This document shows, one piece after another, positions 1 to 64,000 of a stretch of 64,000 bases of DNA. Numbering within the stretch: the first letter of the stretch is position 1; every line of letters starts with the position of its first letter. The position numbers and the translations under genes are program-made. The stretch spans positions 162,699 to 226,698 of the IMG/VR virus record IMGVR_UViG_3300025098_000012; one strand, written 5' to 3'. Below the pieces are notes generated by a model. That model made no database searches and was not told the DNA's origin. It was given only the letters and a program-made list of their open reading frames with translations.

Positions 1-80
1 TCTGGAACATAATTTGGAGTTGGGCAAGTATGGAGTCCCTGCGAGTCCGAAAATATCTGTTCCATTAACTTCTGATCCAT
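1..80 (-). CDS. Partial hypothetical protein running off the window (MDQKLMEQIFSDSQG...)
   Basis: ATG at 80-78, open to the window edge, with the late-type motif at 102-114 upstream; not in the ORF track. Confidence 0.45.
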   Translation of the reverse strand, partial: MDQKLMEQIFSDSQGLHTCPTPNYVP

Positions 81-84
81 TTTT

Positions 85-603
85 TTAAGCCCCTTCTACG
101 GATAAACAATCTATAGTGTGTATGATTTCTACACTCCTAAAAGACAGGTGGATAGCGTACATTCGTACATCGCCATCTCTCCAAGTCATCACTACCTCTC
201 CCTCAAAGCTCTTAAAAGGACCAGATTTTAATCGAACATAGTCTCCTTGTTTGAAAGAACCCCCTAGATTATCCACTTGCTTGACCATTCTCTTCAAATC
301 AGAGTCGGGGATCACTCCCATACTCATAAGGCCAGTGCGAGAATCTAGTTGAGAGATGATGTCTCTTACTAACCCACATTGCTTTAAACTATAATACTCA
401 ACAGCACCATACCCACTCTTGATGAAGATATACCCTTCCATTAACCAAATAGGTTCATGGTATCTCTGAACCATCAAAGGTATGTATACATCATCAACAT
501 TAAAAGCAGTGTTGGAAACAATTCTATCTTTGAGCGACCCTTTTAGGGCTTCTTCTTCGCCTTTAGTTGAAAGCTCAAGGACAACCCACGAAGTTTCTCT
601 CAT
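85..603 (-). CDS. nusG: NusG/RfaH-like transcription elongation/antitermination factor
   Basis: N-terminal W-VL...GYIFIK NGN-like segment; C-terminal KOW motif FKQGDYVRLKSGPFKSFEGEV. Confidence 0.8.
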   Translation of the reverse strand: MRETSWVVLELSTKGEEEALKGSLKDRIVSNTAFNVDDVYIPLMVQRYHEPIWLMEGYIFIKSGYGAVEYYSLKQCGLVRDIISQLDSRTGLMSMGVIPDSDLKRMVKQVDNLGGSFKQGDYVRLKSGPFKSFEGEVVMTWRDGDVRMYAIHLSFRSVEIIHTIDCLSVEGA

Positions 604-630
604 AGATAACTCACAGTAAAAAGAATGGTG

Positions 631-1824
631 TTAAATAGATACCATTCCTTTTACCATCTTGCTAAAATCCGATAGCGAAAGTTGTTTCTTAGGCGGTACT
701 TTATCCACCTGTGGTTCTGAAACAGCGATTTTTTCTTCAGAAATTGCTTGATGCACTTGTAGGGTTTGTACACCGCCGATCTTCCACTTCAACAAATCAC
801 ACTTGAACATACCACCTGTCGGTCTAATCGGACGACTCGCTAAACTGTCTGCAAGACTTAATAAAGGCATACCATACTTATCCCAAATCTCTTGCAAAAG
901 AGGTCTGTTCCAATATGGGGGTGGCACACCTGCCTTCATACCTAGAGAAATAGCAAACATACACGCAGATTGCAACCTGTCATAAGCAATACCCACAGGA
1001 GTCGATTGCAATAACTCATCGACCAAGCTCAAAGACTTAGAGTTGTCACTCAACAAGAGCTGACAGATAACATCATTACGATCTACATGGAGATATGCCC
1101 TCACACCTAGTAGACCCACCACACCCTCATTCGAGGAAGCTACACCCTCAATCGCTTTTAAAGCATCTCGAATATGACCCTCTGTGAAGTCAGCTATTAA
1201 AACCAACGCTTCACGCTCATACTCGAAGCCTTCCCACTCACACACCTTTTGTAAGCGATCTGCTATTTCTTCTGAGTCCACATGGCGAATGATGAACGCA
1301 GGAGCACACCTACTCAACACAGTCTGTCTCATCTTCTCTGGTTCGGTAGTGGCAAATATACAGACGAGCTTCTTATCGAAGCTACCCCGATCATTCTCCT
1401 CCATCGGCTTCAATAGAGCATCGAGTGCATCCTTAGATAACTGATGGGCCTCATCAAAGAGGTAGAGCTTCTTCTTCCCCGAAAATGAAGAATACCCTAG
1501 TTCCTCTAAGAGCTTCTTCACATCTGCTTTACCACTATTCGTAGCCGCATCTACCTCAATGAATGAGTCATGGCTACCTATTAACATCGCTTTACATGAA
1601 TGACATTCATCACAAGGCTCTCCATTAACAGGAGAGCCACACAATAAAGCACGAGCCATGATCCGACCTAGAGTGGTCTTGCCCGAACCATAAGGACCAG
1701 CGAATAGATAAGACTGTCTCCAACCTGCGTCTGACTTGACAAAGCCTTTGAGCGTTTGGATGGTAGCCTTTTGACCAAGCACATCGCTGTATGTTCTCGG
1801 TCTGTATTTGGTGTCTAAGGACAT
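631..1824 (-). CDS. dnaX: DNA polymerase III gamma/tau clamp-loader ATPase
   Basis: KYRPRTYSDVLGQ, Walker A GPYGSGKTT, Zn motif C...EPCDECHSC, EVDAATNSG, DEAHQLS, SRC motif. Confidence 0.93.
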   Translation of the reverse strand: MSLDTKYRPRTYSDVLGQKATIQTLKGFVKSDAGWRQSYLFAGPYGSGKTTLGRIMARALLCGSPVNGEPCDECHSCKAMLIGSHDSFIEVDAATNSGKADVKKLLEELGYSSFSGKKKLYLFDEAHQLSKDALDALLKPMEENDRGSFDKKLVCIFATTEPEKMRQTVLSRCAPAFIIRHVDSEEIADRLQKVCEWEGFEYEREALVLIADFTEGHIRDALKAIEGVASSNEGVVGLLGVRAYLHVDRNDVICQLLLSDNSKSLSLVDELLQSTPVGIAYDRLQSACMFAISLGMKAGVPPPYWNRPLLQEIWDKYGMPLLSLADSLASRPIRPTGGMFKCDLLKWKIGGVQTLQVHQAISEEKIAVSEPQVDKVPPKKQLSLSDFSKMVKGMVSI

Positions 1825-1899
1825 CTTCTCTCCTCTCGTATAGGTACATATACCTTTATACTATTTCGAGAAGATTTAAGACCCTTAGAAGGGATAAGA

Positions 1900-2379
1900 T
1901 TAAATAACCTCTATCATCCAACCACGACCTAGACCGCCACCAAAAGATCCACGAGATGTCTGTAAGTAATCTTTGATAGCATACGCTATATCAACATCAC
2001 CCTCAAAGCGATCTTCCAAGTCATGAATACCTGCGTTCATATATATATCATCCATCTCAACGGGATGGCTTGCTTCTACTGCTAATGCAAAGTCAAAAAG
2101 ACTCACATTGCAAGACCAATGGTTATCTGGACAGATAAAGTTGATCTTTGATCTTTCTCCATTAGGGATGATGTTTACAACACATCGACCTGTTGCTTGG
2201 CTTTTGACCATTGAAAGTAGCTCTTGGACTGTCATCCTCTCCACTTCGTTTCTTGGTGATCCTGTAGAGATTGACACCTTGATCTTCGAGCTTGCTGTAC
2301 GATTTGAAGCTGTTTTGGACTCAAGTCGAGCAATCCTTTGCTCAAGGTCTTTGATGATTTCACTAGCAGATCTTCTCAT
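1900..2379 (-). CDS. MRRSASE-leader cassette protein (putative virion-internal cargo)
   Basis: ATG at 2379 after GGAG RBS; leader MRRSASEIIKDLEQRIARLESKTASNRTAS; unrelated C-terminal payload. Confidence 0.8.
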   Translation of the reverse strand: MRRSASEIIKDLEQRIARLESKTASNRTASSKIKVSISTGSPRNEVERMTVQELLSMVKSQATGRCVVNIIPNGERSKINFICPDNHWSCNVSLFDFALAVEASHPVEMDDIYMNAGIHDLEDRFEGDVDIAYAIKDYLQTSRGSFGGGLGRGWMIEVI

Positions 2380-2439
2380 GGTTTTTCTCCATTGGTTTAA
2401 GGTTAAAGAGATCACTTATGAGAGGGTATAAATAAACTA
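2358..2439 (-). repeat. 82-bp promoter-UTR-leader cassette, exact inverted copy of 56387-56468
   Basis: Base-by-base identity between the two loci; diverged copies at 5077-5165, 25199-25241, 42979-43036, 50040-50140 and, coding part only, 52613-52669 and 22925-22979. Confidence 0.95.
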
Positions 2440-2440
2440 C
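2427..2440 (-). promoter_or_regulatory. Putative late-promoter motif (sense RTAGTTTATTTAT-like), representative copy
   Basis: Minus-sense copies at 102, 2427, 4620, 5151, 8214, 11852, 15233, 24196, 25228, 26141, 33528, 36237, 39801, 43024, 48806, 49611, 50127, 53623; plus-sense copies at 18111, 54438, 56385, 58476; nearly always oriented toward a downstream start. Confidence 0.75.
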
Positions 2441-2485
2441 AAATAAAGTACCATTAGCATGATGTTGTTTCCTCATCTGTCTCTA

Positions 2486-2758
2486 TTACCCGATCAGACT
2501 CTTGAAGATGCTTTTGTCGAGAGGCTTCATGGTGATCTCACCATTCTTCATAGTGGCTGATTGTGCATCAAGTACCCAAGCACCCTTCTCAGAAGGTACG
2601 ATTTGGATTTGATACTGCACCCCGTCCTCGTAGTTCATCTTCTCCTCAGAGAAAGAGGGAAGTGGAGTACAGAAGAGAGTCGGTGAGTTCCCATGTGGCA
2701 GAGCATTTACTGCCTCTTTTAGATCATTAAGAGTAGGGATGATAGTTGGTTGTAGCAT
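2486..2758 (-). CDS. Hypothetical protein
   Basis: AGGAG RBS; GTAACCCCTTAT motif upstream at 2815-2830. Confidence 0.7.
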   Translation of the reverse strand: MLQPTIIPTLNDLKEAVNALPHGNSPTLFCTPLPSFSEEKMNYEDGVQYQIQIVPSEKGAWVLDAQSATMKNGEITMKPLDKSIFKSLIG

Positions 2759-2814
2759 ATTTTCTCCTTATTGAGAGTGGAAGTTGGTGGGCTTCATTGC
2801 CCCGATACTATGAT

Positions 2815-2830
2815 ATAGATAAGGGGTTAC
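2815..2830 (-). promoter_or_regulatory. Putative early/middle promoter motif GTAACCCCTTATYYAT, representative copy
   Basis: Seven copies: 2815-2830(-), 15261-15276(+), 15608-15623(+), 39102-39117(-), 39822-39837(+), 58173-58188(-), 58456-58471(-), all intergenic and oriented toward a downstream unit. Confidence 0.75.
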
Positions 2831-2881
2831 ACACCACATTCTCGGTATCATTCATATAAAGGGAATGGGAGACAAGACACC

Positions 2882-4003
2882 ATGCAAGTTAAAATAGAAA
2901 ACTACCAATCAATCAAACACGCTGAGTTTGAGGTCAAAGGTCTGACTGTCATTACAGGACCGAATAACACAGGCAAGTCTGCTTGTGCGAGAGCCATTGC
3001 AGGTGCTTTCTCTAACGCTAGGGGTTATTCTCATGTTCGCAAAGGTGAAAAGTCATCAAAAGTCTCCATCGACTTTGATGATGGCAACTCGGTCATTTGG
3101 GAAAAGGGAAAAGGGGTCAACAAATATGAGATCAACGGACAAAAGCTAGATAAGGTTGGATCAAAGACTCCCGATGAACTTGATGACTTAAACATTATTT
3201 CAGTAGATGTAGATGGAAAAACTGTCTGGCCTCAGATAGCTAGACAGTTTGAACAAATCTTCTTGCTTGATATGCCCCCTAGTGTCCTCTCTAGTGCCTT
3301 GTCTGATGTCAAGACGATAGAAGCCTTAGAGAAAGCCTCAAGTTTCTCTAGGAGCGAAACTAAGAGCCTTAATCAACGCATTAAGATTAAGCATGAGGAC
3401 TTAGAGTATGAGCGTAAACGATTACCTAAGTTCAATGAACTGTCAGACGCAGAAAAAGCAATCAATCATATAAATGATCTTGAGGGGTCGATTAAGACCC
3501 TTGAAGAAAGAGTTAAAAAGCTAGAGGCAATCAAAGAAAAGAGAGAAAACCTTATGTTTCAAACACAGTTCGTATCTGCCTTGCAAAATGTACACTTTCC
3601 ACAGGTCAACCCACATGACTTCATGGGGATCAAAGACCTTGAGCGTATCCGTAGAGAAAAGAACCGACTAAGGATCATGGAAGGTATCGTAGGTGTCGGC
3701 TTAACATCATTCCCATCTTTGCCCGATGTGGAGGTCAAAGACCATAGACCACTTGAGCGAGTCTTGAATAAGCGTAAAGAGCTTGACCAAACAATCAAGT
3801 CAATCTCTATGCTAGAGGTCGAACTACCAAAAGTAGATACCACTATCGAGAATGACCTCAAAATCGCTTCGGAACGCTTTGAACTGTTCAGTCGCATCTC
3901 TCGCACCGAACGAGAGGTAGAAAAGCTCACAGAGGAGCTTGACGCTATCAAATGCGAGATTGGTGATACTTGTCCTTTATGTGAACAAGGTATCGACCAC
4001 TAA
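2882..4003 (+). CDS. SbcC/Rad50-like ATPase, N-terminal half ending at the zinc hook
   Basis: IENYQSIKH, Walker A GPNNTGKS, Q-loop region, coiled coil, terminal CPLC; no signature or Walker B motif. Confidence 0.8.
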   Translation: MQVKIENYQSIKHAEFEVKGLTVITGPNNTGKSACARAIAGAFSNARGYSHVRKGEKSSKVSIDFDDGNSVIWEKGKGVNKYEINGQKLDKVGSKTPDELDDLNIISVDVDGKTVWPQIARQFEQIFLLDMPPSVLSSALSDVKTIEALEKASSFSRSETKSLNQRIKIKHEDLEYERKRLPKFNELSDAEKAINHINDLEGSIKTLEERVKKLEAIKEKRENLMFQTQFVSALQNVHFPQVNPHDFMGIKDLERIRREKNRLRIMEGIVGVGLTSFPSLPDVEVKDHRPLERVLNKRKELDQTIKSISMLEVELPKVDTTIENDLKIASERFELFSRISRTEREVEKLTEELDAIKCEIGDTCPLCEQGIDH

Positions 4004-4057
4004 CTCACTTTGTCTCTTCTTTAATCACTTTGAGGACTGAGATTTCTAGCGAGTATA

Positions 4058-4588
4058 TTAAAATCTATACCCCATGCCATAGATCAAACCCCAAACCAAA
4101 TCACCATCTGGATTATATGGTGAGGTTGTCACCCCTGCATACATAGTGCTGTCTTCGTCTTTAACGAACTTCAAACGAAACGCACCCACAGGGAAGAACT
4201 GACCATTAAGAGTAATCGTGTGTCCGACTGAAGCACCAACATCAAGACCTAAAGATTTCTTGTCAGAGATCTCATATCCTAATAACTCATAACTCGCACC
4301 TAGCATAAGACTAGGTGGTGTCTGAGACTCTACAAGTAAACCTTCCTCTGTAAACCTTTTGTTAGAGGAGGTAGGTAGATTGAACACAACCCATAATGCA
4401 AAGTTCTCATACATCTTACGAGATAAGATGAATGTGGCAGAGTTCGTAGGTACAGGTATTGAACCCTCTTCGTACCCACCGATGAACATTTGCGTTGTGC
4501 CTAGACTCACTTCCCAGTTATTCTCTTCAGCGTGAGAAATCGTAGAGGTGAGCAAGAAAGATAAGAGTAAAGCGATAGTAAGTCTCAT
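4058..4588 (-). CDS. Secreted outer-membrane beta-barrel-like protein
   Basis: Signal peptide MRLTIALLLSFLLTSTISHA, amphipathic strands, C-terminal YGMGYRF. Confidence 0.6.
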   Translation of the reverse strand: MRLTIALLLSFLLTSTISHAEENNWEVSLGTTQMFIGGYEEGSIPVPTNSATFILSRKMYENFALWVVFNLPTSSNKRFTEEGLLVESQTPPSLMLGASYELLGYEISDKKSLGLDVGASVGHTITLNGQFFPVGAFRLKFVKDEDSTMYAGVTTSPYNPDGDLVWGLIYGMGYRF

Positions 4589-4636
4589 GGTGTCTCTCCT
4601 TTATGGATAAAAGACACCGATAAAGAGACTATTAAT

Positions 4637-4688
4637 CCCTAGATACGAAAAACCCCCCCCAAAATCTCAAAGGGAGATGAGGTTCTTT
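4637..4688 (-). terminator. Rho-independent terminator, variant copy of the capsid terminator
   Basis: AAAGAACCTCATCT...GAGAT...GGGGTTTTT.GTATCTAGGG, homologous to 6501-6547. Confidence 0.65.
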
Positions 4689-4695
4689 ATAGACC

Positions 4696-5103
4696 CTACA
4701 GGCTGTTTTTTGCTCTGCGAATAACAGCAGGAGATGAAAGTCGATCACCCTTATTAGCACCCTCAATGATAGCAACCCAAGCCTCAACTGGAGAACTCGC
4801 TCTCAACTTCTTCTGTAAAGCCTCTCCCCACACTTGAATGTCCTGTTTAGTCATTTTTTGTGACTTCCAAGAGATCTTCTCTGATCCACCTCTAGTGTAT
4901 TCTAGCGTCATGGTAAACATAGCAATACCATTATCATCTTCAACTGTAGCTGAGTATCCTTCATCACTTTCTACAACACGACCCATAACGAGCGTAGAAA
5001 ATGCCTCCTCAGACCAAGAAAAAGCAAAAGGATTTGCTTGCTTTTCAAGACGGGCGATTCTCATCTCAAGATTTCTGATTACTTCACTAGCTGATCTTCT
5101 CAT
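4696..5103 (-). CDS. MRRSASE-leader cassette protein
   Basis: Leader MRRSASEVIRNLEMRIARLEKQA; cassette UTR and late motif at 5104-5165. Confidence 0.8.
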   Translation of the reverse strand: MRRSASEVIRNLEMRIARLEKQANPFAFSWSEEAFSTLVMGRVVESDEGYSATVEDDNGIAMFTMTLEYTRGGSEKISWKSQKMTKQDIQVWGEALQKKLRASSPVEAWVAIIEGANKGDRLSSPAVIRRAKNSL

Positions 5104-5170
5104 GTTTTTTCTCCATTGGTTTTTGGTTAATGAGATCACCTATGTGAAGATATAAATAAACTATTGAAAT

Positions 5171-5196
5171 CCCTAGATACAAAAAAACCCCATCTC
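5171..5196. repeat. 26-bp direct repeat (half terminator) identical to 6501-6526
   Basis: CCCTAGATACAAAAAAACCCCATCTC at both sites, flanking the LAGLIDADG gene and a membrane gene. Confidence 0.9.
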
Positions 5197-6106
5197 ACTC
5201 CACACCAAACTTAACCATCCAACGACCAATCGTACTCGCACCCACATCAAGATACTTGGCAATCCTACGCTGACTCCAACCCTTACTCCTTAAGTCCTCT
5301 AAGATGCCTTTGTCCATCTTCTTCTTGATAGCATTGTTGCGACCTTGAAAACCAAAGTCCAACTTGTAAGACATACAATCGGGTACATGAGGCTTAATGA
5401 TCTCAATGAAACGATCAGCGTTATCACCCTTAAAGTGAAACTCTCCTGCCTCCCCTTTTTTATGTGTCCAGTTAGGAGCTAAACCAAACTTCTCAAAGAT
5501 TAAGTAAGCGTTAGCTCGACTCCCCTGTTTTGCTCCAAAACAAATCTGAGGCCAATGTCCTGCATTACCATCATCGAGATACCACATAGCCAAAGCTAAC
5601 TCATCTACTTGGTCTATAACATCAGACTTAACAACTTTCCAACCCTTATCCCTATCCTCATAGAACAAGTCTCGATACTCATTAAGCATTGGGTGAGCGT
5701 GGGTGCGAAAGATATATGAGGTAAAATCTCGGCTCTTCGCTGTGGTTAACTCACCACTTGACCATTTGCCCCACTTCTCTTGCTTCCACTCAAGATACTC
5801 TTTCTGATTCGGTGCGTGTCGTTCCTCATAGTGTGAAGCGTTCGTTCTAAAGGCAATACGACCGTCACCTAGCATAGAACCAATAAGGATTGATCTTAAC
5901 TCCCCCTCAATCTTTGGTAGCTCAAGACGATCATATTTAGCCACTGTCTCAATCTCATAGCGTAGTCTCCAACTACGGACACGCTTTATGCTTGAGTCAA
6001 CACCCTCAGAAATCAACAAATCGTTAATCTGCTCCTGTGTTAAGTATTGCTTAGTATAGAGGTCTTCAAAACGCTCTTTAGATATAGGGCATGGTATCGC
6101 TCTCAT
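5195..6106 (-). mobile_element. Free-standing LAGLIDADG homing endonuclease with C-terminal HTH
   Basis: Two motifs, ILIGSMLGDG and LAMWYLDDG; terminal WSQRRIAKYLDVGASTIGRW; ATG at 6106 overlaps the upstream stop (ATGA). Confidence 0.85.
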
Positions 6107-6420
6107 AACCAACCACCCCCTAGATCCTCTTTTCCTGTCAGCAACCAATATACTGTCGCAATCATAAAAAGAGTCATACAGATAAGAAAGTACACAAATC
6201 CTACGATAACAAGTACCCCAATAGAGTTCAAGTTGAGATCAGAAAAGACAAAACCCCAAAAACCTTCCCAACTGAAGTAGCCAAGTAGCCCCCCTATGAC
6301 GAATCCTGTTAAACAAGTCATAAAGACAGACAAGTACAGGCTACACAAAGTAAGGAGGAACTTCCCTACCTTATGTACTAGGAAGCATACCCTGTTGAAG
6401 ATGCGTTCAAAAGCGTTCAT
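6103..6420 (-). CDS. Small membrane protein
   Basis: Two to three hydrophobic segments; GAGG RBS; coupled to the endonuclease gene. Confidence 0.65.
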   Translation of the reverse strand: MNAFERIFNRVCFLVHKVGKFLLTLCSLYLSVFMTCLTGFVIGGLLGYFSWEGFWGFVFSDLNLNSIGVLVIVGFVYFLICMTLFMIATVYWLLTGKEDLGGGWL

Positions 6421-6500
6421 AATGACCTCTTTAGGTTCTTGTGTGGTTGGTTGTGTTCCATTTGTACCACTATGAACCTAAAGAGGTCAAGATTTATTTC

Positions 6501-6547
6501 CCCTAGATACAAAAAAACCCCATCTCCCGAAGAAGATGAGGTTCTTT
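6501..6547 (-). terminator. Rho-independent terminator downstream of the major capsid gene
   Basis: AACCTCATCT-loop-AGATGGGGTT followed by a T-run on the minus strand. Confidence 0.8.
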
Positions 6548-6605
6548 CTAAGTACCTCTTACACCTACTAAGTAGGCGAATGTACAAGCATTGTTATCTT
6601 AAAGA

Positions 6606-7484
6606 TTAACGCTGTACAGTAAGACGAGCAAGACCACGAGGGTTGTAAGCTCCGATACCCAAGTTTTCAAAGACACTGAAGCCGATTGTACGAGCTTTAG
6701 GATCGTCAGCAGAAAGGACGGTCAACTCGGTACGAACAGGGATACGACCAAACATCTCTGGCTCACAGCAGACATAAACAGTTCCAACAGGAACAAGTCG
6801 GCTAGTGATGATCTGAGCACCCCAAAGGGTAGCCTGTAGACCAGTCTTGAGAAGTGCCGCTTGGCTCTCGATGTCGAGAATGTCACGACCGAACTTACGG
6901 ATGTCAGCGTAATCACGAGCATTCATGAATACACGAGCAACACGAAGGTCATGACGCTCAATGAGGCTGTATGCGTCAGCAAGAACAGCACCATTAAGAG
7001 GAGCGATAACAGGAATGTCAGCGTTAGTCTGACCTGCAACGCTATCAAATCCGTTAGCCGCAACTGCATCAAGGATAGCGAATACACGCTCGTCCTCAGC
7101 CGCTTGGATTTGAGCACGAGCAAGATCCTGAGCACGCTCGATAAGGTCGAACCTACGCTCTTTGATCTGTGTGAGTGGGATCTCTGGGTTAGAAGCGATC
7201 TCAAACAATGGGAAGATAACCCTGCGTGGCTTGGTGATAGCAAGGATGTTCTCACCCTCTTCACCAACTACGAAAGCAGTCACATCGGGATCTTTGTCGT
7301 AGATAGGTAAAGCACCATCTGGAAGTTGCTCGACTAAGAAAGTCTTACGACCAACAGAGGTGTAATCTCTACGAAGGCGAAGTGGTTGAGTCATTGAAGC
7401 GGCGAGCTTCGCACGACCCTGTGGAGTCTTAATGTAGTCAGAAATGATCTTCTGTTTTACGGCATTATCAACTGTATTACTCAT
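6606..7484 (-). CDS. Major capsid protein (HK97 fold)
   Basis: 292 aa; HK97-like pattern (VVGEEGE, FEIASNPEI, MNARDYADI, LWGAQIITS, ENLGIGAYNP); lies after protease, scaffold and decoration genes. Confidence 0.85.
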   Translation of the reverse strand: MSNTVDNAVKQKIISDYIKTPQGRAKLAASMTQPLRLRRDYTSVGRKTFLVEQLPDGALPIYDKDPDVTAFVVGEEGENILAITKPRRVIFPLFEIASNPEIPLTQIKERRFDLIERAQDLARAQIQAAEDERVFAILDAVAANGFDSVAGQTNADIPVIAPLNGAVLADAYSLIERHDLRVARVFMNARDYADIRKFGRDILDIESQAALLKTGLQATLWGAQIITSRLVPVGTVYVCCEPEMFGRIPVRTELTVLSADDPKARTIGFSVFENLGIGAYNPRGLARLTVQR

Positions 7485-7506
7485 AATAAATCACTCTTCC
7501 TTTCTA

Positions 7507-8100
7507 TCAAATGCGTTGGTCGTATACCAACTCATCAGAAGTTGAGTCGGGAGCGATTTTAAGAATACCGATAGTAGTAGTATCAGTATGAGCGTTTGCG
7601 TTTCCTGTCTCAGTAGTCAAGAAACCATTACGAGAAGCAACAAGTGAAGCACCTGGAACATATGCTTGAGTCAAAGCTCCACCACCGTTGTCAATACGGA
7701 TTGTCTCATAAAGAAGGTTTGCGTAAGTACCTTGTGCAGAAACATAAGGTCCTCGGTTTGACGCAACACCTGGTTGGTTTTCAAAAGCATTGCCCGAAGC
7801 ATTGTTGATGAAAACACCAAGTACACGCTCAGTTGCAGGTGCAACAGCCTGTGAAGGCCCACCATGCTCATTAGCAGTACCACGAGTAAAAGCGATAGAA
7901 CCACTAAGTACACCGAGTACATTTGTTAAAAGTCCAGGAGCGGTGGTAGTATCACCGTTACCTGCAAAATCTACGGGGTTAGACTGAGTGAAAGCACTGC
8001 TGTGTAGTTGACCTACAGTGTTACGCACACCAACATGGAGGATACGCAACGCAGAGCTTGACTCTGTAAAACCACCACTAGCTTGTCCAAGTAGAGCCAT
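7507..8100 (-). CDS. Probable head decoration/cement protein
   Basis: Gly/Ala/Thr-rich 197 aa directly upstream of the capsid gene, with a late motif at 8214. Confidence 0.55.
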   Translation of the reverse strand: MALLGQASGGFTESSSALRILHVGVRNTVGQLHSSAFTQSNPVDFAGNGDTTTAPGLLTNVLGVLSGSIAFTRGTANEHGGPSQAVAPATERVLGVFINNASGNAFENQPGVASNRGPYVSAQGTYANLLYETIRIDNGGGALTQAYVPGASLVASRNGFLTTETGNANAHTDTTTIGILKIAPDSTSDELVYDQRI

Positions 8101-8245
8101 GAGATTTCTCCTATTTAGCTCGTACTCTCTGTTTTCAAGAGAGTAGTGTTGTGTTGAAATAGGGTGGTCTTACAACCAACCCCGAAAAGGTTTTCCAATA
8201 TAATAGCGTCAGATATAAATAAACTATTACAAGTTTATCTATATC

Positions 8246-9814
8246 TTATCCGAAGAACTTGCTTACATCGGGAGCAGACTCCCAAAGTTTAGAAAGCTCA
8301 TCAGAAGCACTTGAAGCCTCACGAGAGATGTTACCGAGAGTCTTAACAGCCGCTTTACGAGCAGAGGTGCGTGGGCGATAAGAAGCCTTCTTATCAGCCT
8401 TTTCCTCTTTAGCCTCTTCCTCAGTAGCTTCTTCTTCGGTAGCTTCTTCTTCGGTAGCTTCTTCCTCAGTAGCTTCTTCCTCAGTAGCTTCTTCGGTAGA
8501 CTCTTCCTCAGCGTCTTCATCAGCCGCTGTGAAGATTGAAGCGAGGCGAGGGTCCATAGCCATTGCATCTTCTGCGTCCATGTCAAGACCCATGACATCT
8601 TCACCCATGCTCATTGTAGTTTCGACTTCTTCAGCAGTATATCCATACTCTGGATCATTCTGCTCACGAGTGTCATCTGCTTCAAGCTCTGCAAGGAGAG
8701 TTGCCATCTCATTATCAGCAGTAGTGTCCATGTCAGACATATAAGTTGAAAGAGCTTCTGCAAGACGCTCAATCTTTGCTAAACGCTGAGTAGGCTGACC
8801 CTCTGAAGGCTCACTAGCAGGAGCAGTCTCAAGTGCTACAGTGTCGTTCTGACCTTGATAGCCTGTACCAACTTGTACTGCGTTATCAGCGAGTTTACGA
8901 ACCTTGCGAGCAAGACGAGCATTAGCGGCTTTAAGAGTAGCGATTTCTTCTGCGAGAGCTTCGGCTGATGAAGAGTGATCCTCAGCCATCATCATAGCCT
9001 CGTGATCTTCAGCCATCAACATTGCTTCGTGATCTTCAGCTTCAAGATCAGCCATGATTTGTGAAAGCTCATCTTCTGCTTCAAGTTCGTCTGCGAAAGA
9101 CTCACCAAGACCAAGAGCGATTTCATCACGAGAAAGGAAGCCATCCTCATTCATATCAAGATCGTCAAAGATCTCGTCAGAGCCACCCCATTCGTCCATA
9201 GAAATCATGCCATCGCCATCGGTGTCATAAGCGTCAAACATAGAGTGACCCATGTGATCGTCAGCTTCTAGTTCATCACTTGCATTTCCTGGTCCTGTGA
9301 ATTCAAGACCTTCATCATACTCAGTTCCAACTTGTACAGCATTGTCAGCAAGACGAGCAACACGAGCATTAACAGTACGACTAGGAAGATCCATCATGCG
9401 AAGTGCAAGATCCTCGATCTCACGCTGTGAAGCAGTACGACCAAGACGACTTTCAGCGATGCGAATGCACTTAGCCGCTTTACGCTCCATAGCTTTTTTA
9501 AGGTTCTCTTGGCGAAGGTCATCAGTAAGAGCATAATCTTCAACAAGCTCATCGCTTACAGCAGGATGCTCTGGCTCCCAACCATAAGATGCAGGAGCAG
9601 GACCAGAACGGTAAGGTCCTTTACGGACTCCTTCACCGAACTCTGAGTCGAAGCCATACTGATCTACAGAAGGCTGATCGGATGAAGCAGGGTGACCGAA
9701 GTGATCCCAACCAAGATTATCGTATCCTGGGAGGCCAGAGTTTGCTCTGCGATTTCTTCTACGAGCAAGCTCTGCCCTGCGAGACATATTCTTAGAACGA
9801 GAATACCTAGACAT
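8246..9814 (-). CDS. Probable capsid scaffolding protein with an EF-hand pair
   Basis: Very acidic, coiled-coil-like, between protease and capsid genes; DTDGDGMISMDE and DMNEDGFLSRDE loops. Confidence 0.65.
   Translation of the reverse strand: MSRYSRSKNMSRRAELARRRNRRANSGLPGYDNLGWDHFGHPASSDQPSVDQYGFDSEFGEGVRKGPYRSGPAPASYGWEPEHPAVSDELVEDYALTDDLRQENLKKAMERKAAKCIRIAESRLGRTASQREIEDLALRMMDLPSRTVNARVARLADNAVQVGTEYDEGLEFTGPGNASDELEADDHMGHSMFDAYDTDGDGMISMDEWGGSDEIFDDLDMNEDGFLSRDEIALGLGESFADELEAEDELSQIMADLEAEDHEAMLMAEDHEAMMMAEDHSSSAEALAEEIATLKAANARLARKVRKLADNAVQVGTGYQGQNDTVALETAPASEPSEGQPTQRLAKIERLAEALSTYMSDMDTTADNEMATLLAELEADDTREQNDPEYGYTAEEVETTMSMGEDVMGLDMDAEDAMAMDPRLASIFTAADEDAEEESTEEATEEEATEEEATEEEATEEEATEEEAKEEKADKKASYRPRTSARKAAVKTLGNISREASSASDELSKLWESAPDVSKFFG
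8410..8510 (-). repeat. In-frame 15-bp tandem repeat encoding (EEEAT)n
   Basis: Repeated tcagtagcttcttc/tcggtagcttcttc units. Confidence 0.9.
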
Positions 9815-9852
9815 AAGGCTATTCCTTTCTGTGGGGTGAAACAGGGCGAGAC

Positions 9853-11292
9853 TTATTTCTGCCCGTAAGTGTTAAGGGATAAGAGTTTAGCTAATCTTAC
9901 AAGACGAAGAGTGTCTTGCTTCGACAGATTTTTACCATTTAAGTAGCTTGCTTGCTCCAGATAATCAACTACATCATTATACTGACTGGTTGAGCCGAGC
10001 AAACTAGCTAACTTATAAACATGGGTAGGAATCTGAACATTACAGTGATTATTCACTAGAGTTATGTTCAGTACAGCTTCTTCAACAGACTTAGCTGTTC
10101 TAACAGAAGCATCTAAGAGGCTCATGTACTTGGAAGCAGACATACCCTCTTTGACAATCGTATCGTTTTGTTCAACGACAGACTTATCAATAGGTGGGTT
10201 CATTACTTCTTGAGCCTTCTCTGCTTTGAGTTCGTTTTCTAGCTTTTGGCGAAAACGATCTACAATAGCAGTCTCGTAAACATTTTCGAGCTGTTTCAAC
10301 AAAGACTCGGAAGGTGCGTCAGCTTTATCATCACCACCTTCATCCTCATCCATGTCAAAAGGTCCAGCTTTCTTGTTTAGCTGACCATGAGGGTCATACC
10401 AAGGAGAACTCTGTAAACTAGACGCTTTAGCAATCCACTTCTGTGGAACTTCATTAAGTTGATCATCAGAAGCTGATTTAGCCATGTCAGCTTTAGGGAT
10501 GTCTAATACATTGCGAGCGACAGCTCCTACAAATGCAGGGGTTGCAACCCAAGATGCTTCGATGAATGTAACACCTGCTGTACCACCGATTTCTTCATGA
10601 CCACAAAGCTCTGCTACTCTATGTTGATTTCCTTGTTCATCATAGAAAACATTGCCTTTCTCATATTTGATATGAGAACACATCTCGGTTTCATCAGCGG
10701 CCACATGACCACATTTGGTGCAAATGGTAAAGTCTACGCTACATCCCATAGACATTGAGTTCATTTGACCCGACTCAATCTGTTTAACCAAGTCTTTGTG
10801 TTTGCGATCAGTAGCGACAAGGATGTCTACATATAAAGAATCACCGATGTCTCTAAGAACAGCATCAATGATCCGACCCTTAGATAGTTCTTCAACTTGG
10901 ATATGCTCAACAAAGTTATGAGCACCAATGAAGGTCTGATAAGATTTCTTAATCACACCTCTTGACCATGAGTCGAGGTTGTTATTGATGAACTTATCAG
11001 TGCCAGAGCTGACACGATAGTCAGCGTATTTACGATTAATAGTTTGTCCACCCTCAGTGATCGAGCCTGTCTTTGTGTTTGGAGGTGTGATTGCATCGAC
11101 AGAGCAAACGATAGTGGAGTGGGTAAGTAGAAATCTATCGGGAGTGAAAGGTTCGCCTAAGATGTCCTCTGCTTGCTTTTTGAGCGAAGCATTGATGGTT
11201 TTAGCACCAGAAGCGATCCTTACCTTATCCCATTGTAGACCATGAATGGAGGGCTGAACTACATTAGCCCTAGCATATCTTAAAAATGCCAT
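9853..11292 (-). CDS. Prohead (capsid maturation) serine protease with Cys/His insertion
   Basis: TFIGAHNFVEH, KGRIIDA, SMSMGC followed by CTKC-x-CSH, FIEASWVATPAF; head-operon position. Confidence 0.7.
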   Translation of the reverse strand: MAFLRYARANVVQPSIHGLQWDKVRIASGAKTINASLKKQAEDILGEPFTPDRFLLTHSTIVCSVDAITPPNTKTGSITEGGQTINRKYADYRVSSGTDKFINNNLDSWSRGVIKKSYQTFIGAHNFVEHIQVEELSKGRIIDAVLRDIGDSLYVDILVATDRKHKDLVKQIESGQMNSMSMGCSVDFTICTKCGHVAADETEMCSHIKYEKGNVFYDEQGNQHRVAELCGHEEIGGTAGVTFIEASWVATPAFVGAVARNVLDIPKADMAKSASDDQLNEVPQKWIAKASSLQSSPWYDPHGQLNKKAGPFDMDEDEGGDDKADAPSESLLKQLENVYETAIVDRFRQKLENELKAEKAQEVMNPPIDKSVVEQNDTIVKEGMSASKYMSLLDASVRTAKSVEEAVLNITLVNNHCNVQIPTHVYKLASLLGSTSQYNDVVDYLEQASYLNGKNLSKQDTLRLVRLAKLLSLNTYGQK

Positions 11293-11295
11293 GCT

Positions 11296-14200
11296 TTACC
11301 CCTTAACGATGTCGGAAGGTTTGATGATAAAGAGGCAGGTATAACAAGCGAGCAGTTTCTCACTCTTACCTCCTCTTCTTTTGTAAACAGTATTGCCGAG
11401 TGGAGTTTTACACTTGGGACAACAAGGTTTTTCCTCATTCCGACATTGGCGATAAGTACGATCTTTCTTATACCAATAAATAGCTTGCTTCATGTATCTG
11501 GAGGCAACACGATTAGCTTGCTTTTTGACGGCACGAGAAGTTACAGGAACAGTACCAGCTCCACCTGGTATAGTATCTTGATCGTCAGTATAAATGTTCA
11601 AGTAATCACCCGAAGTATCTACAACAAGATCTTCTACAGGATAGCGTTGCGATCCATGAGGGAACTGCACATCGACCATACCAATTGCAGGGAAGATAGC
11701 TATAACGAGTCCAGACCTTGACGGATTACCACCAAGAAAGGGGTATACACGCATCCCTAGCTCGAACGCTTGGGATCTACGCTGATAGTCAACATATTGT
11801 GTAGATCGTTTTTGCATGATTACAGTGCCTCCACTCTTATAGTAGGTGTCAATAAATGATCTATTAAAATTATTTGCTTGTTTATTTGATGAGGTAGACT
11901 CAATTTCTTGTGTCGCTGTGTCATCAAATAGCTCAGTAAGCCTACTTCTTATGTCTTTGAGCCTCTGTCTCTTAGTCGCACCATCTAAACTTTTCACTTT
12001 TTCTAGTTCTTGCTGTATCTGCTCCCATCTAAACTTTTTCGTGTTATCACTGTAGAGCTGAATACCGTCAATGCTACTCCGAGTTTCTTCAATTCTCCAT
12101 CTTGTCCTAAATTCTTCTCCAGCGGCTTCTCTCTCTTCTTCGGTGTATTCTTTACCAGTTGATAGATCAACACCATCAACGAACACCTCGAAAAACTTAT
12201 CTTTGTTTTCTCTCCAAAAGAGCTTCATTTGCTCTTTGACTTTCTTAGAAGGACCAGAGCTATCACCTTTAGGTTTGTAGTAGCCATCCCCCTTAGACTC
12301 TTTTTCGACAGTATGGAGATTAACGAAACCTCCACTCATGTAATCCCTTAACAGTTTCTTCATGTCATCAGACAATGGGTTAGGACAGGGATCATCTGAG
12401 GGGAGGAGCTTCTTGTCTCCCACACCTGCGGCGTTATTTGTAGGCCCACCAGGACAGTAGTCGTCATCTAATAAATCCAACATATCTCCATAAGGTCCTT
12501 GCTCACCTCCAACTACAGCTTTAAAATCTTCTGTGTCGAGGTTTTCAGTGACCGACTCAATCAAATCTCGTGTCTTACTAGGGTTAGTGCCTTGTTGGGA
12601 GAGCATACTGATGCCTTCTTCCCAAGCCTCTGATCCTGTTTGTCTTGCGAGTTCAAGTAATCGGTCGGGTACTTCGGCATACCCATCAATGACACCCTCA
12701 CTATTTATCATGCGTATTGTATTGAGGGCTGTTTCAGATGCTTTTAAGTTTACGAGCTTACCCTGTAATGATTTCTTTTCTTCATCAGACAGACCTTCCC
12801 CATCATTTTCTAGGAGTGCTTTTGCTTCACCAATCTCCTCTGCGACCCTTCCAACCATAGCATTACGCTGTTCTTCATTCATCTTCTTAAAGCGTCTGCC
12901 TTGAACTCTGCGTACATTCTGTAGGTGCTTCTCTTTATCGTGATCATCCCCATCAGTAGGGAACTCAAGTAGCCCGAACTCTGGATCTTCCACAATACTC
13001 TTTTGTGCATGGGTTGTTGCTAAGTAGCTACCTAGATTTTGTGCGTACTCCTTTTGAACAGCCTCATAGTTTTCTAAGTCTGATTTTAAGGAACTGAGAG
13101 AATCTTCTGCATCTTTCAAAGAATTCTTAAGTTGCTTTAGAGTTTCCTCATCTGTGTCATCGTCAGCTTCCGATAACTTTTGTTGAGCTTTATTCACCTT
13201 GTCGGTGGTTTCCTTAATGTCCTTATTGAGTTGTTCTACTGTAGGAGGAGGTGTGGGGGGCTTTAAATCCTTTGCCTCTTCGTCAATGTAAGACTGTAGA
13301 CCATCGAGTCCTTGATTTCTCATCACTTCTTCGACTTTGAATGCACCGGATCCGTAAGCCTGCACCATTTGTTGAACTTGATCTTCGGTCAACTCATCAA
13401 GTGCATCTACAGTTTCACTTATCCTTTGAATAAATGTGCGAGTGCTCTTTCTAGTTGATGCAAGATCCTTCTTCTCAAGTCCTTTGATTTGTTCCTTGAG
13501 ATCACGCTTCTCTTTATCGCTTAAAGAAGGATCTTCGAGCTTTTTTTCGAGATTCTCTATCTTCTCACTCGTGCCTTTGCTTAACTTATCCCTAAAGGCT
13601 TTCTCAAGGCGATCCTTGATTTCTGCCTTTTGGACATAGCTCGGCTGTTCCAATAAAGGAGCACCTTCAACAAACGGAGGTTCTTCTTTCGGAGGTGTAT
13701 CATCCCCCTTTGCGTCATCCTTTCCCGATTCATTTCTAGGTTTTGGCTCACCCTTACCTTTGCTTTTACCCTTGCCTTTGGGTTCTTCTTCTCCTGTTTG
13801 CTTCTCACGCTCTTTAGCTCTCTCGTCCAAGACATCTTTGGTTTCTTTTACTTCTTCTTCAGTAATGTCGGATGCCTCTTGAACATCAACCTCGACAGCA
13901 TCAATCCCCTCTTCTTCAAGAGATGTGGTGAGCTTTTCAGCGACTCTCTTTTTATAAGGACCTCGCTTTTTGCCTTTATCGGATCTTGTTTTTCTTTTCT
14001 TCTTAGGTGGTGGTTCACCTACTTCTTCCCGAACCTCCTCATGGATGTCCATAAGAAGAGCCATAATGTCTCTCATGGTGCGTTCTTCAACAAGAGACAT
14101 ATCTCTCATATCACGACCATTGTTCATCCTTGAGAGCAGGTCATATTGTTCATCATTGAGAGTAGCGGCTACGGAATAGCTGACATCACTAGAGTCTCCC

Positions 14201-14541
14201 TTAGACCCTCTAGCTTTATCCATAGCTTTGTTAAAGTCTTGGACAGCTTTTGGGTGGGCACGATTATAAGCTGTATTAAACGACAACTCATCACCTGTCA
14301 GCCTACTCTTATACTTACGACTTTTGAGCTTGTCTTTGACCTTCTTAACGATCTTCTGCTCTTTTTTCTGTTTCCTTTTCTGCTCTGGCGTGAGCTTTTG
14401 CTTCTTTCGCTTTTTCTTTTTAGTTGGCTTACGAGATCCGTCCTCACGCTTTTGAGAAGCCGCAACTCGGTGTGCCTCTAAAAGAAGGCGATCTGTTTTC
14501 TCTAGCTCCGTTTGGAGTTCTAGTAGAAGGCGACTAATCAT
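11296..14541 (-). CDS. Large charged virion-associated protein; C-terminal 173 aa probably also a separate gene (11296-11817)
   Basis: 1081-aa ORF; internal late motif at 11852, GGAGG at 11828-11832, ATG at 11817; C-terminal SH3-like segment, RVASRY tag and CxxC zinc ribbon. Confidence 0.7.
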   Translation of the reverse strand: MISRLLLELQTELEKTDRLLLEAHRVAASQKREDGSRKPTKKKKRKKQKLTPEQKRKQKKEQKIVKKVKDKLKSRKYKSRLTGDELSFNTAYNRAHPKAVQDFNKAMDKARGSKGDSSDVSYSVAATLNDEQYDLLSRMNNGRDMRDMSLVEERTMRDIMALLMDIHEEVREEVGEPPPKKKRKTRSDKGKKRGPYKKRVAEKLTTSLEEEGIDAVEVDVQEASDITEEEVKETKDVLDERAKEREKQTGEEEPKGKGKSKGKGEPKPRNESGKDDAKGDDTPPKEEPPFVEGAPLLEQPSYVQKAEIKDRLEKAFRDKLSKGTSEKIENLEKKLEDPSLSDKEKRDLKEQIKGLEKKDLASTRKSTRTFIQRISETVDALDELTEDQVQQMVQAYGSGAFKVEEVMRNQGLDGLQSYIDEEAKDLKPPTPPPTVEQLNKDIKETTDKVNKAQQKLSEADDDTDEETLKQLKNSLKDAEDSLSSLKSDLENYEAVQKEYAQNLGSYLATTHAQKSIVEDPEFGLLEFPTDGDDHDKEKHLQNVRRVQGRRFKKMNEEQRNAMVGRVAEEIGEAKALLENDGEGLSDEEKKSLQGKLVNLKASETALNTIRMINSEGVIDGYAEVPDRLLELARQTGSEAWEEGISMLSQQGTNPSKTRDLIESVTENLDTEDFKAVVGGEQGPYGDMLDLLDDDYCPGGPTNNAAGVGDKKLLPSDDPCPNPLSDDMKKLLRDYMSGGFVNLHTVEKESKGDGYYKPKGDSSGPSKKVKEQMKLFWRENKDKFFEVFVDGVDLSTGKEYTEEEREAAGEEFRTRWRIEETRSSIDGIQLYSDNTKKFRWEQIQQELEKVKSLDGATKRQRLKDIRSRLTELFDDTATQEIESTSSNKQANNFNRSFIDTYYKSGGTVIMQKRSTQYVDYQRRSQAFELGMRVYPFLGGNPSRSGLVIAIFPAIGMVDVQFPHGSQRYPVEDLVVDTSGDYLNIYTDDQDTIPGGAGTVPVTSRAVKKQANRVASRYMKQAIYWYKKDRTYRQCRNEEKPCCPKCKTPLGNTVYKRRGGKSEKLLACYTCLFIIKPSDIVKG

Positions 14542-14547
14542 TGCAGA

Positions 14548-15189
14548 CTACCCTCTCAAGTTAAGGAACTTACGAGCAACACGCTGTGCCATCTTCTCAC
14601 TTCTACGAGAAAGATCGGGATCACCTTTGTCTCCACGACCAACACCTTGTAGATCGGGGTCATCGCTAATTTGTACTCTGTTCTTACGGAGGTCTTTGCG
14701 AGGAGGCTTATTCTTAGGAGATCTCCTAACGAGCTTTTCAACTGCTTCGTCCTCTTTTTCAGCTTGGGTCTTAGTCGCTACTCTCTTGTGAGGACAGATA
14801 TATGAACTTGCCTTACGCTCCATACTCGCCATCTTGCGAACATCAAAGCAATGTCCTGCAAAACTCTTTCTGAGAACTCTAAGTGCTTGAGCGAGGATGA
14901 GGTAAAACCTATGAGCGTGTTCGCTCTCTCTGGTGTCTAGCCAAACAGCTTGGAGCTTTCTAACTTCTTCAGCTTTACCGTCTAAAACATCTACATATTT
15001 AAGCTCTTTATCAAGAGAGACAGCTTCCTCAAAAAGTGCTTCTATGGTGAGGAAATGCTTACGGATGCAGTCTGGACATCTTTTACGAGGTTGGTTAAGA
15101 TGATCTTCGAGTAGGACAATCTGTTTACAGATCTCTCGTAAGTTATATAAGGGACTCATAATCGGCAATAAACCTTGATCGTTGCTCAT
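14548..15189 (-). CDS. Late protein with CPDC motif and RVA tags
   Basis: ATG at 15189 with GAGG RBS; late motif at 15233; RKMAS, RKAS, RVATK and terminal RVARKFL. Confidence 0.7.
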   Translation of the reverse strand: MSNDQGLLPIMSPLYNLREICKQIVLLEDHLNQPRKRCPDCIRKHFLTIEALFEEAVSLDKELKYVDVLDGKAEEVRKLQAVWLDTRESEHAHRFYLILAQALRVLRKSFAGHCFDVRKMASMERKASSYICPHKRVATKTQAEKEDEAVEKLVRRSPKNKPPRKDLRKNRVQISDDPDLQGVGRGDKGDPDLSRRSEKMAQRVARKFLNLRG

Positions 15190-15319
15190 AACTACACCTC
15201 TTTTTTTTGGGATACTAACTACAAGTAGGAAATATAAACAAACTATTAAACTAAGAGAGCGTAACCCCTTATTTATATCTCTATGTAAGAACCACCAAAC
15301 ACTCTTAAAGGAGAACAAC

Positions 15320-15583
15320 ATGGGCAAGAAAAGACCAGATCAAGTGAAGCGAGTCCACGAGGCTTTGAAGATGAACGCTAAAGAGGCCAAGTACGGTATG
15401 CCGTACTGTAAGTGGCGAAAAGAAGAATCTCGTTGGGAGATCTCAGACGCTTCGGGTCGAGATGCGTCAATGTTCTTCTATCCCGAAGGGGAGCGTTGGA
15501 CTTATCAAGCTCCTTACTACGATGAGGAGGACTCAACCTTTAGTCGTTCACTTGGGAACGCCTACTGTTGTTACACAGGTTAA
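15320..15583 (+). CDS. Hypothetical protein
   Basis: AAGGAG RBS, ATG at 15320, GTAACCCCTTAT motif upstream. Confidence 0.7.
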   Translation: MGKKRPDQVKRVHEALKMNAKEAKYGMPYCKWRKEESRWEISDASGRDASMFFYPEGERWTYQAPYYDEEDSTFSRSLGNAYCCYTG

Positions 15584-15664
15584 TCCTGTAGCCTTTGTCT
15601 TTGGTGCGTAACCCCTTATTCATATAACTACATAACGAAACCCACTCCCACTAGGAGAAAAAGT

Positions 15665-16162
15665 ATGACTGTTTCAACCCCCAACCCACGATATATCTTG
15701 GTTCAAGAGGAATACGGATACCGACATTGGGTCGGTGTCCTACCCTCCGAGATGAAACGAGATAACATCATCTCGTGGTGGAAGAATCTACCCTCTGTAA
15801 TGGGTATGTTCTTCAACCCAAGTGGGAGCTTCCCTCTTACTCTTATCGAGCTTGAAGATGTAGCACCCGATGGTGCTGACAAAGCCACATGGAAATGGAT
15901 AGACCCCGATGGTCAAGTGCATATCCTTGATCGCTCTAATGTGGTGCTGTTCGCCCATGTTCACATGGATGATGACAGCTACCTCAAAATCCCTCAAGGA
16001 GAGACTTTTCACCATGCAGGGTATGGAGAGATGCCCTTTGCAGATGAGGAGGACGAGGACGAGTGTGATGAGCCTACTGAAGAACAAATCAGAGAGTGGG
16101 CTTCCGAGAGCGAACTCAGTAGAAAGGTGTTCCAATCCTTGTATCCAGAGATGAAGCTATGA
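15665..16162 (+). CDS. Hypothetical protein
   Basis: AGGAG RBS; GTAACCCCTTAT motif at 15608. Confidence 0.75.
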   Translation: MTVSTPNPRYILVQEEYGYRHWVGVLPSEMKRDNIISWWKNLPSVMGMFFNPSGSFPLTLIELEDVAPDGADKATWKWIDPDGQVHILDRSNVVLFAHVHMDDDSYLKIPQGETFHHAGYGEMPFADEEDEDECDEPTEEQIREWASESELSRKVFQSLYPEMKL

Positions 16163-16326
16163 GTCCGACAGTAGTCGTGCCGAGTAGTTGGGTTTTAGCT
16201 TACCTCATCGGTCTTGTTTTTTGTTTTTACAAGGCACACAGGACTGACAAGGTAGAGCTGTTCTTTACCTTTGGTATGATCTATCTACTAGCCCTCACCA
16301 TTGGACTAAGACTCTACTATGCTTGA
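16159..16326 (+). CDS. Small membrane protein (55 aa)
   Basis: Hand translation MSPTVVVPSSWVLAYLIGLVFCF...; ATGA overlap with the upstream gene; not in the track. Confidence 0.6.
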   Translation: MSPTVVVPSSWVLAYLIGLVFCFYKAHRTDKVELFFTFGMIYLLALTIGLRLYYA

Positions 16327-16474
16327 CATCTATTATTCGGCACTCATCAGCCTACTTTTCATCTCATTTGGAATAGGTCTTTTTTACTCAACCACAAGAG
16401 CGAGATACTTCGCCTATGCAGGTGTCGGATCTTACATCATAGGACTATTTTTAGGAGTGTATTATGGCTACTAA
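16319..16474 (+). CDS. Small membrane protein (51 aa)
   Basis: Hand translation MLDIYYSALISLLFISFGIGLFY...GVYYGY; overlaps both neighbours. Confidence 0.6.
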   Translation: MLDIYYSALISLLFISFGIGLFYSTTRARYFAYAGVGSYIIGLFLGVYYGY

Positions 16475-16637
16475 CAAATATGCAAAAAACAAGAGATCAA
16501 TCTACTTATCAGACCCGATAATCCAAGAACTTGAAGCTGAGGCAAAGCGTCAAGATAGAACGGTGTCTTGGCTAATCAAGAGAGCTTGGCTTGAGTCTCG
16601 TGAGAAGATAAAGAAGTATCCCGATGTCGAGCAATGA
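16464..16637 (+). CDS. Ribbon-helix-helix regulator resembling the Myxococcus MXAN_4361/4362 small-protein family
   Basis: AGGAG RBS; KRSIYLSDPIIQELEAEAKRQDRTVSWLIKRAWLESREKIKKYP; not in the track. Confidence 0.7.
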   Translation: MATNKYAKNKRSIYLSDPIIQELEAEAKRQDRTVSWLIKRAWLESREKIKKYPDVEQ

Positions 16638-16998
16638 ATTCACCCACATCGTAGACGGACAAAGACAATGGAGTCAGAAGGGTCTTAGAACCATCCAAAG
16701 TACACTGTGTCTTGAGAATACTTTTTTACGATTTAATACCCTCAAAGTATTACTCACAGAGTCCTTTGAAGAGTGTGGTGGTAAGTTCAAGAAGATTCAA
16801 GAGTCAGATATGATCTGTAGGTGGATGTTGCAGACTCCCTGTTGGGATTGCAGTGTGGTACTGCACCACCAACCCACATACCGAGACTCTATTGTTCTTA
16901 GGGTAGGTGGGGGTGTCGAACCAATGAGGCCAGAGAAAGACCTTTTTCCCTTGTGGGGGATCATAAGGGATAAGTGGGAAAATGAAAACAGAGATTAG
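16624..16998 (+). CDS. Hypothetical protein, DGxRxW paralog 1
   Basis: DGQRQWSQKGL ... LWGIIRDKW. Confidence 0.7.
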   Translation: MSSNEFTHIVDGQRQWSQKGLRTIQSTLCLENTFLRFNTLKVLLTESFEECGGKFKKIQESDMICRWMLQTPCWDCSVVLHHQPTYRDSIVLRVGGGVEPMRPEKDLFPLWGIIRDKWENENRD

Positions 16999-17347
16999 AG
17001 ATGGTCAGAGGGTGTGGACTAAAGATTCCATAGAGATCATTTTAGAGGGGTATAAACCACATCAGTCAGATGATTACTGGTATAAGTTAGGGGCGGTTTT
17101 TCGAGGTGGACTCATAGAAGCAGGTTTTAGTGAACCTAAAACCTTATTAGAAAATAAGATCACCCTCCACCTAAACACTCAAAAATGGTTTTGCCCCATA
17201 CACCTTCTTCGATTAGATGACGGACAGATCGTCTTTCTTTTTGATCTTGAAATGCACCCTGCAAGAGACTTGATCTATCTGTGGGATTATATCAGAGAGG
17301 CTTGGTCAAAAAAGATCAAGGGTAGCGATTACCCCATATCACCCTAA
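16982..17347 (+). CDS. Hypothetical protein, DGxRxW paralog 2
   Basis: DGQRVWTKDSI ... LWDYIREAW. Confidence 0.7.
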   Translation: MKTEIRDGQRVWTKDSIEIILEGYKPHQSDDYWYKLGAVFRGGLIEAGFSEPKTLLENKITLHLNTQKWFCPIHLLRLDDGQIVFLFDLEMHPARDLIYLWDYIREAWSKKIKGSDYPISP

Positions 17348-17639
17348 TCCTCTCAAAAAGGGTTCTAGGGTCTTTGACCGTCTCCAAAATAACCTCATCG
17401 CCATCGCTCCCACAAGCGTCTTTCCCGATGAGTGTTCCTTGTCGGGTAGCTCTCACAAATAGGTGTTGAGAAATCCAAAACATACGAGAGTCATGTTTTG
17501 TTGATTTTAACCCACACTCAGAAAGAGCGTTGGTGATGACGATGAGGGTCATCATCTCATGTTCAGATTTTTGAATCTCGGTCAGTCCGTAAGCAGACCA
17601 CTCCCTTCGACCATTAACTTTCTCGGTGAGCGTATTCAT
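17316..17639 (-). CDS. Hypothetical protein, DGxRxW paralog 3
   Basis: NGRREWSAYGL ... LFERIRVIW. Confidence 0.65.
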   Translation of the reverse strand: MNTLTEKVNGRREWSAYGLTEIQKSEHEMMTLIVITNALSECGLKSTKHDSRMFWISQHLFVRATRQGTLIGKDACGSDGDEVILETVKDPRTLFERIRVIWGNRYP

Positions 17640-17823
17640 TCCTAATGTACCTCAACTTTGCTTCATACTCATCATTTGCAAACAATACATCAATCTCTAC
17701 TTGTGCTTGAGAGGGTGATGACTGCACGATTTTTTCTGCTTCAAGGTCAAGATGATCCAAAGGCTTTGCAGAACCAGTGATGCGAGCATAGGTGTAAGAT
17801 TGAATTAGTTGGTCGATGTTCAT
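17614..17823 (-). CDS. Hypothetical protein
   Basis: GGAGG RBS supports the MNIDQL start at 17823. Confidence 0.6.
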   Translation of the reverse strand: MNIDQLIQSYTYARITGSAKPLDHLDLEAEKIVQSSPSQAQVEIDVLFANDEYEAKLRYIRNEYAHRES

Positions 17824-17845
17824 TTCTTCCTCCATAAGTGGGTGG

Positions 17846-18097
17846 TTAAGACTCGTTATATGATTTAACATCTTCCATCCCATAAGTCCGTACACCTTCT
17901 TTAGCAAACTCACGAGCGATAAGATACTCAGCGAGCTGTCCATTCAGCGTTTCTATACGCTCATCTACATACTCATAAGGGTCATTTCTCTCTTTCCAAC
18001 CTTCGTACCAGTCAATCATCCTTTGGTGTGCTTCGATTTGTGCGTTGATATGATCTATTTTAGATATGTCTATTGTGTATCTTAGTAAAGGGTTCAA
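17846..18097 (-). CDS. Hypothetical protein
   Basis: TTG start with AAGGAGG RBS. Confidence 0.65.
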   Translation of the reverse strand: MNPLLRYTIDISKIDHINAQIEAHQRMIDWYEGWKERNDPYEYVDERIETLNGQLAEYLIAREFAKEGVRTYGMEDVKSYNES

Positions 18098-18145
18098 TAG
18101 ATACCTCCTTGTAGTTCATTTATAATACCACTAAAGAAAAGGAGA

Positions 18146-19579
18146 ATGAATATGCCTACACCACAAGAAGAAAGAAAAATCTCTGCGTTTCAACGCAAAG
18201 CCCTCACAGCTTTTAGGTCGCTTTTGAAAGACCTCAAAAGTTATGGTGCTCAAGCTAAGTCCGAGCATAAAGGTCGAGGACAAGCTGTTATCAATAAGAG
18301 AAAAAGACACATAGTTAAGTCGATTAAGACGCTCCCTCAAGTTCTCACCTTCATGGAGAAGTTTGTCGGATCAGACGAAGTGAGCGATAAAGCATACTCT
18401 TGGAGGAACACTACCCTTTATCTCATTCGTGATCACTTGGCAGGTCAAAAGACGCTAAAAGAGGTGAGCGAGACATTCAAAAAAAACAGCATCCGATCCT
18501 TCAAAGCACTAGAAATCCACAAGAGACAAGCACCTCTTAAGTCAATCATCCCTGTAGAGCTTAGAGCTTACTTACCCGACACAATCACTATTGATGTAGA
18601 CGATGAGGGATATATTAAGACGATCAACGATATGTTCGGCAATAAGACTTACACTTTAGCCGAGAAGATCAAGTCTCAAAAGAAGCTCATCAAAAAGTAC
18701 AACACAATCGTTAAGCTCATTAAAAGGGATCTCAAATCGAGAGATGAGATGACTAAGTTATCTGCAATCATCACTTCAATCATCATGGAAACAGGGATAA
18801 GACCAGGACAGATTGGAAATGGGATTGTAGAAACAGTAGACGACCAAGAAGTTCAAGTTGAAACCTTCGGAGCGATCACGCTGAACACATCTCATGTTAG
18901 CTTTGTGAGGAATAACTTTGCCGAGCTAAGTTTCAGAGGGAAGATGGGAACTGTAAACACAGCGTCCATCTCAAACTCAGCAATCGTCAAAGTGCTGAAA
19001 GATTATGTGGATAATGCTCTTTCATCTGGTTCAGATTACATTTTCATTACGAGTGAAGGTGAAAGGTTCACCTACCAAGACCTCATAAAATACTTTAGGA
19101 CTAACTTTAAGGGATTTAAGATCACTGATTTTAGGAAACTAAGGGCGACACAAGAAGTTTTTGACGGACTCCAAGAAGAAAGAGATTCAATGCTTCGGAG
19201 GATTAAAGAGGTCGCAGAGATGGAGACAGAGGATTTGACTCAGCGTGTTGTTGAGATCGTAGCCGAAACGATCAATAAAGCACACGAGAGGGCACAAGTG
19301 GCTTTGAGCCACGATAGTGGAACAACGACTAAGAAATCGTACATCAACCCCGAAGTTCTACTAAGGTTCTTGAGTACAGCTTCAATGCAAAGCACTCTCA
19401 AAGAGAGCATTACGACAGGTAAGACAAAGCTCCACTTTGACCCTATGATGTTCGTTCGAGAGGCGACTCGAACAGCAGGATTGCGTATGATTTCTGCATC
19501 GGGGAGGACGCTAGAGAGTATAGATACAATCATTGATATGTTAGAGCATATTTTTGATGGTGGTATAGTAGAAGGTTGA
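18146..19579 (+). CDS. DNA topoisomerase IB-like enzyme
   Basis: Catalytic pentad-like motifs GIRPG, FRGKMG, DFRKLRAT, LSH, KKSYINP; late motif at 18111; the start may be 18152. Confidence 0.8.
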   Translation: MNMPTPQEERKISAFQRKALTAFRSLLKDLKSYGAQAKSEHKGRGQAVINKRKRHIVKSIKTLPQVLTFMEKFVGSDEVSDKAYSWRNTTLYLIRDHLAGQKTLKEVSETFKKNSIRSFKALEIHKRQAPLKSIIPVELRAYLPDTITIDVDDEGYIKTINDMFGNKTYTLAEKIKSQKKLIKKYNTIVKLIKRDLKSRDEMTKLSAIITSIIMETGIRPGQIGNGIVETVDDQEVQVETFGAITLNTSHVSFVRNNFAELSFRGKMGTVNTASISNSAIVKVLKDYVDNALSSGSDYIFITSEGERFTYQDLIKYFRTNFKGFKITDFRKLRATQEVFDGLQEERDSMLRRIKEVAEMETEDLTQRVVEIVAETINKAHERAQVALSHDSGTTTKKSYINPEVLLRFLSTASMQSTLKESITTGKTKLHFDPMMFVREATRTAGLRMISASGRTLESIDTIIDMLEHIFDGGIVEG

Positions 19580-19601
19580 AACCCTAAAAAGAGGATGTGT
19601 T

Positions 19602-20225
19602 ATGACTAACATTAATGGCATCAAGACCGACCCGAATAAACAAAGAGGCAAGAACACATTTGGTGGAGGGAATGAAAATTCTCTTTACATTCCGATGTCG
19701 GACATCGAGCAAGAGTTCATCGCTCGTCTTGTTGAGCAGGGAGAAATCTTGGTCGAGTTTCATGGTTGGGGTACGGTTCAGCCTATCGTGACCTTTGGTG
19801 ATAAGGTCATCCATGCTCACATTAAAATCTTGTTCCATAATGCTCCCCCTCCCCCTGGCAAACCTGTTCCTTTCTTTGACATGGATCTTCGGACTCAATC
19901 GGGGATCAGTCTCTACAGACAAAAGATGCCGACATCTTATGGCAACACACCAATCACCATCTCTAACGAGGTTGAACTTGAAATGGTGTGGGATATAGCC
20001 CTCAAATATATTGATCCGAAGCTCATCAAGACGCTCATGCCCCAAGTGAGAGGGTTTACGACAAGGCTTGAAGATCGAGATACGCACGACATCACTGTAA
20101 CTGGTAATATGAGACTTAATAAAGAGCAGGTTAAGTCAGCTCATAGCCTTCATCAGAGCGAACAGAACATCAAAGTATATGATGAAAATAAGCTCGCTGA
20201 GTCGATCACTAAAATCTCAAAGTAA
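19602..20225 (+). CDS. Hypothetical protein
   Basis: GAGG RBS; 207-aa ORF. Confidence 0.7.
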   Translation: MTNINGIKTDPNKQRGKNTFGGGNENSLYIPMSDIEQEFIARLVEQGEILVEFHGWGTVQPIVTFGDKVIHAHIKILFHNAPPPPGKPVPFFDMDLRTQSGISLYRQKMPTSYGNTPITISNEVELEMVWDIALKYIDPKLIKTLMPQVRGFTTRLEDRDTHDITVTGNMRLNKEQVKSAHSLHQSEQNIKVYDENKLAESITKISK

Positions 20226-20561
20226 TAGTCTATAGGGGTGTTTATCCCACTTAACTTTAACTGCACCTTTAGGGAGAGTACATTCAGTTCTCTTGTCTTT
20301 ATCTAGGTAGTAGACCTTACGATTAGAAGATTTCTCGTAGTATTTACTCCCTAGCCGATAGAGAGTCCACTTTAGATTGTGCTTGGCTTTTAGTATGAGA
20401 TTGCTTGGGTATAGTTCTTCAAGAATGTAGCCCATTTCATCCTCATACTCTTTAAGAGACTTATATCGCTTCTCTCCATCTTGAGAGTTCACATAACAAG
20501 ACTCATTTTTATAGACTATAAATACATCGTCTTTCATGTTGTATGTAAGAACGGATTTCAT
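20217..20561 (-). CDS. Hypothetical protein
   Basis: ORF from MKSVLTYN; start uncertain. Confidence 0.5.
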   Translation of the reverse strand: MKSVLTYNMKDDVFIVYKNESCYVNSQDGEKRYKSLKEYEDEMGYILEELYPSNLILKAKHNLKWTLYRLGSKYYEKSSNRKVYYLDKDKRTECTLPKGAVKVKWDKHPYRLLL

Positions 20562-20575
20562 AAAGGTAGACTCCC

Positions 20576-21241
20576 ATGAAGATTTTGATTGTAAGCACAA
20601 CCACGCATAGGGATAAATCAACTAGCAAAATGGTGCTAAGTAAACTGTCAGATAAACTAAATGAAAAGCATGATATAGACTTCATTGATGCAAATGATCT
20701 TCACATCGTTCCTAATCTTAGTTGTTATTCTGATGGGAAAATGAACTGTGCTAATCCAGACGCAGGTAAATATAGATGTTGGGCACATAAACTTAGTCAT
20801 GACAACCCCGATGATTATCGGGGGAAAGATGAGATGAACATCATTTATGACGCTTTAGATTGGTGCGACTTGGTAATATGGGGAACGAGTGTTCGTTGGG
20901 GTAGTCATTCAGCCTTGATGCAGAAGATCATAGAGCGTATGAATACCCTTGAAAACCAACAAACAGTATATGGAGAGAAGAACCCTTTAGAGGGTAAGAA
21001 ATGTGGTGTTGTGGTAACTGGACAGCATTATAAGGCACAATCGGTATCTGAACACCTCATCACACAGTTCGGGTGGATTGGTTTTGATACAGACCCCTCT
21101 TATGTTTTGACTTGGCAGAAATCCCAAGACATACACCTAGAGCAAGAAGATGATAACAACGACCCTCTTGAAGCATATCTCAAATCTAAAGAGGGCAAGG
21201 CACAAGTAGATAACTTCCTTTCATTCATGGAGATCAAATGA
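20576..21241 (+). CDS. Flavodoxin-fold NAD(P)H-dependent FMN reductase / iron-sulfur flavoprotein
   Basis: IVSTTTHR...STS, CYSDG..NC...[39 protein letters not shown]. Confidence 0.75.
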
Positions 21242-22722
21242 GAATCGAAACAGACTTTAAACTCGACTTTAAAGATGTGTTGTTTAAGCCTAAGAGGTCT
21301 ACCCTCACATCACGCAAAGATGTGAAACTATCTAGGGAGATTAAACTCCCTCACAGTAAAAGAATATGGGAGGGTGTACCTATAGTAGCCGCTAATATGG
21401 ACACCGTAGCTACCTTTGAAGCAGGTAAAGTCCTCACCGACCTCCACATGATGGTCTGTCTCCATAAGCATTACACCGAAGAACGATACATGGAGATATA
21501 TGATTGGGTGTATTCCAATCAAGGATGTGGCTACGCTCCATATTGGGCTTACTCTATGGGTATCTCAGACGAAGAATTTGATAGACTTGTGCGTATTCAA
21601 GATAAGACCAATGGAATGATCCTCACGATCTGCATTGATGTGGCTAATGGGTATACAGAGCGTTTCATTGAGTTTGTCGCTAAGGTAAGGAAAAAGTATC
21701 CACTCTCCATCATCATCGCAGGGAATGTAGTCACAGCAGAAATCACTGAACAGTTGATCTTAGCAGGTGCTGACATCGTAAAGGTTGGGATTGGTTCGGG
21801 ATGCTTCGTTGCTGGTACACCTATCCTCACCAATAATGGACTCAAGGCGATTGAGGAAGTTGAGGTAGGAGATAAAGTAATGACTCACATGGGTCGTGAG
21901 CGTACTGTGTCGAACACCTTCACCCATACCGATAAGAATCTACTCGTTAATGTGAATGGTATCAAAGCGACACCAAACCATGAGTTCTATGTGGTACATA
22001 AGTCTGATGCAGATAAGGTGAATGACGAGAACATCCATGAGTACGCAAAGTGGGTTCGAGCTGATGAACTGACCTATTCACATTATCTTTTAGAAGCACC
22101 CTCATTTAGTCTCATAGAAATCAATACCCTAGAAACAGAACCTAACCCATCGGGGATCGCCTATGACCTTGAGGTCGAGGAAGATCACTCATATACGATT
22201 GGGGAGAATAGGACTGTAGTTCATAACTCAGCGTGTACGACCAGAATACAGGCAGGTGTAGGTTATCCACAGTTAAGTGCTGTTATTGAGTGTGCTGATG
22301 CCGCTCATGGTTTAGGTGGACGCATCATGTCAGATGGTGGTTGTACCTGTCCTGGTGATGTAGCTAAGGCATTTGGTGGTGGAGCTGACTATGTGATGCT
22401 TGGGGGTATGCTCGCAGGACACACCGAGAACCTTAGACTTGATGAAGATGGAAACGCACTCTTCTATGGTATGTCATCAGACACAGCCATGAACAAGTAT
22501 CATGGTGGTGTTAATGACTATCGTTCGTCAGAAGGACGCACAGTAGCCATTGAGCGTAAAGGTTCAATCAAAGATACCCTCCAAGACATACTTGGAGGCA
22601 TCCGATCAACCTGTACTTATATTGGTGCAAGCGAGCTAAGAGAACTGAGTAAATGCACGACATTCATTCGTGTTCGTCAGCAATATAACTCTGTGTTTGA
22701 GTCTAGGACGCTTAAGTCTTAG
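21238..22722 (+). CDS. guaC: GMP reductase (type 1) containing an intein
   Basis: [44 protein letters not shown]|[45 protein letters not shown]. Confidence 0.9.
21802..22227 (+). mobile_element. Mini-intein (142 aa, no endonuclease)
   Basis: Starts [10 protein letters not shown]; block B ATPNHEF; [11 protein letters not shown]; ends VVHN before Ser+1. Confidence 0.92.
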
Positions 22723-22985
22723 TAAGCACCTGCGATGTGCTTGATTTCTTCTTCAACCCTCATGGAGAGCGTATACCAACGCTCTGCTAAGTCAGCATAG
22801 TAGCGATCCTCCACATCTCCTCTGAATGAAGGCATCTTTTCAAGTTCACGCTCCATCTCTTGCATAGCCTTTAAGACTTTTTCTGCCGACTTACGAATCG
22901 GTGTTGAAGATTGCTTCTGTTCAAGTCTAGCAATCCTAGACTCAAGATTTCTTATCGTTTCTTCCGCTGTTCTTCTCATGTTCAT
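22719..22985 (-). CDS. MRRxA-leader protein
   Basis: [26 protein letters not shown]; ATGA-coupled to the SOD stop. Confidence 0.7.
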
Positions 22986-23593
22986 AATCCTTTCGAGGCA
23001 TAGCCCCAACTTAATAGATTGTCGATTACTTGCTCTAGGAACTCTTTACGACCATTCTCATAGTCGGGGTAATAAGCGTGTTCCCATAGGTCAATGGTTA
23101 AGATAGGTCGATGACCTCTCATCATTGGTGTGTTTTGATTTAGAGTCGAATAAACTCTAAGCTCGCCTGTCTTAGTCTCGGCTAACCAAACCCAACCAGA
23201 ACCGAAATGACTCGTTCCTTCAAGGATAAGTTCATCTCTAAGTTCTGAGTATCCACCAAAAGTCTTATTAACTTTACCTTGAAAAGATCTTGAGGTGTCC
23301 TCATATCTAATAGGTTTAGGGGAGAGACAGTTCCAATAAAAAGCATGGTTCCAGACACCACCACCAAAGTCGATTACAGACTGTTTGATTTCTTGTGGTA
23401 TCCACTTTGGGTTAGATATGAGTTGATAGAGGCTACCTACTCGTTCAAGCATTTCTGGATATTGCTCAAGAGTCGTATTGAGCTTATCTACATATCCTTT
23501 CTGGTGTGAAAGGTGATGTAGCCTCATAGCCTTTTCAGAGATAATAGGCTCAAGAGCGTCATACTTATATGGTAGTGGTTGTAGTTTAATCAT
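22982..23593 (-). CDS. sod: Fe/Mn superoxide dismutase (Mn-type residues)
   Basis: LHHLSHQKGYV, GGGVWNH, FGSGWVWL, NQN, DLWEHAYY. Confidence 0.93.
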   Translation of the reverse strand: MIKLQPLPYKYDALEPIISEKAMRLHHLSHQKGYVDKLNTTLEQYPEMLERVGSLYQLISNPKWIPQEIKQSVIDFGGGVWNHAFYWNCLSPKPIRYEDTSRSFQGKVNKTFGGYSELRDELILEGTSHFGSGWVWLAETKTGELRVYSTLNQNTPMMRGHRPILTIDLWEHAYYPDYENGRKEFLEQVIDNLLSWGYASKGL

Positions 23594-23607
23594 ATTAAGA
23601 TCCTACT

Positions 23608-24156
23608 TTATGGTCGTTTAAGTATAGCTAGGCATAATCCAGATGAAGGGTATTTACGACCTAGTGATGCCCATACTCGTTTAGCATCATTGCTAGTTGA
23701 ACCTGTTTCCATACAACCATCTGGAACAAATATAAAAGGCTGACCTACTTTATTCCAGTAAGTTCTAGCAAAAGTAAGGTACATATCAGTTCCTATTTTC
23801 TTACCTTTGTATTCATCTTTAATTGCAGTATTGTAAACTGAAAGGATAGGGGCATAAGGTCTATCCTTCCAATCATTCTGAACAAGGTGCGGGTATTTGT
23901 TCAAAAGTTTTTGAACATCATTAGAACATTTTAGGCTCTCAACCTGTGATATGTCTTGCCCCATGATAGGGTTTAGTTTTTTTTCATTTAACCCACCTTG
24001 TATTTGACCAATGCGTTTACGACCATGAAAAATGACAAGTTGATAAAAACTCCCAACATTACCCTTAACAGTGTACTTGATCTTTTCATCTCTCAATGGG
24101 TTAGCTATCTCTAATCTCTTTGCATATTTACTAGCTACTCTTTGATATGGTTTCAT
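23608..24156 (-). CDS. GNAT-like acetyltransferase with RVA tag
   Basis: MKPYQRVASKY start; IKDEYKGKKIGTDMY acetyl-CoA-motif-like segment; SNDAKRVWASL; late motif at 24196. Confidence 0.55.
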   Translation of the reverse strand: MKPYQRVASKYAKRLEIANPLRDEKIKYTVKGNVGSFYQLVIFHGRKRIGQIQGGLNEKKLNPIMGQDISQVESLKCSNDVQKLLNKYPHLVQNDWKDRPYAPILSVYNTAIKDEYKGKKIGTDMYLTFARTYWNKVGQPFIFVPDGCMETGSTSNDAKRVWASLGRKYPSSGLCLAILKRP

Positions 24157-24223
24157 CTGTTTATTCCTTATATGCCTAATCATATAAGTATAGTGATAAA
24201 TAAACTATTGAAAGGTTAAATCT

Positions 24224-25198
24224 ATGATAAAGCTACTATGGAGAACCGATGTCCACATGGGGGATAAAACACCACGCAGACGCACAGGGAACTGGACGGA
24301 TGATGTGGTCAACAAGCTCAAGTGGATTGGTGATCTCGCTAAAGATAAAGAGATTGATGCTGTTCTTGATGGAGGAGACTTCTTTGATGTCAAATCACCT
24401 ACCAAGAATAGCCATAGTTTAGTCCGTAAAGCGTGTGAAGCACATGAGCATTACCCTTGCCCTACTTATGGTCTAGTCGGCAACCACGATGTAAAATATG
24501 GGAACATAGACTACCTACCCGAACAGCCTCTAGGTGTCCTATTCTCATCGGGTGTGTTCAAGCAGTTTGGGGATGATGTAGAAATCAACTTTGAAAAAGA
24601 TGGTGTCAAAGTTCGTGTCGTGGGTGTGCCTTATCATGGTGTCATCTATGACTTTGATCGGCTCAAAAACATAAAGAAGAAAGATGAAGACTACCTGTTA
24701 GTAGCTTGCCACTTGTTAGCCCGACAAGGTAAGACAGGATCTATGTTTGAGAATGAGGATATAATCGGATATGACTTCCTCAACGAAAACACAGAGGTTG
24801 ACGGTTGGTTCTTTGGTCATTGGCACAAAGACCAAGGGATCTCCACGCTCTTAAATGGAGCGAGGGTAGTCAATGTAGGGTCATTAACTAGAGGCTCTTT
24901 GCACCTTGATGACTTAGACCGTAGACCTTGTGTGGTAGAGGTTCAAGCGACCAAAGAGTCGCTTAACTTCATCAGACACGATGTTCCTGTACGAGATGCC
25001 AATGAGGTATTCAAAATAGAGGAAACAGTGCGTGAGAAGGAAGATAAGCAACGCATGGAGGACATCGTAGACAAGATGAAAGCTGTAGCCACATCGGGTT
25101 GGTCTGAACTGACTCTTAAAGAGCGTGTAATGCAGACTATGGGTTCAAATGGAGCTAAGGAGATGGCTATCTCTTACCTTGAACGAGTCGAGGAATAA
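24224..25198 (+). CDS. SbcD/Mre11-like metallophosphoesterase nuclease
   Basis: DVH, GGDFFD, GNHD, HLLA, GHWH motifs. Confidence 0.82.
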   Translation: MIKLLWRTDVHMGDKTPRRRTGNWTDDVVNKLKWIGDLAKDKEIDAVLDGGDFFDVKSPTKNSHSLVRKACEAHEHYPCPTYGLVGNHDVKYGNIDYLPEQPLGVLFSSGVFKQFGDDVEINFEKDGVKVRVVGVPYHGVIYDFDRLKNIKKKDEDYLLVACHLLARQGKTGSMFENEDIIGYDFLNENTEVDGWFFGHWHKDQGISTLLNGARVVNVGSLTRGSLHLDDLDRRPCVVEVQATKESLNFIRHDVPVRDANEVFKIEETVREKEDKQRMEDIVDKMKAVATSGWSELTLKERVMQTMGSNGAKEMAISYLERVEE

Positions 25199-25239
25199 GA
25201 TTAAAGAGATCACTTATGAGGGGGGGTGTAAATAAACTA

Positions 25240-26097
25240 TTAATAGCGATCTTTATCAATAGCGTCTTGGTCAATCTCAACAAAGATACCGTACTCTACC
25301 TCAGCCAAAACATGAGCGATGATATGTCTATCGTCCTTAATCTCTAAACCTCTGACCATGTAGTCATGCTCAAGGATCTCAATGTGAGTGAGGTTGTGAT
25401 ACTCTGGTATATCGTATTCGACCTCATGCTGTACATCACCAAAAGCGAGATTAAGCTGATCGTCATCCATATTCCTAAGAATGTTGCCCTTGATGTTCTT
25501 GGTGATAGCATCACAAAGATTTCTTACTGAACTCGGATCATCATCGAGGTACATATCAGCAAGGTTCATATCAGCAAGGTTCTCAAGCTCGTCTAGCTCA
25601 ACCTCAATAGCCATCTTAACAAGAAGACCTGTAGTACCCTCAATAGAATCATTTTCGGGGTAATTTGGACTGCTTGGGTGAAGCGAAGAAGGAACTTCCA
25701 CCTCGATCTCGCCCTTAACTTTTTTGAGTTCCATTTTGAGTACATCACCATCTACTATTAAAGAAGAGAGAGCGTGTAAAAACTTGTTTGCTTCCTTTTT
25801 GCTTGTGCCTGGAAGCAATGTTTGAACTGCTTGTAGTCCTGTACCTGCGAGTTTATTTCGTGCAGTACGACTAGTAATCCTGTCTGCATCCCGATCAGAG
25901 AGATACATATCTGCATCCCGATCATAATACTTTCCCTCACTAGGGTCATAATAAAGGATCTCCCCTCCTTTAAACTGAAATGGACCTTCCATTCCCTTTA
26001 ATGGGGTGTAGCGATCTTGGTCAAGGCGAGGCATACGGAACTTTCCCATCATTTCTTCGTGGTGTCTTTTAGCTGACGCTTTTCTAATTGAAGCCAT
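25240..26097 (-). CDS. Two-module late protein
   Basis: EGPFQFKGGEILYYDPSEGKYYDRDADMYL module, then RTARNKLAG boundary and an acidic module; late motif at 26141. Confidence 0.7.
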   Translation of the reverse strand: MASIRKASAKRHHEEMMGKFRMPRLDQDRYTPLKGMEGPFQFKGGEILYYDPSEGKYYDRDADMYLSDRDADRITSRTARNKLAGTGLQAVQTLLPGTSKKEANKFLHALSSLIVDGDVLKMELKKVKGEIEVEVPSSLHPSSPNYPENDSIEGTTGLLVKMAIEVELDELENLADMNLADMYLDDDPSSVRNLCDAITKNIKGNILRNMDDDQLNLAFGDVQHEVEYDIPEYHNLTHIEILEHDYMVRGLEIKDDRHIIAHVLAEVEYGIFVEIDQDAIDKDRY

Positions 26098-26172
26098 AAT
26101 ACACTTCCTTTCTAATTTTCCTGTTCATAACTTGGTATCAATAAATAAACTATTAAAGAAAGGACTTTGAAA

Positions 26173-27366
26173 ATGACTCAAGTGATCGCAGTAATAGGTG
26201 GACAATGGGGCGATGAGGGTAAAGGAAAAATCGTTGATTTTTTGTCGCACAAAGCTGACTACTGTATACGCTTTCAAGGAGGAAGCAATGCAGGACACAC
26301 CATCATTTTTGGAGGTGAAACATACAAGCTCCGACTTCTACCTTCTGGTGTACTCAGAGGAGCTAAAGGTGTACTTGGTGCAGGTATGGCAATCAACCTC
26401 GATGTCTTACAAGGCGAGTTTGATATGCTATGTGGGATGGTTGGATATGAAGAAGCAAGTAAGAGGGTTCTGATTGATCATCGTGCTCATCTTATTCTCC
26501 CCATCCATATTCAAGTGGATACCGAACGAGAAGAGAAATCTTCCAATCGCATCGGAACAACACGAAACGGAATCGGTGTCTGTTATGAGGATAAAGCAAG
26601 ACGCATTGGGTTGAGAGTAGGAGATTTGCTTGACCCATCAACATGGAATGAGAAAGTCAAACTCATAGCTGAAGCTCATGGTGGGTATTCATCTTCTCTC
26701 GTAAAAGAAGAAATCTTATTGAAGTTAGAGAGGTGGAGGGAGAGCTGGATACCTTTTATTTATGACAACCTCTCTTTAAAGCTCCATGAAGCGATGAATG
26801 GTGGTGTTGATAAGGTTATTATTGAGGGTGCTCAAGGAACTTTCCTCGACATCTCACATGGAACATACCCATTCGTAACAAGTTCAACCACGATTGCAGG
26901 TGGCATCAGTGCAGGTATTGGATGTGCATTACCTCGTGATGCAGAAATCATTGGAGTAGTGAAAGCCTATTGCACACGAGTCGGTGCTGGTCCTTTCGGG
27001 TTAGAGGACACAGGTGAGCTTGGTGAGCGTTTGAGAAGCAAAGGTGGAGAGTTTGGTGTGGTCACAGGTCGAGCTAGACGCTGTGGTTGGAACTCACTAC
27101 CCATGCTTAAACACGCTCAAGTCTTAAATGGGTTCACCTCACTAGCCATCACCAAAGTAGATGTGCTTGATGGGTTTAGTGAGGTGAGGATCGGATTGGA
27201 GGGTGGCATGAAAGTCTTTGAAGGGTGGGATAACTCGGCAGGAGTTCAAGACTACTCCTTCCTCCATGCAAATCTCAAAGAGTATATTGATTACATCAAT
27301 GAGAATGTAGTCCCTGTGTCGATCATCTCAACAGGTGCTGATAGAGAAGATACGATCTTCGTTTAA
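26173..27366 (+). CDS. purA: Adenylosuccinate synthetase
   Basis: QWGDEGKGK, GGSNAGHT, GTTRNGIG, EGAQG, YPFVTSS, TGRARRCGW, TKVDVL. Confidence 0.93.
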   Translation: MTQVIAVIGGQWGDEGKGKIVDFLSHKADYCIRFQGGSNAGHTIIFGGETYKLRLLPSGVLRGAKGVLGAGMAINLDVLQGEFDMLCGMVGYEEASKRVLIDHRAHLILPIHIQVDTEREEKSSNRIGTTRNGIGVCYEDKARRIGLRVGDLLDPSTWNEKVKLIAEAHGGYSSSLVKEEILLKLERWRESWIPFIYDNLSLKLHEAMNGGVDKVIIEGAQGTFLDISHGTYPFVTSSTTIAGGISAGIGCALPRDAEIIGVVKAYCTRVGAGPFGLEDTGELGERLRSKGGEFGVVTGRARRCGWNSLPMLKHAQVLNGFTSLAITKVDVLDGFSEVRIGLEGGMKVFEGWDNSAGVQDYSFLHANLKEYIDYINENVVPVSIISTGADREDTIFV

Positions 27367-29459
27367 AAGCGATACCTCAACCTAGAGTATCTAAGACCAC
27401 TAGACGCATTACCAACGCAAATAGCCACAGCGTCTTTATCTCCTACCAAGACAGCCTTATCCTTAGCTCTAGTTACTGCTGTATAGAGCAAAGAGCGTTG
27501 TAAGAGGTTTGAGCTATGCTCGGTGGTCATCGGCATAATAATGGTGTCATATTCAAGACCTTGGCTCTTATGGACAGTTGTCGCATAAGCGAGTCTCAAG
27601 AGTTTCCTTACTTGGTCAGATGGGATGTCTACAATCTGATCCTTCACACCTTTGATAAGTACACTCACGCTTGTTTTATCAATCGACCTAATACGACCTA
27701 TATCCCCATTATAGACATTTAGATCATACTCATTCTTGGTAATCATCACCCGATCACCTACTCGGATAGAGTCTTTTCCTACTCGGATGAAAGCACCACC
27801 TATATCGGGGTTCAAAGCCGACCTTAGTTCTCGGTTAAGGTTGGTTACACCGACTTTCCCATGATGGGTGGGGCTGACTACATGGAAGTCTACTTGATCC
27901 ATGTGAAGCTCTTTACATCGGTTCACAATCTCATCAAGAATGTCTTGAGAGGTGTAGCGATCAATAAACTGATAATCCTTATTGTGTTGAGGTACTTCAC
28001 CTGCATGGATCTTATGAGCGGCAATCGTAACACCACTCCCCTCTCCTTGCCTAAAGATTTCCGTAAGGTGTTCTCTCGGTACAGCATTTGACTCTATAAG
28101 TTCTGACAACACAAAGCCTGCCCCGACAGGGGGGAGCTGTGCTATATCACCTACCATGATGACTCGGCACTTAGGCGATATACCTTTCATCACTCTCCAC
28201 ATGAGGTGTAAGTCAATCATAGAGGACTCATCTATAATGACAACCGACTCTGTTCGTGGGTTCTGTGGATTATGCCTCCAAATCTCTCGACTTGGATCAT
28301 TGCTGTTCCCAATACCCTTGACTCCACTTTCTTCGTCTTTCTTCACACCCTCATAGTCGGACTTGTCTGTCTTATCGTCCATAGGTAGACCTGCACCGAA
28401 CGCTCTATGAACAGTGAAAGCGTCCATATTGGTTAAGGCACTTGCTCGCTTTGCGGCAATACCTGTGGGGGCGATGAGCAAGATACTCTCTTTACGATCA
28501 AGCAAGATTTTACATAGTGTATTGAGAATGGTTGTTTTGCCTGTTCCTGGCAATCCTGTCACGATTGAGAATGGTTCTGTAAGACCTTGTTGGATTGCCT
28601 TAAGCTGTGTATTGGTTAATGGGTAGCGTGAATATGATTTGATGTCATCAATACTCATTGATTGAAGCATCGTATTCAATCTAAGAGGCGATTTAATCTC
28701 CTCTGCAACCTCTACCTCCATTTTGTAATAAGAAGGCAAATAAAGGGCAATAGAGGAGTCCTGTTGGATCTTATCGACCACAATGCGAGGGGGCTTTGCT
28801 TCTTTCATCGACTTGATGACTTGACCGATCTCTTTCGGGTTCGTCAAGCCTGTAAGGACAGCAGTATCTTTAAACACTGTATTAGTGTCTAGGTGGCAAT
28901 GGCCTTGATACACACCTTGAAGCATAGACCAAAAGATTGAAGCCTCTACTCGTCCCTCATTTTCGGGATCAAAGTCTTTCTTTAGGAGCGTCTTAGCTAT
29001 TTCATCTGCACCTTGAAAGGACACCCCCTTGTATACCAAAGCCCAAGGATTTGATGCGATGGATTCGGGAGACATTTGAACATCATTCCAAATGGAGTTG
29101 ATGATGTTCAAAGGCACTCCTGCTTCAGAGAGGCTTGATATGACCTCAATAGACTCTTGCATAAGAGGATCAGACCAATCCGTCCAACTGTATAGAGCCG
29201 ACCCTTTGAGGTACTTAGGGTTAATCGGATTACGGACTATATCAAGGTTTTTCTTACCATTACGCTTGTCGAGCGTTTCTTTACCTTGAAAGGTAAACAC
29301 TTGACCTCTTGAGACAGGGCCAGCGATCTTACCTTTGACCACGATAGGCTTCGTATCCGCCTCTGAAGCTACGATACACCGTAAAATATAATATGGGGGA
29401 TTGGCAAAAATCTGCCCCAACACTTTTGCAACATAAAACACAAAGAAAACCTTTCTCAA
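27363..29459 (-). CDS. recD2: RecD2-like SF1B helicase
   Basis: TGLPGTGKTT, APTGIAAKR, DESSMID, GDIAQLPPVG, YATTVHKSQGLEY, LYTAVTRAK. Confidence 0.9.
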   Translation of the reverse strand: MRKVFFVFYVAKVLGQIFANPPYYILRCIVASEADTKPIVVKGKIAGPVSRGQVFTFQGKETLDKRNGKKNLDIVRNPINPKYLKGSALYSWTDWSDPLMQESIEVISSLSEAGVPLNIINSIWNDVQMSPESIASNPWALVYKGVSFQGADEIAKTLLKKDFDPENEGRVEASIFWSMLQGVYQGHCHLDTNTVFKDTAVLTGLTNPKEIGQVIKSMKEAKPPRIVVDKIQQDSSIALYLPSYYKMEVEVAEEIKSPLRLNTMLQSMSIDDIKSYSRYPLTNTQLKAIQQGLTEPFSIVTGLPGTGKTTILNTLCKILLDRKESILLIAPTGIAAKRASALTNMDAFTVHRAFGAGLPMDDKTDKSDYEGVKKDEESGVKGIGNSNDPSREIWRHNPQNPRTESVVIIDESSMIDLHLMWRVMKGISPKCRVIMVGDIAQLPPVGAGFVLSELIESNAVPREHLTEIFRQGEGSGVTIAAHKIHAGEVPQHNKDYQFIDRYTSQDILDEIVNRCKELHMDQVDFHVVSPTHHGKVGVTNLNRELRSALNPDIGGAFIRVGKDSIRVGDRVMITKNEYDLNVYNGDIGRIRSIDKTSVSVLIKGVKDQIVDIPSDQVRKLLRLAYATTVHKSQGLEYDTIIMPMTTEHSSNLLQRSLLYTAVTRAKDKAVLVGDKDAVAICVGNASSGLRYSRLRYRF

Positions 29460-29556
29460 CTAGAGATCATTTTCTTCATGTTATATGATTTAACTCTTAT
29501 GAGAAACTAGCCGAGCGAGGGAAAGTCTCGCTTAACCCTTACTCGACTAAGATTTC

Positions 29557-32500
29557 TTAGCTATCGAGATAATGCTCCATAGCGTACATGAGGTCTAGGT
29601 CTTCCATGCTCGCACCCTTGAAGCTCGCATTGCGAAGGTTCAAAGACTCCTCAGATGGAATACAAGCCTCTGAGATGAACTGAGAAGGTCCACCTGTATG
29701 CTTGTTTCGTCCTGGTCCGTACATAACCTTAACACGATCTTGACCACGAGTAAGGGCAACATAGGCAAGCCTACGCTCAGACTCGATAGAAGATCGTTTA
29801 TCGGGGAACGCTCCACCAGTCATAGGCAAGTACATATCACGACACTCTAAGCCCTTCCAAGAGTGCATAGTACCCAAGAACACACAGTTCTTCTTACCTT
29901 GATTGCCTTGCATAGCTTTTGACTGCTCTTTAAGAGTCATGAAGAAATCAAGACCCTCTTCAAGAGTGCGATTTTGCATCACTCTACGAACAATGCTTGT
30001 ACCACTGTCAGCATATTCTTCCATATCTTCTTGAGAAACTTCGCCCGACTCGGTTTCTTCTGAAAGCTCATTGACCTCTGCTGGACTGAGGTTTTTACCA
30101 AGACGCTCCATCAAGTTTTTACCATCAGCTCCCCTTACCTCATAACACACAAACTCGATAAGCTCTTGTGTAGTACCATCAAAGTCAATGATAGACTGAA
30201 GCATATCAGCATACGCTTTAGCGTTTGCATTACTCCTACGAGCAGTTCGAGGATAAATCTGACTGTAGCCACCTCTCAGATACCAATCGAGTGGGTGCTG
30301 ATCTGCAATCATTGCCCCTCGTTCTACTTTCTCATTGAATGCTTTATCAATGAAGAAATTAAGGTGTCTGTGTGCAATAAATACAGTTTTAGCTCTCAAC
30401 ACAGGATTTGATGACTTGACTGCCATCAGATCAATCGGTGCAAGCATTGTCTTAGAGTCAAGTAGATCATTCTTAGAGTAATAAGGAATCCCTTGAATGA
30501 GTAGTTCAAAAGCATATCCTTTAAGCTCTTTATTAGTACGACAACCAATGCCAAACTTATGCTGTTCTCCACCCTCGTGATCCCAACCCTCAAGATCAAC
30601 AACTTGCTTCATCTCTTCGGCAATCTCCATAGCACCTGGAGACATTGGGTTTTCACCCGAACCATAGCCTTCAAAAGAGATACGACCTTCTTCTTTAGAA
30701 GCGTTTGGATTACAAGTCATAGGGATTTGACGACTATTATGTGCGATCAACTTATTAGCCGCTTGGACGATGTTTCGACCCGACCTAAAGTTAGTACGCA
30801 GGATAGAAGTCTTGAACTCCCCACCCTGTGAGTCAGAAATGTTGATGAACTCTTCTGGTTCTGCACCTCTAAATTCGTAGATCGCTTGCTTGTCATCCCC
30901 AATGAAACAGAAAGTATCGGCTGTCATTCGACCATCACCATAAGGCTTTAAAGTCTCTGGATTGATATGACCTGCGATTAAACCAAACAAGATGTGCTGA
31001 CTCTCGTTCAAATCTTGTGCTTCATCAACAAAGATGTACTTATAAGTGGCTTGAAGCCTCCTCAGAACCTGTGGGTTCTCTACGAGGGTCTTATTAGCGT
31101 TAAGGAGCATATCATCAAAGTCATACGATTTCCCAATAGCTTTAAGATACTCGTAAGCACCATAAACAGCTACTCTTTGCCTATCACCACCCTCAAACCA
31201 AAGCTCGGTTGGAGACTGCAACTTTGACTTCGCAATACCGATGAATTTTGCGTATTCCTTCTCATTTATATCTTTATTGACCATCTGTGTTGGGTCAATG
31301 CCGAGATTAAACCATTGGTTTAATGGAACTTCAAAATGTTTACGAGGGTTATCTTCCGAAGCGAACTTACCTGGAAAACCTGGGAATGGTTCAGCCTTCT
31401 GTAAAGAGTTCATTCCACGACTTGGAGATCCATCACGCTTCGCTTTGAGTTTATTGTTAATCATGGCTCGGAAGCGAGGGTTGTCCCATACAGGATCGTC
31501 TTCATTGGGGAGTACAGCTTCATTTCCCTGTCTACCTACAATGATGCTCCCCAAGTCATTGAGATCGTATCTAGCCCAACCATATCCTTTACTCTCACCC
31601 CAAAGTGCTTTGTCAGCAATCGCTTGAGTAGTACGGATTAAGAGTTGCTTCAAGTCATATTGAAAGGCATCTTCTTCACTCAAGGTTTCTTGGATAATAG
31701 GAGCTTGGTTGATTGCCTTACTTGTATCAATGAAAGGCATTGGTACAACTTCACCAACTGGAGCTGTTGGTCGAAGGGTGACTTGAGCAATAGCCGCTTT
31801 AAGTAGGTTTGCTTGGGCACTCTTTTTTAAGAGCCTCTTACCCCTAAACACCTTAGCGTCAAGGCAAACGCTATTTCCAATAGAGTGTGTTGTTTTTCCA
31901 ACAAACTTACCAACTGACGCTCCGTCAGAGTATTTTAACGCTCTCTTTTCAAGCTCTCCTGCGGCTTCATTGCTGAAAGTCGTTGCAATAATGTTGCTAG
32001 GGCTAACACCAAGCTCTTTAATGGTATATGCAATCTTGGATGCGAGAACACGAGTTTTACCCGAACCTGCACCTGCGGCGATGATTGACTTGCCTGTGAC
32101 CATCATCGCTTCTTCTTGCTCTGGTGTAAGACCTTGCTTCTCACCTGTGCGAGTTTGGAAAGCTGTGTTGGTGTTGATGATACGACTCGCCTCACTAAGA
32201 ACAGCTTGTCGGTTCGATGTGTTTCGGCTCATGTCCAAAAGAAGATCAAACTTAGTCTCACGCTCTTGAAGAAGATGAATACGCCCATCCTCAGAAAGAC
32301 TGCCTGCACGAATACGAGCATCAATACTCTTGATTTCTTCTGCAAGAAGGTTTGACTCTTGAAGGTCGGCAATACCAAGCTCTACTTCATTCGCTTGATC
32401 AAGCTCTTCACAAGCCATAACGATCCATTTACCGATTGTAGTTGCTCGGCTCGCTCTCGGTGCTTGAAGAAGGGCATTAAGGTCGATGAAATCCTCATGA

Positions 32501-32883
32501 CAAGCACTAGAAATCGCACATAATGCCTCTTTAGTTCTCTTGTCTGGATATCTCTCTTTTAACTGTACAAGTCGAGAGTTAAACCAACCCATAACCTCTT
32601 GGACCGCTGATGCTACACCAATCGCCTCTTCAGCATCTAAAGTTCCTTTACGAGCTTGAGAGAGCTTGGTATGAATAGGACCTGATGCGAGGCCAGGTAG
32701 TCCTTCTTCAAGAAGGGGTTCGATCATGGTATCAACCATAGCATCGAACTCGCCCTTGTAGCGTTTTAGGATAGTCTCAGCCTTCTTTAAGCCTTTGGGA
32801 TCTCCCCCAAGCTCTTCATAGGCTTTCATCGCTAGACTCAACTTCATCAAGTCAGCAAAAATTCGTGTATCTGGCGTTGTCAT
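29557..32883 (-). CDS. UvrD/PcrA-like SF1A helicase with N-terminal extension and insertions
   Basis: AGAGSGKT, VDEAQD, GDDKQAIYEFRGA, NFRS, TMHSWKGLE, ERRLAYVALTRG. Confidence 0.88.
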   Translation of the reverse strand: MTTPDTRIFADLMKLSLAMKAYEELGGDPKGLKKAETILKRYKGEFDAMVDTMIEPLLEEGLPGLASGPIHTKLSQARKGTLDAEEAIGVASAVQEVMGWFNSRLVQLKERYPDKRTKEALCAISSACHEDFIDLNALLQAPRASRATTIGKWIVMACEELDQANEVELGIADLQESNLLAEEIKSIDARIRAGSLSEDGRIHLLQERETKFDLLLDMSRNTSNRQAVLSEASRIINTNTAFQTRTGEKQGLTPEQEEAMMVTGKSIIAAGAGSGKTRVLASKIAYTIKELGVSPSNIIATTFSNEAAGELEKRALKYSDGASVGKFVGKTTHSIGNSVCLDAKVFRGKRLLKKSAQANLLKAAIAQVTLRPTAPVGEVVPMPFIDTSKAINQAPIIQETLSEEDAFQYDLKQLLIRTTQAIADKALWGESKGYGWARYDLNDLGSIIVGRQGNEAVLPNEDDPVWDNPRFRAMINNKLKAKRDGSPSRGMNSLQKAEPFPGFPGKFASEDNPRKHFEVPLNQWFNLGIDPTQMVNKDINEKEYAKFIGIAKSKLQSPTELWFEGGDRQRVAVYGAYEYLKAIGKSYDFDDMLLNANKTLVENPQVLRRLQATYKYIFVDEAQDLNESQHILFGLIAGHINPETLKPYGDGRMTADTFCFIGDDKQAIYEFRGAEPEEFINISDSQGGEFKTSILRTNFRSGRNIVQAANKLIAHNSRQIPMTCNPNASKEEGRISFEGYGSGENPMSPGAMEIAEEMKQVVDLEGWDHEGGEQHKFGIGCRTNKELKGYAFELLIQGIPYYSKNDLLDSKTMLAPIDLMAVKSSNPVLRAKTVFIAHRHLNFFIDKAFNEKVERGAMIADQHPLDWYLRGGYSQIYPRTARRSNANAKAYADMLQSIIDFDGTTQELIEFVCYEVRGADGKNLMERLGKNLSPAEVNELSEETESGEVSQEDMEEYADSGTSIVRRVMQNRTLEEGLDFFMTLKEQSKAMQGNQGKKNCVFLGTMHSWKGLECRDMYLPMTGGAFPDKRSSIESERRLAYVALTRGQDRVKVMYGPGRNKHTGGPSQFISEACIPSEESLNLRNASFKGASMEDLDLMYAMEHYLDS

Positions 32884-32893
32884 GATTAACTCC

Positions 32894-33487
32894 TTATTTT
32901 AGCAGGTCATACTCTTCTTTAGAGATATAAACAGGATATGGGTTAGGTTGAATTAGATGAGCGTTGAACTCAACTCCAAAGTGATCACACACTGTCTCAA
33001 TGGCATCGAGGTTCTTCTGAGTATCTTCCCAAACAGACACGCTCTGAATGTTAGGGTATTTCTTGAGGAGATCAAAGGTTAGTTTAGCCTTATAGCGAGA
33101 TGTAGACCCTGTGCCTGGTTTTAGGTGAACCTCATCAAAGTCCAACCCTTTACCCTTTAATAGCTCGGCTACACGATAACGCATAGCACCGTTGTCATTA
33201 AGGCGACCTGTACACATGATCGCAAGAGTGTCCATGTCAGAGATAGAGCGTTTAGCTTCACCAACAACACCATTAAACCAATAATCCCCACTAGGCTTTT
33301 GAGGGATAAAAGGTTCACTTAAACTAATGGCCTCGTTGAACCAATAACCCATTTTTTTGTTCGACCACCACTCTGGTGGTTCGGGGCTACGGAACAATGT
33401 ATTATCAAAGTCAAAGATATGAAGCTCAAGACTTTCTGAGCTTGTTTTCATATACTTTGTTGCCACTCTCGCAACAAGATTTCTCAT
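32894..33487 (-). CDS. HAD-family phosphatase ('Swiss Army Knife' RNA-repair type) with RVA tag
   Basis: MRNLVARVATKYMKTS, then IFDFDNTLF, CTGR, WED; GAGGAG RBS; late motif at 33528. Confidence 0.7.
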   Translation of the reverse strand: MRNLVARVATKYMKTSSESLELHIFDFDNTLFRSPEPPEWWSNKKMGYWFNEAISLSEPFIPQKPSGDYWFNGVVGEAKRSISDMDTLAIMCTGRLNDNGAMRYRVAELLKGKGLDFDEVHLKPGTGSTSRYKAKLTFDLLKKYPNIQSVSVWEDTQKNLDAIETVCDHFGVEFNAHLIQPNPYPVYISKEEYDLLK

Positions 33488-33542
33488 GTCTGTTCTCCTC
33501 AAAGGTAATATACAGAAGTATCTCATAATAAAGGATCTACAA

Positions 33543-34424
33543 ATGTTAATTATACTTTCCCCGACATCACAGTTAGCTACTGACACTCTTAGGCTGTCAA
33601 ATCCTCCTGCACTATCGGTAGAAGCAGAATATGGTGGGTTCGTCCTTGAGGGTACAAAATACACTGCCGCTCATCACCAACCACTCGGATCACCTTATGT
33701 CGGTCGCCATGTCACCCCCTTTGGTAGACCTGCACCTTGTAATGACTCCAATATACCAAAGCTCAATGATAATGAAGTAGCCATCATCTCACACCTCGAC
33801 ATCGACACTCTTGGTGGACTTATGAGAGCTACAGATCAGTTCGAGGATAACCCTGTCTTTTGGTTCTATGCTGAACATATCGACACCAATGGCATCCACA
33901 AGGCAAGACAAGACCACCCCTGTTGGGTTCTATATAATGGACTTAACGCATGGATCAATGAAAACTATCCAGAGATAGACACAAAGAGAAACAACGATGT
34001 GACCGATTTCTGCTACAAAGCATTCGACTTCATTAAAGAAATGCTTAATGACGGTCTGCTTGCTACTCGAATGGGTAATGCTCACATCTATCTCCAAGAA
34101 AAGCTCGATGAGTCCTCCTTTGTAGAGATGAAACCATGTGGTCTGATCGTTAGACGAACAAGAGGTGAAAAGGTAAATCATCTCTATCGTGGAGAAAATG
34201 CGATCATCACTTACGATGAAAAATATAAGAAGATTAGGATTTCTACTGCTGACCCCATTCCAAACCTATCTTGTAGACGACTCGTTCAAGAATGGTGGGG
34301 TGATAGAGCTGGTGGACACGATCAGATCGCAGGTTCTGCAAGAGGCCAAATCATGTCCGAAGATCAGTTTAGGGAGGCAATAGAAAGGTTTGAAACTGAA
34401 CTAACTAGAGCATTACAAAGGTAA
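33543..34424 (+). CDS. DHH-like phosphoesterase
   Basis: SHLDIDTLGG and C-terminal GGHDQIAGS; AAGGA RBS before ATG 33543. Confidence 0.5.
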   Translation: MLIILSPTSQLATDTLRLSNPPALSVEAEYGGFVLEGTKYTAAHHQPLGSPYVGRHVTPFGRPAPCNDSNIPKLNDNEVAIISHLDIDTLGGLMRATDQFEDNPVFWFYAEHIDTNGIHKARQDHPCWVLYNGLNAWINENYPEIDTKRNNDVTDFCYKAFDFIKEMLNDGLLATRMGNAHIYLQEKLDESSFVEMKPCGLIVRRTRGEKVNHLYRGENAIITYDEKYKKIRISTADPIPNLSCRRLVQEWWGDRAGGHDQIAGSARGQIMSEDQFREAIERFETELTRALQR

Positions 34425-34427
34425 TAA

Positions 34428-35468
34428 ATGGCTTTCACAGAAAAAGTAAACAACATTAGAAGGGCAAAAAGCCACATCGTTCAAACTTTCCATGAGATCT
34501 TTGAAGAGTTTGATGAACTTTGGGAAAAGAATCCTCACGAAACAGCCACAGGCATAATCAATGAGGTCTTAAAAGAAAGCGGATTTGATCAGTGGATCTG
34601 TGAACACATGAATAGGGATGTTTGGATCAGTGGAGCTGATCAATGCCTTATGGTGTGGGTAAAAACACGAAACTACAAGACCCATATTGATGTAACGATT
34701 GCCTGTCGTGGTTCAGCAAAGAACCTAAAACTAGACACACACAAGCCTCTATGGAAAATGATTGATTTGCTCCTAAGTACGATTAGAGGATCTTACTTCA
34801 AAACTAGAGAGGTCGGATTTGAACAGCTTTTAGAAATCTATTCATTAGAACGATTAGAGGGCATAAAAGAAGATCTAAAAGATCAAGTAGACAGGAAAGC
34901 AAGAGTCATCATCAATCAACAAAGCCAAGAGGTCAAAGATGAACTCAATGACTTGTTCACTGATGTTGAACTCGAAAAGAAGCTGAAGCACATCCAAAAT
35001 AACATCCCAACACTCACAACATATTACGATTGGGAGATGGGTCAAAATGGAGTTACAAAAAGATACTACTCAAAGCAACTCTCGGACTTAGGGAAGAGGC
35101 TTTATAAAGAGTGCTTAGAAGATCGCTTACTTATGATTAACTTCTTAGGGAGCGTTATTATGGAATGTGGGGCGAAGCGAGTTCGTTGCACTAGAAGAAC
35201 CAAACCAACGAGTCCAGATCGAAGCCCTACTTTTCTGTTTGAAAAAAATGGAAAGACCCTCTATGTGCGTTTCTTTCCTGTGTGCATCAATCTCAGCCCA
35301 AGAGAAAACTCTTTTGATGACGAAAATGAGATTGATCTGCCCGAAAATAACCCCGATAAATTCGATATACTCTCAAGCATCGAAAGTCATTGGGAACATC
35401 TATACGGAGAAAACAAAACTCCGTACCTCAACTGGACAATCGAAAACCCATATGGTTGGGTAGATTAA
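34428..35468 (+). CDS. Hypothetical protein
   Basis: 346-aa ORF in operon with the upstream gene. Confidence 0.7.
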   Translation: MAFTEKVNNIRRAKSHIVQTFHEIFEEFDELWEKNPHETATGIINEVLKESGFDQWICEHMNRDVWISGADQCLMVWVKTRNYKTHIDVTIACRGSAKNLKLDTHKPLWKMIDLLLSTIRGSYFKTREVGFEQLLEIYSLERLEGIKEDLKDQVDRKARVIINQQSQEVKDELNDLFTDVELEKKLKHIQNNIPTLTTYYDWEMGQNGVTKRYYSKQLSDLGKRLYKECLEDRLLMINFLGSVIMECGAKRVRCTRRTKPTSPDRSPTFLFEKNGKTLYVRFFPVCINLSPRENSFDDENEIDLPENNPDKFDILSSIESHWEHLYGENKTPYLNWTIENPYGWVD

Positions 35469-36190
35469 GAAGAAGCCATACCAAAGAAGTAATAACCCTC
35501 AACTTTACCTACCTTCTTTTGAATCCTCTTACCACTTACAGTGTAAGTAGCAAGTTTAGAAGATTCAGCATAAGACATACCACCTTGATCTTGTACTTTT
35601 AAAATACGAACAACTTGACCAGGATCAATGTTGTTTGGGCTTTCAAGTAACTCTTTCGTAGAGGCAACAGCCTCTTTCTTTGTAGAATACTTTTTATTAG
35701 TATTGCTACTCCTAATATAAAAAACTTCACCATTTGGTTTATCTGTCGTGATCTTCCTTTTTCCCGCAGGAGTAGTTAAAACTACACCTCCGTTCCAAGG
35801 GATTTCAACCTCAATGACTGCTCCTGCTCTCTTCTTCCCACCCATCATTTTCTCTTGAACCATCTTTTTTGCTTCTTCTTTATTTCGTGCCTTCACCTTT
35901 ACTTCAAATTCCTTTTCGGCAACAACCTTTTCTTCTCCGAAAGCAACACAACCAGCGTCATCCCACTTGCCATAGTCATCATAATGCTCGTCAGCATACT
36001 CTTGAGCTTTCTTCTTAGACATAACTTCACGAGTAGCCATAGTGAAACCGCCTTTTTCAGCAATGGTTCCAGTATAACCACCACTTCCATACTCGTATCG
36101 AGCTTCTTGTACGAGTTCAGCGAATACTCGGTTTGCGTTTGCACCATAGCCAGAATTGACAAAGCCATCTGCTCCTGCTTGTTTCTTCAT
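35465..36190 (-). CDS. Late hypothetical protein
   Basis: AAGGAG RBS before MKKQAGADG; ARYEYGSGGYTGTIAEK; late motif at 36237. Confidence 0.7.
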   Translation of the reverse strand: MKKQAGADGFVNSGYGANANRVFAELVQEARYEYGSGGYTGTIAEKGGFTMATREVMSKKKAQEYADEHYDDYGKWDDAGCVAFGEEKVVAEKEFEVKVKARNKEEAKKMVQEKMMGGKKRAGAVIEVEIPWNGGVVLTTPAGKRKITTDKPNGEVFYIRSSNTNKKYSTKKEAVASTKELLESPNNIDPGQVVRILKVQDQGGMSYAESSKLATYTVSGKRIQKKVGKVEGYYFFGMASS

Positions 36191-36257
36191 AACATTTCTC
36201 CTTGTGTGCCGTGTTAAATCAACACCCATGAGGAGTTATAAAGAAACTACAAAAGCA

Positions 36258-37355
36258 CTAGGCGATCTCTGACCAATCCAAATCCCTAGCCTTAATCGAA
36301 TCATATCCTCGCCTACTACCTAACTCCCAATCAACACTCGCTAACAATAACCTCTTAGCTGTACCCCTACCCAAAAATACGGTCTGCTTCTTAAGGTTGT
36401 TCCTCAAAGTGATGTTCACACTCTTAAAGAGATAACCCTCTTTGAGCTTGTTAATGTAGTCTTCACGACACACTTCCTCTACATCACCCTCTAAGTTGAT
36501 TAACTTCACAGGCTTACTAGACCAACTGCTCACTTGACCGTTAGCCTTAGCCTCCTTGACTCCAGATAACTTAGAGATCACATCATAGTTCACACGCTCT
36601 AAATCAAAGTGCGTTCCAAACTTGAACCCATGATCCAAAACAAGATGCTTCACCACATCATGTTGACCACAACTATATATCCCAATGTCTTCTCTATGAA
36701 TGTTCACAACTCCCTTAGAGCAAAGCGACCAACCCAACCTAAAGTAATCAGATAACTCACCTCTAGGGATCTCAACCTCTACACCTGTACGCACCATCGC
36801 TATCGTATCTGGTTTGTTCTTGCTATGTAGCTTTGCTCTTTTCTTCGGACAGTTTGCAGATGCTTTGATCCTAGCCCTCACCTCTGGATCTTTTAGAGCC
36901 TTTTTGTGCGAATCATGCCATCTTTGGCGAGGTTCACCCTCTCTTGAAGCTAAAACACGCTCCCGATAACTCTCATCTTCCCATAGTTCCTTACCTCTTT
37001 TACTCATCTCCATCTTCACGATAGGATTAGAGCAATAGTGTTTCAAAGCGTTAGAGGATGAACCCATGCCCCCACTGTTCATGTTCAAACAAAGTGGGTC
37101 ATGGTCAGAACCCCCGATATATTTCTCACCAACCAACTCGGCTTCATAAGCGTAAGCGTCATCCTCGTTCTCAAAGACCCTAATGATTTCTTTTTCAAAC
37201 TCATTAGGGTGAGCTTTCATTTTACGCAAGAGCAAGAGTCCAGAGCCTTGATACTTACTCCCATCGGGATCACGATCTGAGTAAGTTCCTTTACCCAAGT
37301 AATACTCGCCTGTCCTCTTGTTGAACTGACGATATACATAATAACCTTTTGCCAT
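36258..37355 (-). mobile_element. Free-standing GIY-YIG (Seg-like) homing endonuclease
   Basis: YYVYRQFNKRTGEYYLGK, YQGSG, FEKEII, EAEL, LNMNSGG; directly downstream of nrdB. Confidence 0.8.
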
Positions 37356-37439
37356 TTCAATGCCTTTCAAAGAAGTTATTGAAAAGCGTACCAAAACGAC
37401 AAATGTTAGTCAAGAACTAAAGGTCATAAATACCTATTT

Positions 37440-38414
37440 TTAGGCGATTTCTGACCAATCCCATTCACCTACAAGACCGTTGGCGGAGTAGTCTGACACA
37501 ACCCCCTCAAAGAAGTTCTTGAAAGAGTCACCACTTACGACCCAATCGAGCCATTGGAGTGGATTTTTCTTTTGTTTGAAGACGGGTTTAAGTCCGAGTT
37601 GTAGAAGTCTACGATCAGCGAGGTATCGGACATAGGTTTTGAGATCATCTGAAGTGAGATCATTGATAGCACCGTTATGATTATAAACGAGGTCAATGAG
37701 TTTATCTTCTAGTTCAACAGCCTTCTCATAGTTTGTGTAGATGTAGCTCTTAAGTTTATCGGTCACAACACGAGGGTGTTCTTCACAATAAGCATGAAAG
37801 AGCTTTGTCATACCCTCTACATGAGTAGATTCATCTCTAATGCTCCATTCCACGATCTCGCACATACCTTTCATCTTCCCGAACCGTTGGAAGTTGAGGA
37901 GCATAACGAAAGCAGAGAATAAGCTCATGCCCTCGTTACATACAGATCGGGCAAGCTCAAATGCGATGTTGGTGATACGACCTAAACCTTCTGGTGCTTG
38001 AGTCATAAACTCGATCTTCTCACGCATCTCATCAAACTCTAGGAACGCAGAGTATTCTTTAACTGCAAGTCCTAGAGTGTCATTTAATAGTGCGTATGCT
38101 CTTTGATGTGTTCCTTCACGATTAGCGAAGGATAAGAGCATATTTCTGATCTCGTTGTTCTTGAACTCTTTGATAAAGATGTCGCAGTAGTTCCCACCGA
38201 CAGCAACATCGGATTGAGTGAAGATCCGTAGGATTTGTGTGATGTGTTGTTTCTCCGAGTCAGAAATCTGACCACCTTTCCATTGGTTCACATCTTCCTG
38301 TAGCTTCGCCTCCCAAGTTCCCCAATGAATTTTCTCGTGTTCCTCTGCGATGTTCATCGCCCAAGGATACTGAAATGGCTTGTAAGTTGTACTGAACTCA
38401 AGTAGTCCTGCCAT
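37440..38414 (-). CDS. nrdB: Ribonucleotide reductase class Ia beta subunit
   Basis: FTQSD, REGTHQRAY, EGMSLFSAF, RDESTH di-iron ligands and radical Tyr. Confidence 0.93.
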   Translation of the reverse strand: MAGLLEFSTTYKPFQYPWAMNIAEEHEKIHWGTWEAKLQEDVNQWKGGQISDSEKQHITQILRIFTQSDVAVGGNYCDIFIKEFKNNEIRNMLLSFANREGTHQRAYALLNDTLGLAVKEYSAFLEFDEMREKIEFMTQAPEGLGRITNIAFELARSVCNEGMSLFSAFVMLLNFQRFGKMKGMCEIVEWSIRDESTHVEGMTKLFHAYCEEHPRVVTDKLKSYIYTNYEKAVELEDKLIDLVYNHNGAINDLTSDDLKTYVRYLADRRLLQLGLKPVFKQKKNPLQWLDWVVSGDSFKNFFEGVVSDYSANGLVGEWDWSEIA

Positions 38415-38480
38415 GTTCTTAACCTCTCGTTATAGAGTTGAATGTTATTGATACCACCCTACAATGAGAGAATATAAAAA

Positions 38481-39077
38481 CTACAAATCACCCATCTTCT
38501 CTTTGAGAACCTTCTTATACTCCGACCATGATCTCCTAAAGGTTCGCATGAAGCCCTCAAGATCATCGTAGAGGCTAGATGGATTGAGTACACCTGTGAG
38601 CTTCGGCAAGTTCCAACCCCCACTGAAGATGTTATCAAGAAACTCCTGTGCATCTTTATGCCCTGTATGCTCTCGCTCATCGTTGAAGTTGATCAAATAC
38701 TCGACTACATCTTCACCGTAGCTAAACTCTATGTCGATCTGTAAGCGATCTTCATCACAGAGCATCACCCCACAAAAGTCACACTCTTCCTCGACTGTTT
38801 CCTCGACTCTAAAGCCAAGCTCATGCAAGAGCTTAAGAAACGCTCCGATAGCGTAAAAGGTGTTTTGGTTTTCAAGCACCTCGTCTGAGACACCACGAAC
38901 ACCATTACGCTTCTCGGTCATCCGTTGCTCTATGAGATTTTGTCGAGCGTTTTCCTCGATAGCACACTCAAACATAAGTCCGTATGTGCGAAATGTGTCT
39001 TCAACACCTTTAAGTGCAGTGTCAGTTTCAAGAAAGTCTGCGAAGATGAACTTCTCGTCATCATGGATCTCATTCAT
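38481..39077 (-). CDS. Hypothetical protein
   Basis: AGGAGG RBS; GTAACCCCTTAT motif at 39102. Confidence 0.7.
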   Translation of the reverse strand: MNEIHDDEKFIFADFLETDTALKGVEDTFRTYGLMFECAIEENARQNLIEQRMTEKRNGVRGVSDEVLENQNTFYAIGAFLKLLHELGFRVEETVEEECDFCGVMLCDEDRLQIDIEFSYGEDVVEYLINFNDEREHTGHKDAQEFLDNIFSGGWNLPKLTGVLNPSSLYDDLEGFMRTFRRSWSEYKKVLKEKMGDL

Positions 39078-39198
39078 ATTGTCCTCCTGTTCTAAGGGGC
39101 GATAGATAAGGGGTTACATCTGCAACCTCTAAACTACTAACGCTTCCTAGAACACAAAACGGACAATTTTTCTTTTTCAAACTTAGAAAAAAGTTTTT

Positions 39199-39753
39199 TT
39201 ACTGACCAAAGTCCCAAGGAAGGTCGTACATATCTTGACCCGAACGAGCGTCTTTCCAACCAACTCGTGCTTGGATAGAACCACGAGCAGGAATGATTTC
39301 TCCCTTAGCTAGAAGCTCGTTACTGTATTTAGCTCCGACACCATTAGTAGCAATCGTGATATGTGGGTCATCATTCTTAACAAGTCGAGCTAAAGGACCT
39401 TGAGGCTCAACAAGAACAGCCATACCCTTATCGTCATGTGCGTAGCCCACGATGTTAAGAACAACATTCTTACCGATAAGATCAGCATAAGGCTCAAGGA
39501 TGTTAGACTCAGCACGACCCTCTCTCTTGAGAGCTTTCTTTTCCTTCTTATCAAAGAACTCAATGGTCATGTGGTGAGCGGCTACTTTCCAACCCATAGC
39601 TTCTGGATCAAGACCCGATTGATCTTGGAACCAGTTAAGCAAATCTCTCTTATCAATAACAGCTTCGGCAAACATGACGCTTGCAGGTTTATCTTGGGCG
39701 AGCTTCCTCATGTGTACAGAAGCGACTCTTCGGATCATGCGATTGTAGTTCAT
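39199..39753 (-). CDS. 2H phosphoesterase with RVA tag
   Basis: RRVASVHMRKLA leader; HMTI and HITI motifs; late motif at 39801. Confidence 0.75.
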   Translation of the reverse strand: MNYNRMIRRVASVHMRKLAQDKPASVMFAEAVIDKRDLLNWFQDQSGLDPEAMGWKVAAHHMTIEFFDKKEKKALKREGRAESNILEPYADLIGKNVVLNIVGYAHDDKGMAVLVEPQGPLARLVKNDDPHITIATNGVGAKYSNELLAKGEIIPARGSIQARVGWKDARSGQDMYDLPWDFGQ

Positions 39754-39898
39754 GTTAAACTCCTTTTAGAGATTGGTTAAACGCATATAAACTAGAGTCA
39801 TATAAACAATCTACAAATCCTGTAACCCCTTATCTATGAGATTGTGTGGGAGAGGTATGTAAGCCTTGCCCAAGCCTTACTCCAACAAGGAGATCCAA

Positions 39899-42025
39899 AT
39901 GAGAGTTTTCAAGAACAAGTTCGCCAAAAAGTGTAATGTCTGTAAGACCCCTGTAGCTGAGGGTGCAGGGTTCACATATCAGCCACAGGGTGGAGCGTAC
40001 ACCACCATCTGCAATAGCTCTGTATGTCTTGACGCAAGTCCTGCACAGGTCAAGGCTCTCCTTAACGCACCCTCTGTGCGTGAGATCAATGCACAAGGTG
40101 AGATCAAGATGCCTTATGAGGCAGACGCTTTACCTATCTTGCGTGGGATGCCTGGAGCAAGGTGGAATGGCGATCTCAAGTGTTGGACTGTAAGTCTTGC
40201 ACCGAAGGATCGTCAGCGTGTGATGGAGGGTGTGCGTAGGCTCAACCTCAGCTTCCCTATCGGCTTCGATGGAGTACAGCAAGATAGCTCTGTCTTAGAT
40301 GCTATCAGTCGAGCCAAAGACGGTGGTGCTTACACCTATCAACTTGATGGGGTCAAGTTCCTGTCAAGCCATGAGAACTGCTTGCTTGCAGATGACATGG
40401 GTCTTGGGAAGACCCTACAGGCACTCATGGCTATCGAGATGGGTGGTCGAGCTATCGTACTTTGCCCTGCAACTTTGAAGCTCAATTGGGCAAACGAGGT
40501 TCGCAAGTGGAGGTCTGACCTCTCTCCAGTGGTCTGTAAAGGTCGCAAGGGGTTCAAGCTCCCTCAAGCGAATGAGGTTGTCATCCTCAACTATGAGATC
40601 CTCCCTACAGAGATGACTCCTACTGACAAGTGGGGTGATGACTCTGAGAATGTACCTCAAGCATGGCGAGATGTGCTTGCTCAAACAACCCTTATCGCTG
40701 ACGAGGCTCACCTCTGTAAGAGCCACAAGGCGATCCGTAGCAAGCGTACTAAGGTTCTCTCCAACCTCTGTAAGAGGAGTTGGGCGATGACTGGAACTCC
40801 CCTCTTGAGCAAAGGTTTTGACCTATGGGGTGTAGTCAGCACCTTCGGAATGGGTCGCACCATCTTCGGTGGCTTCAAGGGGTTCATCCGAGACATGAAC
40901 GCTCATCAAAACTACTATGGTGGATGGGAGTTCGGCACACCTAACCCATGTGTACCAGAGAAGCTCCGTAGGGTCATGCTCCGTAGGACTAAGACTGAGG
41001 TCTTGACCAACCTCCCACCTAAGACCTACCAAGATGTACTTGTCGAGGTAGGCTCAAAGCGACTCCTCAAGATGAGTGAGAAGATGCTTGAGGCAATGAA
41101 GGAGAATGGCTCAAACGCTATCCCCGACTTTAGCGAGTTCAGTCGCATCCGAGCCGAGCTTGCCGAGTCTCGTATCTCTGCCCTTGAAGAGATGGTTGAG
41201 AGCTTCGAGGAGGCTAACGAGCCTGTGGTCGTGTTCTCTGCACACCGATCACCAATCGAGGCTATGGCAAAGCGTGATGGTTGGGCTGTAATCATGGGGG
41301 ATACCGACCAAGATGATCGTGAAGATGCTGTTATGGCTTTCCAAGCTGGAATGCTCAAAGGGATCGCCTGTACCATCAAAGCTGGTGGTGTCGGGATCAC
41401 CCTCACCAAAGCAAGCAAGATGATCTTCTGTGATCAAGAGTGGAATCCTGCTCTTAATCTCCAAGCTGAGGATCGTATCTGTCGTATCGGTCAGACTGCT
41501 TCTAACTTGCAGTACATCCGACTCGTATCGGACTGTGCGATGGATCTTCATGTCCTCAAACTCATAGACAAGAAAAAGGCTCTTATCGAGGCATCAATCG
41601 AGAAAGAGTGTGGAGCGTTGACCTCAACTGCTACCACTAAGGGTGTCGCTATCAAGCAAGAGACTCGTGAGGAGCGTGATGCTCGTATCGCTAAAGCTGT
41701 TCAGCGAGACGCTCAAAACGCTGTCTCTAACCAACTTACAGAGTGGACTAAGGCAATCCCATCAAAGATCCTCAATCGTTCTGTAGACGCTAACCTACAA
41801 GCTCAAATCATCACAGCAAGTGAGTCTCTTGACGGTGCTTGTGATGGGGCAACCGATAAGGACGGAATGGGGTTCAACAAACCCGACAGCTATGTGATGA
41901 AGAACATCAACTCAAGTGGTCTACTCCATGACCTCGATCAGCAAGACTTGCTCAAGTTCGCTTGGTCAAAACTCCTCAAGTATCGGGGTCAAGTAGGAAC
42001 TATCGCACCTAGCCTTTACCTATAA
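39899..42025 (+). CDS. SNF2/SMARCAL1-like SF2 helicase
   Basis: LADDMGLGKT, DEAH, TGTP, LRRTK, NLQAEDRICRIGQ; AAGGAG RBS before ATG 39899. Confidence 0.88.
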   Translation: MRVFKNKFAKKCNVCKTPVAEGAGFTYQPQGGAYTTICNSSVCLDASPAQVKALLNAPSVREINAQGEIKMPYEADALPILRGMPGARWNGDLKCWTVSLAPKDRQRVMEGVRRLNLSFPIGFDGVQQDSSVLDAISRAKDGGAYTYQLDGVKFLSSHENCLLADDMGLGKTLQALMAIEMGGRAIVLCPATLKLNWANEVRKWRSDLSPVVCKGRKGFKLPQANEVVILNYEILPTEMTPTDKWGDDSENVPQAWRDVLAQTTLIADEAHLCKSHKAIRSKRTKVLSNLCKRSWAMTGTPLLSKGFDLWGVVSTFGMGRTIFGGFKGFIRDMNAHQNYYGGWEFGTPNPCVPEKLRRVMLRRTKTEVLTNLPPKTYQDVLVEVGSKRLLKMSEKMLEAMKENGSNAIPDFSEFSRIRAELAESRISALEEMVESFEEANEPVVVFSAHRSPIEAMAKRDGWAVIMGDTDQDDREDAVMAFQAGMLKGIACTIKAGGVGITLTKASKMIFCDQEWNPALNLQAEDRICRIGQTASNLQYIRLVSDCAMDLHVLKLIDKKKALIEASIEKECGALTSTATTKGVAIKQETREERDARIAKAVQRDAQNAVSNQLTEWTKAIPSKILNRSVDANLQAQIITASESLDGACDGATDKDGMGFNKPDSYVMKNINSSGLLHDLDQQDLLKFAWSKLLKYRGQVGTIAPSLYL

Positions 42026-42037
42026 GGAAGAATAACA

Positions 42038-42559
42038 ATGACAAAAGTAATGTATATACATGGACTAGAGGGAGAACCTAATGGAGTGAAAGGGTCGTAC
42101 TGTCAGACCCATTACAACGCAGTCGCTCCACAGATACCAGCCACCTTAGAGTCTCTTATGAGGAGTCGTAAAGACTGTATCAAGACCTGCTATAAAATCG
42201 CTAAAAAAGCTGTCCTATCCCATAAGCCCGACATCATCATCGGGTCGAGCTTTGGAGGAGGGATCACTATGGCTCTTATGCAGAACAATGTCCATAAAGG
42301 TAAGGCAATCTTACTCGCACCTGCTGGTGTTAAATATGGACTTCCAACCCTAATCCCAAAAGGAAACCGAGTGGTTATCCTCCATGACCCCACAGACGAC
42401 ATCGTACCTTTTAAGGACAGCGTTCGTATCTATGGAGACAATATACTTGATGGGTGTGATGTTAAGCTCATCAAAACAGATGGAGGACACCGACTCATCA
42501 ACCTCACAACCGATGGTCTATTAGACCAAGTGGTTCTTAGTCTAAGCGAAGATCAATGA
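42038..42559 (+). CDS. Alpha/beta hydrolase (YqiA/esterase-like)
   Basis: YIHGLEG, GSSFGG nucleophile elbow, HDPTDDIVP, GGH. Confidence 0.8.
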   Translation: MTKVMYIHGLEGEPNGVKGSYCQTHYNAVAPQIPATLESLMRSRKDCIKTCYKIAKKAVLSHKPDIIIGSSFGGGITMALMQNNVHKGKAILLAPAGVKYGLPTLIPKGNRVVILHDPTDDIVPFKDSVRIYGDNILDGCDVKLIKTDGGHRLINLTTDGLLDQVVLSLSEDQ

Positions 42560-42878
42560 TGCCACTGTGTTGCCTCTTAACATAATTAAGACCATCACTA
42601 TAGAAAGAATCTTCTGAGTCAATCTCCACATCAAGGATCTCAACACTACTTCCATTTGCTTTGAAGGTAACAGCGGCCCAACCTTCCACACCTTCTCGTG
42701 GATTACCTTCACCATCGTACTGATAGTCATAACCCGCAAAGTCCTCTAACTCTGGCTCATCATCATCGTCTGACTCTTGCCACTCCTCATATGCCTCCTC
42801 ATACTCCTGCACAGCGTTTTGATGGTCATCCCATTCCTCTGCACTTGTTTCTGAGTAAAGAGTTAAGTCAAATCCCAT
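42537..42878 (-). CDS. Acidic hypothetical protein, possibly frameshifted at its 5' end
   Basis: The frame stays open 30 codons upstream to 42968; cassette UTR and ATG lie in the adjacent frame. Confidence 0.6.
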   Translation of the reverse strand: MGFDLTLYSETSAEEWDDHQNAVQEYEEAYEEWQESDDDDEPELEDFAGYDYQYDGEGNPREGVEGWAAVTFKANGSSVEILDVEIDSEDSFYSDGLNYVKRQHSGIIDLRLD

Positions 42879-43035
42879 GACAAAGTAATCTTCTCTTTGG
42901 CTGTAACCAAGATAACACTCTTGAGTCCAGTTTATCTCAAGATCGTTATTAAAATTGAGATCAGATTTTTAAAGAAATCATATCCATTTGGTTTAAGGTT
43001 AATGTGATCACTTATGTGGGTTCATAAAGAAACTA

Positions 43036-44799
43036 TCAGCCTTGACAGCTCATACATTCATCAAGATCATAATCTTTTAATGCCTTACGCTCAATCTTCT
43101 CACTCACTTTATCGGCTACAACACCAGCGTTGGTGCGAAGATAGTACAAGCCCTTGAGCTTCTTCTTCCATGCACTCAAATGAACAGCGTTGACATAGTT
43201 CTTATCTGAACCAGCAGGGAAGAATAAGTTGACCGACTGACCTTGGCAAACCCACTCTTGACGAACGGAAGCGTGTTCCACAATCCACATTTGGTCGATC
43301 TCAAAAGCAGTCTTGAATGTGTCCTTTTCAATCTGAGTTAAGAAATCTAAGTGCTGTACGCTCCCTTGATTGAGGATGATACTCTGACGCACTTCATCGA
43401 GATCAATGTCCTCTTTCTTCTCAAGCACAGCTTCAAGATACTTATTGAACTGCAAAAACGACCCTGCTCGTGTCCTATGCGTAAACGCATTTGACTTCCA
43501 AGGTTCGATACTTGGGCTTGTATCGAGAATGATAGCCGAGTTAGCGTTTGGGGCGATGGCGAGAAGATGGCTATTCCTCATGCCCGATCCGATACCGTCA
43601 AGGTACTCACCCTTGATTTCTGCTAAACGCTTAGAGGAAGCTACTGCTCGTTCTTTGATGGTTGAGTAAATCTTACGGTTAGCCGAGACAGCAAAGATCG
43701 ACTCAAAGGGCAGACCCTTTTTTTGAAGATAGGCATGAAAACCCATTGTACCTAAACCAAGAGAGCGTTCGGCTTCTGCACTCTTGATCGCCTTCTCAAG
43801 TTGAGGGGGAGCGTTTTCAATGAAATACTGTAGGACATCATCTAAGAACTCGATCAAGTCCTCAACGATGGGGGTATCTTTCCATTCATCGAACATTTCA
43901 ACATTGAGACTAGATAGACAACAGACTGCCGAGCGATTAGGACCTGTGGGAAGATGAATTTCATTACAGAGATTTGAGCCATGTATCTCCAACCCCTTAT
44001 CCTTGAGGGGCTGTGGGAGATGTCTATTGGCTTCATCAATAAAGTTGAGGTAAGGCTCTCCTGTACGGAAGCGTACTTCAAGGATGCGTTGCCATAGTTC
44101 ACGAGCATCTACGGTGTCTCTGACTGTATTATCGGCAGGGTCAATGAGATTCCAAGTTCCACCGCTCATCACAGCAGTCATAAACTCATCAGTAATGTTA
44201 AGGGCATTGTTAAGGTTGAAACACTTACGGTTAGTGTCTCCACCTGTAGGAAGTCGAAGGTTCATAAACTCAACGACATCGGGGTGGCTAATGTCGAGGT
44301 AAGCCGCATAACTACCTTTGCGTGTAGACCCTTGCCTATACGCAACCATATCCGAGTCTACGGTTTTGAGAAAAGGAATAGGTCCTGGTGCTTTTTTGCT
44401 AACTGAGCGAACATCATCCCAATGTCCACCGACACCCCCTCCCATAACGCTCATCCACCGAAGCTCCTCTGTGTGTTCGATCAGACCCTCAACTGTGTCG
44501 GGTACATAAGTGAGGAAGCAAGAAATCGGCATACCTGTACTCTCAGCGTTCGAGAGTATAGGTGAACTGAACATGAACCAACCTTTGGTTGCGTACTCTA
44601 ACACCCTCTCAGCAAGTTCTTTATTTGGGGTGTATGCGTAAGCGGCTCTCCTAAATGCTTCCTGTGGTGATCCGTCCGACTCTTTCATGTAATAAGAGTT
44701 CAATAGTGTCAATGCGTGGTCTGAAAAAGGGAATCCCATGCCTTTTCCTTTCATTTTTTCAATCGGTTTTTTCTCATAGTTGCACTTGAGTTCTCTCAA
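43036..44799 (-). CDS. nrdA: Ribonucleotide reductase class Ia alpha subunit
   Basis: PISCFL, GGGVG, GSNLCNEI, VCCLSSLN, APNANS, QGQSVN, LYYLR, C-terminal CMSCQG. Confidence 0.93.
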   Translation of the reverse strand: MRELKCNYEKKPIEKMKGKGMGFPFSDHALTLLNSYYMKESDGSPQEAFRRAAYAYTPNKELAERVLEYATKGWFMFSSPILSNAESTGMPISCFLTYVPDTVEGLIEHTEELRWMSVMGGGVGGHWDDVRSVSKKAPGPIPFLKTVDSDMVAYRQGSTRKGSYAAYLDISHPDVVEFMNLRLPTGGDTNRKCFNLNNALNITDEFMTAVMSGGTWNLIDPADNTVRDTVDARELWQRILEVRFRTGEPYLNFIDEANRHLPQPLKDKGLEIHGSNLCNEIHLPTGPNRSAVCCLSSLNVEMFDEWKDTPIVEDLIEFLDDVLQYFIENAPPQLEKAIKSAEAERSLGLGTMGFHAYLQKKGLPFESIFAVSANRKIYSTIKERAVASSKRLAEIKGEYLDGIGSGMRNSHLLAIAPNANSAIILDTSPSIEPWKSNAFTHRTRAGSFLQFNKYLEAVLEKKEDIDLDEVRQSIILNQGSVQHLDFLTQIEKDTFKTAFEIDQMWIVEHASVRQEWVCQGQSVNLFFPAGSDKNYVNAVHLSAWKKKLKGLYYLRTNAGVVADKVSEKIERKALKDYDLDECMSCQG

Positions 44800-44839
44800 A
44801 GAAGAACCAAGCGACTCTTATGCTTGTGGTATTTATTAT

Positions 44840-45772
44840 CTACAAAATACCAAGTACACCAACCTTAAACTTCAACCAACTGTCCCGACCACCAGAGACT
44901 ACATTGTTCTCACACTCATAAAGCACATTCAGCAACCTACGAAGGTTTTGCACACCTCCAAAGGAATAAATCTTGGGTGCGATAAAGTTTTTTATCGCAT
45001 ATGGATTTTTCCTCAGATCGCTTGCAATCTGCTCAAGGTTCATCTTGGCTTCTACTCGTAAACCTACTTCAAGTAGATTGATACAGTTCGACAATAAGAT
45101 CCCATTACAGACAGCCATCGTCTGATCTGTCTTAGATGAACGCTCAATCTTCTCACAGACCTTGATGAACGCTTTGTGGTTTCTCTCCATGATCGCATTG
45201 GACAAGTCAATGAAGCTCGCTTCGGTCAGATCAGAAATCAAGTTTACTACGATGTTTGGTGTGATCTGATCTTCATCTCCAACAGCATGGACATACTTCA
45301 CCACTTCCCATCGCAAAGCACCTAAATCAATCCCGACCCTGTTCACAACAGCACGACACAGAACAGGGTCGATCTTCTTTTCATATTTCTCTACATATTT
45401 ATGCACCCAATCGCTCGCCCATTCTTTCTTTTGATCCTCGTACTGTGGTTCATCAAGTTTTCTTGAAAGATAACCCTCTAAGGCTTTCGGTAGGCGATCA
45501 TTTGTGTGTACGACTAAGACCTCACTCGCTCCTCTTGCTTTGAGATGTTGATCGAGCTTCTTGTTCTTGGTCGGGTTAGTTAGCACAACAAAGATTGGGT
45601 CTGTATCAAATAATCCAGACTCGAAGGCTGTCATGAGATCATCGGTCTTAGCGTCTACCTCACGAACATCATATCCATTAGCCCGATACTCAAGTGTGAT
45701 GTCTCTTGCTGTTAGGTCAATCCACTGTTTTGATGATCCGTATAAGACCATTACATTTTCGTCATTACTCAT
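44840..45772 (-). CDS. holA: DNA polymerase III delta subunit-like
   Basis: VLYGSS, inactive AAA+-like architecture, DLGALRWEVVKY, NPYAIK; adjacent to a delta-prime-like gene. Confidence 0.65.
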   Translation of the reverse strand: MSNDENVMVLYGSSKQWIDLTARDITLEYRANGYDVREVDAKTDDLMTAFESGLFDTDPIFVVLTNPTKNKKLDQHLKARGASEVLVVHTNDRLPKALEGYLSRKLDEPQYEDQKKEWASDWVHKYVEKYEKKIDPVLCRAVVNRVGIDLGALRWEVVKYVHAVGDEDQITPNIVVNLISDLTEASFIDLSNAIMERNHKAFIKVCEKIERSSKTDQTMAVCNGILLSNCINLLEVGLRVEAKMNLEQIASDLRKNPYAIKNFIAPKIYSFGGVQNLRRLLNVLYECENNVVSGGRDSWLKFKVGVLGIL

Positions 45773-46352
45773 TTTTTAACCCTAAGAAATAGCCATATAC
45801 GCACACCTTGCGTACATGAGGTCTTTTAAGAACAGCCTTCAGATCATCGTCATAACGCTCTACTAATCCCTCATCAACTAACACATCCACATACGCTTCA
45901 AGAAAAGCTCTATGTTGCCCCTTCTCGATCTTTTTAAGGCAATCTGATACGAGGATAAGGTTTTCATCAGAAAGAGCCTTAGAGAGCGTTTTAGCGTCCT
46001 CATAAAGTGGGTGTTGAGGTTGGGGCTGATAATGAAACCTCTCCCCACACCTTGATCGGATCGTTTCGGGAACAGACCCATAGTCTCTAGCCCATAAGAT
46101 CAGTTCGGGGGCAGAGGGATAAGGTTCTTCAATCCTCTTAAGTAAGATGTCTAGCGTTTGAGGGTTCGCTTCATCAAGAGGACCTGCTACTAAGAGTGGG
46201 TTATCTTGAGGCCAAACTTGAGAGTACATCTCCACTAACTCTTTTACAGCGTCAGTCTTTAAGTCTCGGTAGGGGGGTTTAATGAGAGTCTTACCTTCCA
46301 TGAGATCAGCTAAGGCTCTCTCAACTCCCGACCCATGATGTATGAATAGCAT
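45765..46352 (-). CDS. holB: DNA polymerase III delta-prime-like subunit (short)
   Basis: LLVAGPLDEANPQTLDILLKRIEEP; PETIRSRC. Confidence 0.65.
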   Translation of the reverse strand: MLFIHHGSGVERALADLMEGKTLIKPPYRDLKTDAVKELVEMYSQVWPQDNPLLVAGPLDEANPQTLDILLKRIEEPYPSAPELILWARDYGSVPETIRSRCGERFHYQPQPQHPLYEDAKTLSKALSDENLILVSDCLKKIEKGQHRAFLEAYVDVLVDEGLVERYDDDLKAVLKRPHVRKVCVYGYFLGLKNE

Positions 46353-46429
46353 ATAATCTCCTTTCTTTTACCCTTATAGATTTTTACCCTTTACATCTCC
46401 TCGTAAGTCTCATATAAGGGTTCTTGTGT

Positions 46430-47110
46430 TTCCCCTTTGGGGATTGTCTCTAGTCCTCTTAAGTGAGATCAAGACAGGAGATGGTTAATGACCATTAGGT
46501 GGGATAGTCTAGCTTCTAGTACGCACCTAACGACACAAAATTAACTGTTCATACGCTGTGGCTTATATGTACCCTAACCTTTTAACCGAGATTGGGTATG
46601 CTCCTTGGGAGAAGAGCTGACTTAATACACTTGTTAAGTTTCATTCTAGGAATACCTCAACTAGATCAGCTTAGTCTCTTACTCGTAGCTTACATTAGAT
46701 ACTCTTTAGAGTAGATAAACTCTTAGAGGAGTATACTCTAAGAGTTAGTAAGATACGAAGTATCGCTAGAGTTAAAAAGAATACTAAGAAAAAAACTACA
46801 ACTACAACTTTAACTTCTACAAGTTCAAGTTCTACATCTACTACTACTAATAGTACACCTACAGGTACTAGTAGTTCTTCTTCAACTCATTCAGCTTCAG
46901 CTACTATATGTTCTACTCTATCTTAACCTACATCTTCTACATCATCTTATCTTATTATATCTTCCAGTATATCGTATTATCCATATATGCGATATGTGTA
47001 TATAGAAGATACCTTATCAGTAAGGATAAGGTATCAAAAGATAGTATTTCCTCTTAGTTAAATAGAGGAAATATGGTATAATCTCTCTAAGATACTAAGA
47101 GAGAGATTAA
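46430..47110. other. Long non-coding region with dense hairpins and skewed low-complexity tract; candidate replication origin and/or RNA
   Basis: No start-bearing long ORF; several 9-11 bp inverted repeats; G-poor (ACT)n tract; sits at a gene-orientation switch. Confidence 0.5.
47074..47082 (+). promoter_or_regulatory. Extended -10 sigma70-type promoter
   Basis: TGGTATAAT about 35 nt upstream of ATG 47116. Confidence 0.55.
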
Positions 47111-47115
47111 GAGAA

Positions 47116-47463
47116 ATGAAGTTAATAGAGATCAACCTATCTGGAACAAATGAAAAGGATGTAAAGAGCTTATGTGAAGCTCTAAGCAGAAGGTTCTTAG
47201 GTTGTACTCTCTACAGGACTATCGGTTATTGGAGTGAAGAAGGTTATCAGTTTAAGAAATCTTATGAGGGGACCAAAGAGGAACAGGGGTATGGGATTAA
47301 GGTCTTAATAGAAGATGATCTCGATCAAGTGGAAAAGATTATAAGAACCTACTTATCGGAAACAGATCTGAACTGGGTTCAAGTAGTATCTTATGGGGTA
47401 GATACCCATCATGTAAACTTGAGGGGGGAGTTTAAAAGGGTAAGTTCATATAAGGGTAGGTGA
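47116..47463 (+). CDS. Hypothetical protein
   Basis: 115-aa ORF after the extended -10 element. Confidence 0.6.
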   Translation: MKLIEINLSGTNEKDVKSLCEALSRRFLGCTLYRTIGYWSEEGYQFKKSYEGTKEEQGYGIKVLIEDDLDQVEKIIRTYLSETDLNWVQVVSYGVDTHHVNLRGEFKRVSSYKGR

Positions 47464-47493
47464 ACCAACCAACCTTAAAAGGAGACTCACCCT

Positions 47494-47838
47494 ATGAGTG
47501 AAGTAAAAGATTTAAAAGAGCAGATCGTTCGTATTCGGGAAAACACCAAGATCACTCAGATCATGGTTTCAAGGTGTGTGAAGATGCCTCGTGGTGGAGG
47601 AGATGTTTTCGTTTCCTTAACAGGAAACTACGGTGAGCCTAATGATGTGGAGGGAGGATTAAGCCTCGAAGATGCAAAAGTGGCGACCCATTTACTTGGG
47701 CTTGAAGCAAACATCATGGCTTTCCAACAAGCTAGATCATCGGGTATCTTATCGGCACAACAATGTGATAGTGCCATAAAGCACACAAAGAACAACTTTG
47801 GTCAGCTCCTTATGAGCCTAGATGGAGACAAAAAATAA
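47494..47838 (+). CDS. Hypothetical protein
   Basis: AAGGAG RBS. Confidence 0.7.
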   Translation: MSEVKDLKEQIVRIRENTKITQIMVSRCVKMPRGGGDVFVSLTGNYGEPNDVEGGLSLEDAKVATHLLGLEANIMAFQQARSSGILSAQQCDSAIKHTKNNFGQLLMSLDGDKK

Positions 47839-48677
47839 TGATTGAACAAGCGTATATTGATCGCATTTATGAGAGACTTACAGCTATGGATGTCCAACTT
47901 GATGCTGACCCTATTGAGTTTGGACCTAGTCGGCTTAACTACAAGACATCAGAGGTTCGAGGGCATCTTTCATCAACTGAAAAAATCTTCATGGAAGTCA
48001 GTCACAATCTTCAAAAGATCAAGCGTGATCTGTTGATCCGACAGACCGAATATAACATCGAACAGACTCAGCTCATTGCTAATGATCCCCATGTGCGTTC
48101 GGGTCGCTCCCAAAAAGAGCGTGAAGCACTAGCGGCCACTAGACTCGTTCATATCCAATCAAAGATCAATGACCTCACTTTGTCGGCTCATGATCTTGAG
48201 GACTTGATGACGGTTATTAAGGCAAAGCGTACAGACCTTAAAGACCTTCAAGGTCGATTACGAGATCAGTTGAAGTTATGCCAAGAGCAGATCGCTTTAG
48301 GTCAGCGTTGGGGGTCTAAGACCTTTACATCTAGGACTTTTGATGACCCTAATGTGATCTCCACCGAAGTCAATACAGCTAAACTTGTGGATCAGTTTAT
48401 CACTCAGCGTCAAAATGCTGAAGCGAAGGTTGATGAGCAAGCTGAACAAATGACTCAAGTCGAAGCAGAGACACCTAAGCGAGAAGTAATCTCTGTAGAG
48501 GACGAACTTAGTGTAGCTTTGTCTCAATCTCCTAAAGACAGTTCCCCCTTAAATGGAACAAACACTAAAGCGAATGAGGACGAGATTGAGGGCTTTGTAA
48601 AGACTCCGTTGGAGGAGATTGATACAAATGTTGATGCGATTGATCTTGATGATCTTTTTGCTGAGTTTGGTGGTTAG
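47838..48677 (+). CDS. Coiled-coil protein with acidic tail
   Basis: TAATG overlap; helical N-terminal half; C-terminal DLDDLFAEFGG. Confidence 0.7.
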   Translation: MIEQAYIDRIYERLTAMDVQLDADPIEFGPSRLNYKTSEVRGHLSSTEKIFMEVSHNLQKIKRDLLIRQTEYNIEQTQLIANDPHVRSGRSQKEREALAATRLVHIQSKINDLTLSAHDLEDLMTVIKAKRTDLKDLQGRLRDQLKLCQEQIALGQRWGSKTFTSRTFDDPNVISTEVNTAKLVDQFITQRQNAEAKVDEQAEQMTQVEAETPKREVISVEDELSVALSQSPKDSSPLNGTNTKANEDEIEGFVKTPLEEIDTNVDAIDLDDLFAEFGG

Positions 48678-48817
48678 GTAGACAAGGGGCTGAGTCTTTC
48701 TGCATAGGGCAGAAAATACGAACGATACCACCGCATTTATAACAGGAATGAGGAGACATACTAAGAGCCTTTGAGCGAGGGTTGAGAGGGTATTCTTTGA
48801 TACCCATAAAAATACTA

Positions 48818-48979
48818 TTAAACAACCCTTACCAAAGAGACTCGATAAAGAAGGTTAAAGAGATCTCCTTTGTGCCTCTTTCTTTTATTTGTCTCTTCGA
48901 TTTCTATTCGGACAGGTTTAGCCGAGTCCTCGCTACAGCAAAGAGTACAGCATATCACTAATATAAAGGTCAGTCTCAT
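48818..48979 (-). CDS. Small secreted/lipoprotein-like protein (53 aa)
   Basis: AGGAGG RBS; MRLTFILVICCTLCCSEDS...; not in the track. Confidence 0.55.
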   Translation of the reverse strand: MRLTFILVICCTLCCSEDSAKPVRIEIEETNKRKRHKGDLFNLLYRVSLVRVV

Positions 48980-49035
48980 CGAAAAAATACCTCCTATTTA
49001 ATCTTGGGAAACAGGGGGTATTTAATGACTATGAA

Positions 49036-49566
49036 TCAAAGTTTGAGAGGATCGCCATTATCGTCAAAAAGACGCTCAACATCGAATGTTCCGTCTTCGG
49101 ATACTTTCATACTCCATAGGTCTTGGGTAGCCTTATGTACTAGGGTAGACTCACCACCTGCTTGGCTCAAAAAGCTCGCTGAAAGGTTAGGTCCACTCAA
49201 CACGATGAAGTGATCCTCAATGCTCGCAACTTTCATGCTTGCTACACGCAAGAAGTTAGCAGGGATGCGATCAATCTTGTTGCGTCCGTCAAACTTTACA
49301 AACACCTCTCCGTCAAGAGAGGTAACGTCACCTGTTGCAGTCTTAACAGATACGACTGTTCCCTTTGTGCCAGCAGTCGGGAGCTGACCAGGTAAGATCA
49401 CACCGTTATTAGTGTGTGAGACTACACGCATACCATCTTCAAAGTTGAGTGCTTCTCTTTTATTCTTGCGACCCCGATCAGTTAAGTCAGAAATCTTAGT
49501 ATCAAGAACAGCGTCCATGCTAGAGGTCTTTTGAAACGAGCCAAATACAATGTCATTATCCCACAT
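49036..49566 (-). CDS. Late hypothetical protein
   Basis: AGGAG RBS, late motif at 49611; LRVASMKVAS boundary. Confidence 0.7.
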   Translation of the reverse strand: MWDNDIVFGSFQKTSSMDAVLDTKISDLTDRGRKNKREALNFEDGMRVVSHTNNGVILPGQLPTAGTKGTVVSVKTATGDVTSLDGEVFVKFDGRNKIDRIPANFLRVASMKVASIEDHFIVLSGPNLSASFLSQAGGESTLVHKATQDLWSMKVSEDGTFDVERLFDDNGDPLKL

Positions 49567-49657
49567 AATCAGTCTCCTAGTGTGAATAAAGTGTCTGATT
49601 ATGTGGGCGATATAAAGAAACTATTAAAGTAGATCTCTACCTGTGGATCATAAACGA

Positions 49658-50074
49658 TTACTTAGCAGGGATTGAGTTTGGCAGATTAGTGATTGTTTCA
49701 CTAATCCAATCATGACCACTATCTAACAAGTCTTCACCCCAAAAGCTAGGGTCAGAGATTTTCACTGTAATGCAAATGCAAGATTCACATTCCGATGTAG
49801 TTACAAAATCTTCAATCATCTGACTGTGGGGCCACTGATTGATAGAGGTTTTAAAATCTTCTACAGATCTTTTTAGGATCGCCCTGTTCATGTGCATGAA
49901 ACAAAGGTTAATTTTGTCTTCTTCATACTCACGATCATCTACCATGATGATAGCACGAGCATTACTTAATTTTGCTGTCTTTGCGGCAGACTTCGTTCTT
50001 CTTGAGGTGCTGTTTTCAAGTCGAGCAATACGATCTTCAAGATTTCTGATGGTTTCGTTTGCTGATCTTCTCAT
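49658..50074 (-). CDS. MRRSA-leader cassette protein
   Basis: MRRSANETIRNLEDRIARLENSTSRRTKSAAKTA; cassette UTR at 50075-50140. Confidence 0.8.
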   Translation of the reverse strand: MRRSANETIRNLEDRIARLENSTSRRTKSAAKTAKLSNARAIIMVDDREYEEDKINLCFMHMNRAILKRSVEDFKTSINQWPHSQMIEDFVTTSECESCICITVKISDPSFWGEDLLDSGHDWISETITNLPNSIPAK

Positions 50075-50107
50075 AATGGTTCTCCATTTGGTTTAAGATT
50101 AAAGGGA

Positions 50108-50788
50108 TCACTTATTGATAGGGGGGATAAATAAACTATTAACACGCTCGTACTTGATGACCTCATCAACCAAACCAAGCTCAAGACACTTCTTAGGGTT
50201 CATCCAAAGATCACGCTTTAGAAGATCTTTGAGTTGCTTCTTCTTCATGTTGGTGTTCTTGAGGTAAATGGACTCCAACATTTCCATGAGCGAGTCCATA
50301 GACTCTTTCTCATCAGTTAGGTTCTCGTATGTTCCCCATACACCTGTGCTGATTTGGTGGATGAGCATGAAACTATGCTCGGTGATGAAGCGTTTAGTTC
50401 CGACACAAGACATGATAGTCGCCGCTGACGCCGCCGACCCCTCGACATAAGTGAAAACAGGGATGTCCGAGTCTAAGATATGGCTCGCCCCTGCAAGACC
50501 ACTAAAGGCACATCCTCCACCACTATTGATATGAAGGTGGATCGCAGGAGCTTGAGAGAGTCCAAGATCAGTGACCATATTAATGATCTGTTGACCGATG
50601 GACTTGATCGCAATCCCCATCTCCATGACAGACTTCGGAGAGATGCCTTGATAGAGGTAGATGTGATTGTCGCTTACGGTAATCTCACCATAGAAATCTG
50701 CTTGTGCGTTTTTGCGTTGAACATGAGCTTCTTCGTCATCATAAATTCTACGCATAGTGGGTGGGTGGTTAAAGTATTTCATAATCAT
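50108..50788 (-). CDS. clpP: ClpP-like (S14) serine protease
   Basis: LHINSGGG, VEGSAASAATII, FMLIHQ, RDLWMNPKKCLELGLVDEV. Confidence 0.8.
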   Translation of the reverse strand: MIMKYFNHPPTMRRIYDDEEAHVQRKNAQADFYGEITVSDNHIYLYQGISPKSVMEMGIAIKSIGQQIINMVTDLGLSQAPAIHLHINSGGGCAFSGLAGASHILDSDIPVFTYVEGSAASAATIMSCVGTKRFITEHSFMLIHQISTGVWGTYENLTDEKESMDSLMEMLESIYLKNTNMKKKQLKDLLKRDLWMNPKKCLELGLVDEVIKYERVNSLFIPPINK

Positions 50789-51207
50789 GCCCTTTCTCGG
50801 ATTATGTGAAATCCTTCTAGCCAAGCTAGAACAAGAGGTCTAAGAGATTGAGTGGCGAGTGGGGAAAAACACTCTGGCATTTTCCGATGTCCTAAGATAC
50901 AGTGGTCTTTCTTATACGACAGACAATGGTCTTTTTCATCACAGTCTTTGGGTACATCAAGGAGCTTTAGACAGCCTCTAGGCTCTCTAAGGTTTTGATT
51001 CATCAGAGGGGTTGTGAACCCTCTCATTGCTTGGTCGAGTATGTCATGTGAGACTTCGGGGATTAAACGCTCTACAGGTGTTCCTACAAGGTCAGAGAAC
51101 GCACCCCAATTTGTACTCTCATAAGGAAGGATCTTAGCGATCTTAGGGTTATTCCAATGACGATCAGTAAGGGTCATAAAGATTAACCCATCTCTACGGT
51201 ACATCAT
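50785..51207 (-). CDS. Hypothetical Cys-containing protein
   Basis: 140-aa ORF coupled to neighbours. Confidence 0.6.
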   Translation of the reverse strand: MMYRRDGLIFMTLTDRHWNNPKIAKILPYESTNWGAFSDLVGTPVERLIPEVSHDILDQAMRGFTTPLMNQNLREPRGCLKLLDVPKDCDEKDHCLSYKKDHCILGHRKMPECFSPLATQSLRPLVLAWLEGFHIIRERA

Positions 51208-51527
51208 TAGTGGACGACCTCATCCTTCTTCATGAGTTCGATTTCTCTAAGGCATATATTAGCAAGATCTTCGGATATGATCTTTTCATCGGTGAGGTAA
51301 TCTACAACTAAAGGGTGTAATGTGCCGATAAGAAGGATCGGTTGGCGATCATCATTTTTATCGGGGGTTACTAACACTTGCATTTCGGGGAAGATACGCT
51401 CTATCCCCATCATTCGCCCAACATAGAACCACATTTTAATCAGTTCTTCTTTTGAGTCTGACTGAGCTACTATATTGTTGAGTATTGCCTGCAATACTTC
51501 AACAGGATCTATTGAGTCGTTGTCCAT
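51207..51527 (-). CDS. Hypothetical protein
   Basis: GGAG RBS; TAATG overlap. Confidence 0.65.
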   Translation of the reverse strand: MDNDSIDPVEVLQAILNNIVAQSDSKEELIKMWFYVGRMMGIERIFPEMQVLVTPDKNDDRQPILLIGTLHPLVVDYLTDEKIISEDLANICLREIELMKKDEVVH

Positions 51528-51575
51528 GATACATCTCTCCTTTTATATAGAGAGATGTATCTAAAGACTACAAAC

Positions 51576-51860
51576 TTAATGTTGTCTATGCAGACATCTC
51601 GCCCTAACCTCATTGAGCATAGATTCGATCTTATTAAACTTATCTAAAAATTCTTTATAGGGTCGAAGCACATCTTCATCACTGAGGTTATCGAGCATTT
51701 CAGCGGCATCATCAAAGATTCTTTTAAGATCACGATTTTCACTTAGAAAGTCATGGTTTTCATACTTTTTTCTAAGGTCTACGAGCCTACCTAGATTGTC
51801 ATCTAGGTTTTCTCTCACATCGTGAAACATCTTGGTTTTAGAGACTGCGTTTCTTACCAA
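51576..51860 (-). CDS. Hypothetical protein
   Basis: ORF overlapping the upstream stop; start uncertain. Confidence 0.55.
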   Translation of the reverse strand: MVRNAVSKTKMFHDVRENLDDNLGRLVDLRKKYENHDFLSENRDLKRIFDDAAEMLDNLSDEDVLRPYKEFLDKFNKIESMLNEVRARCLHRQH

Positions 51861-53584
51861 CTTTTTTTTTGATAAGAAGCTCTTCTACGACCACCACTCA
51901 TAGCACCCTCAAGTTTACGGATGAGTTTCTGTAGACCTGCAATGGCTTTACGAGTACGAACTTCAACAGGCTGACGACCTGCACGACCAGTTCCTTGAAT
52001 ACGATCAAGTGCGAGGCGAATGTCGTTCGCAGACTCTTGGGAAAGTTGATCTCGATTAGTGCCGAGTGAACGCTGTGTTGCCATGAGCTGTTGTACAGCT
52101 CGCTCATCAACGATACCGTTATCTTGGAATGAAGCAATCGCCGCACGAACAACAGAAACGGTATCTGTGATCATAGCTTGTGAGTAAGCAATGTCTTGGT
52201 TCTGCCACATTCCAGGATTTGAAGTAAGACCGATTGGATACGAGCCATAGAGAGGACCGCTCTTACGGTGTTCACCTCTCTGTGAATATGCAGAGACATA
52301 ACCCTTCTTGAGCTTAGACTTGAGCTGTTTAACAAAGAAAGCCTGTGCTTCATAAGAGTCCATAAATGATTTATCGGCTCTACGACCCGAAGAACCAAGA
52401 CGACCATAAAGGATTTCTACATCTGATCCGCTAACGACCATCTCGTAGAATTTGCTTTTGTTCTCGGACTCACCGATGAGATAAAGCATACAAGAGGTAG
52501 CCTCTGCCATTGAGCGACCCTCATGATAAGCTGTGCTTGAGCGAACACCTGCGAGTTGTGGCTCACCTGCGGCTTCACGATTCATGCTTGCAGTGCGATT
52601 GAGGTTTGCCTCAAGACGAGCGATCCTCATCTCAAGGTTACGGATTACTTCACTAGCTGATCTTCTCATTTGAGATCCTTTCTTTAGAAGCCTTCTGACT
52701 TCATCTTTAGAGTAAGAGTTGTCGAGCTTACGCTCATTACGATAGATGAGGTGACGCAAACGCTTACGCTCCTCATCATTGAGTGAATCAATGCCTCTAC
52801 GCTGACCTTTATTGATAAGCATAAAGTCATCACGCTCAAGATAGGCATTGGATTTAAGGTCTGCAAGTAGCTTAGATGCTGGAGATGACTGACTAGCAAT
52901 GATTTCTTCAACCACATTCATCTGTCTTTCAGAGAGCTGAATACGATCTTCAGCTTTAGACTTGAGTTGTGCCAAGAAACGATTACGAGGGTCGAGTTCA
53001 AGTGCCTTTTCAATACGGACAAGCTGATTACTTGTCTGATTACCAACCATTTGAGTTTGCATCAGTTTTTCGTCAAGCACTTCAATCTGTCTCTCGGAAA
53101 GCTCTCTACCACCCATAAACTGATCGTAGAGACTTCTGAAAAAACGATTAGTAGGTTGCATCGCAATCGCTTGGTTGAGCTTCGTTAAGATGTCTTGATC
53201 GGGATTCTCAATACGCTCTTCAGTTTCGATTAGGATTTCCTCAACCCTGTAGTGAAGGGGATCTCCTTGTTGAAGCTCATTTAAGATGTCTTTCCACCAA
53301 TCACTATTCGGATTAAGAGCAAGAACTGCTTGAACACGCTCAATGCTCTCTACATCTCTGAACTTACCTGGAAAGTCGATCTTGAGTTGGATGAGTCCAT
53401 CACTGATGGACATATCTCCAAGACTCCTTAACAGAGACACAAGAACATCTGGTCCTTTTTTGTTGAGTTTAACTTCAAAATCGTCAAAGTTAATCATGGC
53501 ATTGTCTCTACGAGACTCCATCTCAAGCATCTCTAGTGCTTCTTCTACTGTGGTATTGTAGAAATATATTTGATTGGCTTTCAT
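51854..53584 (-). CDS. Multidomain late protein: helical repeats + internal MRRSASE leader + WGR domain
   Basis: LSERQ repeats; MRRSASEVIRNLEMRIARLE; SKFYEMVVSGSDVEILYGRLGSSG...QLKSKLKKGY; late motif at 53623. Confidence 0.75.
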   Translation of the reverse strand: MKANQIYFYNTTVEEALEMLEMESRRDNAMINFDDFEVKLNKKGPDVLVSLLRSLGDMSISDGLIQLKIDFPGKFRDVESIERVQAVLALNPNSDWWKDILNELQQGDPLHYRVEEILIETEERIENPDQDILTKLNQAIAMQPTNRFFRSLYDQFMGGRELSERQIEVLDEKLMQTQMVGNQTSNQLVRIEKALELDPRNRFLAQLKSKAEDRIQLSERQMNVVEEIIASQSSPASKLLADLKSNAYLERDDFMLINKGQRRGIDSLNDEERKRLRHLIYRNERKLDNSYSKDEVRRLLKKGSQMRRSASEVIRNLEMRIARLEANLNRTASMNREAAGEPQLAGVRSSTAYHEGRSMAEATSCMLYLIGESENKSKFYEMVVSGSDVEILYGRLGSSGRRADKSFMDSYEAQAFFVKQLKSKLKKGYVSAYSQRGEHRKSGPLYGSYPIGLTSNPGMWQNQDIAYSQAMITDTVSVVRAAIASFQDNGIVDERAVQQLMATQRSLGTNRDQLSQESANDIRLALDRIQGTGRAGRQPVEVRTRKAIAGLQKLIRKLEGAMSGGRRRASYQKKSW

Positions 53585-53649
53585 CACATCTCCTTCGGTT
53601 TGTTTCACAGCAAAGGAGGAGGTATAAATAAACTATAAAAGGTAAAGAT

Positions 53650-54165
53650 ATGAACCCCATCTTAAAGATCTCTCCCGAAAACCAAGACCGATTAAACAAA
53701 GCACTAGAATCTATTCTGAACGAACACTTGATGCTCACACAGATGTACTCATTCGAGGGTTCGGATAAAGATTTGGTTCGAGTCGCAGAATTTTCGTCCA
53801 CTTGCCTCGAACACCTTAGCAATGTCCTTATTAGTGATACTGACATCACATGGGATTGGGAGGCATACCAAAAGGCTCGCAAAGAGTTCATGGACAAGCC
53901 CACTCCTCAAACTAAAGAAAAGCTGATCCTCCATATTCAGTTTAATCTTGGTGTGCATGAGTCGTCCCTTCACACAGGGGAGAAATGGGAACTAGTTGAA
54001 GATAAGAACGGATACTTGAAGTTCAAACCTGTTTACCCGAACAAGTTCCACATTCGTTTAGGTCAGTTAGAGGACTTAAAGAAATCTTACACCTTTGTTG
54101 ATGATGTGGTATACAACCAAGATGGGCTTTATGTTCAGTACAACGAGGTACAAAATGACACATGA
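53650..54165 (+). CDS. Hypothetical protein
   Basis: 171-aa ORF with AAGG RBS. Confidence 0.65.
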   Translation: MNPILKISPENQDRLNKALESILNEHLMLTQMYSFEGSDKDLVRVAEFSSTCLEHLSNVLISDTDITWDWEAYQKARKEFMDKPTPQTKEKLILHIQFNLGVHESSLHTGEKWELVEDKNGYLKFKPVYPNKFHIRLGQLEDLKKSYTFVDDVVYNQDGLYVQYNEVQNDT

Positions 54166-54442
54166 CGAGTTGATCGCTAAGTGGAAGTCATTATTCACAG
54201 ATGAATATGGGGATTCGACACTGACATATCTTGAAGTGCCTGATTCTTGGTATTTATTAGTCGATACACTATGTGATCAAATCCAAAGCCACCTAGTAAA
54301 AACACCCGAAGCTGGTTTCTTTTATGTAGTTCAGATTAAAGAGAAGTTTGGTGGTTTAAGGTTTTATACTAACAGTCATGACTCAACTATAGAGGGTCTG
54401 ATCCGAATGGCAGAAGCATATAGCTACCACATACCTCAATAG
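54155..54442 (+). CDS. Hypothetical phage protein (QIKEKFGGLRFY motif)
   Basis: GAGG RBS before MTHDEL; motif recurrent in phage proteins. Confidence 0.7.
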   Translation: MTHDELIAKWKSLFTDEYGDSTLTYLEVPDSWYLLVDTLCDQIQSHLVKTPEAGFFYVVQIKEKFGGLRFYTNSHDSTIEGLIRMAEAYSYHIPQ

Positions 54443-54483
54443 TTGTTTTATATCCTCAACTAACAACAAAGGGGGGTATAAAT

Positions 54484-54750
54484 ATGTCATTACCTAGAGA
54501 ACGAAAAAGAGCTGACTATCGAGTCATTGCTCGCATCTTGCAACTGAGTCATGGACAAGCAGATCCAAAAGACTCATTGCTTGAAAAGATTTCTAATGTA
54601 TTTAATCGTAATGGTGGCTCTTGGGTATTATTCTTTGAAGGACACCCAAAACACAGCAAGCTACTTAAAGTAGTGATAAAAGCTGTCGTAAAACATAAGA
54701 AGGATCAACATGAGCGAAGAACTAGAAGCCAAATCAGTTGGGAAGATTAA
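54484..54750 (+). CDS. Late hypothetical protein
   Basis: Late motif at 54438; GGGGG RBS. Confidence 0.6.
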   Translation: MSLPRERKRADYRVIARILQLSHGQADPKDSLLEKISNVFNRNGGSWVLFFEGHPKHSKLLKVVIKAVVKHKKDQHERRTRSQISWED

Positions 54751-56386
54751 ACCCCGATCAAAAGCGATCACTCGTAAGCTCAATCCTGCCGAGATGAAAT
54801 CGAGGGTCAAAGTGGCGATGACCACAGGAGGCTCTATGATGGGGTCGGGTGGGAACTTCTACTCACCAGAGTTATCTACTGACTTTCTTGAACTACCTCA
54901 AAGTCAAGACGAACAACGCAACTACTTTAGGTTCTTTTATCGCACTGACCCCTTCGTAGGACAGGCGATTGATCTACATACAGAGCTTCCCCTCTCTAAG
55001 ATCAGATTAGGGCTACCTAAAGCTCGCAACCGAGACATGGCTTATGAAGCACTTAGGTTCTGTGAAAAATGGGCGAAGCGAGTCGGACTACTTCACCGAC
55101 TCATAGAAATCTTACATGAGTTCAACCTGCTCGGTGAGGTTTTTGTTTTCTGTGAGGACAATAATCCAGATGTGCCTCAAGAGGTGACACATAGTGGTCG
55201 GAATGTTCTTAAAGAAGATGGCGAAGCGTTTACTGAGTGGACTGAGTATGAGGACTCCCATGAACGAGCTTACAAGTGGCTCAAGAGGAACTATAAAGGG
55301 TGGACAGGTGTTCGTATCCTCCCTCCCGAACAAGTTCACATGGAGAGTTTTCCTTTCACTAGTGAGAAGATCATTCAACTTATTCCCGATAGTAAAACTC
55401 GTGATGTAGTTGAACGAGCTTCGGTTAATGATCCCTCTGCTCTTCGTATTGTAGACTCAATGCCAGGAGATGTTGTAGAAGCTATTCGAGATGGTCGCAA
55501 CATTGACCTCAATACTGATCCCGATCAAGGATCATTCGTTTATTATATGGCTCGTAAGAAATCACAATATGAACCTCGTGGACACTCTATGCTTGAGCGT
55601 TGTCTTCGTATCCTCGTTTATCGAGATAAATTAAGACAAGCCCAAACTTCTATCGCTTCAAGACACATGACTCCTATCCGACTCGTATATGCAGAGGATA
55701 TGGATGCGTCTGATGTTGAAGAGTTGAGAGATCAAGTGGATCTTGCACTACAAGATCCAGACTATTCTATCATCGCTAACTTCCAAGTCTCTTGGGAAGA
55801 GATGGGTGCTGACTCTCGTTTGCTTGAACTATCGGGCGAATATGATATGACAGACCGACAGATGTATGCAGGTCTAGGTGTTACAGAATCTCTGTTATCT
55901 GGTGAGTCTAGTTATAGTGGCGATAGGATCAACTTAGAAGTCATCAACACACGCTATATGCTTATGCGTGAGGTTCTTCAAGAGATGGTTGAAGAGAACA
56001 TCTTGAAGCCAATGTGTAGACGAATGGGTTTCGTTGAAATAGATGAAGATGGTGATGAGGTTGTAGTACACCCAACCCTTAGCTTCACTCGACTTGGATT
56101 GCGTGATAATCAAGATACCTTTGACGCTCTCTTTAACCTGTATCAGAAGGGTTCATTGGACATTGATGTGATCCTAGAACTCCTCAATGTAGATCCTATG
56201 ACAACTAAGGCTAAACTTGAGCGTGATATGTGGACACTCAATGACTCTCAGTTTAACGAAGTTCTGAGAGGGGTCTATGGTGAAGCAGGTCGTATGTTAG
56301 CCGAGAACACAGAAGCGATTGAGATCATCGCTAAGAATCTTGGATTAAAGTACAACCCACCAGAAGATGACGGTGGTCGTTTCTAA
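54710..56386 (+). CDS. Portal protein
   Basis: 558 aa; FFYRTDPFVGQAIDLHTELPLS, EFNLLGEVF, GHSMLERC, QAQTSIA, GVTESLLSGE are typical of large-phage portals. Confidence 0.75.
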   Translation: MSEELEAKSVGKIKPRSKAITRKLNPAEMKSRVKVAMTTGGSMMGSGGNFYSPELSTDFLELPQSQDEQRNYFRFFYRTDPFVGQAIDLHTELPLSKIRLGLPKARNRDMAYEALRFCEKWAKRVGLLHRLIEILHEFNLLGEVFVFCEDNNPDVPQEVTHSGRNVLKEDGEAFTEWTEYEDSHERAYKWLKRNYKGWTGVRILPPEQVHMESFPFTSEKIIQLIPDSKTRDVVERASVNDPSALRIVDSMPGDVVEAIRDGRNIDLNTDPDQGSFVYYMARKKSQYEPRGHSMLERCLRILVYRDKLRQAQTSIASRHMTPIRLVYAEDMDASDVEELRDQVDLALQDPDYSIIANFQVSWEEMGADSRLLELSGEYDMTDRQMYAGLGVTESLLSGESSYSGDRINLEVINTRYMLMREVLQEMVEENILKPMCRRMGFVEIDEDGDEVVVHPTLSFTRLGLRDNQDTFDALFNLYQKGSLDIDVILELLNVDPMTTKAKLERDMWTLNDSQFNEVLRGVYGEAGRMLAENTEAIEIIAKNLGLKYNPPEDDGGRF

Positions 56387-56446
56387 TAGTTTATTTATAC
56401 CCTCTCATAAGTGATCTCTTTAACCTTAAACCAATGGAGAAAAACC

Positions 56447-56740
56447 ATGAGAAGATCTGCTAGTGAAACTATTAGAAATCTTGAAGATCGTATCGCTCGC
56501 CTTGAAGGTAAGACAGCGAAAATCAACCTCAAATCCCTTGCCAAGCACATAAGTAAAAAAAGAAGCGATGGTACTGGTACTGTTGGCTTTGTGGAATATG
56601 ACGCACGAAGCCAAACAGTAATTTTCCTCAATGGGGACTATGAAGATATAGTAGTACCTGTAGACAAGTTGTTAGCTCAACTTATCCGAGAGGAGATGGG
56701 TAATGACCTGTATGACTTAGAGGGCAACACTATCAGTTAA
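56447..56740 (+). CDS. MRRSASE-leader cassette protein (plus strand; track strand label is wrong)
   Basis: ATGAGAAGATCTGCTAGT at 56447 reads MRRSAS on the + strand, ending TAA at 56738-56740. Confidence 0.85.
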   Translation: MRRSASETIRNLEDRIARLEGKTAKINLKSLAKHISKKRSDGTGTVGFVEYDARSQTVIFLNGDYEDIVVPVDKLLAQLIREEMGNDLYDLEGNTIS

Positions 56741-57249
56741 GAGGATAAAGCCTTATATAGCTTCTCCCACTGACGCACCTTTGAGTCCTCTAGCGATGAG
56801 AGCATATTGAACACCTCCCAATAGCGTAAGGTGTCCTCATAATCCTCTCTCCTAGAGGTTTTCTCGTTTAATAGACCCTCTACCCTACGCATTATCATTT
56901 CTTTGCGTGTAGGGTCTTCGTAGGTGTCCTCAAAGATGTCTTTCTTTGGTTGGTACTTCCACACCTCAAGCCCATACTTGAGTTCTAGGGCTGTGCAAGC
57001 CCTACCAAAGTCAAGACCCTCTTTTTCCATTACCGTAGCGATGGAGTCTCGCACCTTACCACAGGCGAAACAGAACCAAGTGTTTGTCTCTGGATAAACA
57101 CGAGCTGAGGGTGCGTTATCCGATCCATCCCCATGTAAGTCGCACCTAAACTGTTGTTGGTTGGTGTGTCCATGCACATCATAGTTATAAGCACTTAATA
57201 CTGAGAGAATAGGTATCTTCTCTTTGATTCTTTCGGCTCTTTTGCTCAT
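56737..57249 (-). CDS. Stand-alone CHC2 primase zinc-binding-domain protein
   Basis: FRCDLHGDGSDNAPSARVYPETNTWFCFACG; no TOPRIM domain. Confidence 0.8.
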   Translation of the reverse strand: MSKRAERIKEKIPILSVLSAYNYDVHGHTNQQQFRCDLHGDGSDNAPSARVYPETNTWFCFACGKVRDSIATVMEKEGLDFGRACTALELKYGLEVWKYQPKKDIFEDTYEDPTRKEMIMRRVEGLLNEKTSRREDYEDTLRYWEVFNMLSSLEDSKVRQWEKLYKALSS

Positions 57250-57479
57250 TTACTGCCTCGCTTCATCACTTGTCGTAAGTGATGGTATCGTTCATTGACC
57301 ATCACTTCTTCATGGCATTCCCCAAACGATAACTCTTGAGGGGGAGCGTTCACGCTCACATAAGTTGATACTCCGTCTGACTCACAAAGATGGACGGACA
57401 CCTCTCTACTGCTGTCCATATAGATAAGCCCGAAGCATAGGGCAATAAAAGCGATCACAGCGATTCCGTCAGATGTCAT
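57246..57479 (-). CDS. Small membrane-anchored protein
   Basis: N-terminal hydrophobic helix; GGAG RBS. Confidence 0.6.
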   Translation of the reverse strand: MTSDGIAVIAFIALCFGLIYMDSSREVSVHLCESDGVSTYVSVNAPPQELSFGECHEEVMVNERYHHLRQVMKRGSK

Positions 57480-57837
57480 ATTTAACTCCTAGTGCCTTCC
57501 ATGAAGCGTAAGCGAACCAGTCCTCTTGAGAGAGTATCATCTCATAGTCATGGGCGAGACCGATGCGAACATAGTTCTCATTGAACTCAAGACTTGGGGT
57601 GTACTTAAAGTCTCTCTCTGCCTCTAGGAAAGCCTCAAACTCACCATAGTAGAGGTTATATTTCTCATACTCCTCATATTCCTCATAGTCTGGAGTATTG
57701 AGGTCTGTCCTCACCAGCAACTTGCGAGTGGTGAAAGGCATGACTCTTTGTTCGGTAAAGTCGATGTCGTATTCAAGCATTGCTGTTTTCCTCTCGGTAG
57801 TGAAGCTCATCTCCGATAGAGATGTATAGATCTTCAT
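57469..57837 (-). CDS. Hypothetical protein
   Basis: 122-aa ORF coupled to the downstream gene. Confidence 0.6.
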   Translation of the reverse strand: MKIYTSLSEMSFTTERKTAMLEYDIDFTEQRVMPFTTRKLLVRTDLNTPDYEEYEEYEKYNLYYGEFEAFLEAERDFKYTPSLEFNENYVRIGLAHDYEMILSQEDWFAYASWKALGVKYDI

Positions 57838-57991
57838 ACTCGTTGGTTGGGTGGGTGGCGAGTATGTGCTTTTGGATCGCCACTAGAGTCTCGTTAGGTA
57901 AAGCGAGTTGATCATAAGGTGGGATCTCATCACCGTTAATGGTGATGGTGTGGTCGCCTTCAAGGTTTGGTAGTGAGACTGTGATGTTCAT
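57773..57991 (-). CDS. Hypothetical protein
   Basis: AAGGAG RBS. Confidence 0.6.
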   Translation of the reverse strand: MNITVSLPNLEGDHTITINGDEIPPYDQLALPNETLVAIQKHILATHPTNEYEDLYISIGDELHYREENSNA

Positions 57992-58189
57992 AGAGTGTTC
58001 TCCTTTGGGAAGTTTTAGTATTGCTCCTCCACCACCGAGTCAGAGGACTCAACTCCCATCTAAAGGTGCGTGGTGGTGTTAGGGTTCTTATGGGTAAAGA
58101 GTTCGATGAGGGCTAGGGTTAGAAGAATGTGTTTCAAGTTTCTCCTTTGGGAGTGAGTGGTTATACAATGTTATAGATAAGGGGTTACA

Positions 58190-58442
58190 AACACCCCGAC
58201 TCTCCTAAGAGAAGCCGAGGTGTCGGGCAAGTGAGCTGACCTCGCCAAGCATATCTGAGTCTGCGTAAAGCCCGTTTCTATAGGAAAGACGCAACATCTC
58301 ACCTTATGTTGGCTCAAACCCCCCTTTTGAGATTGAACCTACGATGCGAGGTCAGAATCACCCACAACGACCACTACCCTTTCAATGGGTGGTTTACCTT
58401 TACAACAGCGTAAAGGCTTTGTTGGGCTAGTGGCATCCCCCA
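58190..58442 (-). ncRNA. Candidate structured non-coding RNA of unrecognised family, with its own terminator
   Basis: GTAACCCCTTAT motif + TATAAT upstream; 10-bp helix CTGACCTCGC/GCGAGGTCAG; multiple hairpins; terminal hairpin with G-U pairs only on the minus strand. Confidence 0.6.
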
Positions 58443-58519
58443 ACGACATTATACAATAAATAAGGGGTTACAGTTGTAGTTTCTTTATCGCTCTCAATAT
58501 AAAGAAAAAGGAGCTTACT

Positions 58520-60382
58520 ATGCAGAATATAACTAGTAGAATAAGACCACCAAGAGCAGTAGTCGAACAGATCGAAGAATACCTATTAAGCCAAGTCGGG
58601 GTATACGAAACCCTTAATCTAAATGTTAATGTTCCCCCACCTCCAAGAACTCGTGGTTATGTAGAGGACTTAGACTTGAGAGTGGAGATAATTCCTCCTC
58701 ATGCGTCTGAAAAATATAATAGAGTTGAAGCTAAATATGACTCTACGAACTCTGTTCTTTATGTGAACCTCCCCTACTTTGAAAAAAAATATGAGGGAAG
58801 GGAACTAGCAGAAGCTCTTTACAGAGTAGTCGCTCACGAGCTAGTTCATGTATATCAAATCCTTTATACTAGATCACGAGATGGCGATCCGAGATCTGAC
58901 TCTCCAACAGCAGGGCTTCCTGGACTTAGAGAGAGAACCCCACAATATAGACAGGAAACAGGTGAGATACTTGACCATCGTTTAGACGACAATGAGTTTT
59001 ACCCACGCTTAGAGGACACCATCAATGCAATCAACTTTGTAGCGAGAACAAGGCAAGATGAGATAGCGAGTATCATTTCTTATGTTGTAGGTGAGTCAAA
59101 ACGACCAGCGTACCGTTCTAAGCACTTAAGAGAGCCTATGGCATGGCTTGAAGACTTAGGGAAGTACGCACCTAAAAAGTTCCTCAAAGCTGTGAGAAAG
59201 ATCAAGAACGAGTTCCCCGAAACAGCAAAAATGCGTACTGCCGATTTCTTTAGGCAGGTTAGTCCTCCCGATGAGTTAAGTACCTTTAGTAATGGAACAC
59301 CCACAGGTAAAGGAACAGACCTTAAAGACAAAGGTGAAGGCTCTCAAATGCCAAATGGAGATGGAGCTAGGAATATAGGTCGCCCTAGCCCCGACTCCCC
59401 TAACCTTAAATCAAGAAATCTTGATCGCTCTGAGTCTTATGGTCGTAAGCCTGCTGAGGGATTTGATGGAGGTTATGTGCATGATAGTGGTAGCGGTAGT
59501 GCTAGGGTTATCCCTTATGATAGTGGTTTTGCGAACAACTCATCTCCTTTGAGAAAAGCGTCAAAGCGTGTTGCTCACAGATACTTAGATTCATTAAAAG
59601 CACCTTCGATGAAGACATCGGCAAGACCGATACGCATTGATAAAGCTAAGATCAAAGAGATGACTAAGGATGCGATCAAAACCCTTGAGGACATAGTTAA
59701 GAAAACTAAGGAGGAAACCTTATCCAAAGCTATCAAACGCAAGACGAGAGACGGAACTATATTTCTAGGTAGCTACCTAGATTCTGGTTCCTCTATTGAG
59801 ATTCAGATCATGGTCAAAGAAACGCACGAAAATGGGCAGTACATCTACAATCCACAAAGGGGTTTGCATGAGATCGAAATCTATCTTGCAGATAGAACCG
59901 TCAAAGAACTGACTCACCCTTATCTGTATAAAATGTCAATAAGACCAGCGATGGTTAAGCACATATACTCTATTCTCATACATGAGATTACTCATGCCGT
60001 TGAGCGAATCCGATACTTGCAGACTGACGAGGACTTGCTAGGCTTTGGTTTAAATCAAGGATCTAGGTTTGATAAGGCAAAGATCAAGACACGCAAAGAC
60101 AAAGATAAGGTATTAAAGGCGTATTACAATGACCCTAGCGAGGTTAAGGCTTACCTCCAACAGATTGCTGATGAAGTAGAGGAATACCTTAACCAAAAGC
60201 ATGGAGGGCTGTCTAAAGAATCCCTACAGTCTGGTTGGAGAGATTCTTTTGGTTATTACGGTTCTAAGACTTGGGATCAAGTTTCTAAATACCTCACCCC
60301 AAAGAACCAAAAGTATATCAAGAAAGCAGTGCTCTCACATCTCATAGAGACCATAGACTCAAAGGAATCAACCAATGGCTAA
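58520..60382 (+). CDS. Polyprotein-like late protein with two HExxH metallopeptidase-like modules
   Basis: AHELVHVYQ...DDNEFY and IHEITHAVE...DPSEVKAY; RTAD, RKAS, RVAHRYL, KTSA boundaries; late motif at 58476. Confidence 0.75.
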   Translation: MQNITSRIRPPRAVVEQIEEYLLSQVGVYETLNLNVNVPPPPRTRGYVEDLDLRVEIIPPHASEKYNRVEAKYDSTNSVLYVNLPYFEKKYEGRELAEALYRVVAHELVHVYQILYTRSRDGDPRSDSPTAGLPGLRERTPQYRQETGEILDHRLDDNEFYPRLEDTINAINFVARTRQDEIASIISYVVGESKRPAYRSKHLREPMAWLEDLGKYAPKKFLKAVRKIKNEFPETAKMRTADFFRQVSPPDELSTFSNGTPTGKGTDLKDKGEGSQMPNGDGARNIGRPSPDSPNLKSRNLDRSESYGRKPAEGFDGGYVHDSGSGSARVIPYDSGFANNSSPLRKASKRVAHRYLDSLKAPSMKTSARPIRIDKAKIKEMTKDAIKTLEDIVKKTKEETLSKAIKRKTRDGTIFLGSYLDSGSSIEIQIMVKETHENGQYIYNPQRGLHEIEIYLADRTVKELTHPYLYKMSIRPAMVKHIYSILIHEITHAVERIRYLQTDEDLLGFGLNQGSRFDKAKIKTRKDKDKVLKAYYNDPSEVKAYLQQIADEVEEYLNQKHGGLSKESLQSGWRDSFGYYGSKTWDQVSKYLTPKNQKYIKKAVLSHLIETIDSKESTNG

Positions 60383-62336
60383 AAATGTACCTACCGATGA
60401 GAAGTTATGGACTGAGATACAATCTCTAGCTAAAGGTGAGTCTAGTAAGCCTGTTTCTAGGGGTAAAGAGTCTGTCAATCCTGTGAATGATGGGAAAGGG
60501 TTTGAAACTTTCCCATCGGCTTATGCTAACGGTTGGGCTTTGGCTCAGTACAAGCGACTAGGTGGTAAGTGGAAAAAGGAATCTAAAAAAGCAGGTCTGA
60601 TAAGACCTCCAAAACATATTGTAGATAAAGTTTCAGAGATACTGACGGCAGGGTTTGCTTCTTATTGGGTTGGGAAGCAAAAGGAAATGGATAATAAACC
60701 GTATTTATCTATATCTCTTGAAAAGATCTCTAACTTTGAAAACCTTATCGAAGATTTAGATGAAGCGTATATGTCCGTAAGGATGAAACGAGCTACTTTT
60801 GATGAATTGGAAAGAGCTTTAAGAGCTTTGAGAGTATCGACTCAAGAGCTTATAGATATGTTTAAAGGGCGAATACCTCCTACCCTTGAAAAGATGAGTC
60901 ATATTTTAGAAAACATGAGTCCGATTAGTGTCTTTGAAGAACCTAAAAAATATAAAAAAGAATTTATGTTTTTAGGTAGGACATTCGGTTTAATTTCAGA
61001 GTTGAGATCTCTGAGACAAGATCCTGTTTCTTACATCTCAGAGAAATCAAGGGCATTATATGAGGGTGAAGCTAATAAAGTTAAAAGGTTTGATAAATTC
61101 TTAGATCGACCTTCTCAATCGACATGGATTTTTCAAACAGAAGATTTAGGCACACTTCGGTTACAAGTAAGAGAATCTAAGGGTGCTAAGGGTTTAGCGT
61201 ATTATCGTTATGATGAAATTGATGATCTACATACAATAACCGTTAGGGTGTTTCCTAACTCCAATGACTTGAGTGGGGAAGATCTAGGTAAGATTAAAGA
61301 TTATGTACGGCATGAGTTAGTTCATGCTATGCAAAAAAAAATGTCATTGGACTTCAATGTTGATCAAGCAGGTATTCCTTTCCAAAAGCGAGATATGACT
61401 TACTTGCAAGGACATAAATACAAAGAAAAAGACCTTAAAGCTCAATATGAAAGAGAGGGTCTTGACTCAGATTTGGTAAGTATCCATGCACTTGATGACA
61501 TCGAGTTTTATACGAGACTTTTAGATGAAGTGGTGGAATTTCAGAGACTTAATGTGAGTGGTTCAGACCTTAATCAAGAGGTGCATGAGTGGGTGTCCAA
61601 AAGAAAATTTTTTGTAAGTTTAAAAAGGTTTAAGAAAAAGAATTGGAACAAGGCTGTTGGTATTTTCTTTGAAGCAGTCAGTTCTAATCGAAAGTATGCT
61701 CGTAAGTGGGACAAAGATCATTGTGAGTCTAAGAGTTGCGATGAGATGGGCTTCTCTGAAAAGGCTTCATGTCGCCCCTATAAGAACTGCTACGAGAAGT
61801 CAGCGTCCTCCAAAGTTAAACCCATGTACTTAGGTTCAGAAAGTGGAGCGATGGCTTACGATTTCTACTTTATGCGTGTGGAAAAGGATTACTATTACCA
61901 CTACACATACAGAGATCGTGCCGAAGAAATAATAGAGGATGGTTATTTAAGACCCAATTTCTACAACGATCAACCAGGAGGACAAGGTGTTTTTGCCATC
62001 TCTGGATCTTATGGACAAGAGGTCACAGACCTTCAAGTCAGTGGTTCTAGGAAAAAACACATGGATAGGATAGTTGCCCTCAAGTTTAAGACTAAAACTG
62101 AGCCTAAGTATGGATACCCCGAAGAAATCATTTGGGATAAACCTGTGAAACTTATTCGACCAGAGATTGTTAGCTTTTCGGAAGCTGAGGCAGACATTAA
62201 GAGGAATGAGGACTTAGGAGAATACTTCAAGGTATTTTACGACTTTAAGAAGGCTGTCGAGATTAAAAAAGAATATGGAACAGTGATCTCTAGGGTTGCT
62301 CACAGATACTTAAGGAATCTAAAAAATGAAACATAA
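60375..62336 (+). CDS. Polyprotein-like protein: small basic module, HExxH module, Cys module, ART-like module
   Basis: FPSAYANGW; RHELVHAMQ...DDIEFY; WDKDHC...MGFSEKASC; YHYTY...IIEDGYLRP; terminal RVAHRYL. Confidence 0.75.
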   Translation: MAKNVPTDEKLWTEIQSLAKGESSKPVSRGKESVNPVNDGKGFETFPSAYANGWALAQYKRLGGKWKKESKKAGLIRPPKHIVDKVSEILTAGFASYWVGKQKEMDNKPYLSISLEKISNFENLIEDLDEAYMSVRMKRATFDELERALRALRVSTQELIDMFKGRIPPTLEKMSHILENMSPISVFEEPKKYKKEFMFLGRTFGLISELRSLRQDPVSYISEKSRALYEGEANKVKRFDKFLDRPSQSTWIFQTEDLGTLRLQVRESKGAKGLAYYRYDEIDDLHTITVRVFPNSNDLSGEDLGKIKDYVRHELVHAMQKKMSLDFNVDQAGIPFQKRDMTYLQGHKYKEKDLKAQYEREGLDSDLVSIHALDDIEFYTRLLDEVVEFQRLNVSGSDLNQEVHEWVSKRKFFVSLKRFKKKNWNKAVGIFFEAVSSNRKYARKWDKDHCESKSCDEMGFSEKASCRPYKNCYEKSASSKVKPMYLGSESGAMAYDFYFMRVEKDYYYHYTYRDRAEEIIEDGYLRPNFYNDQPGGQGVFAISGSYGQEVTDLQVSGSRKKHMDRIVALKFKTKTEPKYGYPEEIIWDKPVKLIRPEIVSFSEAEADIKRNEDLGEYFKVFYDFKKAVEIKKEYGTVISRVAHRYLRNLKNET

Positions 62337-64000
62337 GTCTTTAATCGAAAAGGTGGCCCAACGCTATTTAGAGTCTGTAAAGCGTGATGATCCTAAAAAA
62401 AAGAACACTGGTAAGGGTGGGTTAGGTACTTGGTTTGCAGGGCATGGTGGTGGAGATCCCGATGATCGTGCTACATGGGGCGATTGGATTGCTATAACAC
62501 CTGTAAAACACACTATCAAAAAAGAAGATGGAGAGGACAAGACCTATGAACCAGGAGACATTGTTGGCCCATGTGCCATATCTAGTGAAAAAGAGTGGTC
62601 AGATGTTACAAGTGGGGGAAAAAAACCCCTCAAGTGTATGCCACGAGAAAAAGCATGGAAAATGCCCAAGAAAGACCGAGCCGAGATTGCCAAAAAGAAA
62701 AGGCGGGAAGAAGCGAAGCATCGTGGGAAGAAGCCTGTTAATACTCCGACTTTCTCTGATGAAGCTAAAGAGATCACAGAGAAAAAGAAGAAGACTTCTG
62801 GCTTAATCAGACCTCCAAAACACATTGTAGATCAAGTAGCAGAAATAGGTAAAGGATTACTCGCCCAATACTGGATTAAAAGGGAAAAAGAGGATAGCTC
62901 CAAAGGTGGACTAGATCCAGAGTCTGTTGAGGGTCTTGAGTGGATACTTGAGGATCTTGATTATCTGCCACTTGGGGTCAAAAGAGGTGAACATGATGAG
63001 GAAGAAGTGATCTTCCAAGTCAGAAATGTACAGAGAGCTTTTTCCGAGATAGATGAACAGATGGAATCTGCAAACCTCAAATACTCAGACTTCCACAAAA
63101 TCAAGACAAAGATAGATCAGCTCGATGCACAGAGCATCTTTAATGACCCAAGAGGGAATAAGGCTCTCATCGGGTCTATCTCGGATAGGGCATCTGATTT
63201 ACTTCGTGAGTTTAAAAAATGGTCAACAGGGAGTAAACAATACATCCCCACCTTAATGCGTAATGACTACCTTGAAGCTGTCGAACGACTGTCAAAGTAC
63301 AAGGTCAAGGACAGTGGTAGATACTATGTTGAAGATGATGAGCTAGGCTTAGTGGCAGTACATCTTCAAGAGTCCTCACATGGTGCGGCTCAATACTATT
63401 GGGATGGTATTCACCACATCATATTTAATGTTCTCAAGAATATGACTGAACTCCCTCTCAAGTATTTAACAGATCGAGAAACGATAGCAGGACATGAGCT
63501 AGTTCATGCAATGCAACAACATTACGCTAATAAAGCGAACATAGAGGAAGCAGGATTACCAAGTCAGAAAAGAGATGAACAGTTTCGTTTTGACATGAAG
63601 GAGAAACAGAAAGAGCTGAGAGTCCAATATGCTAGAGAGGGGATGGATTTTGAGCTGATCTCTATCCATGCGTTAGATGACATAGAGTTTTACTCTCGCC
63701 TACTCGATGAGGTTACTGAGTTCAAAAGACGCAATAAGGGTCTTAATGATGAAATACATAAATGGGTAAAAAAACGACCTTTTTTTGTAAGTCTTAAGAG
63801 ATTTAAGCGTAGGAATTGGAAAAAAGCAGTAGGCATCTTTGTTGATGCTGTGCAACTTAAAGCTAAGTCAGCTAGTCGGGTAGCTCATCTCTATTTGCAA
63901 GCGGCTGCTCAACCTGCACAAGACCTAGCAGGTGTCAAAACATGGGTCGATAAAACCCGACAAGACCAAATCAATAACGATACCTCTACCCCAAATAAAT
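62326..64000 (+). CDS. Partial polyprotein-like protein with HExxH module (runs off the window)
   Basis: Hand translation MKHKSLIEKVAQRYL...KKTSGLIRPPKHIVD...GHELVHAMQ...HALDDIEFYSRLLDEV...KSASRVAHLYL; not in the track. Confidence 0.8.
   Translation, partial: MKHKSLIEKVAQRYLESVKRDDPKKKNTGKGGLGTWFAGHGGGDPDDRATWGDWIAITPVKHTIKKEDGEDKTYEPGDIVGPCAISSEKEWSDVTSGGKKPLKCMPREKAWKMPKKDRAEIAKKKRREEAKHRGKKPVNTPTFSDEAKEITEKKKKTSGLIRPPKHIVDQVAEIGKGLLAQYWIKREKEDSSKGGLDPESVEGLEWILEDLDYLPLGVKRGEHDEEEVIFQVRNVQRAFSEIDEQMESANLKYSDFHKIKTKIDQLDAQSIFNDPRGNKALIGSISDRASDLLREFKKWSTGSKQYIPTLMRNDYLEAVERLSKYKVKDSGRYYVEDDELGLVAVHLQESSHGAAQYYWDGIHHIIFNVLKNMTELPLKYLTDRETIAGHELVHAMQQHYANKANIEEAGLPSQKRDEQFRFDMKEKQKELRVQYAREGMDFELISIHALDDIEFYSRLLDEVTEFKRRNKGLNDEIHKWVKKRPFFVSLKRFKRRNWKKAVGIFVDAVQLKAKSASRVAHLYLQAAAQPAQDLAGVKTWVDKTRQDQINNDTSTPNK

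What the first reader, a model, noticed from the sequence alone, without database searches (positions are those of the whole stretch)
102..114. Novel late-promoter consensus, often overlapping upstream stop codons
Seen: about 22 copies of RTAG-W-Y-NN-TTTAT-like sequence upstream of head genes, portal, cassette genes and tagged enzymes. It frequently begins inside tandem stops (TAATAG, TGATAG at 25240, 43036, 48818, 54440, 56384). It does not match sigma70. Inference: it is recognised by a phage sigma factor or RNA polymerase encoded outside the window, and it defines the virion-cargo regulon.
Basis: partly seen in the sequence, partly recalled or inferred. Interest (0 to 1): 0.6.

Follow-up and report, generated by a model that had tools for sequence, protein, structure and literature searches.

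The report
Late promoter motif of marine huge phage
A 17-base sequence repeated in front of head, tail and virion-cargo genes of an uncultured marine giant phage is very probably a phage-specific late promoter; it is a new consensus of a familiar kind, probably read by the host RNA polymerase under phage-encoded sigma-like factors.

Summary
RTAGWYNNTTTAT occurs 20 times in the window against 0.42 expected, and 37 times in the 226.7-kb record. The full consensus is one 17-nt block, TTW-RTAGTTT-N-TTTAT-A, with no -35 element. About 80-90% of sites lie on the gene's strand, a median of 43 nt before a Shine-Dalgarno sequence and ATG (5% at random positions).

The motif recurs in three near-complete relatives (290-376 kb). 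It precedes the head-protease operon, portal, baseplate/tail genes and nearly all 'MRRSASE...'-tagged genes. DNA polymerase and the helicases lack it.

Two other compact motifs mark other gene sets: GTAACCCCTTATCTATA before many small genes, and TCATATAA before replication genes.

No phage RNA polymerase was found. Each near-complete relative has one divergent sigma-70-family gene, in a part missing from this record. A Sigma70_r4 protein gene starts at window position 80, next to a NusG-like gene at 85-603.

The index copy at 102-114 is the weakest and is not conserved.

The promoter reading is well supported by position and conservation. Late timing and the recognising factor are inferred, because no RNA data exist. 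This is a new member of a known kind.

The parts
101..117 (-). Index copy of the motif (score 15.7). Weakest site; lies inside the 3' end of the NusG-like gene, 21 nt before the ATG at position 80.
   Evidence: TTTAT half not conserved in relative G001
2427..2443 (-). Motif copy (24.7) before cassette leader and tagged gene 1900-2379.
4619..4635 (-). Motif copy (22.3) before the gene for a signal-peptide protein, 4058-4588. A terminator-like hairpin at 4676-4653 lies just upstream.
5151..5167 (-). Motif copy (23.3) before cassette leader and tagged gene 4696-5103.
8214..8230 (-). Motif copy (22.6), with a 113-nt leader before gene 7507-8100.
11851..11867 (-). Motif copy (20.6) inside the 1081-aa ORF, before an in-frame nested start at 11817 (173-aa product). 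It lies just upstream of the head-protease gene.
   Evidence: conserved in G001 and G003
15233..15249 (-). Motif copy (24.9) heading the minus-strand head block: 14548-15189, the 1081-aa ORF, head maturation protease 9853-11292, and the 522-aa ORF.
18108..18124 (+). Motif copy (21.2) before the topoisomerase IB-like gene 18152-19579.
20612..20628 (-). Weak variant (13.6) before gene 20217-20561.
24195..24211 (-). Motif copy (22.9) before gene 23608-24156, whose product has a basic N-terminus.
25227..25243 (-). Motif copy (18.9) overlapping the stop of gene 25240-26097. It is followed by a decayed cassette leader with no intact gene.
26140..26156 (-). Motif copy (24.1) before gene 25240-26097.
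33527..33543 (-). Motif copy (19.2) before the HAD-family gene 32894-33487.
36237..36253 (-). Motif copy (24.5) before gene 35465-36190.
38471..38487 (-). Weak variant (13.4) before the ribonucleotide reductase small-subunit gene 37440-38414.
39801..39817 (-). Motif copy (21.3) before gene 39199-39753. It sits back to back with a divergent GTAACCCC motif at 39822-39838 (+).
43023..43039 (-). Motif copy (18.4) overlapping the stop of the ribonucleotide reductase large subunit. It is followed by a decayed cassette leader.
48805..48821 (-). One-mismatch variant (13.9) with no convincing gene start behind it. Doubtful site.
49611..49627 (-). Motif copy (25.7) before gene 49036-49566.
50126..50142 (-). 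Motif copy (25.5) before cassette leader and tagged gene 49658-50074.
53623..53639 (-). Motif copy (25.8) before the WGR-domain gene 51854-53584.
54436..54452 (+). Motif copy (17.8) before a small ORF starting at 54484, followed by the portal gene 54710-56386.
56383..56399 (+). Motif copy (23.5) overlapping the portal stop codon, before cassette leader and tagged gene 56447-56740.
58473..58489 (+). Motif copy (20.8) before gene 58520-60382. It sits back to back with a divergent GTAACCCC motif at 58455-58471 (-). Both motifs are kept in close relatives while the leader diverges.
85..603 (-). NusG-like (NGN + KOW) transcription factor gene.
   Evidence: PHROG 'transcription antiterminator' E 7e-7; KOW 20.1 bits, just under the cut-off; solved NusG 2lq8 E 0.0036
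1..80 (-). First 26 codons of a 188-aa Sigma70 region-4 protein gene. The rest lies outside the window at genome 162212-162778.
   Evidence: PF04545 24.8 bits, over the cut-off of 24.1; Atlas viral region-4 clusters, score 0.96; adjacent to the NusG-like gene in all four genomes

Best explanation
The motif is a class-specific promoter of an uncultured marine huge phage (portal related to Bacillus phage G). It is a single 17-bp block, TTW-RTAGTTT-N-TTTAT-A, without a -35 element. It starts transcripts with leaders of about 30-50 nt in front of virion-structure genes, genes for N-terminally tagged proteins (probable capsid cargo) and some enzymes. This is a late-type regulon.

The most likely reader is the host core RNA polymerase, redirected by phage-encoded sigma-family proteins. 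The candidates are a 201-aa sigma2-sigma4 factor found in near-complete relatives but missing from this fragment, and possibly the 188-aa region-4 protein and the NusG-like protein encoded at the window's left edge.

Shown: enrichment, orientation, spacing, conservation, the gene sets, and the presence of the factor genes. Inferred: that transcription starts there, that it is late, and which factor reads it.
For: Enrichment:
- 20 exact matches against 0.42 expected in the window; 37 in the 226.7-kb record.

Position and orientation:
- 31 of 39 strong sites in this genome and 58 of 64 in the 376-kb relative have a Shine-Dalgarno sequence, ATG and ORF 15-75 nt downstream on the same strand. The median distance is 42-43 nt. 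Only 5% of random positions and 5-10 sites on the opposite strand meet this.

Conservation:
- In 24 orthologous pairs at 80-90% overall identity, most informative motif columns are 100% identical (the rest 88-92%), against 62% for the N column and 62-96% (mostly 79-92%) for flanking columns; by block, motif 93%, flanks 85-89%.
- The same motif at the same spacing occurs in relatives of 38% and 47% GC.
- Upstream of the 58520 gene the motif is kept while the leader diverges.

Gene sets:
- Present before the head-protease operon, portal, the baseplate-wedge module, a tail-lysozyme-like gene in G001, and 18 of 20 tagged genes in G001.
- Absent before DNA polymerase, DnaB and the helicases, several of which have TCATATAA instead.
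- De novo 8-mer enrichment recovers three separate motif classes.

Shape of the motif:
- The block is asymmetric, as expected for a polymerase or sigma site rather than a dimeric regulator.

Candidate factors:
- No T7-like polymerase or beta-prime domain in four genomes.
- One sigma-family gene per near-complete genome. 21 of 51 homologues hit Sigma70_r2. The family profile hits the solved sigma-H structure 3mzy at E 1.3e-11. An AlphaFold model (pLDDT 89) has sigma factors as nearly all of its top 40 Foldseek hits.
- A region-4 protein and a NusG-like pair are conserved in all four genomes.

Precedent:
- phiEco32 sigma gp36 reads a single element, tAATGTAtA, with starts 6-8 bp downstream (PMC8948821).
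Against: - There are no RNA data. All runs holding this phage are marine DNA metagenomes, so no transcription start is mapped and the timing is unknown.
- A sigma with a region-4 domain would normally also read a -35 element, and none is seen.
- There is one sigma2-bearing gene but three motif classes, so nothing ties it to this class.
- In a wider set of relatives, motif density does not track sigma identity. One relative with a 52%-identical sigma shows no copy in 42 kb.
- Foldseek E-values for the sigma model are only about 1e-2, with low TM-scores.
- Very divergent polymerases (N4-, crAss- or YonO-like) would escape the searches made.
- About a quarter of the copies come from one duplicated cassette.
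Confidence: 0.55

Rival explanations
1. The block is the binding site of a phage-encoded activator (or an antiterminator loading site) next to a weak promoter used by the host holoenzyme with its own primary sigma. The T-A-rich 3' half would serve as a poor -10.
For: A NusG-like factor, a region-4 HTH protein and a multi-HTH 144-aa protein are encoded. The three motif classes share a T(C/T)TATA-like 3' end, and the second and third motifs overlap at window 15608-15627. That could be a common weak -10 with class-specific upstream boxes, as in T4 middle promoters.
Against: The block has no dyad symmetry. Its 3' half, TTTATA, matches TATAAT poorly and lacks the conserved final T. Sigma-70-like promoters are depleted rather than enriched: 23 against 33.7 expected in window 1-20000, and 8 against 29.5 genome-wide in G001, the latter with mononucleotide shuffles only.
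Confidence: 0.15
2. The block is the promoter of an unrecognised phage-encoded RNA polymerase, perhaps virion-packaged or hidden in one of the giant ORFs. This would resemble the compact promoters of T7, N4 RNAPII, phiKZ or AR9 polymerases.
For: It is a compact, single-block, highly conserved promoter without a -35. Several giant ORFs of 1,000-3,000 aa have no annotation. Leader hairpins often begin right after the block, which would fit a start at its 3' end (weak evidence).
Against: There is no T7-like polymerase by Pfam or by phmmer with T7 gene 1. There is no beta-prime catalytic domain and no DFDGD-type motif in a plausible context. The capsid/portal lineage, related to phage G, is one in which no polymerase has been reported (PMC7824862). 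Sigma-family genes are present instead.
Confidence: 0.12
3. The block acts in RNA, not DNA. It would be an A/U-rich processing, stability or translational-control element in the 5' leader of polycistronic transcripts.
For: It lies at a fixed short distance before ribosome-binding sites. Leaders downstream are more structured than shuffles (mean z -1.67), and the Shine-Dalgarno sequence is 65% paired. Many copies lie between co-oriented genes, even overlapping stop codons.
Against: The same block also heads divergent gene pairs, where no upstream transcript on that strand is expected, and there it sits back to back with the other motif. A terminator-like hairpin directly precedes one copy. The sequence shows no conserved pairing partner. 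Spacing to the start codon varies from 27 to 60 nt.
Confidence: 0.08

Closest known systems
phiEco32 middle/late promoters read by phage sigma gp36 (PMC8948821)
   Same: A single conserved A/T-rich element without a -35, placed before middle/late genes. It is read by host core polymerase carrying a small, divergent, ECF-like phage sigma. The phage also encodes helper factors.
   Different: The sequence differs (tAATGTAtA, 9 nt, against a 17-nt TTW-RTAGTTT-N-TTTAT-A). gp36 lacks region-4 homology, whereas the sigma found here has a C-terminal HTH domain. phiEco32 is a 77-kb podovirus of E. coli, whereas this is a marine huge phage of over 300 kb. Recognition is untested here.
T4 late promoters (TATAAATA) with gp55, gp33 and the sliding clamp (PMC2988020)
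   Same: A compact -10-only late promoter before virion genes. Sigma function is divided between a small sigma2-like protein and a separate protein that takes the place of region 4. A clamp-loader gene lies next to the NusG-like and region-4 genes here.
   Different: The sequence differs. No gp55 or gp33 homologue was searched for specifically. The sigma here has both domains. Coupling to replication is unknown.
Compact promoters of phage-encoded RNA polymerases (T7 class, N4 RNAPII, phiKZ and AR9 non-virion polymerases; PMC7598289)
   Same: One short conserved block near the start site, several temporal classes each with its own block, and avoidance of host-type promoters.
   Different: No polymerase gene of any of these kinds was detected in four related genomes.

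Membership tests
Bacterial sigma-70 (-35/-10) promoter | A TTGACA-like element 16-18 bp upstream of a TATAAT-like hexamer | tested here: not met
   There is no information content upstream of the block to -20. Only one of the window's sites coincides with a sigma-70-like match, and such matches are below chance (23 against 33.7).
Single-element promoter of a phage-encoded sigma (phiEco32 type) | One conserved element, no -35, located before middle/late genes | tested here: met
Single-element promoter of a phage-encoded sigma (phiEco32 type) | The phage encodes a sigma-70-family factor | tested here: inconclusive
   This 226.7-kb record (73% complete) has no sigma2-bearing gene, but it has a region-4 protein. 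Near-complete relatives G001-G003 each have one sigma2-sigma4 gene.
Single-element promoter of a phage-encoded sigma (phiEco32 type) | Transcription starts 6-8 bp downstream and depends on that sigma | not testable with these tools
   No RNA run holds the phage, and there is no biochemistry.
T4-type late promoter | TATAAATA at -10 | tested here: not met
   The consensus is TTW-RTAGTTT-N-TTTAT-A.
T4-type late promoter | gp55 and gp33 homologues, and a sliding clamp as activator | not tested
   Only a clamp-loader homologue was seen (window 631-1824). No gp55 or gp33 query was run.
T7-like single-subunit polymerase promoter | A T7-like RNA polymerase gene in the genome | tested here: not met
   PF00940 gave no match in 4 genomes, but that search had no positive control. 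phmmer with T7 gene 1 against all ORFs gave a best E of 0.64.
phiKZ/AR9-type multisubunit phage polymerase promoter | Split beta/beta-prime-like genes | tested here: not met
   PF00623 found nothing in 4 genomes while 14 of 14 controls matched. No DFDGD-type motif was found in a plausible protein. Sensitivity for very divergent forms is limited.

The most novel reading that the evidence does not exclude
The phage runs its whole programme on three non-host promoter classes that share a T(C/T)TATA-like core. They differ in an 11-nt upstream block: none, GTAACCCCTTA, or TTARTAGTTTN. These are read by a modular, split sigma system, made of one sigma2-sigma4 factor plus separate region-4 proteins and a NusG-like factor that swap specificity. 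Host-type promoters are purged from the genome except in front of the sigma gene itself.
Probability: 0.15. Interest if true: 0.7.

Novelty: new member of a known kind. Interest (0 to 1): 0.42.

Why it matters
Huge phages of the phage-G lineage are almost all uncultured, and the jumbo-phage survey read here reports that this group encodes neither polymerase nor sigma (PMC7824862). A clean, conserved promoter code has three uses.

- It gives a way to sort hundreds of unannotated genes into expression classes from sequence alone. Here it marks likely virion and capsid-cargo genes.
- It points to the transcription factors to test.
- It offers portable promoter/factor pairs.

It also shows that this clade does encode sigma-family proteins.

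Tried and rejected
- Nucleotide search of the phage collection found nothing.
- The 485-kb relative LR745208.1 (portal 71% identical, 54% GC locally) has no copy of the motif. High-GC relatives have none either. The motif is therefore limited to the lower-GC part of the clade.
- I tried to correlate motif density with sigma identity over 72 sigma-bearing loci. There is no clean relation, so co-variation could not tie the sigma to this motif.
- The first fold of the sigma, from 5 sequences, was poor (pLDDT 57). A 51-sequence alignment was needed.
- I asked whether leader hairpins start right after the block, which would place the start site. Half do, but TCATATAA leaders cut the same way give 44%. 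The test does not discriminate.
- The frame shared by this motif and the GTAACCCC motif scores only slightly better than other offsets (3.92 against 3.24). It is suggestive only.
- A literature search for the motif strings gave only irrelevant hits.
- Read laying was not used, because all holders are DNA contigs.
- PF00940 matched in no control genome, so that negative alone is weak.

Full report
**Setting**

The window is the last 64 kb of a 226,698-bp IMG/VR virus record. The record is linear, 73% complete by CheckV and 43% GC. Runs that hold it are marine and seawater DNA metagenomes, and none is RNA. The portal gene (window 54710-56386) is 71% identical to that of the uncultured 485-kb phage LR745208.1. 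It is distantly related to the portals of Tunturiibacter phage Tunturi_5 and Bacillus phage G.

IMG/VR holds many relatives. Three complete or near-complete ones were fetched whole:
- G001: 375,691 bp, 80-90% nucleotide identity to this record.
- G002: 290 kb.
- G003: 312 kb, with terminal repeats.

Compared with G001, this record lacks about 130 kb (G001 107-236 kb), and the segment 186.8-222 kb is inverted.

**The observation**

RTAGWYNNTTTAT has 20 exact matches in the window against 0.42 expected, and 37 in the record. Aligning the sites gives one 17-nt block, TTW-RTAGTTT-N-TTTAT-(A/C). There is no information further upstream, so there is no -35 element.

A weight matrix finds about 48 sites in the record and 72 in G001. 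Of strong sites, 31 of 39 here and 58 of 64 in G001 have a Shine-Dalgarno sequence, an ATG and an ORF 15-75 nt downstream on the same strand. The median distance is 42-43 nt and the interquartile range about 35-47. The same test succeeds at 5% of random positions and at few sites on the opposite strand.

It follows from the TAA-TAG inside the consensus and from tight gene packing.

About ten of the copies in this record belong to one duplicated cassette: the motif, a conserved leader and a gene starting MRRSASEIIRNLE-RIARLE. Two window copies (25227 and 43023) are followed by decayed cassettes. Roughly 29 sites are independent of the cassette.

The index copy at 102-114 is the poorest and is not conserved in G001.

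**Conservation**

In 24 orthologous site pairs between this record and G001, most informative motif columns are 100% identical and the remainder 88-92%. The N column is 62% and the flanking columns run 62-96%, mostly 79-92%; taken as blocks the motif is 93% identical and the flanks 85-89%. Upstream of gene 58520 the motif is kept in five close relatives while the leader behind it diverges. G002 (47% GC) and G003 (38% GC) carry the same block at the same distance from starts, with 19 and 34 sites at score 13 or more. High-GC relatives and LR745208.1 lack it.

**Which genes carry it**

Genes with the motif:
- The head block headed by the copy at 15233, which includes the head maturation protease.
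- The portal operon.
- The baseplate-wedge/tail module at genome 3.6-18.5 kb.
- A tail-lysozyme-like gene in G001.
- 7-8 of 10 tagged genes here and 18 of 20 in G001.
- Untagged enzymes: topoisomerase IB-like, WGR-domain, HAD, glutamine-synthetase-like and a 2181-aa SNF2-like protein.

DNA polymerase, DnaB and the helicases lack it.

De novo 8-mer enrichment in upstream regions returns three separate signals:
- This motif.
- GTAACCCCTTAT(C/T)TATA, with about 42 copies here and 65 in G001. It is concentrated in a region of many small genes at 82-108 kb. Where the two motifs are adjacent they sit back to back on opposite strands.
- TCATATAA, which lies before DNA polymerase and several helicase and recombination genes.

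This is the pattern of a temporal programme with class-specific promoters. By gene content the finding's motif is the late class. That timing is an inference.

**What reads it**

No T7-like polymerase and no beta-prime domain were found in any of the four genomes.

Each near-complete genome has exactly one member of a sigma-like family. Alone it is below Pfam thresholds. The family evidence is stronger:
- The family has 636 representatives at E of 1e-3 or better.
- 21 of 51 aligned members hit Sigma70_r2, and others hit Sigma70_ECF and Sigma70_r4_2.
- Its profile hits the solved sigma-H structure 3mzy at E 1.3e-11 across both domains.
- The AlphaFold model from the 51-sequence alignment (pLDDT 89) finds sigma factors in nearly all of its top 40 Foldseek rows. 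Probabilities are mostly 0.5-0.99 (0.85-0.99 among the top 23 rows). E-values are near 1e-2 and TM-scores are low, as expected for two mobile domains.

This gene is absent from the present record because it lies in the missing 130 kb. A contig from the same sample as a 97%-portal relative carries it.

In G001, G002 and G003 the gene is preceded by TTGAC(A/T), a 16-nt spacer and an A/T-rich hexamer. Sigma-70-like sites are otherwise scarce: 8 against 29.5 in G001, using mononucleotide shuffles only. That would suit a cascade started by the host holoenzyme.

At the window's left edge sit two further transcription genes:
- A NusG-like gene at 85-603.
- Five bases after its stop, a 188-aa protein gene whose residues 40-87 pass the Pfam Sigma70_r4 threshold. 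It falls in viral region-4 clusters of the ESM Atlas.

The pair is adjacent in all four genomes.

**Mechanism proposed**

The host core polymerase carries a phage sigma-family factor, recognises the 17-bp block and initiates at or shortly after its 3' end.

One reading places TAGTTT as a -10-like hexamer, keeping the T, A and final T that matter most for sigma-70-family recognition. TTW would be an extended -10 and TTTAT a conserved discriminator, with the start at the following A or C. This reading is my inference and is untested.

Leaders behind the motif are more structured than shuffles (mean z -1.67, n = 112) and pair the Shine-Dalgarno sequence 65% of the time. This hints at an added translational or stability layer. 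It does not fix the start site.

**Comparison with known systems**

The nearest analogue in behaviour is the single-element promoter tAATGTAtA of phiEco32 sigma gp36 (PMC8948821). T4 late promoters and the compact promoters of phage polymerases are more distant analogues. The membership tests show that the motif is neither a sigma-70 promoter nor a T4, T7 or phiKZ type.

A survey of jumbo phages states that the group containing phage G lacks both polymerase and sigma (PMC7824862). This clade does have sigma-family genes.

**Verdict**

The promoter reading is well supported by position, orientation, conservation and gene content. The late timing and the identity of the factor remain inferred. 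This is a new consensus of a known kind of element, of moderate interest. Its main value is as an annotation key and an entry point into transcription in uncultured huge phages.

Noticed in passing
window 2814-2830(-), 15261-15277(+), 15608-15624(+), 39101-39117(-), 39822-39838(+), 58172-58188(-), 58455-58471(-); genome 82-108 kb: A second promoter-like motif, GTAACCCCTTAT(C/T)TATA. It has about 42 copies in the record and 65 in G001. It lies before many small genes, and sits back to back with the finding's motif at divergent gene pairs.
   Followed up: partly
window 2852, 15620, 17856, 24180, 29481, 39798, 46410, 47446 and others; genome 25142 before DNA polymerase: A third compact motif, TCATATAA, with 37 copies. 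It lies 27-50 nt before the starts of DNA polymerase, helicase and recombination genes, and overlaps the second motif at window 15608-15627.
   Followed up: partly
window 1900-2379(-), 4696-5103(-), 49658-50074(-), 56447-56740(+); decayed copies after 25227 and 43023: A family of small genes shares the N-terminal tag MRRSASEIIRNLE-RIARLE and a conserved 5' leader. The genes spread as a cassette together with the promoter. An internal copy of the tag sits inside the WGR-domain protein, near window 52669.
   Followed up: partly
window 85-603(-) and 1-80(-), continuing to genome 162212: A NusG-like gene is followed directly by a gene for a 188-aa Sigma70 region-4 protein, downstream of a clamp-loader gene (631-1824). 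The pair is conserved in all four genomes.
   Followed up: partly
window 11296-14541(-), nested start at 11817: A 1081-aa ORF upstream of the head protease has an internal copy of the motif, a Shine-Dalgarno sequence and an in-frame ATG, giving a 173-aa C-terminal product. This is conserved in G001 and G003 and resembles nested scaffold genes.
   Followed up: partly
window 26167-27366(+): An adenylosuccinate-synthetase-like gene matches the PHROG family annotated as the PurZ type (E 1e-86). It is a possible hint of 2-aminoadenine DNA. It was not distinguished from ordinary PurA.
   Followed up: no
G001 218836(-), G002 and G003 equivalents (L066, L063, L065): The sigma gene of the relatives is one of very few genes with a canonical TTGACA, 16-nt spacer and -10-like promoter. 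Sigma-70-like sites are depleted genome-wide (8 against 29.5 in mononucleotide shuffles).
   Followed up: partly
genome 186.8-222 kb (window 24.2-59.6 kb) against G001 107-73 kb: This segment is inverted relative to the 376-kb relative. It could be a real rearrangement or an assembly join. The record also lacks about 130 kb that G001 has.
   Followed up: no
leaders after motif copies, e.g. window 4588-4618(-), genome 133440-133478(-): Many late leaders form a hairpin whose 5' arm (C/T-rich, G-poor) pairs with the Shine-Dalgarno sequence. Mean z is -1.67 over 112 leaders from four genomes.
   Followed up: partly
window 36258-37394(-): A homing-endonuclease-like gene lies next to the ribonucleotide reductase small-subunit gene (37440-38414).
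   Followed up: no
genome 139626-140648(-), L008:13626-14648: A glutamine-synthetase-like gene (Gln-synt_N and Gln-synt_C domains) is driven by the late motif.
   Followed up: no

What the first reader, a model, noticed from the sequence alone, without database searches (positions are those of the whole stretch)
2358..2439. Mobile promoter-UTR-leader cassette fused to unrelated payloads: a candidate plug-and-play capsid-loading system
Seen: the 82 bp at 2358-2439 (minus) are identical to 56387-56468 (plus). They comprise the late motif, a ~50-nt UTR, a GGAG RBS and the start of MRRSASE. Diverged copies drive genes 4696-5103 and 49658-50074, and the leader alone occurs in 22719-22985 and inside 51854-53584. 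All encode MRR[ST]A[SNE]E-I--LE-RIARLE followed by a basic-x-Ala site (KTAS, KQA, RTAS, KTA) and then completely different C-termini. Established: T4 internal proteins use a short cleavable N-terminal capsid-targeting sequence. Inference: this phage spreads a ready-made cassette that gives any captured ORF late expression plus a head-packaging signal.
Basis: partly seen in the sequence, partly recalled or inferred. Interest (0 to 1): 0.92.

Follow-up and report, generated by a model that had tools for sequence, protein, structure and literature searches.

The report
Shared leader tag on swappable phage genes
An uncultured marine giant phage and its relatives put the same promoter, untranslated leader and 24-residue peptide in front of hundreds of unrelated small genes and swap these genes by recombination; the peptide looks like a cleavable capsid-loading tag, but this has not been shown.

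Summary
Window 2358-2439(-) and 56387-56468(+) are 82/82 identical. Six window genes carry the peptide MRR[ST]A[SNE]E.I[RK][ND]LE.RIARLE, and conservation runs on to residue 24 ([KR]-[QSK]-[AS]-[SGA]).

The window is the end of a 226-kb uncultured marine phage contig, distantly related to Bacillus phage G. An HMM of the leader finds 1067 protein clusters (50% identity) among 1.84 billion. In the 150 I inspected, nearly all matches start at residue 1. Their payloads fall into 115 BLAST groups, and only one carries a solid Pfam domain (WGR).

Comparison with close relatives shows whole-gene gain or loss and payload replacement:
- Gene D is bounded by direct repeats of the promoter motif.
- Gene B is an exact promoter-to-stop insertion after the portal gene.
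- A relative keeps B's cassette and leader but has a different payload.

Capsid loading is not shown. The supporting evidence is indirect:
- Codon usage shows selection on the peptide itself.
- The peptide forms a two-heptad amphipathic helix followed by a disordered linker.
- The motif [RK]-x-A-S is enriched and conserved in the scaffold-like protein and the prohead-protease linker.
- The leader also occurs inside polyprotein-like ORFs.

The "late" promoter label is unsupported. I read this as a new variant of the T4 internal-protein/PeSL theme.

The parts
2380..2439 (-). Cassette of gene A: promoter-like motif TAGTTTATTTATA, conserved 5'UTR (CATAAGTGATCTCTTTAACCTTAAACCAATGGAGAA), SD
   Evidence: Identical to the gene B cassette. 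The same consensus occurs upstream of about 30 leader genes on other contigs.
1900..2379 (-). Leader gene A, 159 aa (leader codons 2308-2379)
   Evidence: Translation. All 12 relatives carry the leader. AF2 model: helix 5-25, linker 26-32 with pLDDT below 50 at 26-28, globular domain 33-158. No PDB fold match.
56387..56446 (+). Cassette of gene B, starting directly after the portal stop codon
56447..56740 (+). Leader gene B, 97 aa (leader 56447-56518). The unit from about 56387 to 56740 (promoter to stop codon) is present or absent as a whole among relatives.
   Evidence: Absent from L066, whose portal is 99% identical, with junctions TAA|TAG... and ...TAA|GAGG. L067/68/69/95 keep the cassette and leader but carry a different 109-aa payload.
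5104..5163 (-). Cassette of gene C (82-85% identical to that of A)
4696..5103 (-). Leader gene C, 135 aa (leader 5032-5103), in the variable region downstream of the capsid gene
4653..4676 (-). Terminator-like stem-loop after gene C, followed by the next promoter motif at 4631
   Evidence: Similar stem-loop plus T-run elements lie just upstream of several cassettes in other loci.
50075..50138 (-). Cassette of gene D (left promoter repeat)
49658..50074 (-). Leader gene D, 138 aa (leader 50003-50074)
   Evidence: About 498 nt are absent from L066 and L067.
49612..49626 (-). Right-hand direct repeat of the promoter motif (TAATAGTTTCTTTAT) bounding the D unit; it also drives 49036-49566
   Evidence: L066 has a single promoter copy at this position and no D.
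22719..22979 (-). Leader gene E, 86 aa (leader 22908-22979), with no promoter/UTR cassette. Its start overlaps the end of a Fe/Mn superoxide dismutase gene.
   Evidence: The same C-terminal domain is fused, through an internal leader, behind a protein with a HAD-type DxDGT motif in L004 and behind another domain in P0004.
51854..53584 (-). Gene F, 576 aa: N-terminal part of about 305 aa, internal leader (52598-52669), then a WGR-domain part of 271 aa
   Evidence: WGR PF05406, E 4e-13. The in-frame arrangement and internal leader are conserved in L066 and L067.
42985..43039 (-). Solo cassette: promoter motif plus UTR with a degraded SD and a 6-codon ORF, no leader
   Evidence: (I4, D4).
25195..25241 (-). 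Truncated solo cassette: promoter motif plus the first two thirds of the UTR, running into a convergent gene
   Evidence: (D4).
8246..9814 (-). Acidic scaffold-like protein, 522 aa. It carries four [RK]-x-A-S sites; RLG[RK]xAS and KKAS (KKAA in one ortholog) are kept across ten diverged orthologs.
   Evidence: EF-hand loop.
9853..11292 (-). Prohead (head maturation) protease, 479 aa. K-x-A-S / K-x-A-G sites lie in the disordered linker after the catalytic part.
   Evidence: phrog_18299 and phrog_2774. Relatives annotated as head or capsid maturation protease. Linker sites are conserved in orthologs. Motif enrichment.
6606..7484 (-). HK97-fold major capsid protein, 292 aa, 96-100% conserved among the closer relatives (86% in the most distant locus, L143). 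Its operon uses the same promoter motif (at 8226).
54710..56386 (+). Portal protein; gene B sits directly after it
50108..50824 (-). Second protease, ClpP-related and of the head-maturation type, directly upstream of gene D
   Evidence: phrog_94, PF00574, NF045542 at 102 bits, below its cut-off of 120.

Best explanation
The 82-bp repeat is one copy pair of a composite cassette. Each cassette holds a phage promoter motif (often after a terminator-like stem-loop), a conserved 5'UTR of about 45 nt with a strong SD, and 24 codons for a leader peptide. The cassette heads a very large family of small, mostly orphan genes in a clade of uncultured marine giant phages. SHOWN: cassette genes are gained, lost and exchanged between close relatives as discrete units. 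Crossovers fall in the repeated promoter motif (whole-gene gain or loss) or at the end of the leader codons (payload replacement). Truncated solo cassettes are left behind. This works like the PeSL-mediated modular shuffling of T4-type phages. SHOWN: the peptide itself is under selection, independently of the DNA cassette. INFERRED: the peptide is a propeptide-like docking and processing module. Residues 7-20 form a two-heptad amphipathic helix (a/d positions I9, L12, I16, L19) that binds the scaffold or core of the assembling procapsid. The flanking basic-x-Ala-Ser motifs (residues 3-6 and 21-24, the latter at the end of the helix, before the disordered linker) are then cut by a head-maturation protease, freeing the payload inside the head for delivery with the DNA. 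This parallels the T4 capsid-targeting sequence and internal proteins. Internal copies would act as polyprotein linkers.
For: Genetics:
- 64 loci on many viral contigs match the leader DNA pattern.
- There are 54 unique leader proteins whose payloads fall into 47 BLAST groups.
- The leader HMM finds 1067 representative proteins at E<=1e-3. In the top 150, nearly all matches start at residue 1, the payloads form 115 groups of 143, and only one has a solid Pfam domain, WGR.
- The promoter-UTR consensus is conserved across contigs.
- The D unit is flanked by promoter repeats and is absent from a relative that has one repeat.
- The B unit is an exact promoter-to-stop insertion, and its payload is replaced in another relative.
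- The slot after the capsid gene holds 1-3 leader genes with different payloads in 9 of the 10 relatives inspected, including some with diverged leader variants.
- Solo relics occur in the window.

Peptide function:
- Invariant residues are encoded by many codons: Ser6 by TCA/AGT/AGC, Arg15 and Arg18 by six codons each.
- The leader occurs without the cassette in E and F.
- Nine of 150 proteins carry internal or C-terminal copies, mostly the half unit R[IV]ARLE[KR]x[AS]S between domains. One such protein was seen on 12 independent TARA contigs.
- The AF2 model of A shows a leader helix, a disordered linker near the KTAS/RTAS sites, then a confident globular domain.
- [RK]-x-A-S occurs 34 times against 10.9 expected across 67 ORFs. 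The scaffold-like protein (4 vs 0.5), leader protein A (3 vs 0.12) and the protease (3 vs 0.33) rank 1st, 2nd and 4th of 67 (they are the top three with the looser [RK]-x-A-[SG]). The motif is absent from the capsid and portal proteins.
- These sites keep the basic residue and Ala-Ser while the middle residue varies in diverged orthologs.
- The capsid operon uses the same promoter motif.
Against: - There are no virion, N-terminal or expression data for any member, because the clade has no cultured representative.
- The cleavage motif was defined after looking at the leaders, and the scissile bond is unknown.
- Glu-type motifs of known giant-phage proteases are not enriched in the scaffold-like protein or the protease.
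- The protease could not be modelled (mean pLDDT 42), and a second, ClpP-related protease exists, so the processing enzyme is unassigned.
- Profile comparison of the leader with the scaffold-like protein is not significant (probability 4.7%).
- At least four of the genome's ten leader genes lie among non-structural genes such as PhoH, a DNA methyltransferase, a Sir2-like gene and thymidylate kinase.
- The promoter motif also drives metabolic genes, so co-expression with head genes is not established.
- A tag that works at internal and C-terminal positions differs from the strictly N-terminal T4 signal.
Confidence: 0.5

Rival explanations
1. The leader is a generic docking or oligomerisation helix for some destination other than the capsid interior. 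Candidates are a common socket on the capsid surface, tail or baseplate, a phage-made compartment, or a shared host target. The [RK]-x-A-S motifs would then be part of the binding interface, not cleavage sites.
For: The helix has a perfect two-heptad I/L core. RIARLE also appears in papers on the c-Jun leucine zipper, where by my recollection it opens the zipper. Leader genes are scattered through the genome, many away from head genes. The tag works at N-terminal, internal and C-terminal positions. Conserved N-terminal anchors with variable C-termini are typical of phage fibre and spike proteins (general knowledge).
Against: The payloads are small (median about 111 aa) and mostly globular orphans, not fibre-like. 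Two heptads are too short for a stable coiled coil alone. This reading does not explain the enrichment and conservation of the motif in the scaffold-like protein and the protease linker. It also does not explain the conserved slot beside the capsid gene.
Confidence: 0.2
2. The leader is a regulatory tag: a degron for timed proteolysis (the phage has a ClpP-related protease) or a phosphorylation or modification site (R-x-x-S). It would put a whole class of accessory proteins under one post-translational control, together with the shared 5'UTR.
For: A ClpP-related protease gene lies between F and D. The dedicated UTR suggests a co-regulated gene class. The basic-x-x-Ser pattern fits basophilic kinase sites (general knowledge).
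Against: The ClpP-like protein scores best against the head-maturation subtype, not ClpP proper. No kinase or unfoldase was seen in the window. Internal copies between domains, and conservation of the same motif in the scaffold-like protein, fit processing better than degradation.
Confidence: 0.12
3. The peptide has no function of its own. The first 72 nt of coding sequence are kept similar because they belong to the recombination and translation-initiation cassette, through gene conversion and optimised early codons.
For: A and B are 100% identical over 82 nt while orthologous slots in relatives carry different cassette variants, which indicates recent conversion or transfer within the genome. 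Codons 1-3 are almost invariant at the DNA level, though this is partly forced by my search pattern.
Against: Invariant residues use up to six synonymous codons, including both serine codon families. The leader occurs without the cassette and inside ORFs, and that arrangement is conserved across three genomes. The HMM hits are defined at the protein level.
Confidence: 0.06
4. The payloads are one fast-evolving homologous family, so nothing is 'captured': the conserved N-terminus is simply the slowest-evolving part.
For: Nearly all payloads are orphans without detectable domains. BLAST cannot see remote homology. All detected relatives of A carry the leader.
Against: Protein lengths in the top 150 range from 43 to 419 aa. 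The payloads form 115 BLAST groups of 143. One payload is a WGR domain, known outside this family. In L004 the leader plus E-like domain sits behind a protein with a HAD-type motif. Conservation stops abruptly at residue 24. Relatives with 97% identical portal proteins carry unalignable payloads at the same site.
Confidence: 0.07

Closest known systems
T4 capsid-targeting sequence (CTS) and the internal proteins of T-even phages
   Same: A short conserved terminal peptide is shared by otherwise unrelated small proteins. The genes are highly variable between close relatives and sit in plastic loci flanked by regulatory repeats. In T4 the peptide binds the scaffolding core, is cut off by the prohead protease, and suffices to load foreign proteins (PMC3012670, PMC9026906, PMC2839356).
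   Different: PHROGs and Pfam give no hit for the leader proteins (the T4 signal itself was not compared directly). The leader is 24 residues, not 10. It is helical and heptad-like, flanked by basic-x-Ala-Ser rather than a Glu site, and also used internally and C-terminally. Genes are dispersed over the genome instead of sitting in two loci. There are over 1000 clusters against about 30 variants. The phage lineage differs: small HK97-type capsid protein, distant relatives of phage G. Packaging has not been demonstrated.
PeSLs (promoter-early stem-loop cassettes) of T4-type phages
   Same: Repeated composite intergenic elements of promoter, SD and often a terminator stem-loop bound orphan genes in hyperplastic regions. 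Indels and replacements between close relatives have their junctions in these elements (PMC2839356, PMC4122927; here).
   Different: The promoter motif is not sigma-70-like. A conserved 5'UTR is added. The homology continues 72 nt into the coding region and encodes a selected peptide. Mini-circle intermediates have not been tested.
Propeptides of phiKZ/SPN3US-type giant phage head and ejection proteins
   Same: Giant phages load many extra proteins into the head. N-terminal propeptides, sometimes with several sites, are removed by the prohead protease, which also cuts its own C-terminal part. Head paralog families vary in number (PMC5694885, PMC10052503).
   Different: Those proteins are cut at S/A/G-x-E or A-x-E and belong to a few homologous paralog families. 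Here one peptide heads many unrelated payloads. Glu-type motifs are not enriched in the scaffold-like protein or the protease, although A5-S6-E7 in the leader fits that motif.
Encapsulin cargo-loading peptides (general knowledge, not tested here)
   Same: A short conserved terminal peptide on diverse cargo proteins docks to the inner face of an HK97-fold shell.
   Different: Encapsulin peptides are usually C-terminal and not cleaved, and belong to bacterial compartments, not virions. No sequence relation was examined.

Membership tests
T4 CTS / internal proteins | Short terminal peptide shared by small proteins that are otherwise unrelated | tested here: met
   54 unique proteins form 47 payload groups. 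1067 HMM hits; the top 150 form 115 groups. Conservation ends at residue 24.
T4 CTS / internal proteins | Peptide removed by the prohead protease at that protease's cleavage motif | tested here: inconclusive
   The candidate motif [RK]-x-A-S is shared with the scaffold-like protein and the protease linker, and is enriched and conserved there. The motif was defined post hoc and no cleavage data exist. T4-type [LI]-x-E is not enriched in those proteins.
T4 CTS / internal proteins | Proteins present inside virions and delivered to the host | not testable with these tools
   There is no cultured member: no match in GenBank phages or in 185,579 species genomes.
T4 CTS / internal proteins | Homology to T4 internal proteins and a T4-type head module | tested here: not met
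   PHROGs and Pfam give no hit for A-D. The portal and protease relatives are an uncultured 485-kb phage, Tunturi_5, Bacillus phage G and actinophages. The capsid protein is a 292-aa HK97-type protein.
PeSL-type mobile regulatory cassettes | Repeated composite intergenic element (promoter, SD, terminator stem-loop) next to orphan genes in variable regions | tested here: met
   Met by sequence only. The promoter-UTR-SD consensus occurs in about 30 cassettes. Terminator-like stem-loops lie after C and before several cassettes. Promoter activity was not tested.
PeSL-type mobile regulatory cassettes | Indels or replacements between close relatives with junctions inside the element | tested here: met
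   The D unit lies between two promoter repeats where L066 has one. The B unit is an exact insertion. Payload replacement starts at the end of the leader. The capsid-downstream region has a variable cassette count.
PeSL-type mobile regulatory cassettes | Sigma-70-like early promoter; element ends before the start codon | tested here: not met
   No sigma-70-type sites coincide with the cassettes. The motif is TAGTTT(A/C)TTTAT. Homology extends 72 nt into the ORF.
PeSL-type mobile regulatory cassettes | Excised mini-circles during infection | not testable with these tools
   This requires infected cells.
phiKZ/SPN3US-type propeptides | Cleavage after Glu in S/A/G-x-E by a gp21-like protease | tested here: inconclusive
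   A5-S6-E7 is nearly invariant in the leader. However, [SAG]-x-E is not enriched in the scaffold-like protein or the protease, and the protease fold could not be modelled.

The most novel reading that the evidence does not exclude
The 24-residue leader is a universal, transferable capsid-loading and processing tag of a widespread clade of marine giant phages. If so, the 1000-plus unrelated leader-bearing protein clusters are virion-packaged proteins injected with the DNA. That would be by far the largest repertoire of phage internal or ejected proteins known. It would be renewed by promoter- and leader-mediated cassette exchange, with internal copies acting as polyprotein linkers.
Probability: 0.4. 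Interest if true: 0.85.

Novelty: new variant of a known kind. Interest (0 to 1): 0.72.

Why it matters
If the leader loads proteins into the head, it marks from sequence alone a very large, fast-turning set of candidate injected proteins in abundant uncultured ocean phages. Such proteins could act in host takeover or counter-defence, and until now could not be told apart from other orphan genes. It would also show that the 'targeting peptide plus recombinogenic regulatory cassette' arrangement known from T-even phages arose independently in an unrelated giant-phage lineage with an HK97-type capsid. It would provide a compact tag for loading cargo into such capsids. Even without the capsid reading, the data give a clear case of cassette-based gene exchange in giant phages whose recombination substrate extends into the coding sequence.

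Tried and rejected
- Megablast of 25 kb of the window against GenBank phages found nothing.
- tblastn of the 24-aa consensus against GenBank phages found nothing.
- The leader DNA pattern has no match in 185,579 species genomes.
- Pfam on the six window proteins, the 54 locus proteins and 150 representatives gave only WGR as a solid hit.
- PHROGs gave no hit for A-D.
- Foldseek of the A model against the PDB had a best E of 0.23, so no fold assignment.
- Prohead protease: phmmer against PDB sequences found nothing, NCBIfam and Pfam found nothing, and the AF2 model was too poor to search.
- Homology of the leader to the scaffold-like protein was suggested by RTAS...RVARL. hhalign gave probability 4.7%, so I rejected it as unsupported.
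- Structured RNA in the UTR: alifold gave -0.6 kcal/mol and only a 4-bp anti-SD pairing, and Rfam found nothing.
- Glu-type cleavage motifs are not enriched in the scaffold-like protein or the protease.
- A PurZ (2-aminoadenine) reading of 26167-27366 was suggested by PHROGs. I rejected it because the protein scores as PurA above cut-off and far below the PurZ cut-off.
- The 'late promoter' label was rejected as unproven.
Full report
**1. The observation.** The reverse complement of window 2358-2439 is identical to 56387-56468 at 82 of 82 positions. The identity ends sharply at both sides, and the next 60 nt (the rest of the leader codons and beyond) are only 33/60 identical. The repeat finder reports the pair as a 131-nt inverted repeat at 86%. 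It also reports diverged copies at 5044-5165 and 50015-50134, and shorter promoter/UTR-only copies at 42988-43039 and 25190-25237. A six-frame search finds exactly six copies of the peptide in the window:
- A: 1900-2379(-)
- B: 56447-56740(+)
- C: 4696-5103(-)
- D: 49658-50074(-)
- E: 22719-22979(-)
- an internal copy in F: 51854-53584(-), with its Met at 52669

**2. What the window is.** The window holds these genes:
- an HK97-fold major capsid protein (6606-7484)
- a head-maturation protease (9853-11292)
- an acidic scaffold-like protein with an EF-hand loop (8246-9814)
- a portal protein (54710-56386)
- a second, ClpP-related protease of the head-maturation type (50108-50824)
- helicases, both ribonucleotide reductase subunits, a clamp loader, PurA, a topoisomerase IB-like protein and a Fe/Mn superoxide dismutase

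It has no near match among 50,697 GenBank phage records. The closest protein relatives are an uncultured 485-kb phage (LR745208), Tunturiibacter phage Tunturi_5 and, distantly, Bacillus phage G. The window is the last 64 kb of IMG/VR contig 3300025098_000012, which is 226,698 bp long. Related contigs reach 618 kb. One family member lies on TARA Oceans scaffolds.

**3. The cassette is a family trait.** A degenerate DNA pattern for the leader finds 64 loci in IMG/VR. Translating these loci gives 99 leader ORFs, 54 of them unique. The parts after RIARLE fall into 47 BLASTP groups at E<1e-3. Upstream of about 30 of the 54 unique leader genes lies the same element:
- the motif TAGTTT(A/C)TTTAT(A)
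- about 8 variable nt
- CATAAGTGATCTCTTTAACCTTAAACCAAATGGAGAA
- 4-6 nt, then ATG

In several loci a terminator-like stem-loop with a T-run precedes the element. The same holds after gene C. The UTR shows no conserved RNA structure and no Rfam match, so it is conserved as primary sequence.

An HMM of the first 30 residues, run against 1.84 billion representative proteins, gives 1067 hits at E<=1e-3 and 108 at E<=1e-10. In the 150 best, the match starts at residue 1 in all but a handful. Protein lengths run from 43 to 419 aa, payloads form 115 groups of 143, and Pfam recognises only one solid domain, WGR. The window's genome has at least ten leader genes, and related contigs have 4-12.

**4. Gain, loss and exchange are directly visible.**
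- After the portal gene, the window has the cassette plus B.
- Contig 3300033182_000980 has a portal 99% identical in protein but nothing at that site. The difference is exactly the stretch from the promoter motif to B's stop codon, with TAA at both junctions.
- Four other contigs keep the cassette and leader at that site. They carry an unrelated 109-aa payload, and homology is lost right after the RIARLE codons and regained at the gene end.
- Gene D with one promoter copy (about 498 nt) is flanked in the window by direct repeats TAATAGTTT(A/C)TTTAT. The relative has a single copy and no D.
- Between the capsid gene and the clamp-loader gene, relatives whose capsid proteins are 96-100% identical to the window's carry one to three leader genes with different payloads. 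More distant relatives carry diverged leaders there, for example MRHLTASQKIAHLEHRLARLE.
- The window also holds two dead cassettes, and L001 holds a cassette cut off after six codons.
- A and B are 100% identical, while the orthologous portal slot in relatives carries a different cassette variant. This points to recent transfer or conversion within this genome.

This behaviour matches PeSL-mediated modular shuffling in T4-type phages, which was also noted for the T-even internal-protein loci (PMC2839356, PMC4122927).

**5. The peptide is selected as a peptide.** Invariant or near-invariant residues are M1, R2, R3, A5, S6, E7, I9, L12, E13, R15, A17, R18, L19 and E20. They are encoded by many codons: Ser6 by TCA, AGT and AGC, and Arg15 and Arg18 by six codons each. 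The leader also occurs without the DNA cassette in E and F. F's arrangement is an N-terminal part of about 305 aa, the leader, and a 271-aa WGR part. It is conserved in three genomes. Nine of the 150 representatives carry extra internal or C-terminal copies. These are mostly the half unit (M)R[IV]ARLE[KR]x[AS]S between two domains. One such protein was assembled on 12 independent contigs. The E-type C-terminal domain is found behind a protein with a HAD-type DxDGT motif (L004) and behind another domain (P0004), each time joined by a leader copy.

**6. What the peptide probably does.** Residues 7-20 form an amphipathic helix with I9, L12, I16 and L19 at heptad a/d positions. In the AF2 model of A (12-sequence alignment, pTM 0.71), the leader is a helix (residues 5-25). 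A low-confidence linker follows (26-32, pLDDT below 50 at 26-28), then a confident globular domain (33-158). The KTAS and RTAS sites lie at the end of the helix and in the linker.

The leader is bracketed by two copies of basic-x-Ala-Ser, at residues 3-6 and 21-24. In a shuffle test over 67 window ORFs, [RK]-x-A-S occurs 34 times against 10.9 expected. The scaffold-like protein (4 vs 0.5), leader protein A (3 vs 0.12) and the head protease (3 vs 0.33) rank 1st, 2nd and 4th; with the looser [RK]-x-A-[SG] they are the top three. The capsid and portal proteins have none. In orthologs at 37-90% identity, the scaffold site RLG[RK]xAS and the protease-linker site K-x-A-S keep the basic residue and Ala-Ser while the middle residue and the surroundings vary. 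The protease sites lie in a region predicted to lack structure, after the catalytic part.

This is the pattern expected of maturation cleavage sites. It suggests that the leader is a propeptide-like docking helix released by cleavage, as for the T4 capsid-targeting sequence (PMC9026906) and giant-phage propeptides (PMC5694885). These steps are inferred, not shown.

**7. Weaknesses.**
- The motif was defined after seeing the leaders.
- The scissile bond and the responsible protease (479-aa or ClpP-related) are unknown.
- The leader does not align significantly with the scaffold-like protein.
- Several leader genes lie among metabolic genes.
- The promoter motif also precedes the reductase small subunit, a topoisomerase IB-like gene and the superoxide dismutase operon. 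A second motif class, GTAACCCCTTAT(C/T)TAT, precedes a helicase and other genes. 'Late' timing therefore cannot be claimed.
- For the one payload family I searched (A's), no leaderless relatives were found, so 'capture of existing ORFs' is documented only for WGR and for the domain fusions.

**8. Comparison and verdict.** Functionally, the closest systems are the T4 capsid-targeting sequence with its variable internal proteins, and the PeSL cassettes. The present system is not a member of either by homology or by several defining features; see the membership table. It differs as follows:
- the length and nature of the peptide
- a dedicated UTR
- homology that crosses the start codon
- dispersal over the genome
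- internal use of the leader
- scale

The searchable literature holds no description of this leader. I rate it a new variant of a known kind. The genetics are well documented, and the capsid-loading function is plausible but untested.

Noticed in passing
window 5195-6148(-): A LAGLIDADG homing endonuclease with a C-terminal HTH sits directly downstream of the major capsid gene. It is conserved in most close relatives but absent in L145.
   Followed up: partly
window 8246-9814(-), repeat 8381-8527: The acidic scaffold-like protein carries a canonical EF-hand calcium-binding loop (PF13202, E 2e-9). It also has a 15-nt tandem repeat encoding (TEEEA)n whose length varies between relatives.
   Followed up: partly
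window 22982-23593(-): A phage-encoded Fe/Mn superoxide dismutase; its stop overlaps the start region of leader gene E.
   Followed up: partly
window 50108-50824(-): A second protease, ClpP-related, scores best against the head-maturation subtype (NF045542, 102 bits, below its cut-off). It lies between leader genes F and D, so the phage has two candidate maturation proteases.
   Followed up: partly
window 26167-27366(+): An adenylosuccinate synthase. PHROGs labels the family with a PurZ-like name, but NCBIfam scores it as PurA above cut-off and PurZ far below, so there is no evidence for 2-aminoadenine DNA.
   Followed up: yes
window 2829(-), 15262(+), 15609(+), 39116(-), 39823(+), 58187(-), 58470(-): A second conserved intergenic motif, GTAACCCCTTAT(C/T)TAT, precedes a helicase and several small genes. 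It may mark a different promoter class from TAGTTTATTTAT.
   Followed up: partly
window 58520-60382(+) and 60375-62336(+): Two adjacent large genes (620 and 653 aa) share internal DNA repeats (families D6, D9), so they are probably paralogs. They have no family hits.
   Followed up: no
window 18146-19579(+): A topoisomerase IB / tyrosine-recombinase-like protein, preceded by the same promoter-like motif as the cassettes.
   Followed up: no
window 4058-4588(-): A 176-aa protein with a Sec-type signal peptide is conserved inside the variable region between leader genes. Relatives have a further lipoprotein-like gene there.
   Followed up: no
window 39199-39753(-) and 49036-49566(-): Two further small proteins are enriched in the [RK]-x-A-S motif; the first starts MNYNRMIRRVAS. 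Both are driven by the promoter motif and may be additional processed proteins.
   Followed up: no
L001 about 5055-5110: An orphan cassette holds the UTR, ATG and six leader codons, then runs straight into the promoter of the next cassette. This looks like the footprint of a payload deletion.
   Followed up: partly

What the first reader, a model, noticed from the sequence alone, without database searches (positions are those of the whole stretch)
8246..9814. Scaffold with a canonical EF-hand pair and duplicated LADNAVQVGT motif
Seen: DTDGDGMISMDE and DMNEDGFLSRDE match the 12-residue EF loop, spaced as a pair; RLADNAVQVGT and KLADNAVQVGT recur; (EEEAT)n tract. Established: EF-hands bind Ca2+. 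Inference: calcium-sensitive head assembly, and the duplicated motif marks protease sites. I know of no scaffold described with EF-hands.
Basis: partly seen in the sequence, partly recalled or inferred. Interest (0 to 1): 0.6.

Follow-up and report, generated by a model that had tools for sequence, protein, structure and literature searches.

The report
EF-hand pair in megaphage scaffold protein
A marine huge phage encodes, exactly where head-scaffolding genes sit, a very acidic and mostly disordered protein carrying a real, conserved but dispensable calcium-binding (EF-hand) module, a combination I found described nowhere.

Summary
The ORF at 8246-9814 (-) encodes a 522-aa protein with net charge -76. 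It has two canonical 12-residue EF loops at residues 197-208 and 220-231. Both match PROSITE PS00018, and three Pfam EF-hand models score above their curated cut-offs. Two LADNAVQVGT copies and an (EEEAT)n tract are also present.

AlphaFold2 folds residues 191-236 (pLDDT about 90) as a paired EF-hand lobe that superposes on polcalcin, troponin C and calmodulin lobes. The lobe is compact, with only 11 residues between the loops.

The scaffold role is inferred, not shown. The gene lies between a T4-gp21/herpes-assemblin-fold prohead protease and a decoration-like gene plus an HK97-fold major capsid protein related to Bacillus phage G. This order held in all 56 related loci long enough to judge.

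The family (more than 150 metagenomic members) has a near-invariant C-terminal peptide. Only about 40% of members carry the EF pair. It occurs on both sides of the deepest split and needs at least 7 gains or losses. A relative with a 99%-identical capsid protein has Met/Asp-rich repeats in its place. Where present, it is under purifying selection.

I therefore read it as an accessory divalent-cation-binding node in the scaffold's acidic spacer. Calcium-controlled assembly and "motif = protease site" remain untested.

The parts
8246..9814 (-). CDS of the 522-aa acidic protein P0001 (putative scaffolding / prohead-core protein), stop codon included
   Evidence: Net charge -76, 24% Asp+Glu. More than 150 metagenomic homologs.
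9554..9814 (-). Residues 1-87: basic then disordered N-terminus with a duplicated GW(D/E)xxxHPA motif (residues 35-43 and 78-85)
   Evidence: pLDDT 42-69. H41 P42 A43 and H83 P84 A85 are near-invariant in 101 homologs.
9320..9553 (-). Residues 88-165: conserved helical N-domain (three helices)
   Evidence: pLDDT 79-96. E110 K112 A113 K115 C116 I117 A120 L124 G125 are near-invariant. Only generic helical-hairpin fold matches were found.
9323..9352 (-). LADNAVQVGT copy 1 (residues 155-164), at the C-terminal end of helix 145-165 before disordered linker 163-190
   Evidence: A looser version (A-[DG]-[DN]-x-[VM]-[QL]-x-[GA]-T-G-Y-x-G ... GPGN) persists in homologs that lack EF-hands.
9095..9247 (-). 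Residues 190-240: compact EF-hand pair module
   Evidence: Pfam above cut-off. pLDDT about 90 with a beta-bridge 203-205/226-228. VIA Z 7.2, rmsd 2.1 A over 51 residues to polcalcin. Invariant D197 G211 F216 D220 in 44 homologs. dN/dS 0.19.
9191..9226 (-). EF loop 1, residues 197-208 (DTDGDGMISMDE)
   Evidence: Matches PS00018.
9122..9157 (-). EF loop 2, residues 220-231 (DMNEDGFLSRDE)
   Evidence: Matches PS00018.
8975..9040 (-). 27-nt x 2.4 tandem repeat encoding the His/Met/Asp/Glu-rich AEDHEAM(L/M)M units, part of the hypervariable acidic spacer
   Evidence: This is the least conserved region of the protein (0.32 mean column identity).
8864..8974 (-). Residues 281-317: conserved long helix (likely coiled coil) ending in LADNAVQVGT copy 2 (residues 308-317, window 8864-8893)
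   Evidence: Helix 281-317, pLDDT 77-90, followed by disordered 319-342. A284 L287 A288 E289 are conserved.
8519..8617 (-). Residues 400-432: conserved block (MGEDVMGLD ... DPRLASIF)
   Evidence: D406 A425 F428 are invariant and M408 G409 L410 D421 L424 A430 near-invariant in 101 homologs.
8402..8494 (-). (EEEAT)n tract, 15-nt unit x 6.2
8249..8392 (-). Residues 475-522: basic stretch plus the near-invariant C-terminal peptide (..ELSKLWESAPDVSKFFG); proposed capsid-protein-binding end
   Evidence: Present in nearly all 120 listed homologs. G494 L507 L510 W511 P515 F521 are invariant. Predicted helix 500-513. Binding was not shown (one search gave no verdict).
9853..11292 (-). Upstream neighbour: prohead maturation protease (479 aa) with an invariant Cys/His cluster and a long C-terminal helical extension
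   Evidence: phrog_18299, E 1.8e-15. 33% identity to phage G gp19, E 2e-21. Fold matches: VZV protease Z 10.0, T4 gp21 Z 9.6; Foldseek top hits T4 gp21 and herpes proteases.
7507..8100 (-). Downstream neighbour: 197-aa Gly/Ala/Ser/Thr-rich protein in the slot of the phage G decoration protein gp26
   Evidence: Position only. No BLASTP similarity to gp26.
6606..7484 (-). Major capsid protein (292 aa, HK97 fold family, no delta domain)
   Evidence: phrog_2522, E 2e-51. 89% identity to LR745208.1, 46% to Tunturi_5, 38% to phage G gp27.

Best explanation
P0001 is most likely the scaffolding (prohead-core) protein of a marine huge myophage of the phage-G lineage. It is the functional counterpart of T4 gp22.

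Proposed working (all of this paragraph is inferred). The conserved C-terminal peptide, preceded by a basic stretch, tethers the protein to the inside of the HK97-fold capsid shell. The conserved helical N-domain and the long helices drive self-association. The long polyanionic, largely disordered middle fills and sizes the very large prohead. The neighbouring gp21/assemblin-fold protease then degrades the protein before DNA packaging.

A compact EF-hand pair (residues 190-240) is embedded in that acidic spacer. It has every canonical Ca2+ ligand. I expect it to bind Ca2+ (or Mg2+) and to fold into a small rigid three-helix lobe. This lobe would act as an accessory metal-dependent structural or association node that tunes compaction or self-association of the scaffold core.

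The module is not essential for building the shell, because closely related phages replace it with Met/Asp-rich acidic repeats.

Shown by tools: the EF-hand sequence, predicted fold and conservation; the gene order; the protease fold; the patchy distribution of the module.
Inferred: the scaffold role, capsid binding by the C-terminus, actual metal binding, and any regulatory effect of Ca2+.
For: EF-hand is real:
- Three Pfam models score above cut-off, and PS00018 matches both loops.
- Chance probability is about 5e-5.
- AF2 gives pLDDT about 90 with the inter-loop beta-bridge.
- All top Foldseek and VIA matches are EF-hand lobes.
- Ca-ligand positions D197, D199, D201, E208, D220 and E231 are invariant or near-invariant in 44 homologs down to 31% identity.
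- dN/dS is 0.19, like the other conserved domains.

Scaffold role:
- The gene follows a protease with the T4 gp21/assemblin fold.
- It lies 640-906 nt upstream of the capsid gene in 56/56 related loci. The protease is upstream in the 47 loci where my motif scan found one; at least some of the other nine loci end just upstream of the scaffold gene.
- The same slot in LR745208.1 holds a clear homolog. In Tunturi_5 it holds an acidic 528-aa protein.
- The capsid protein has no delta domain, so a separate scaffold is expected.
- The protein has long helices plus disorder and a near-invariant C-terminal peptide.

Accessory nature of the module:
- 43 of 101 members carry it, at least 7 state changes are needed, and it occurs on both sides of the deepest split.
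- L020 has a 99%-identical capsid protein, but Met/Asp repeats replace the module.
Against: - No experiment or proteome links any family member to proheads.
- There is no sequence homology to any known scaffold or PHROG family, nor to phage G gp21 or Tunturi_5 gp332.
- The test of the C-terminus against the capsid protein gave no verdict.
- The EF-hand_7 pair model is below its cut-off.
- EF1 lacks a normal exiting helix in the model, so affinity and cooperativity may differ from classical pairs.
- Free Ca2+ in bacterial cytoplasm is sub-micromolar (general knowledge), so the sites could be empty or Mg2+-loaded during assembly.
- Frequent loss of the module argues against a central role.
Confidence: 0.6

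Rival explanations
1. Calcium switch. Ca2+ binding to the EF pair controls prohead assembly, scaffold release or proteolysis, and the LADNAVQVGT copies are the protease cleavage sites that free the EF-containing fragment.
For: - The two motif copies bracket the EF module and its acidic helix (residues 155-164 and 308-317).
- Both sit at helix C-termini followed by disordered linkers.
- Both are kept at the protein level despite 6/10 synonymous codon differences.
- A looser form of the motif is family-wide.
- The phage is marine, where external Ca2+ is about 10 mM (for the habitat; the concentration is general knowledge).
Against: - The EF module is absent from 58/101 members and from a relative with a 99%-identical capsid protein.
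- The exact duplicated motif is limited to the closest clade.
- The motif occurs in no other protein of the 226-kb record, although a protease site would be expected in other substrates.
- The residue after GT varies (E/D/G), so there is no conserved P1 acid as in T4- or phiKZ-type sites. [LI]xE sites are not enriched: 7 observed against 7.2 expected.
Confidence: 0.15
2. Internal head (or ejected) protein rather than scaffold. The protein or its fragments stay in the capsid with the DNA, as T4 internal peptides or phiKZ inner-body proteins do. The EF pair would bind Ca2+ once the virion is in seawater, or act after ejection into the host.
For: - Huge phages package many processed internal proteins, and T4 keeps acidic gp22-derived peptides in the head (general knowledge).
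- The N-terminus is basic.
- The gene is in the head module.
- The same EF module sits in another protein, P0124, with basic termini in a replication-gene neighbourhood, so the module is not tied to scaffolding.
Against: - A net charge of -76 is unfavourable next to packaged DNA.
- The slot directly between protease and capsid genes is the classical scaffold position.
- No proteomic data exist either way.
Confidence: 0.15
3. Structural EF-hand only. The pair is a small folding or dimerisation unit that binds Mg2+ or nothing under physiological conditions, and calcium has no role.
For: - Several homologs have weakened loops: Gly6 replaced by Glu/Asp, Glu12 replaced by Asp. 19 of 44 match PS00018 at only one loop.
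- The linker is unusually short and EF1 lacks its exiting helix.
- The module is interchangeable with low-complexity acidic repeats.
Against: In the window's protein both loops carry all canonical ligands, including the bidentate Glu12. The ligand positions are the best-conserved columns of the module.
Confidence: 0.1

Closest known systems
T4 gp22 prohead core (scaffolding) protein, with the gp21 protease
   Same: Gene order is protease, then acidic helical protein, then capsid protein. The neighbouring protease has the gp21/assemblin fold. The composition is highly acidic.
   Different: No sequence similarity to any PHROG family. The protein is twice as long and mostly disordered. A decoration-like gene sits between it and the capsid gene. 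It carries an EF-hand pair, which to my knowledge gp22 lacks.
P22 gp8 / phi29 gp7 type scaffolds (C-terminal coat-binding helix)
   Same: A conserved C-terminal helix preceded by basic residues is the best-conserved part of the family. This resembles the coat-binding helix-turn-helix of P22 gp8 (PMC12005531 for the P22 scaffold in procapsids).
   Different: No homology. Binding to the capsid protein is not shown (one search gave no verdict). P22 scaffold is recycled, whereas here a protease is encoded next door.
Canonical EF-hand lobes (calmodulin, troponin C, polcalcin)
   Same: Both loops are canonical. The model has paired loops with a short beta-bridge. rmsd is about 2.1-2.4 A over 50 residues with Z 6.5-7.2; Foldseek probability is 0.97-0.99.
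   Different: Only 11 residues lie between the loops. About 50 model residues span about 64 residues of the solved lobes. The EF1 exiting helix is replaced by a conserved E-W-G-G-S turn, giving three helices rather than four.
Lanmodulin and other compact bacterial EF-hand pairs, including the C-terminal EF module of the 392-aa transaldolase family NF008965
   Same: EF loops are closely spaced. Lanmodulin 6mi5 aligns across both loops at E 0.006. NF008965 positions 333-387 match residues 186-240 at E 1e-11. That lanmodulin has 12-13 residues between its loops is from my own knowledge.
   Different: There is no Pro at loop position 2 (the lanmodulin hallmark, from my own knowledge). There are two hands rather than four. 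The module is embedded in a 522-aa phage structural-module protein.
Phage G gp20/gp21 and Tunturi_5 gp332 (positional counterparts in cultured relatives)
   Same: All follow the homologous protease and precede the decoration and capsid genes. All are acidic with coiled-coil or low-complexity regions.
   Different: hhalign finds no homology, and I saw no EF loops in them. Their function is also unproven. PMC12484599 names only the protease gp19, portal gp14, decoration protein and capsid protein gp27.

Membership tests
EF-hand (Pfam PF13202/PF00036/PF13405; PROSITE PS00018) | 12-residue loop with oxygen ligands at positions 1, 3, 5, 9 and 12, Gly at 6, a hydrophobic residue at 8 and Glu at 12 | tested here: met
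   Both loops match PS00018. Pfam scores are 37.1, 31.8 and 31.2 bits against cut-offs of 25.9, 25.4 and 25.
EF-hand (Pfam PF13202/PF00036/PF13405; PROSITE PS00018) | Helix-loop-helix hands that pair through a short antiparallel beta-bridge | tested here: met
   The AF2 model has strands 203-205/226-228 and helices 192-196, 213-219 and 229-271 at pLDDT about 90. It superposes on solved EF lobes. Caveat: the EF1 exiting helix is reduced to a turn, and the Pfam pair model EF-hand_7 scores 23 bits against a cut-off of 30.
EF-hand (Pfam PF13202/PF00036/PF13405; PROSITE PS00018) | Binds Ca2+ | not testable with these tools
   Needs ITC, Tb3+ luminescence or 45Ca overlay on the expressed module.
Phage scaffolding / prohead-core protein (a functional class, not one homologous family) | Encoded in the head module between the maturation protease and the major capsid protein | tested here: met
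   Window gene order. Held in 56/56 related loci. Protease fold confirmed.
Phage scaffolding / prohead-core protein (a functional class, not one homologous family) | Elongated, helical or coiled-coil, self-associating protein | tested here: inconclusive
   Long helices at 229-271, 281-317 and 343-380 plus disorder. Self-association was not tested.
Phage scaffolding / prohead-core protein (a functional class, not one homologous family) | Binds the capsid protein | tested here: inconclusive
   Complex prediction of the capsid protein with residues 470-522 returned no verdict.
Phage scaffolding / prohead-core protein (a functional class, not one homologous family) | Present in proheads, then removed or degraded before or during DNA packaging | not testable with these tools
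   No cultured member and no proteome of this clade.
Phage scaffolding / prohead-core protein (a functional class, not one homologous family) | Sequence homology to a described scaffold family | tested here: not met
   No PHROG family at E <= 0.01. No homology to phage G gp21 or Tunturi_5 gp332. No meaningful BFVD match.
Lanmodulin | Four closely spaced EF hands with Pro at loop position 2 | tested here: not met
   Only two hands are present, and position 2 is Thr/Met. The shared feature is short spacing only.

The most novel reading that the evidence does not exclude
The EF-hand pair makes prohead maturation of some marine megaphages calcium-gated. Ca2+ entering the cell from seawater late in infection would load the scaffold's EF lobe. 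This would trigger scaffold release or cleavage at the flanking conserved motifs. Alternatively, EF-bearing fragments stay in the head as Ca2+-loaded counter-ions. Either way it would be the first metal-sensing scaffolding protein.
Probability: 0.12. Interest if true: 0.75.

Novelty: new variant of a known kind. Interest (0 to 1): 0.5.

Why it matters
Scaffolding proteins of huge phages, which must build T>=40 shells, are almost unknown, and none has been reported with a metal-binding domain.

This family offers three things:
- A recognisable, abundant marine family with a near-invariant C-terminal tag that could serve as a marker for scaffold genes of phage-G-like megaphages.
- A natural presence/absence series. 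The EF pair alternates with Met/Asp repeats on nearly identical capsid proteins, which makes the contribution of a metal-binding node to giant-capsid assembly directly testable.
- A minimal three-helix EF-hand pair, which may interest protein engineers.

If Ca2+ really regulates assembly, it would link phage morphogenesis to ion homeostasis of the infected marine cell.

Tried and rejected
- Complex prediction (capsid protein + residues 470-522) scored 0.01 and gave no verdict. It is not evidence either way.
- hhalign of the family profile against phage G gp21 and Tunturi_5 gp332 found no homology.
- BLASTP of the 197-aa neighbour against phage G decoration protein gp26 found no similarity.
- tblastn of the EF module against 50,697 phage records gave no match at E <= 0.05. 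The low-complexity filter may hide Asp-rich loops.
- A word search restricted to the EF module found only this family plus P0124.
- Foldseek against BFVD returned nothing meaningful except an EF-hand protein of a giant virus.
- The protease had no sequence hit in the PDB. Its fold had to be predicted.
- A scan of the 226-kb record for the C-terminal peptide, the LADNAVQVGT motif and looser versions in other ORFs found none.
- T4-type [LI]xE and phiKZ-type [SAG]xE sites are not enriched.
- Literature searches for an EF-hand scaffold or EF-hands in jumbo phages found only EF-hand-like sites in endolysins.
- Phage G and Tunturi papers contain no data on the positional counterparts.
- Dockerin and thrombospondin-type repeats were considered and rejected: there is no Pfam hit, and the loops have the EF-hand hydrophobic position 8 and Glu12.
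- Read laying, alternative genetic codes and the large representative-protein search were not needed and not used.
Full report
**What is there.**
The window is the last 64 kb of a 226,698-bp IMG/VR virus record that CheckV estimates to be 73% complete. The DNA occurs in marine, seawater and sponge metagenomes.

The ORF at 8246-9814 (minus strand) encodes a 522-aa protein, P0001. It follows an AAGGA-type ribosome-binding site. The protein is 24% Asp+Glu with net charge -76.

- Two 12-residue EF loops at residues 197-208 and 220-231.
- Two copies of LADNAVQVGT at residues 155-164 and 308-317.
- An (EEEAT)n tract encoded by a 15-nt unit x 6.2 at 8402-8494.

**Are the EF-hands real?**
Yes, by four lines of evidence.
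- Sequence: both loops satisfy the full PROSITE PS00018 pattern. Pfam EF-hand_5, EF-hand_1 and EF-hand_6 score 37.1, 31.8 and 31.2 bits, above their curated cut-offs, each with two stretches. Only the 67-position pair model EF-hand_7 stays below its cut-off.
- Chance: the loop pattern occurs nowhere else in the six-frame translation of the window. Two or more loops arise in only 5e-5 of composition-preserving shuffles of this acidic protein.
- Fold: an AlphaFold2 model built on 101 homologs gives residues 191-236 a pLDDT of about 90, with the classical short beta-bridge between the loops at 203-205/226-228. All top Foldseek matches are EF-hand lobes: calmodulin N-lobe, troponin C, obelin, with probabilities 0.97-0.99 and rmsd 1.4-3 A over about 60 columns. 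Their E-values are weak because the domain is a tenth of the query. An independent aligner gives Z 7.2, rmsd 2.1 A over 51 residues to polcalcin, with similar values for some twenty other EF proteins.
- Conservation: see the family section below.

The module is unusually compact. Only 11 residues separate the loops, and about 50 model residues cover about 64 residues of solved lobes. The exiting helix of hand 1 is replaced by a conserved E-W-G-G-S turn.

Its nearest curated sequence relatives are compact bacterial EF pairs. One is the C-terminal module of the 392-aa transaldolase family NF008965 (E 1e-11). Another is lanmodulin. The module lacks lanmodulin's position-2 proline.

**The family and conservation of the module.**
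A word-index search found 154 homologs, all metagenomic and many on contigs of 200-376 kb. A C-terminal peptide (..ELSKLWESAPDVSKFFG) is nearly invariant throughout. The helical N-domain (residues 88-165) and a block at residues 400-432 are also conserved.

The EF pair always has exactly 23 residues between loop starts. It is present in 43 of 101 aligned members, including members only 31-40% identical overall.

Within the 44 EF-bearing sequences:
- D197, G211, F216 and D220 are invariant.
- D199, D201, I204, E208, W209, G210, G225, L227 and E231 are nearly invariant.
- dN/dS across 14 distinct EF-bearing loci is 0.19, against 0.13 and 0.26 for the N-domain and the C-terminus. dS is near saturation, so these values are rough.

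On a tree built from 360 columns that exclude the module, the EF pair lies on both sides of the deepest split. It needs at least 7 changes of state, at least 5 of them forced by well-supported branches. This fits an old module lost repeatedly, or exchanged by recombination.

The clearest example is locus L020. Its capsid protein is 99% identical to the window's, but Met/Asp-rich repeats stand where the EF module would be.

The module also occurs, at 68% identity, in an unrelated protein. P0124 has basic termini and acidic repeats, and is encoded among replication genes of another large contig. The module is therefore portable.

**Is the protein a scaffold?**
This is inferred, not shown. The supporting evidence is as follows.
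- The upstream gene (9853-11292) matches phrog_18299, a head maturation protease. It is 33% identical to phage G gp19. Its model matches varicella-zoster protease (Z 10.0) and T4 gp21 (Z 9.6), well above the next hits. Foldseek ranks T4 gp21 and herpesvirus proteases first.
- Downstream lie a 197-aa Gly/Ala/Ser/Thr-rich gene in the slot of the phage G decoration protein, and then the 292-aa major capsid protein. The capsid protein matches phrog_2522 at 2e-51 and is 89% identical to LR745208.1, 46% to Tunturi_5 and 38% to phage G gp27.
- In all 56 IMG/VR loci with enough upstream DNA, the homolog lies 640-906 nt upstream of the capsid gene. My motif scan found the protease upstream in 47 of these. 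At least some of the other nine loci end just upstream of the scaffold gene.
- The capsid protein has no delta domain, so a separate scaffold is expected.
- Protease, then acidic helical protein, then capsid protein is the T4 gp21-gp22-gp23 arrangement (established knowledge).
- The model shows long helices separated by disorder and a C-terminal helix after a basic stretch. This resembles the coat-binding ends of known scaffolds.

The evidence against is as follows.
- No PHROG family matches.
- There is no profile similarity to the positional counterparts in phage G or Tunturi_5.
- The papers on those phages give no data on them.
- The complex test with the capsid protein gave no verdict.

**The duplicated motif.**
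The two LADNAVQVGT copies differ at six of ten codons, all synonymously. Selection therefore acts on the peptide.

Both copies end a helix and precede a disordered linker. The exact duplication is confined to the closest clade. A looser motif (A-[DG]-[DN]-x-[VM]-[QL]-x-[GA]-T-G-Y-x-G ... GPGN) follows the N-domain in most of the family, and is sometimes doubled. It is thus a real short linear motif.

Nothing identifies it as a protease site:
- It occurs in no other ORF of the 226 kb.
- The residue after G-T varies.
- T4- or phiKZ-type sites are not enriched.

A binding or oligomerisation role is equally possible.

**Most likely mechanism.**
I consider P0001 the scaffold/core protein of this phage-G-lineage megaphage (about 0.7). 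Its EF pair is a real metal-binding lobe (about 0.8-0.9 that it binds Ca2+ in vitro). The lobe would act as an accessory structured node within a hypervariable polyanionic spacer.

Because the module is often absent or replaced by acidic repeats on nearly identical capsids, calcium is unlikely to be a general trigger of assembly in this lineage. A clade-specific modulatory role remains possible (about 0.12-0.15).

**Comparison with what is known, and novelty.**
Full-text searches found EF-hand-like sites in phage endolysins only. None was in scaffolds or in jumbo-phage papers. No GenBank phage record matched the module.

This is a new variant of a known kind: a scaffold-position protein with an embedded compact EF-hand pair. 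It is of moderate interest, limited by the lack of any functional data and by the module's dispensability.

**Housekeeping.**

Noticed in passing
window 5195-6148 (-): A LAGLIDADG homing endonuclease with a C-terminal HTH lies directly downstream of the capsid gene (Pfam LAGLIDADG_2, E 3e-21). The related phage LR745208.1 instead has a GIY-YIG-like gene upstream of its protease (L003:3317-4177).
   Followed up: partly
window 11296-14541 (-): A 1081-aa Lys/Glu-rich low-complexity protein whose last ~190 residues carry a CxxC...CxxC zinc-ribbon. In LR745208.1 that C-terminal part is a separate 193-aa ORF (L003:2758-3339). It has no portal or other family match.
   Followed up: partly
window 9853-11292 (-): The prohead protease has an invariant Cys/His cluster (C184, C191, C194, C205, H207) inserted in the gp21/assemblin fold and shared with phage G gp19. 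It also has a ~200-residue helical C-terminal extension. One homolog (P0214) carries an intein.
   Followed up: partly
window 9560-9712 (-), residues 35-43 and 78-85 of P0001: A second duplicated motif, GW(D/E)xxxHPA, lies in the disordered N-terminus. The His-Pro-Ala of both copies is near-invariant in 101 homologs. Its function is unknown.
   Followed up: no
L086:8001-9236: P0124 (411 aa) carries the same compact EF module (68% identical) between acidic DGFDRFASDYD-type repeats and basic termini. It is encoded among WGR, PolA, Hc1 and topoisomerase I genes of a 76-kb metagenomic contig. The module is therefore mobile between proteins.
   Followed up: partly
window 9095-9256 (-), residues 186-240 of P0001: The nearest curated relative of the module is the C-terminal EF pair of the 392-aa transaldolase family NF008965 (E 1e-11). 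This hints at a bacterial origin for the module. The donor lineage was not determined.
   Followed up: partly
window 7507-8100 (-): The 197-aa Gly/Ala/Ser/Thr/Asn-rich protein between scaffold and capsid genes matches no family and has no BLASTP similarity to phage G gp26. It occupies the decoration-protein slot in all relatives examined.
   Followed up: partly
window 40001-42000: GC is 0.506 against about 0.43 elsewhere. The region overlaps a helicase ORF (39866-42025; phrog_62, E 1e-90), so it may have been acquired separately.
   Followed up: no
window 1-64000: The head-gene cluster is embedded among replication and nucleotide-metabolism genes (clamp loader, exonuclease, several helicases, ribonucleotide reductase) rather than in a contiguous structural module.
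   Followed up: partly
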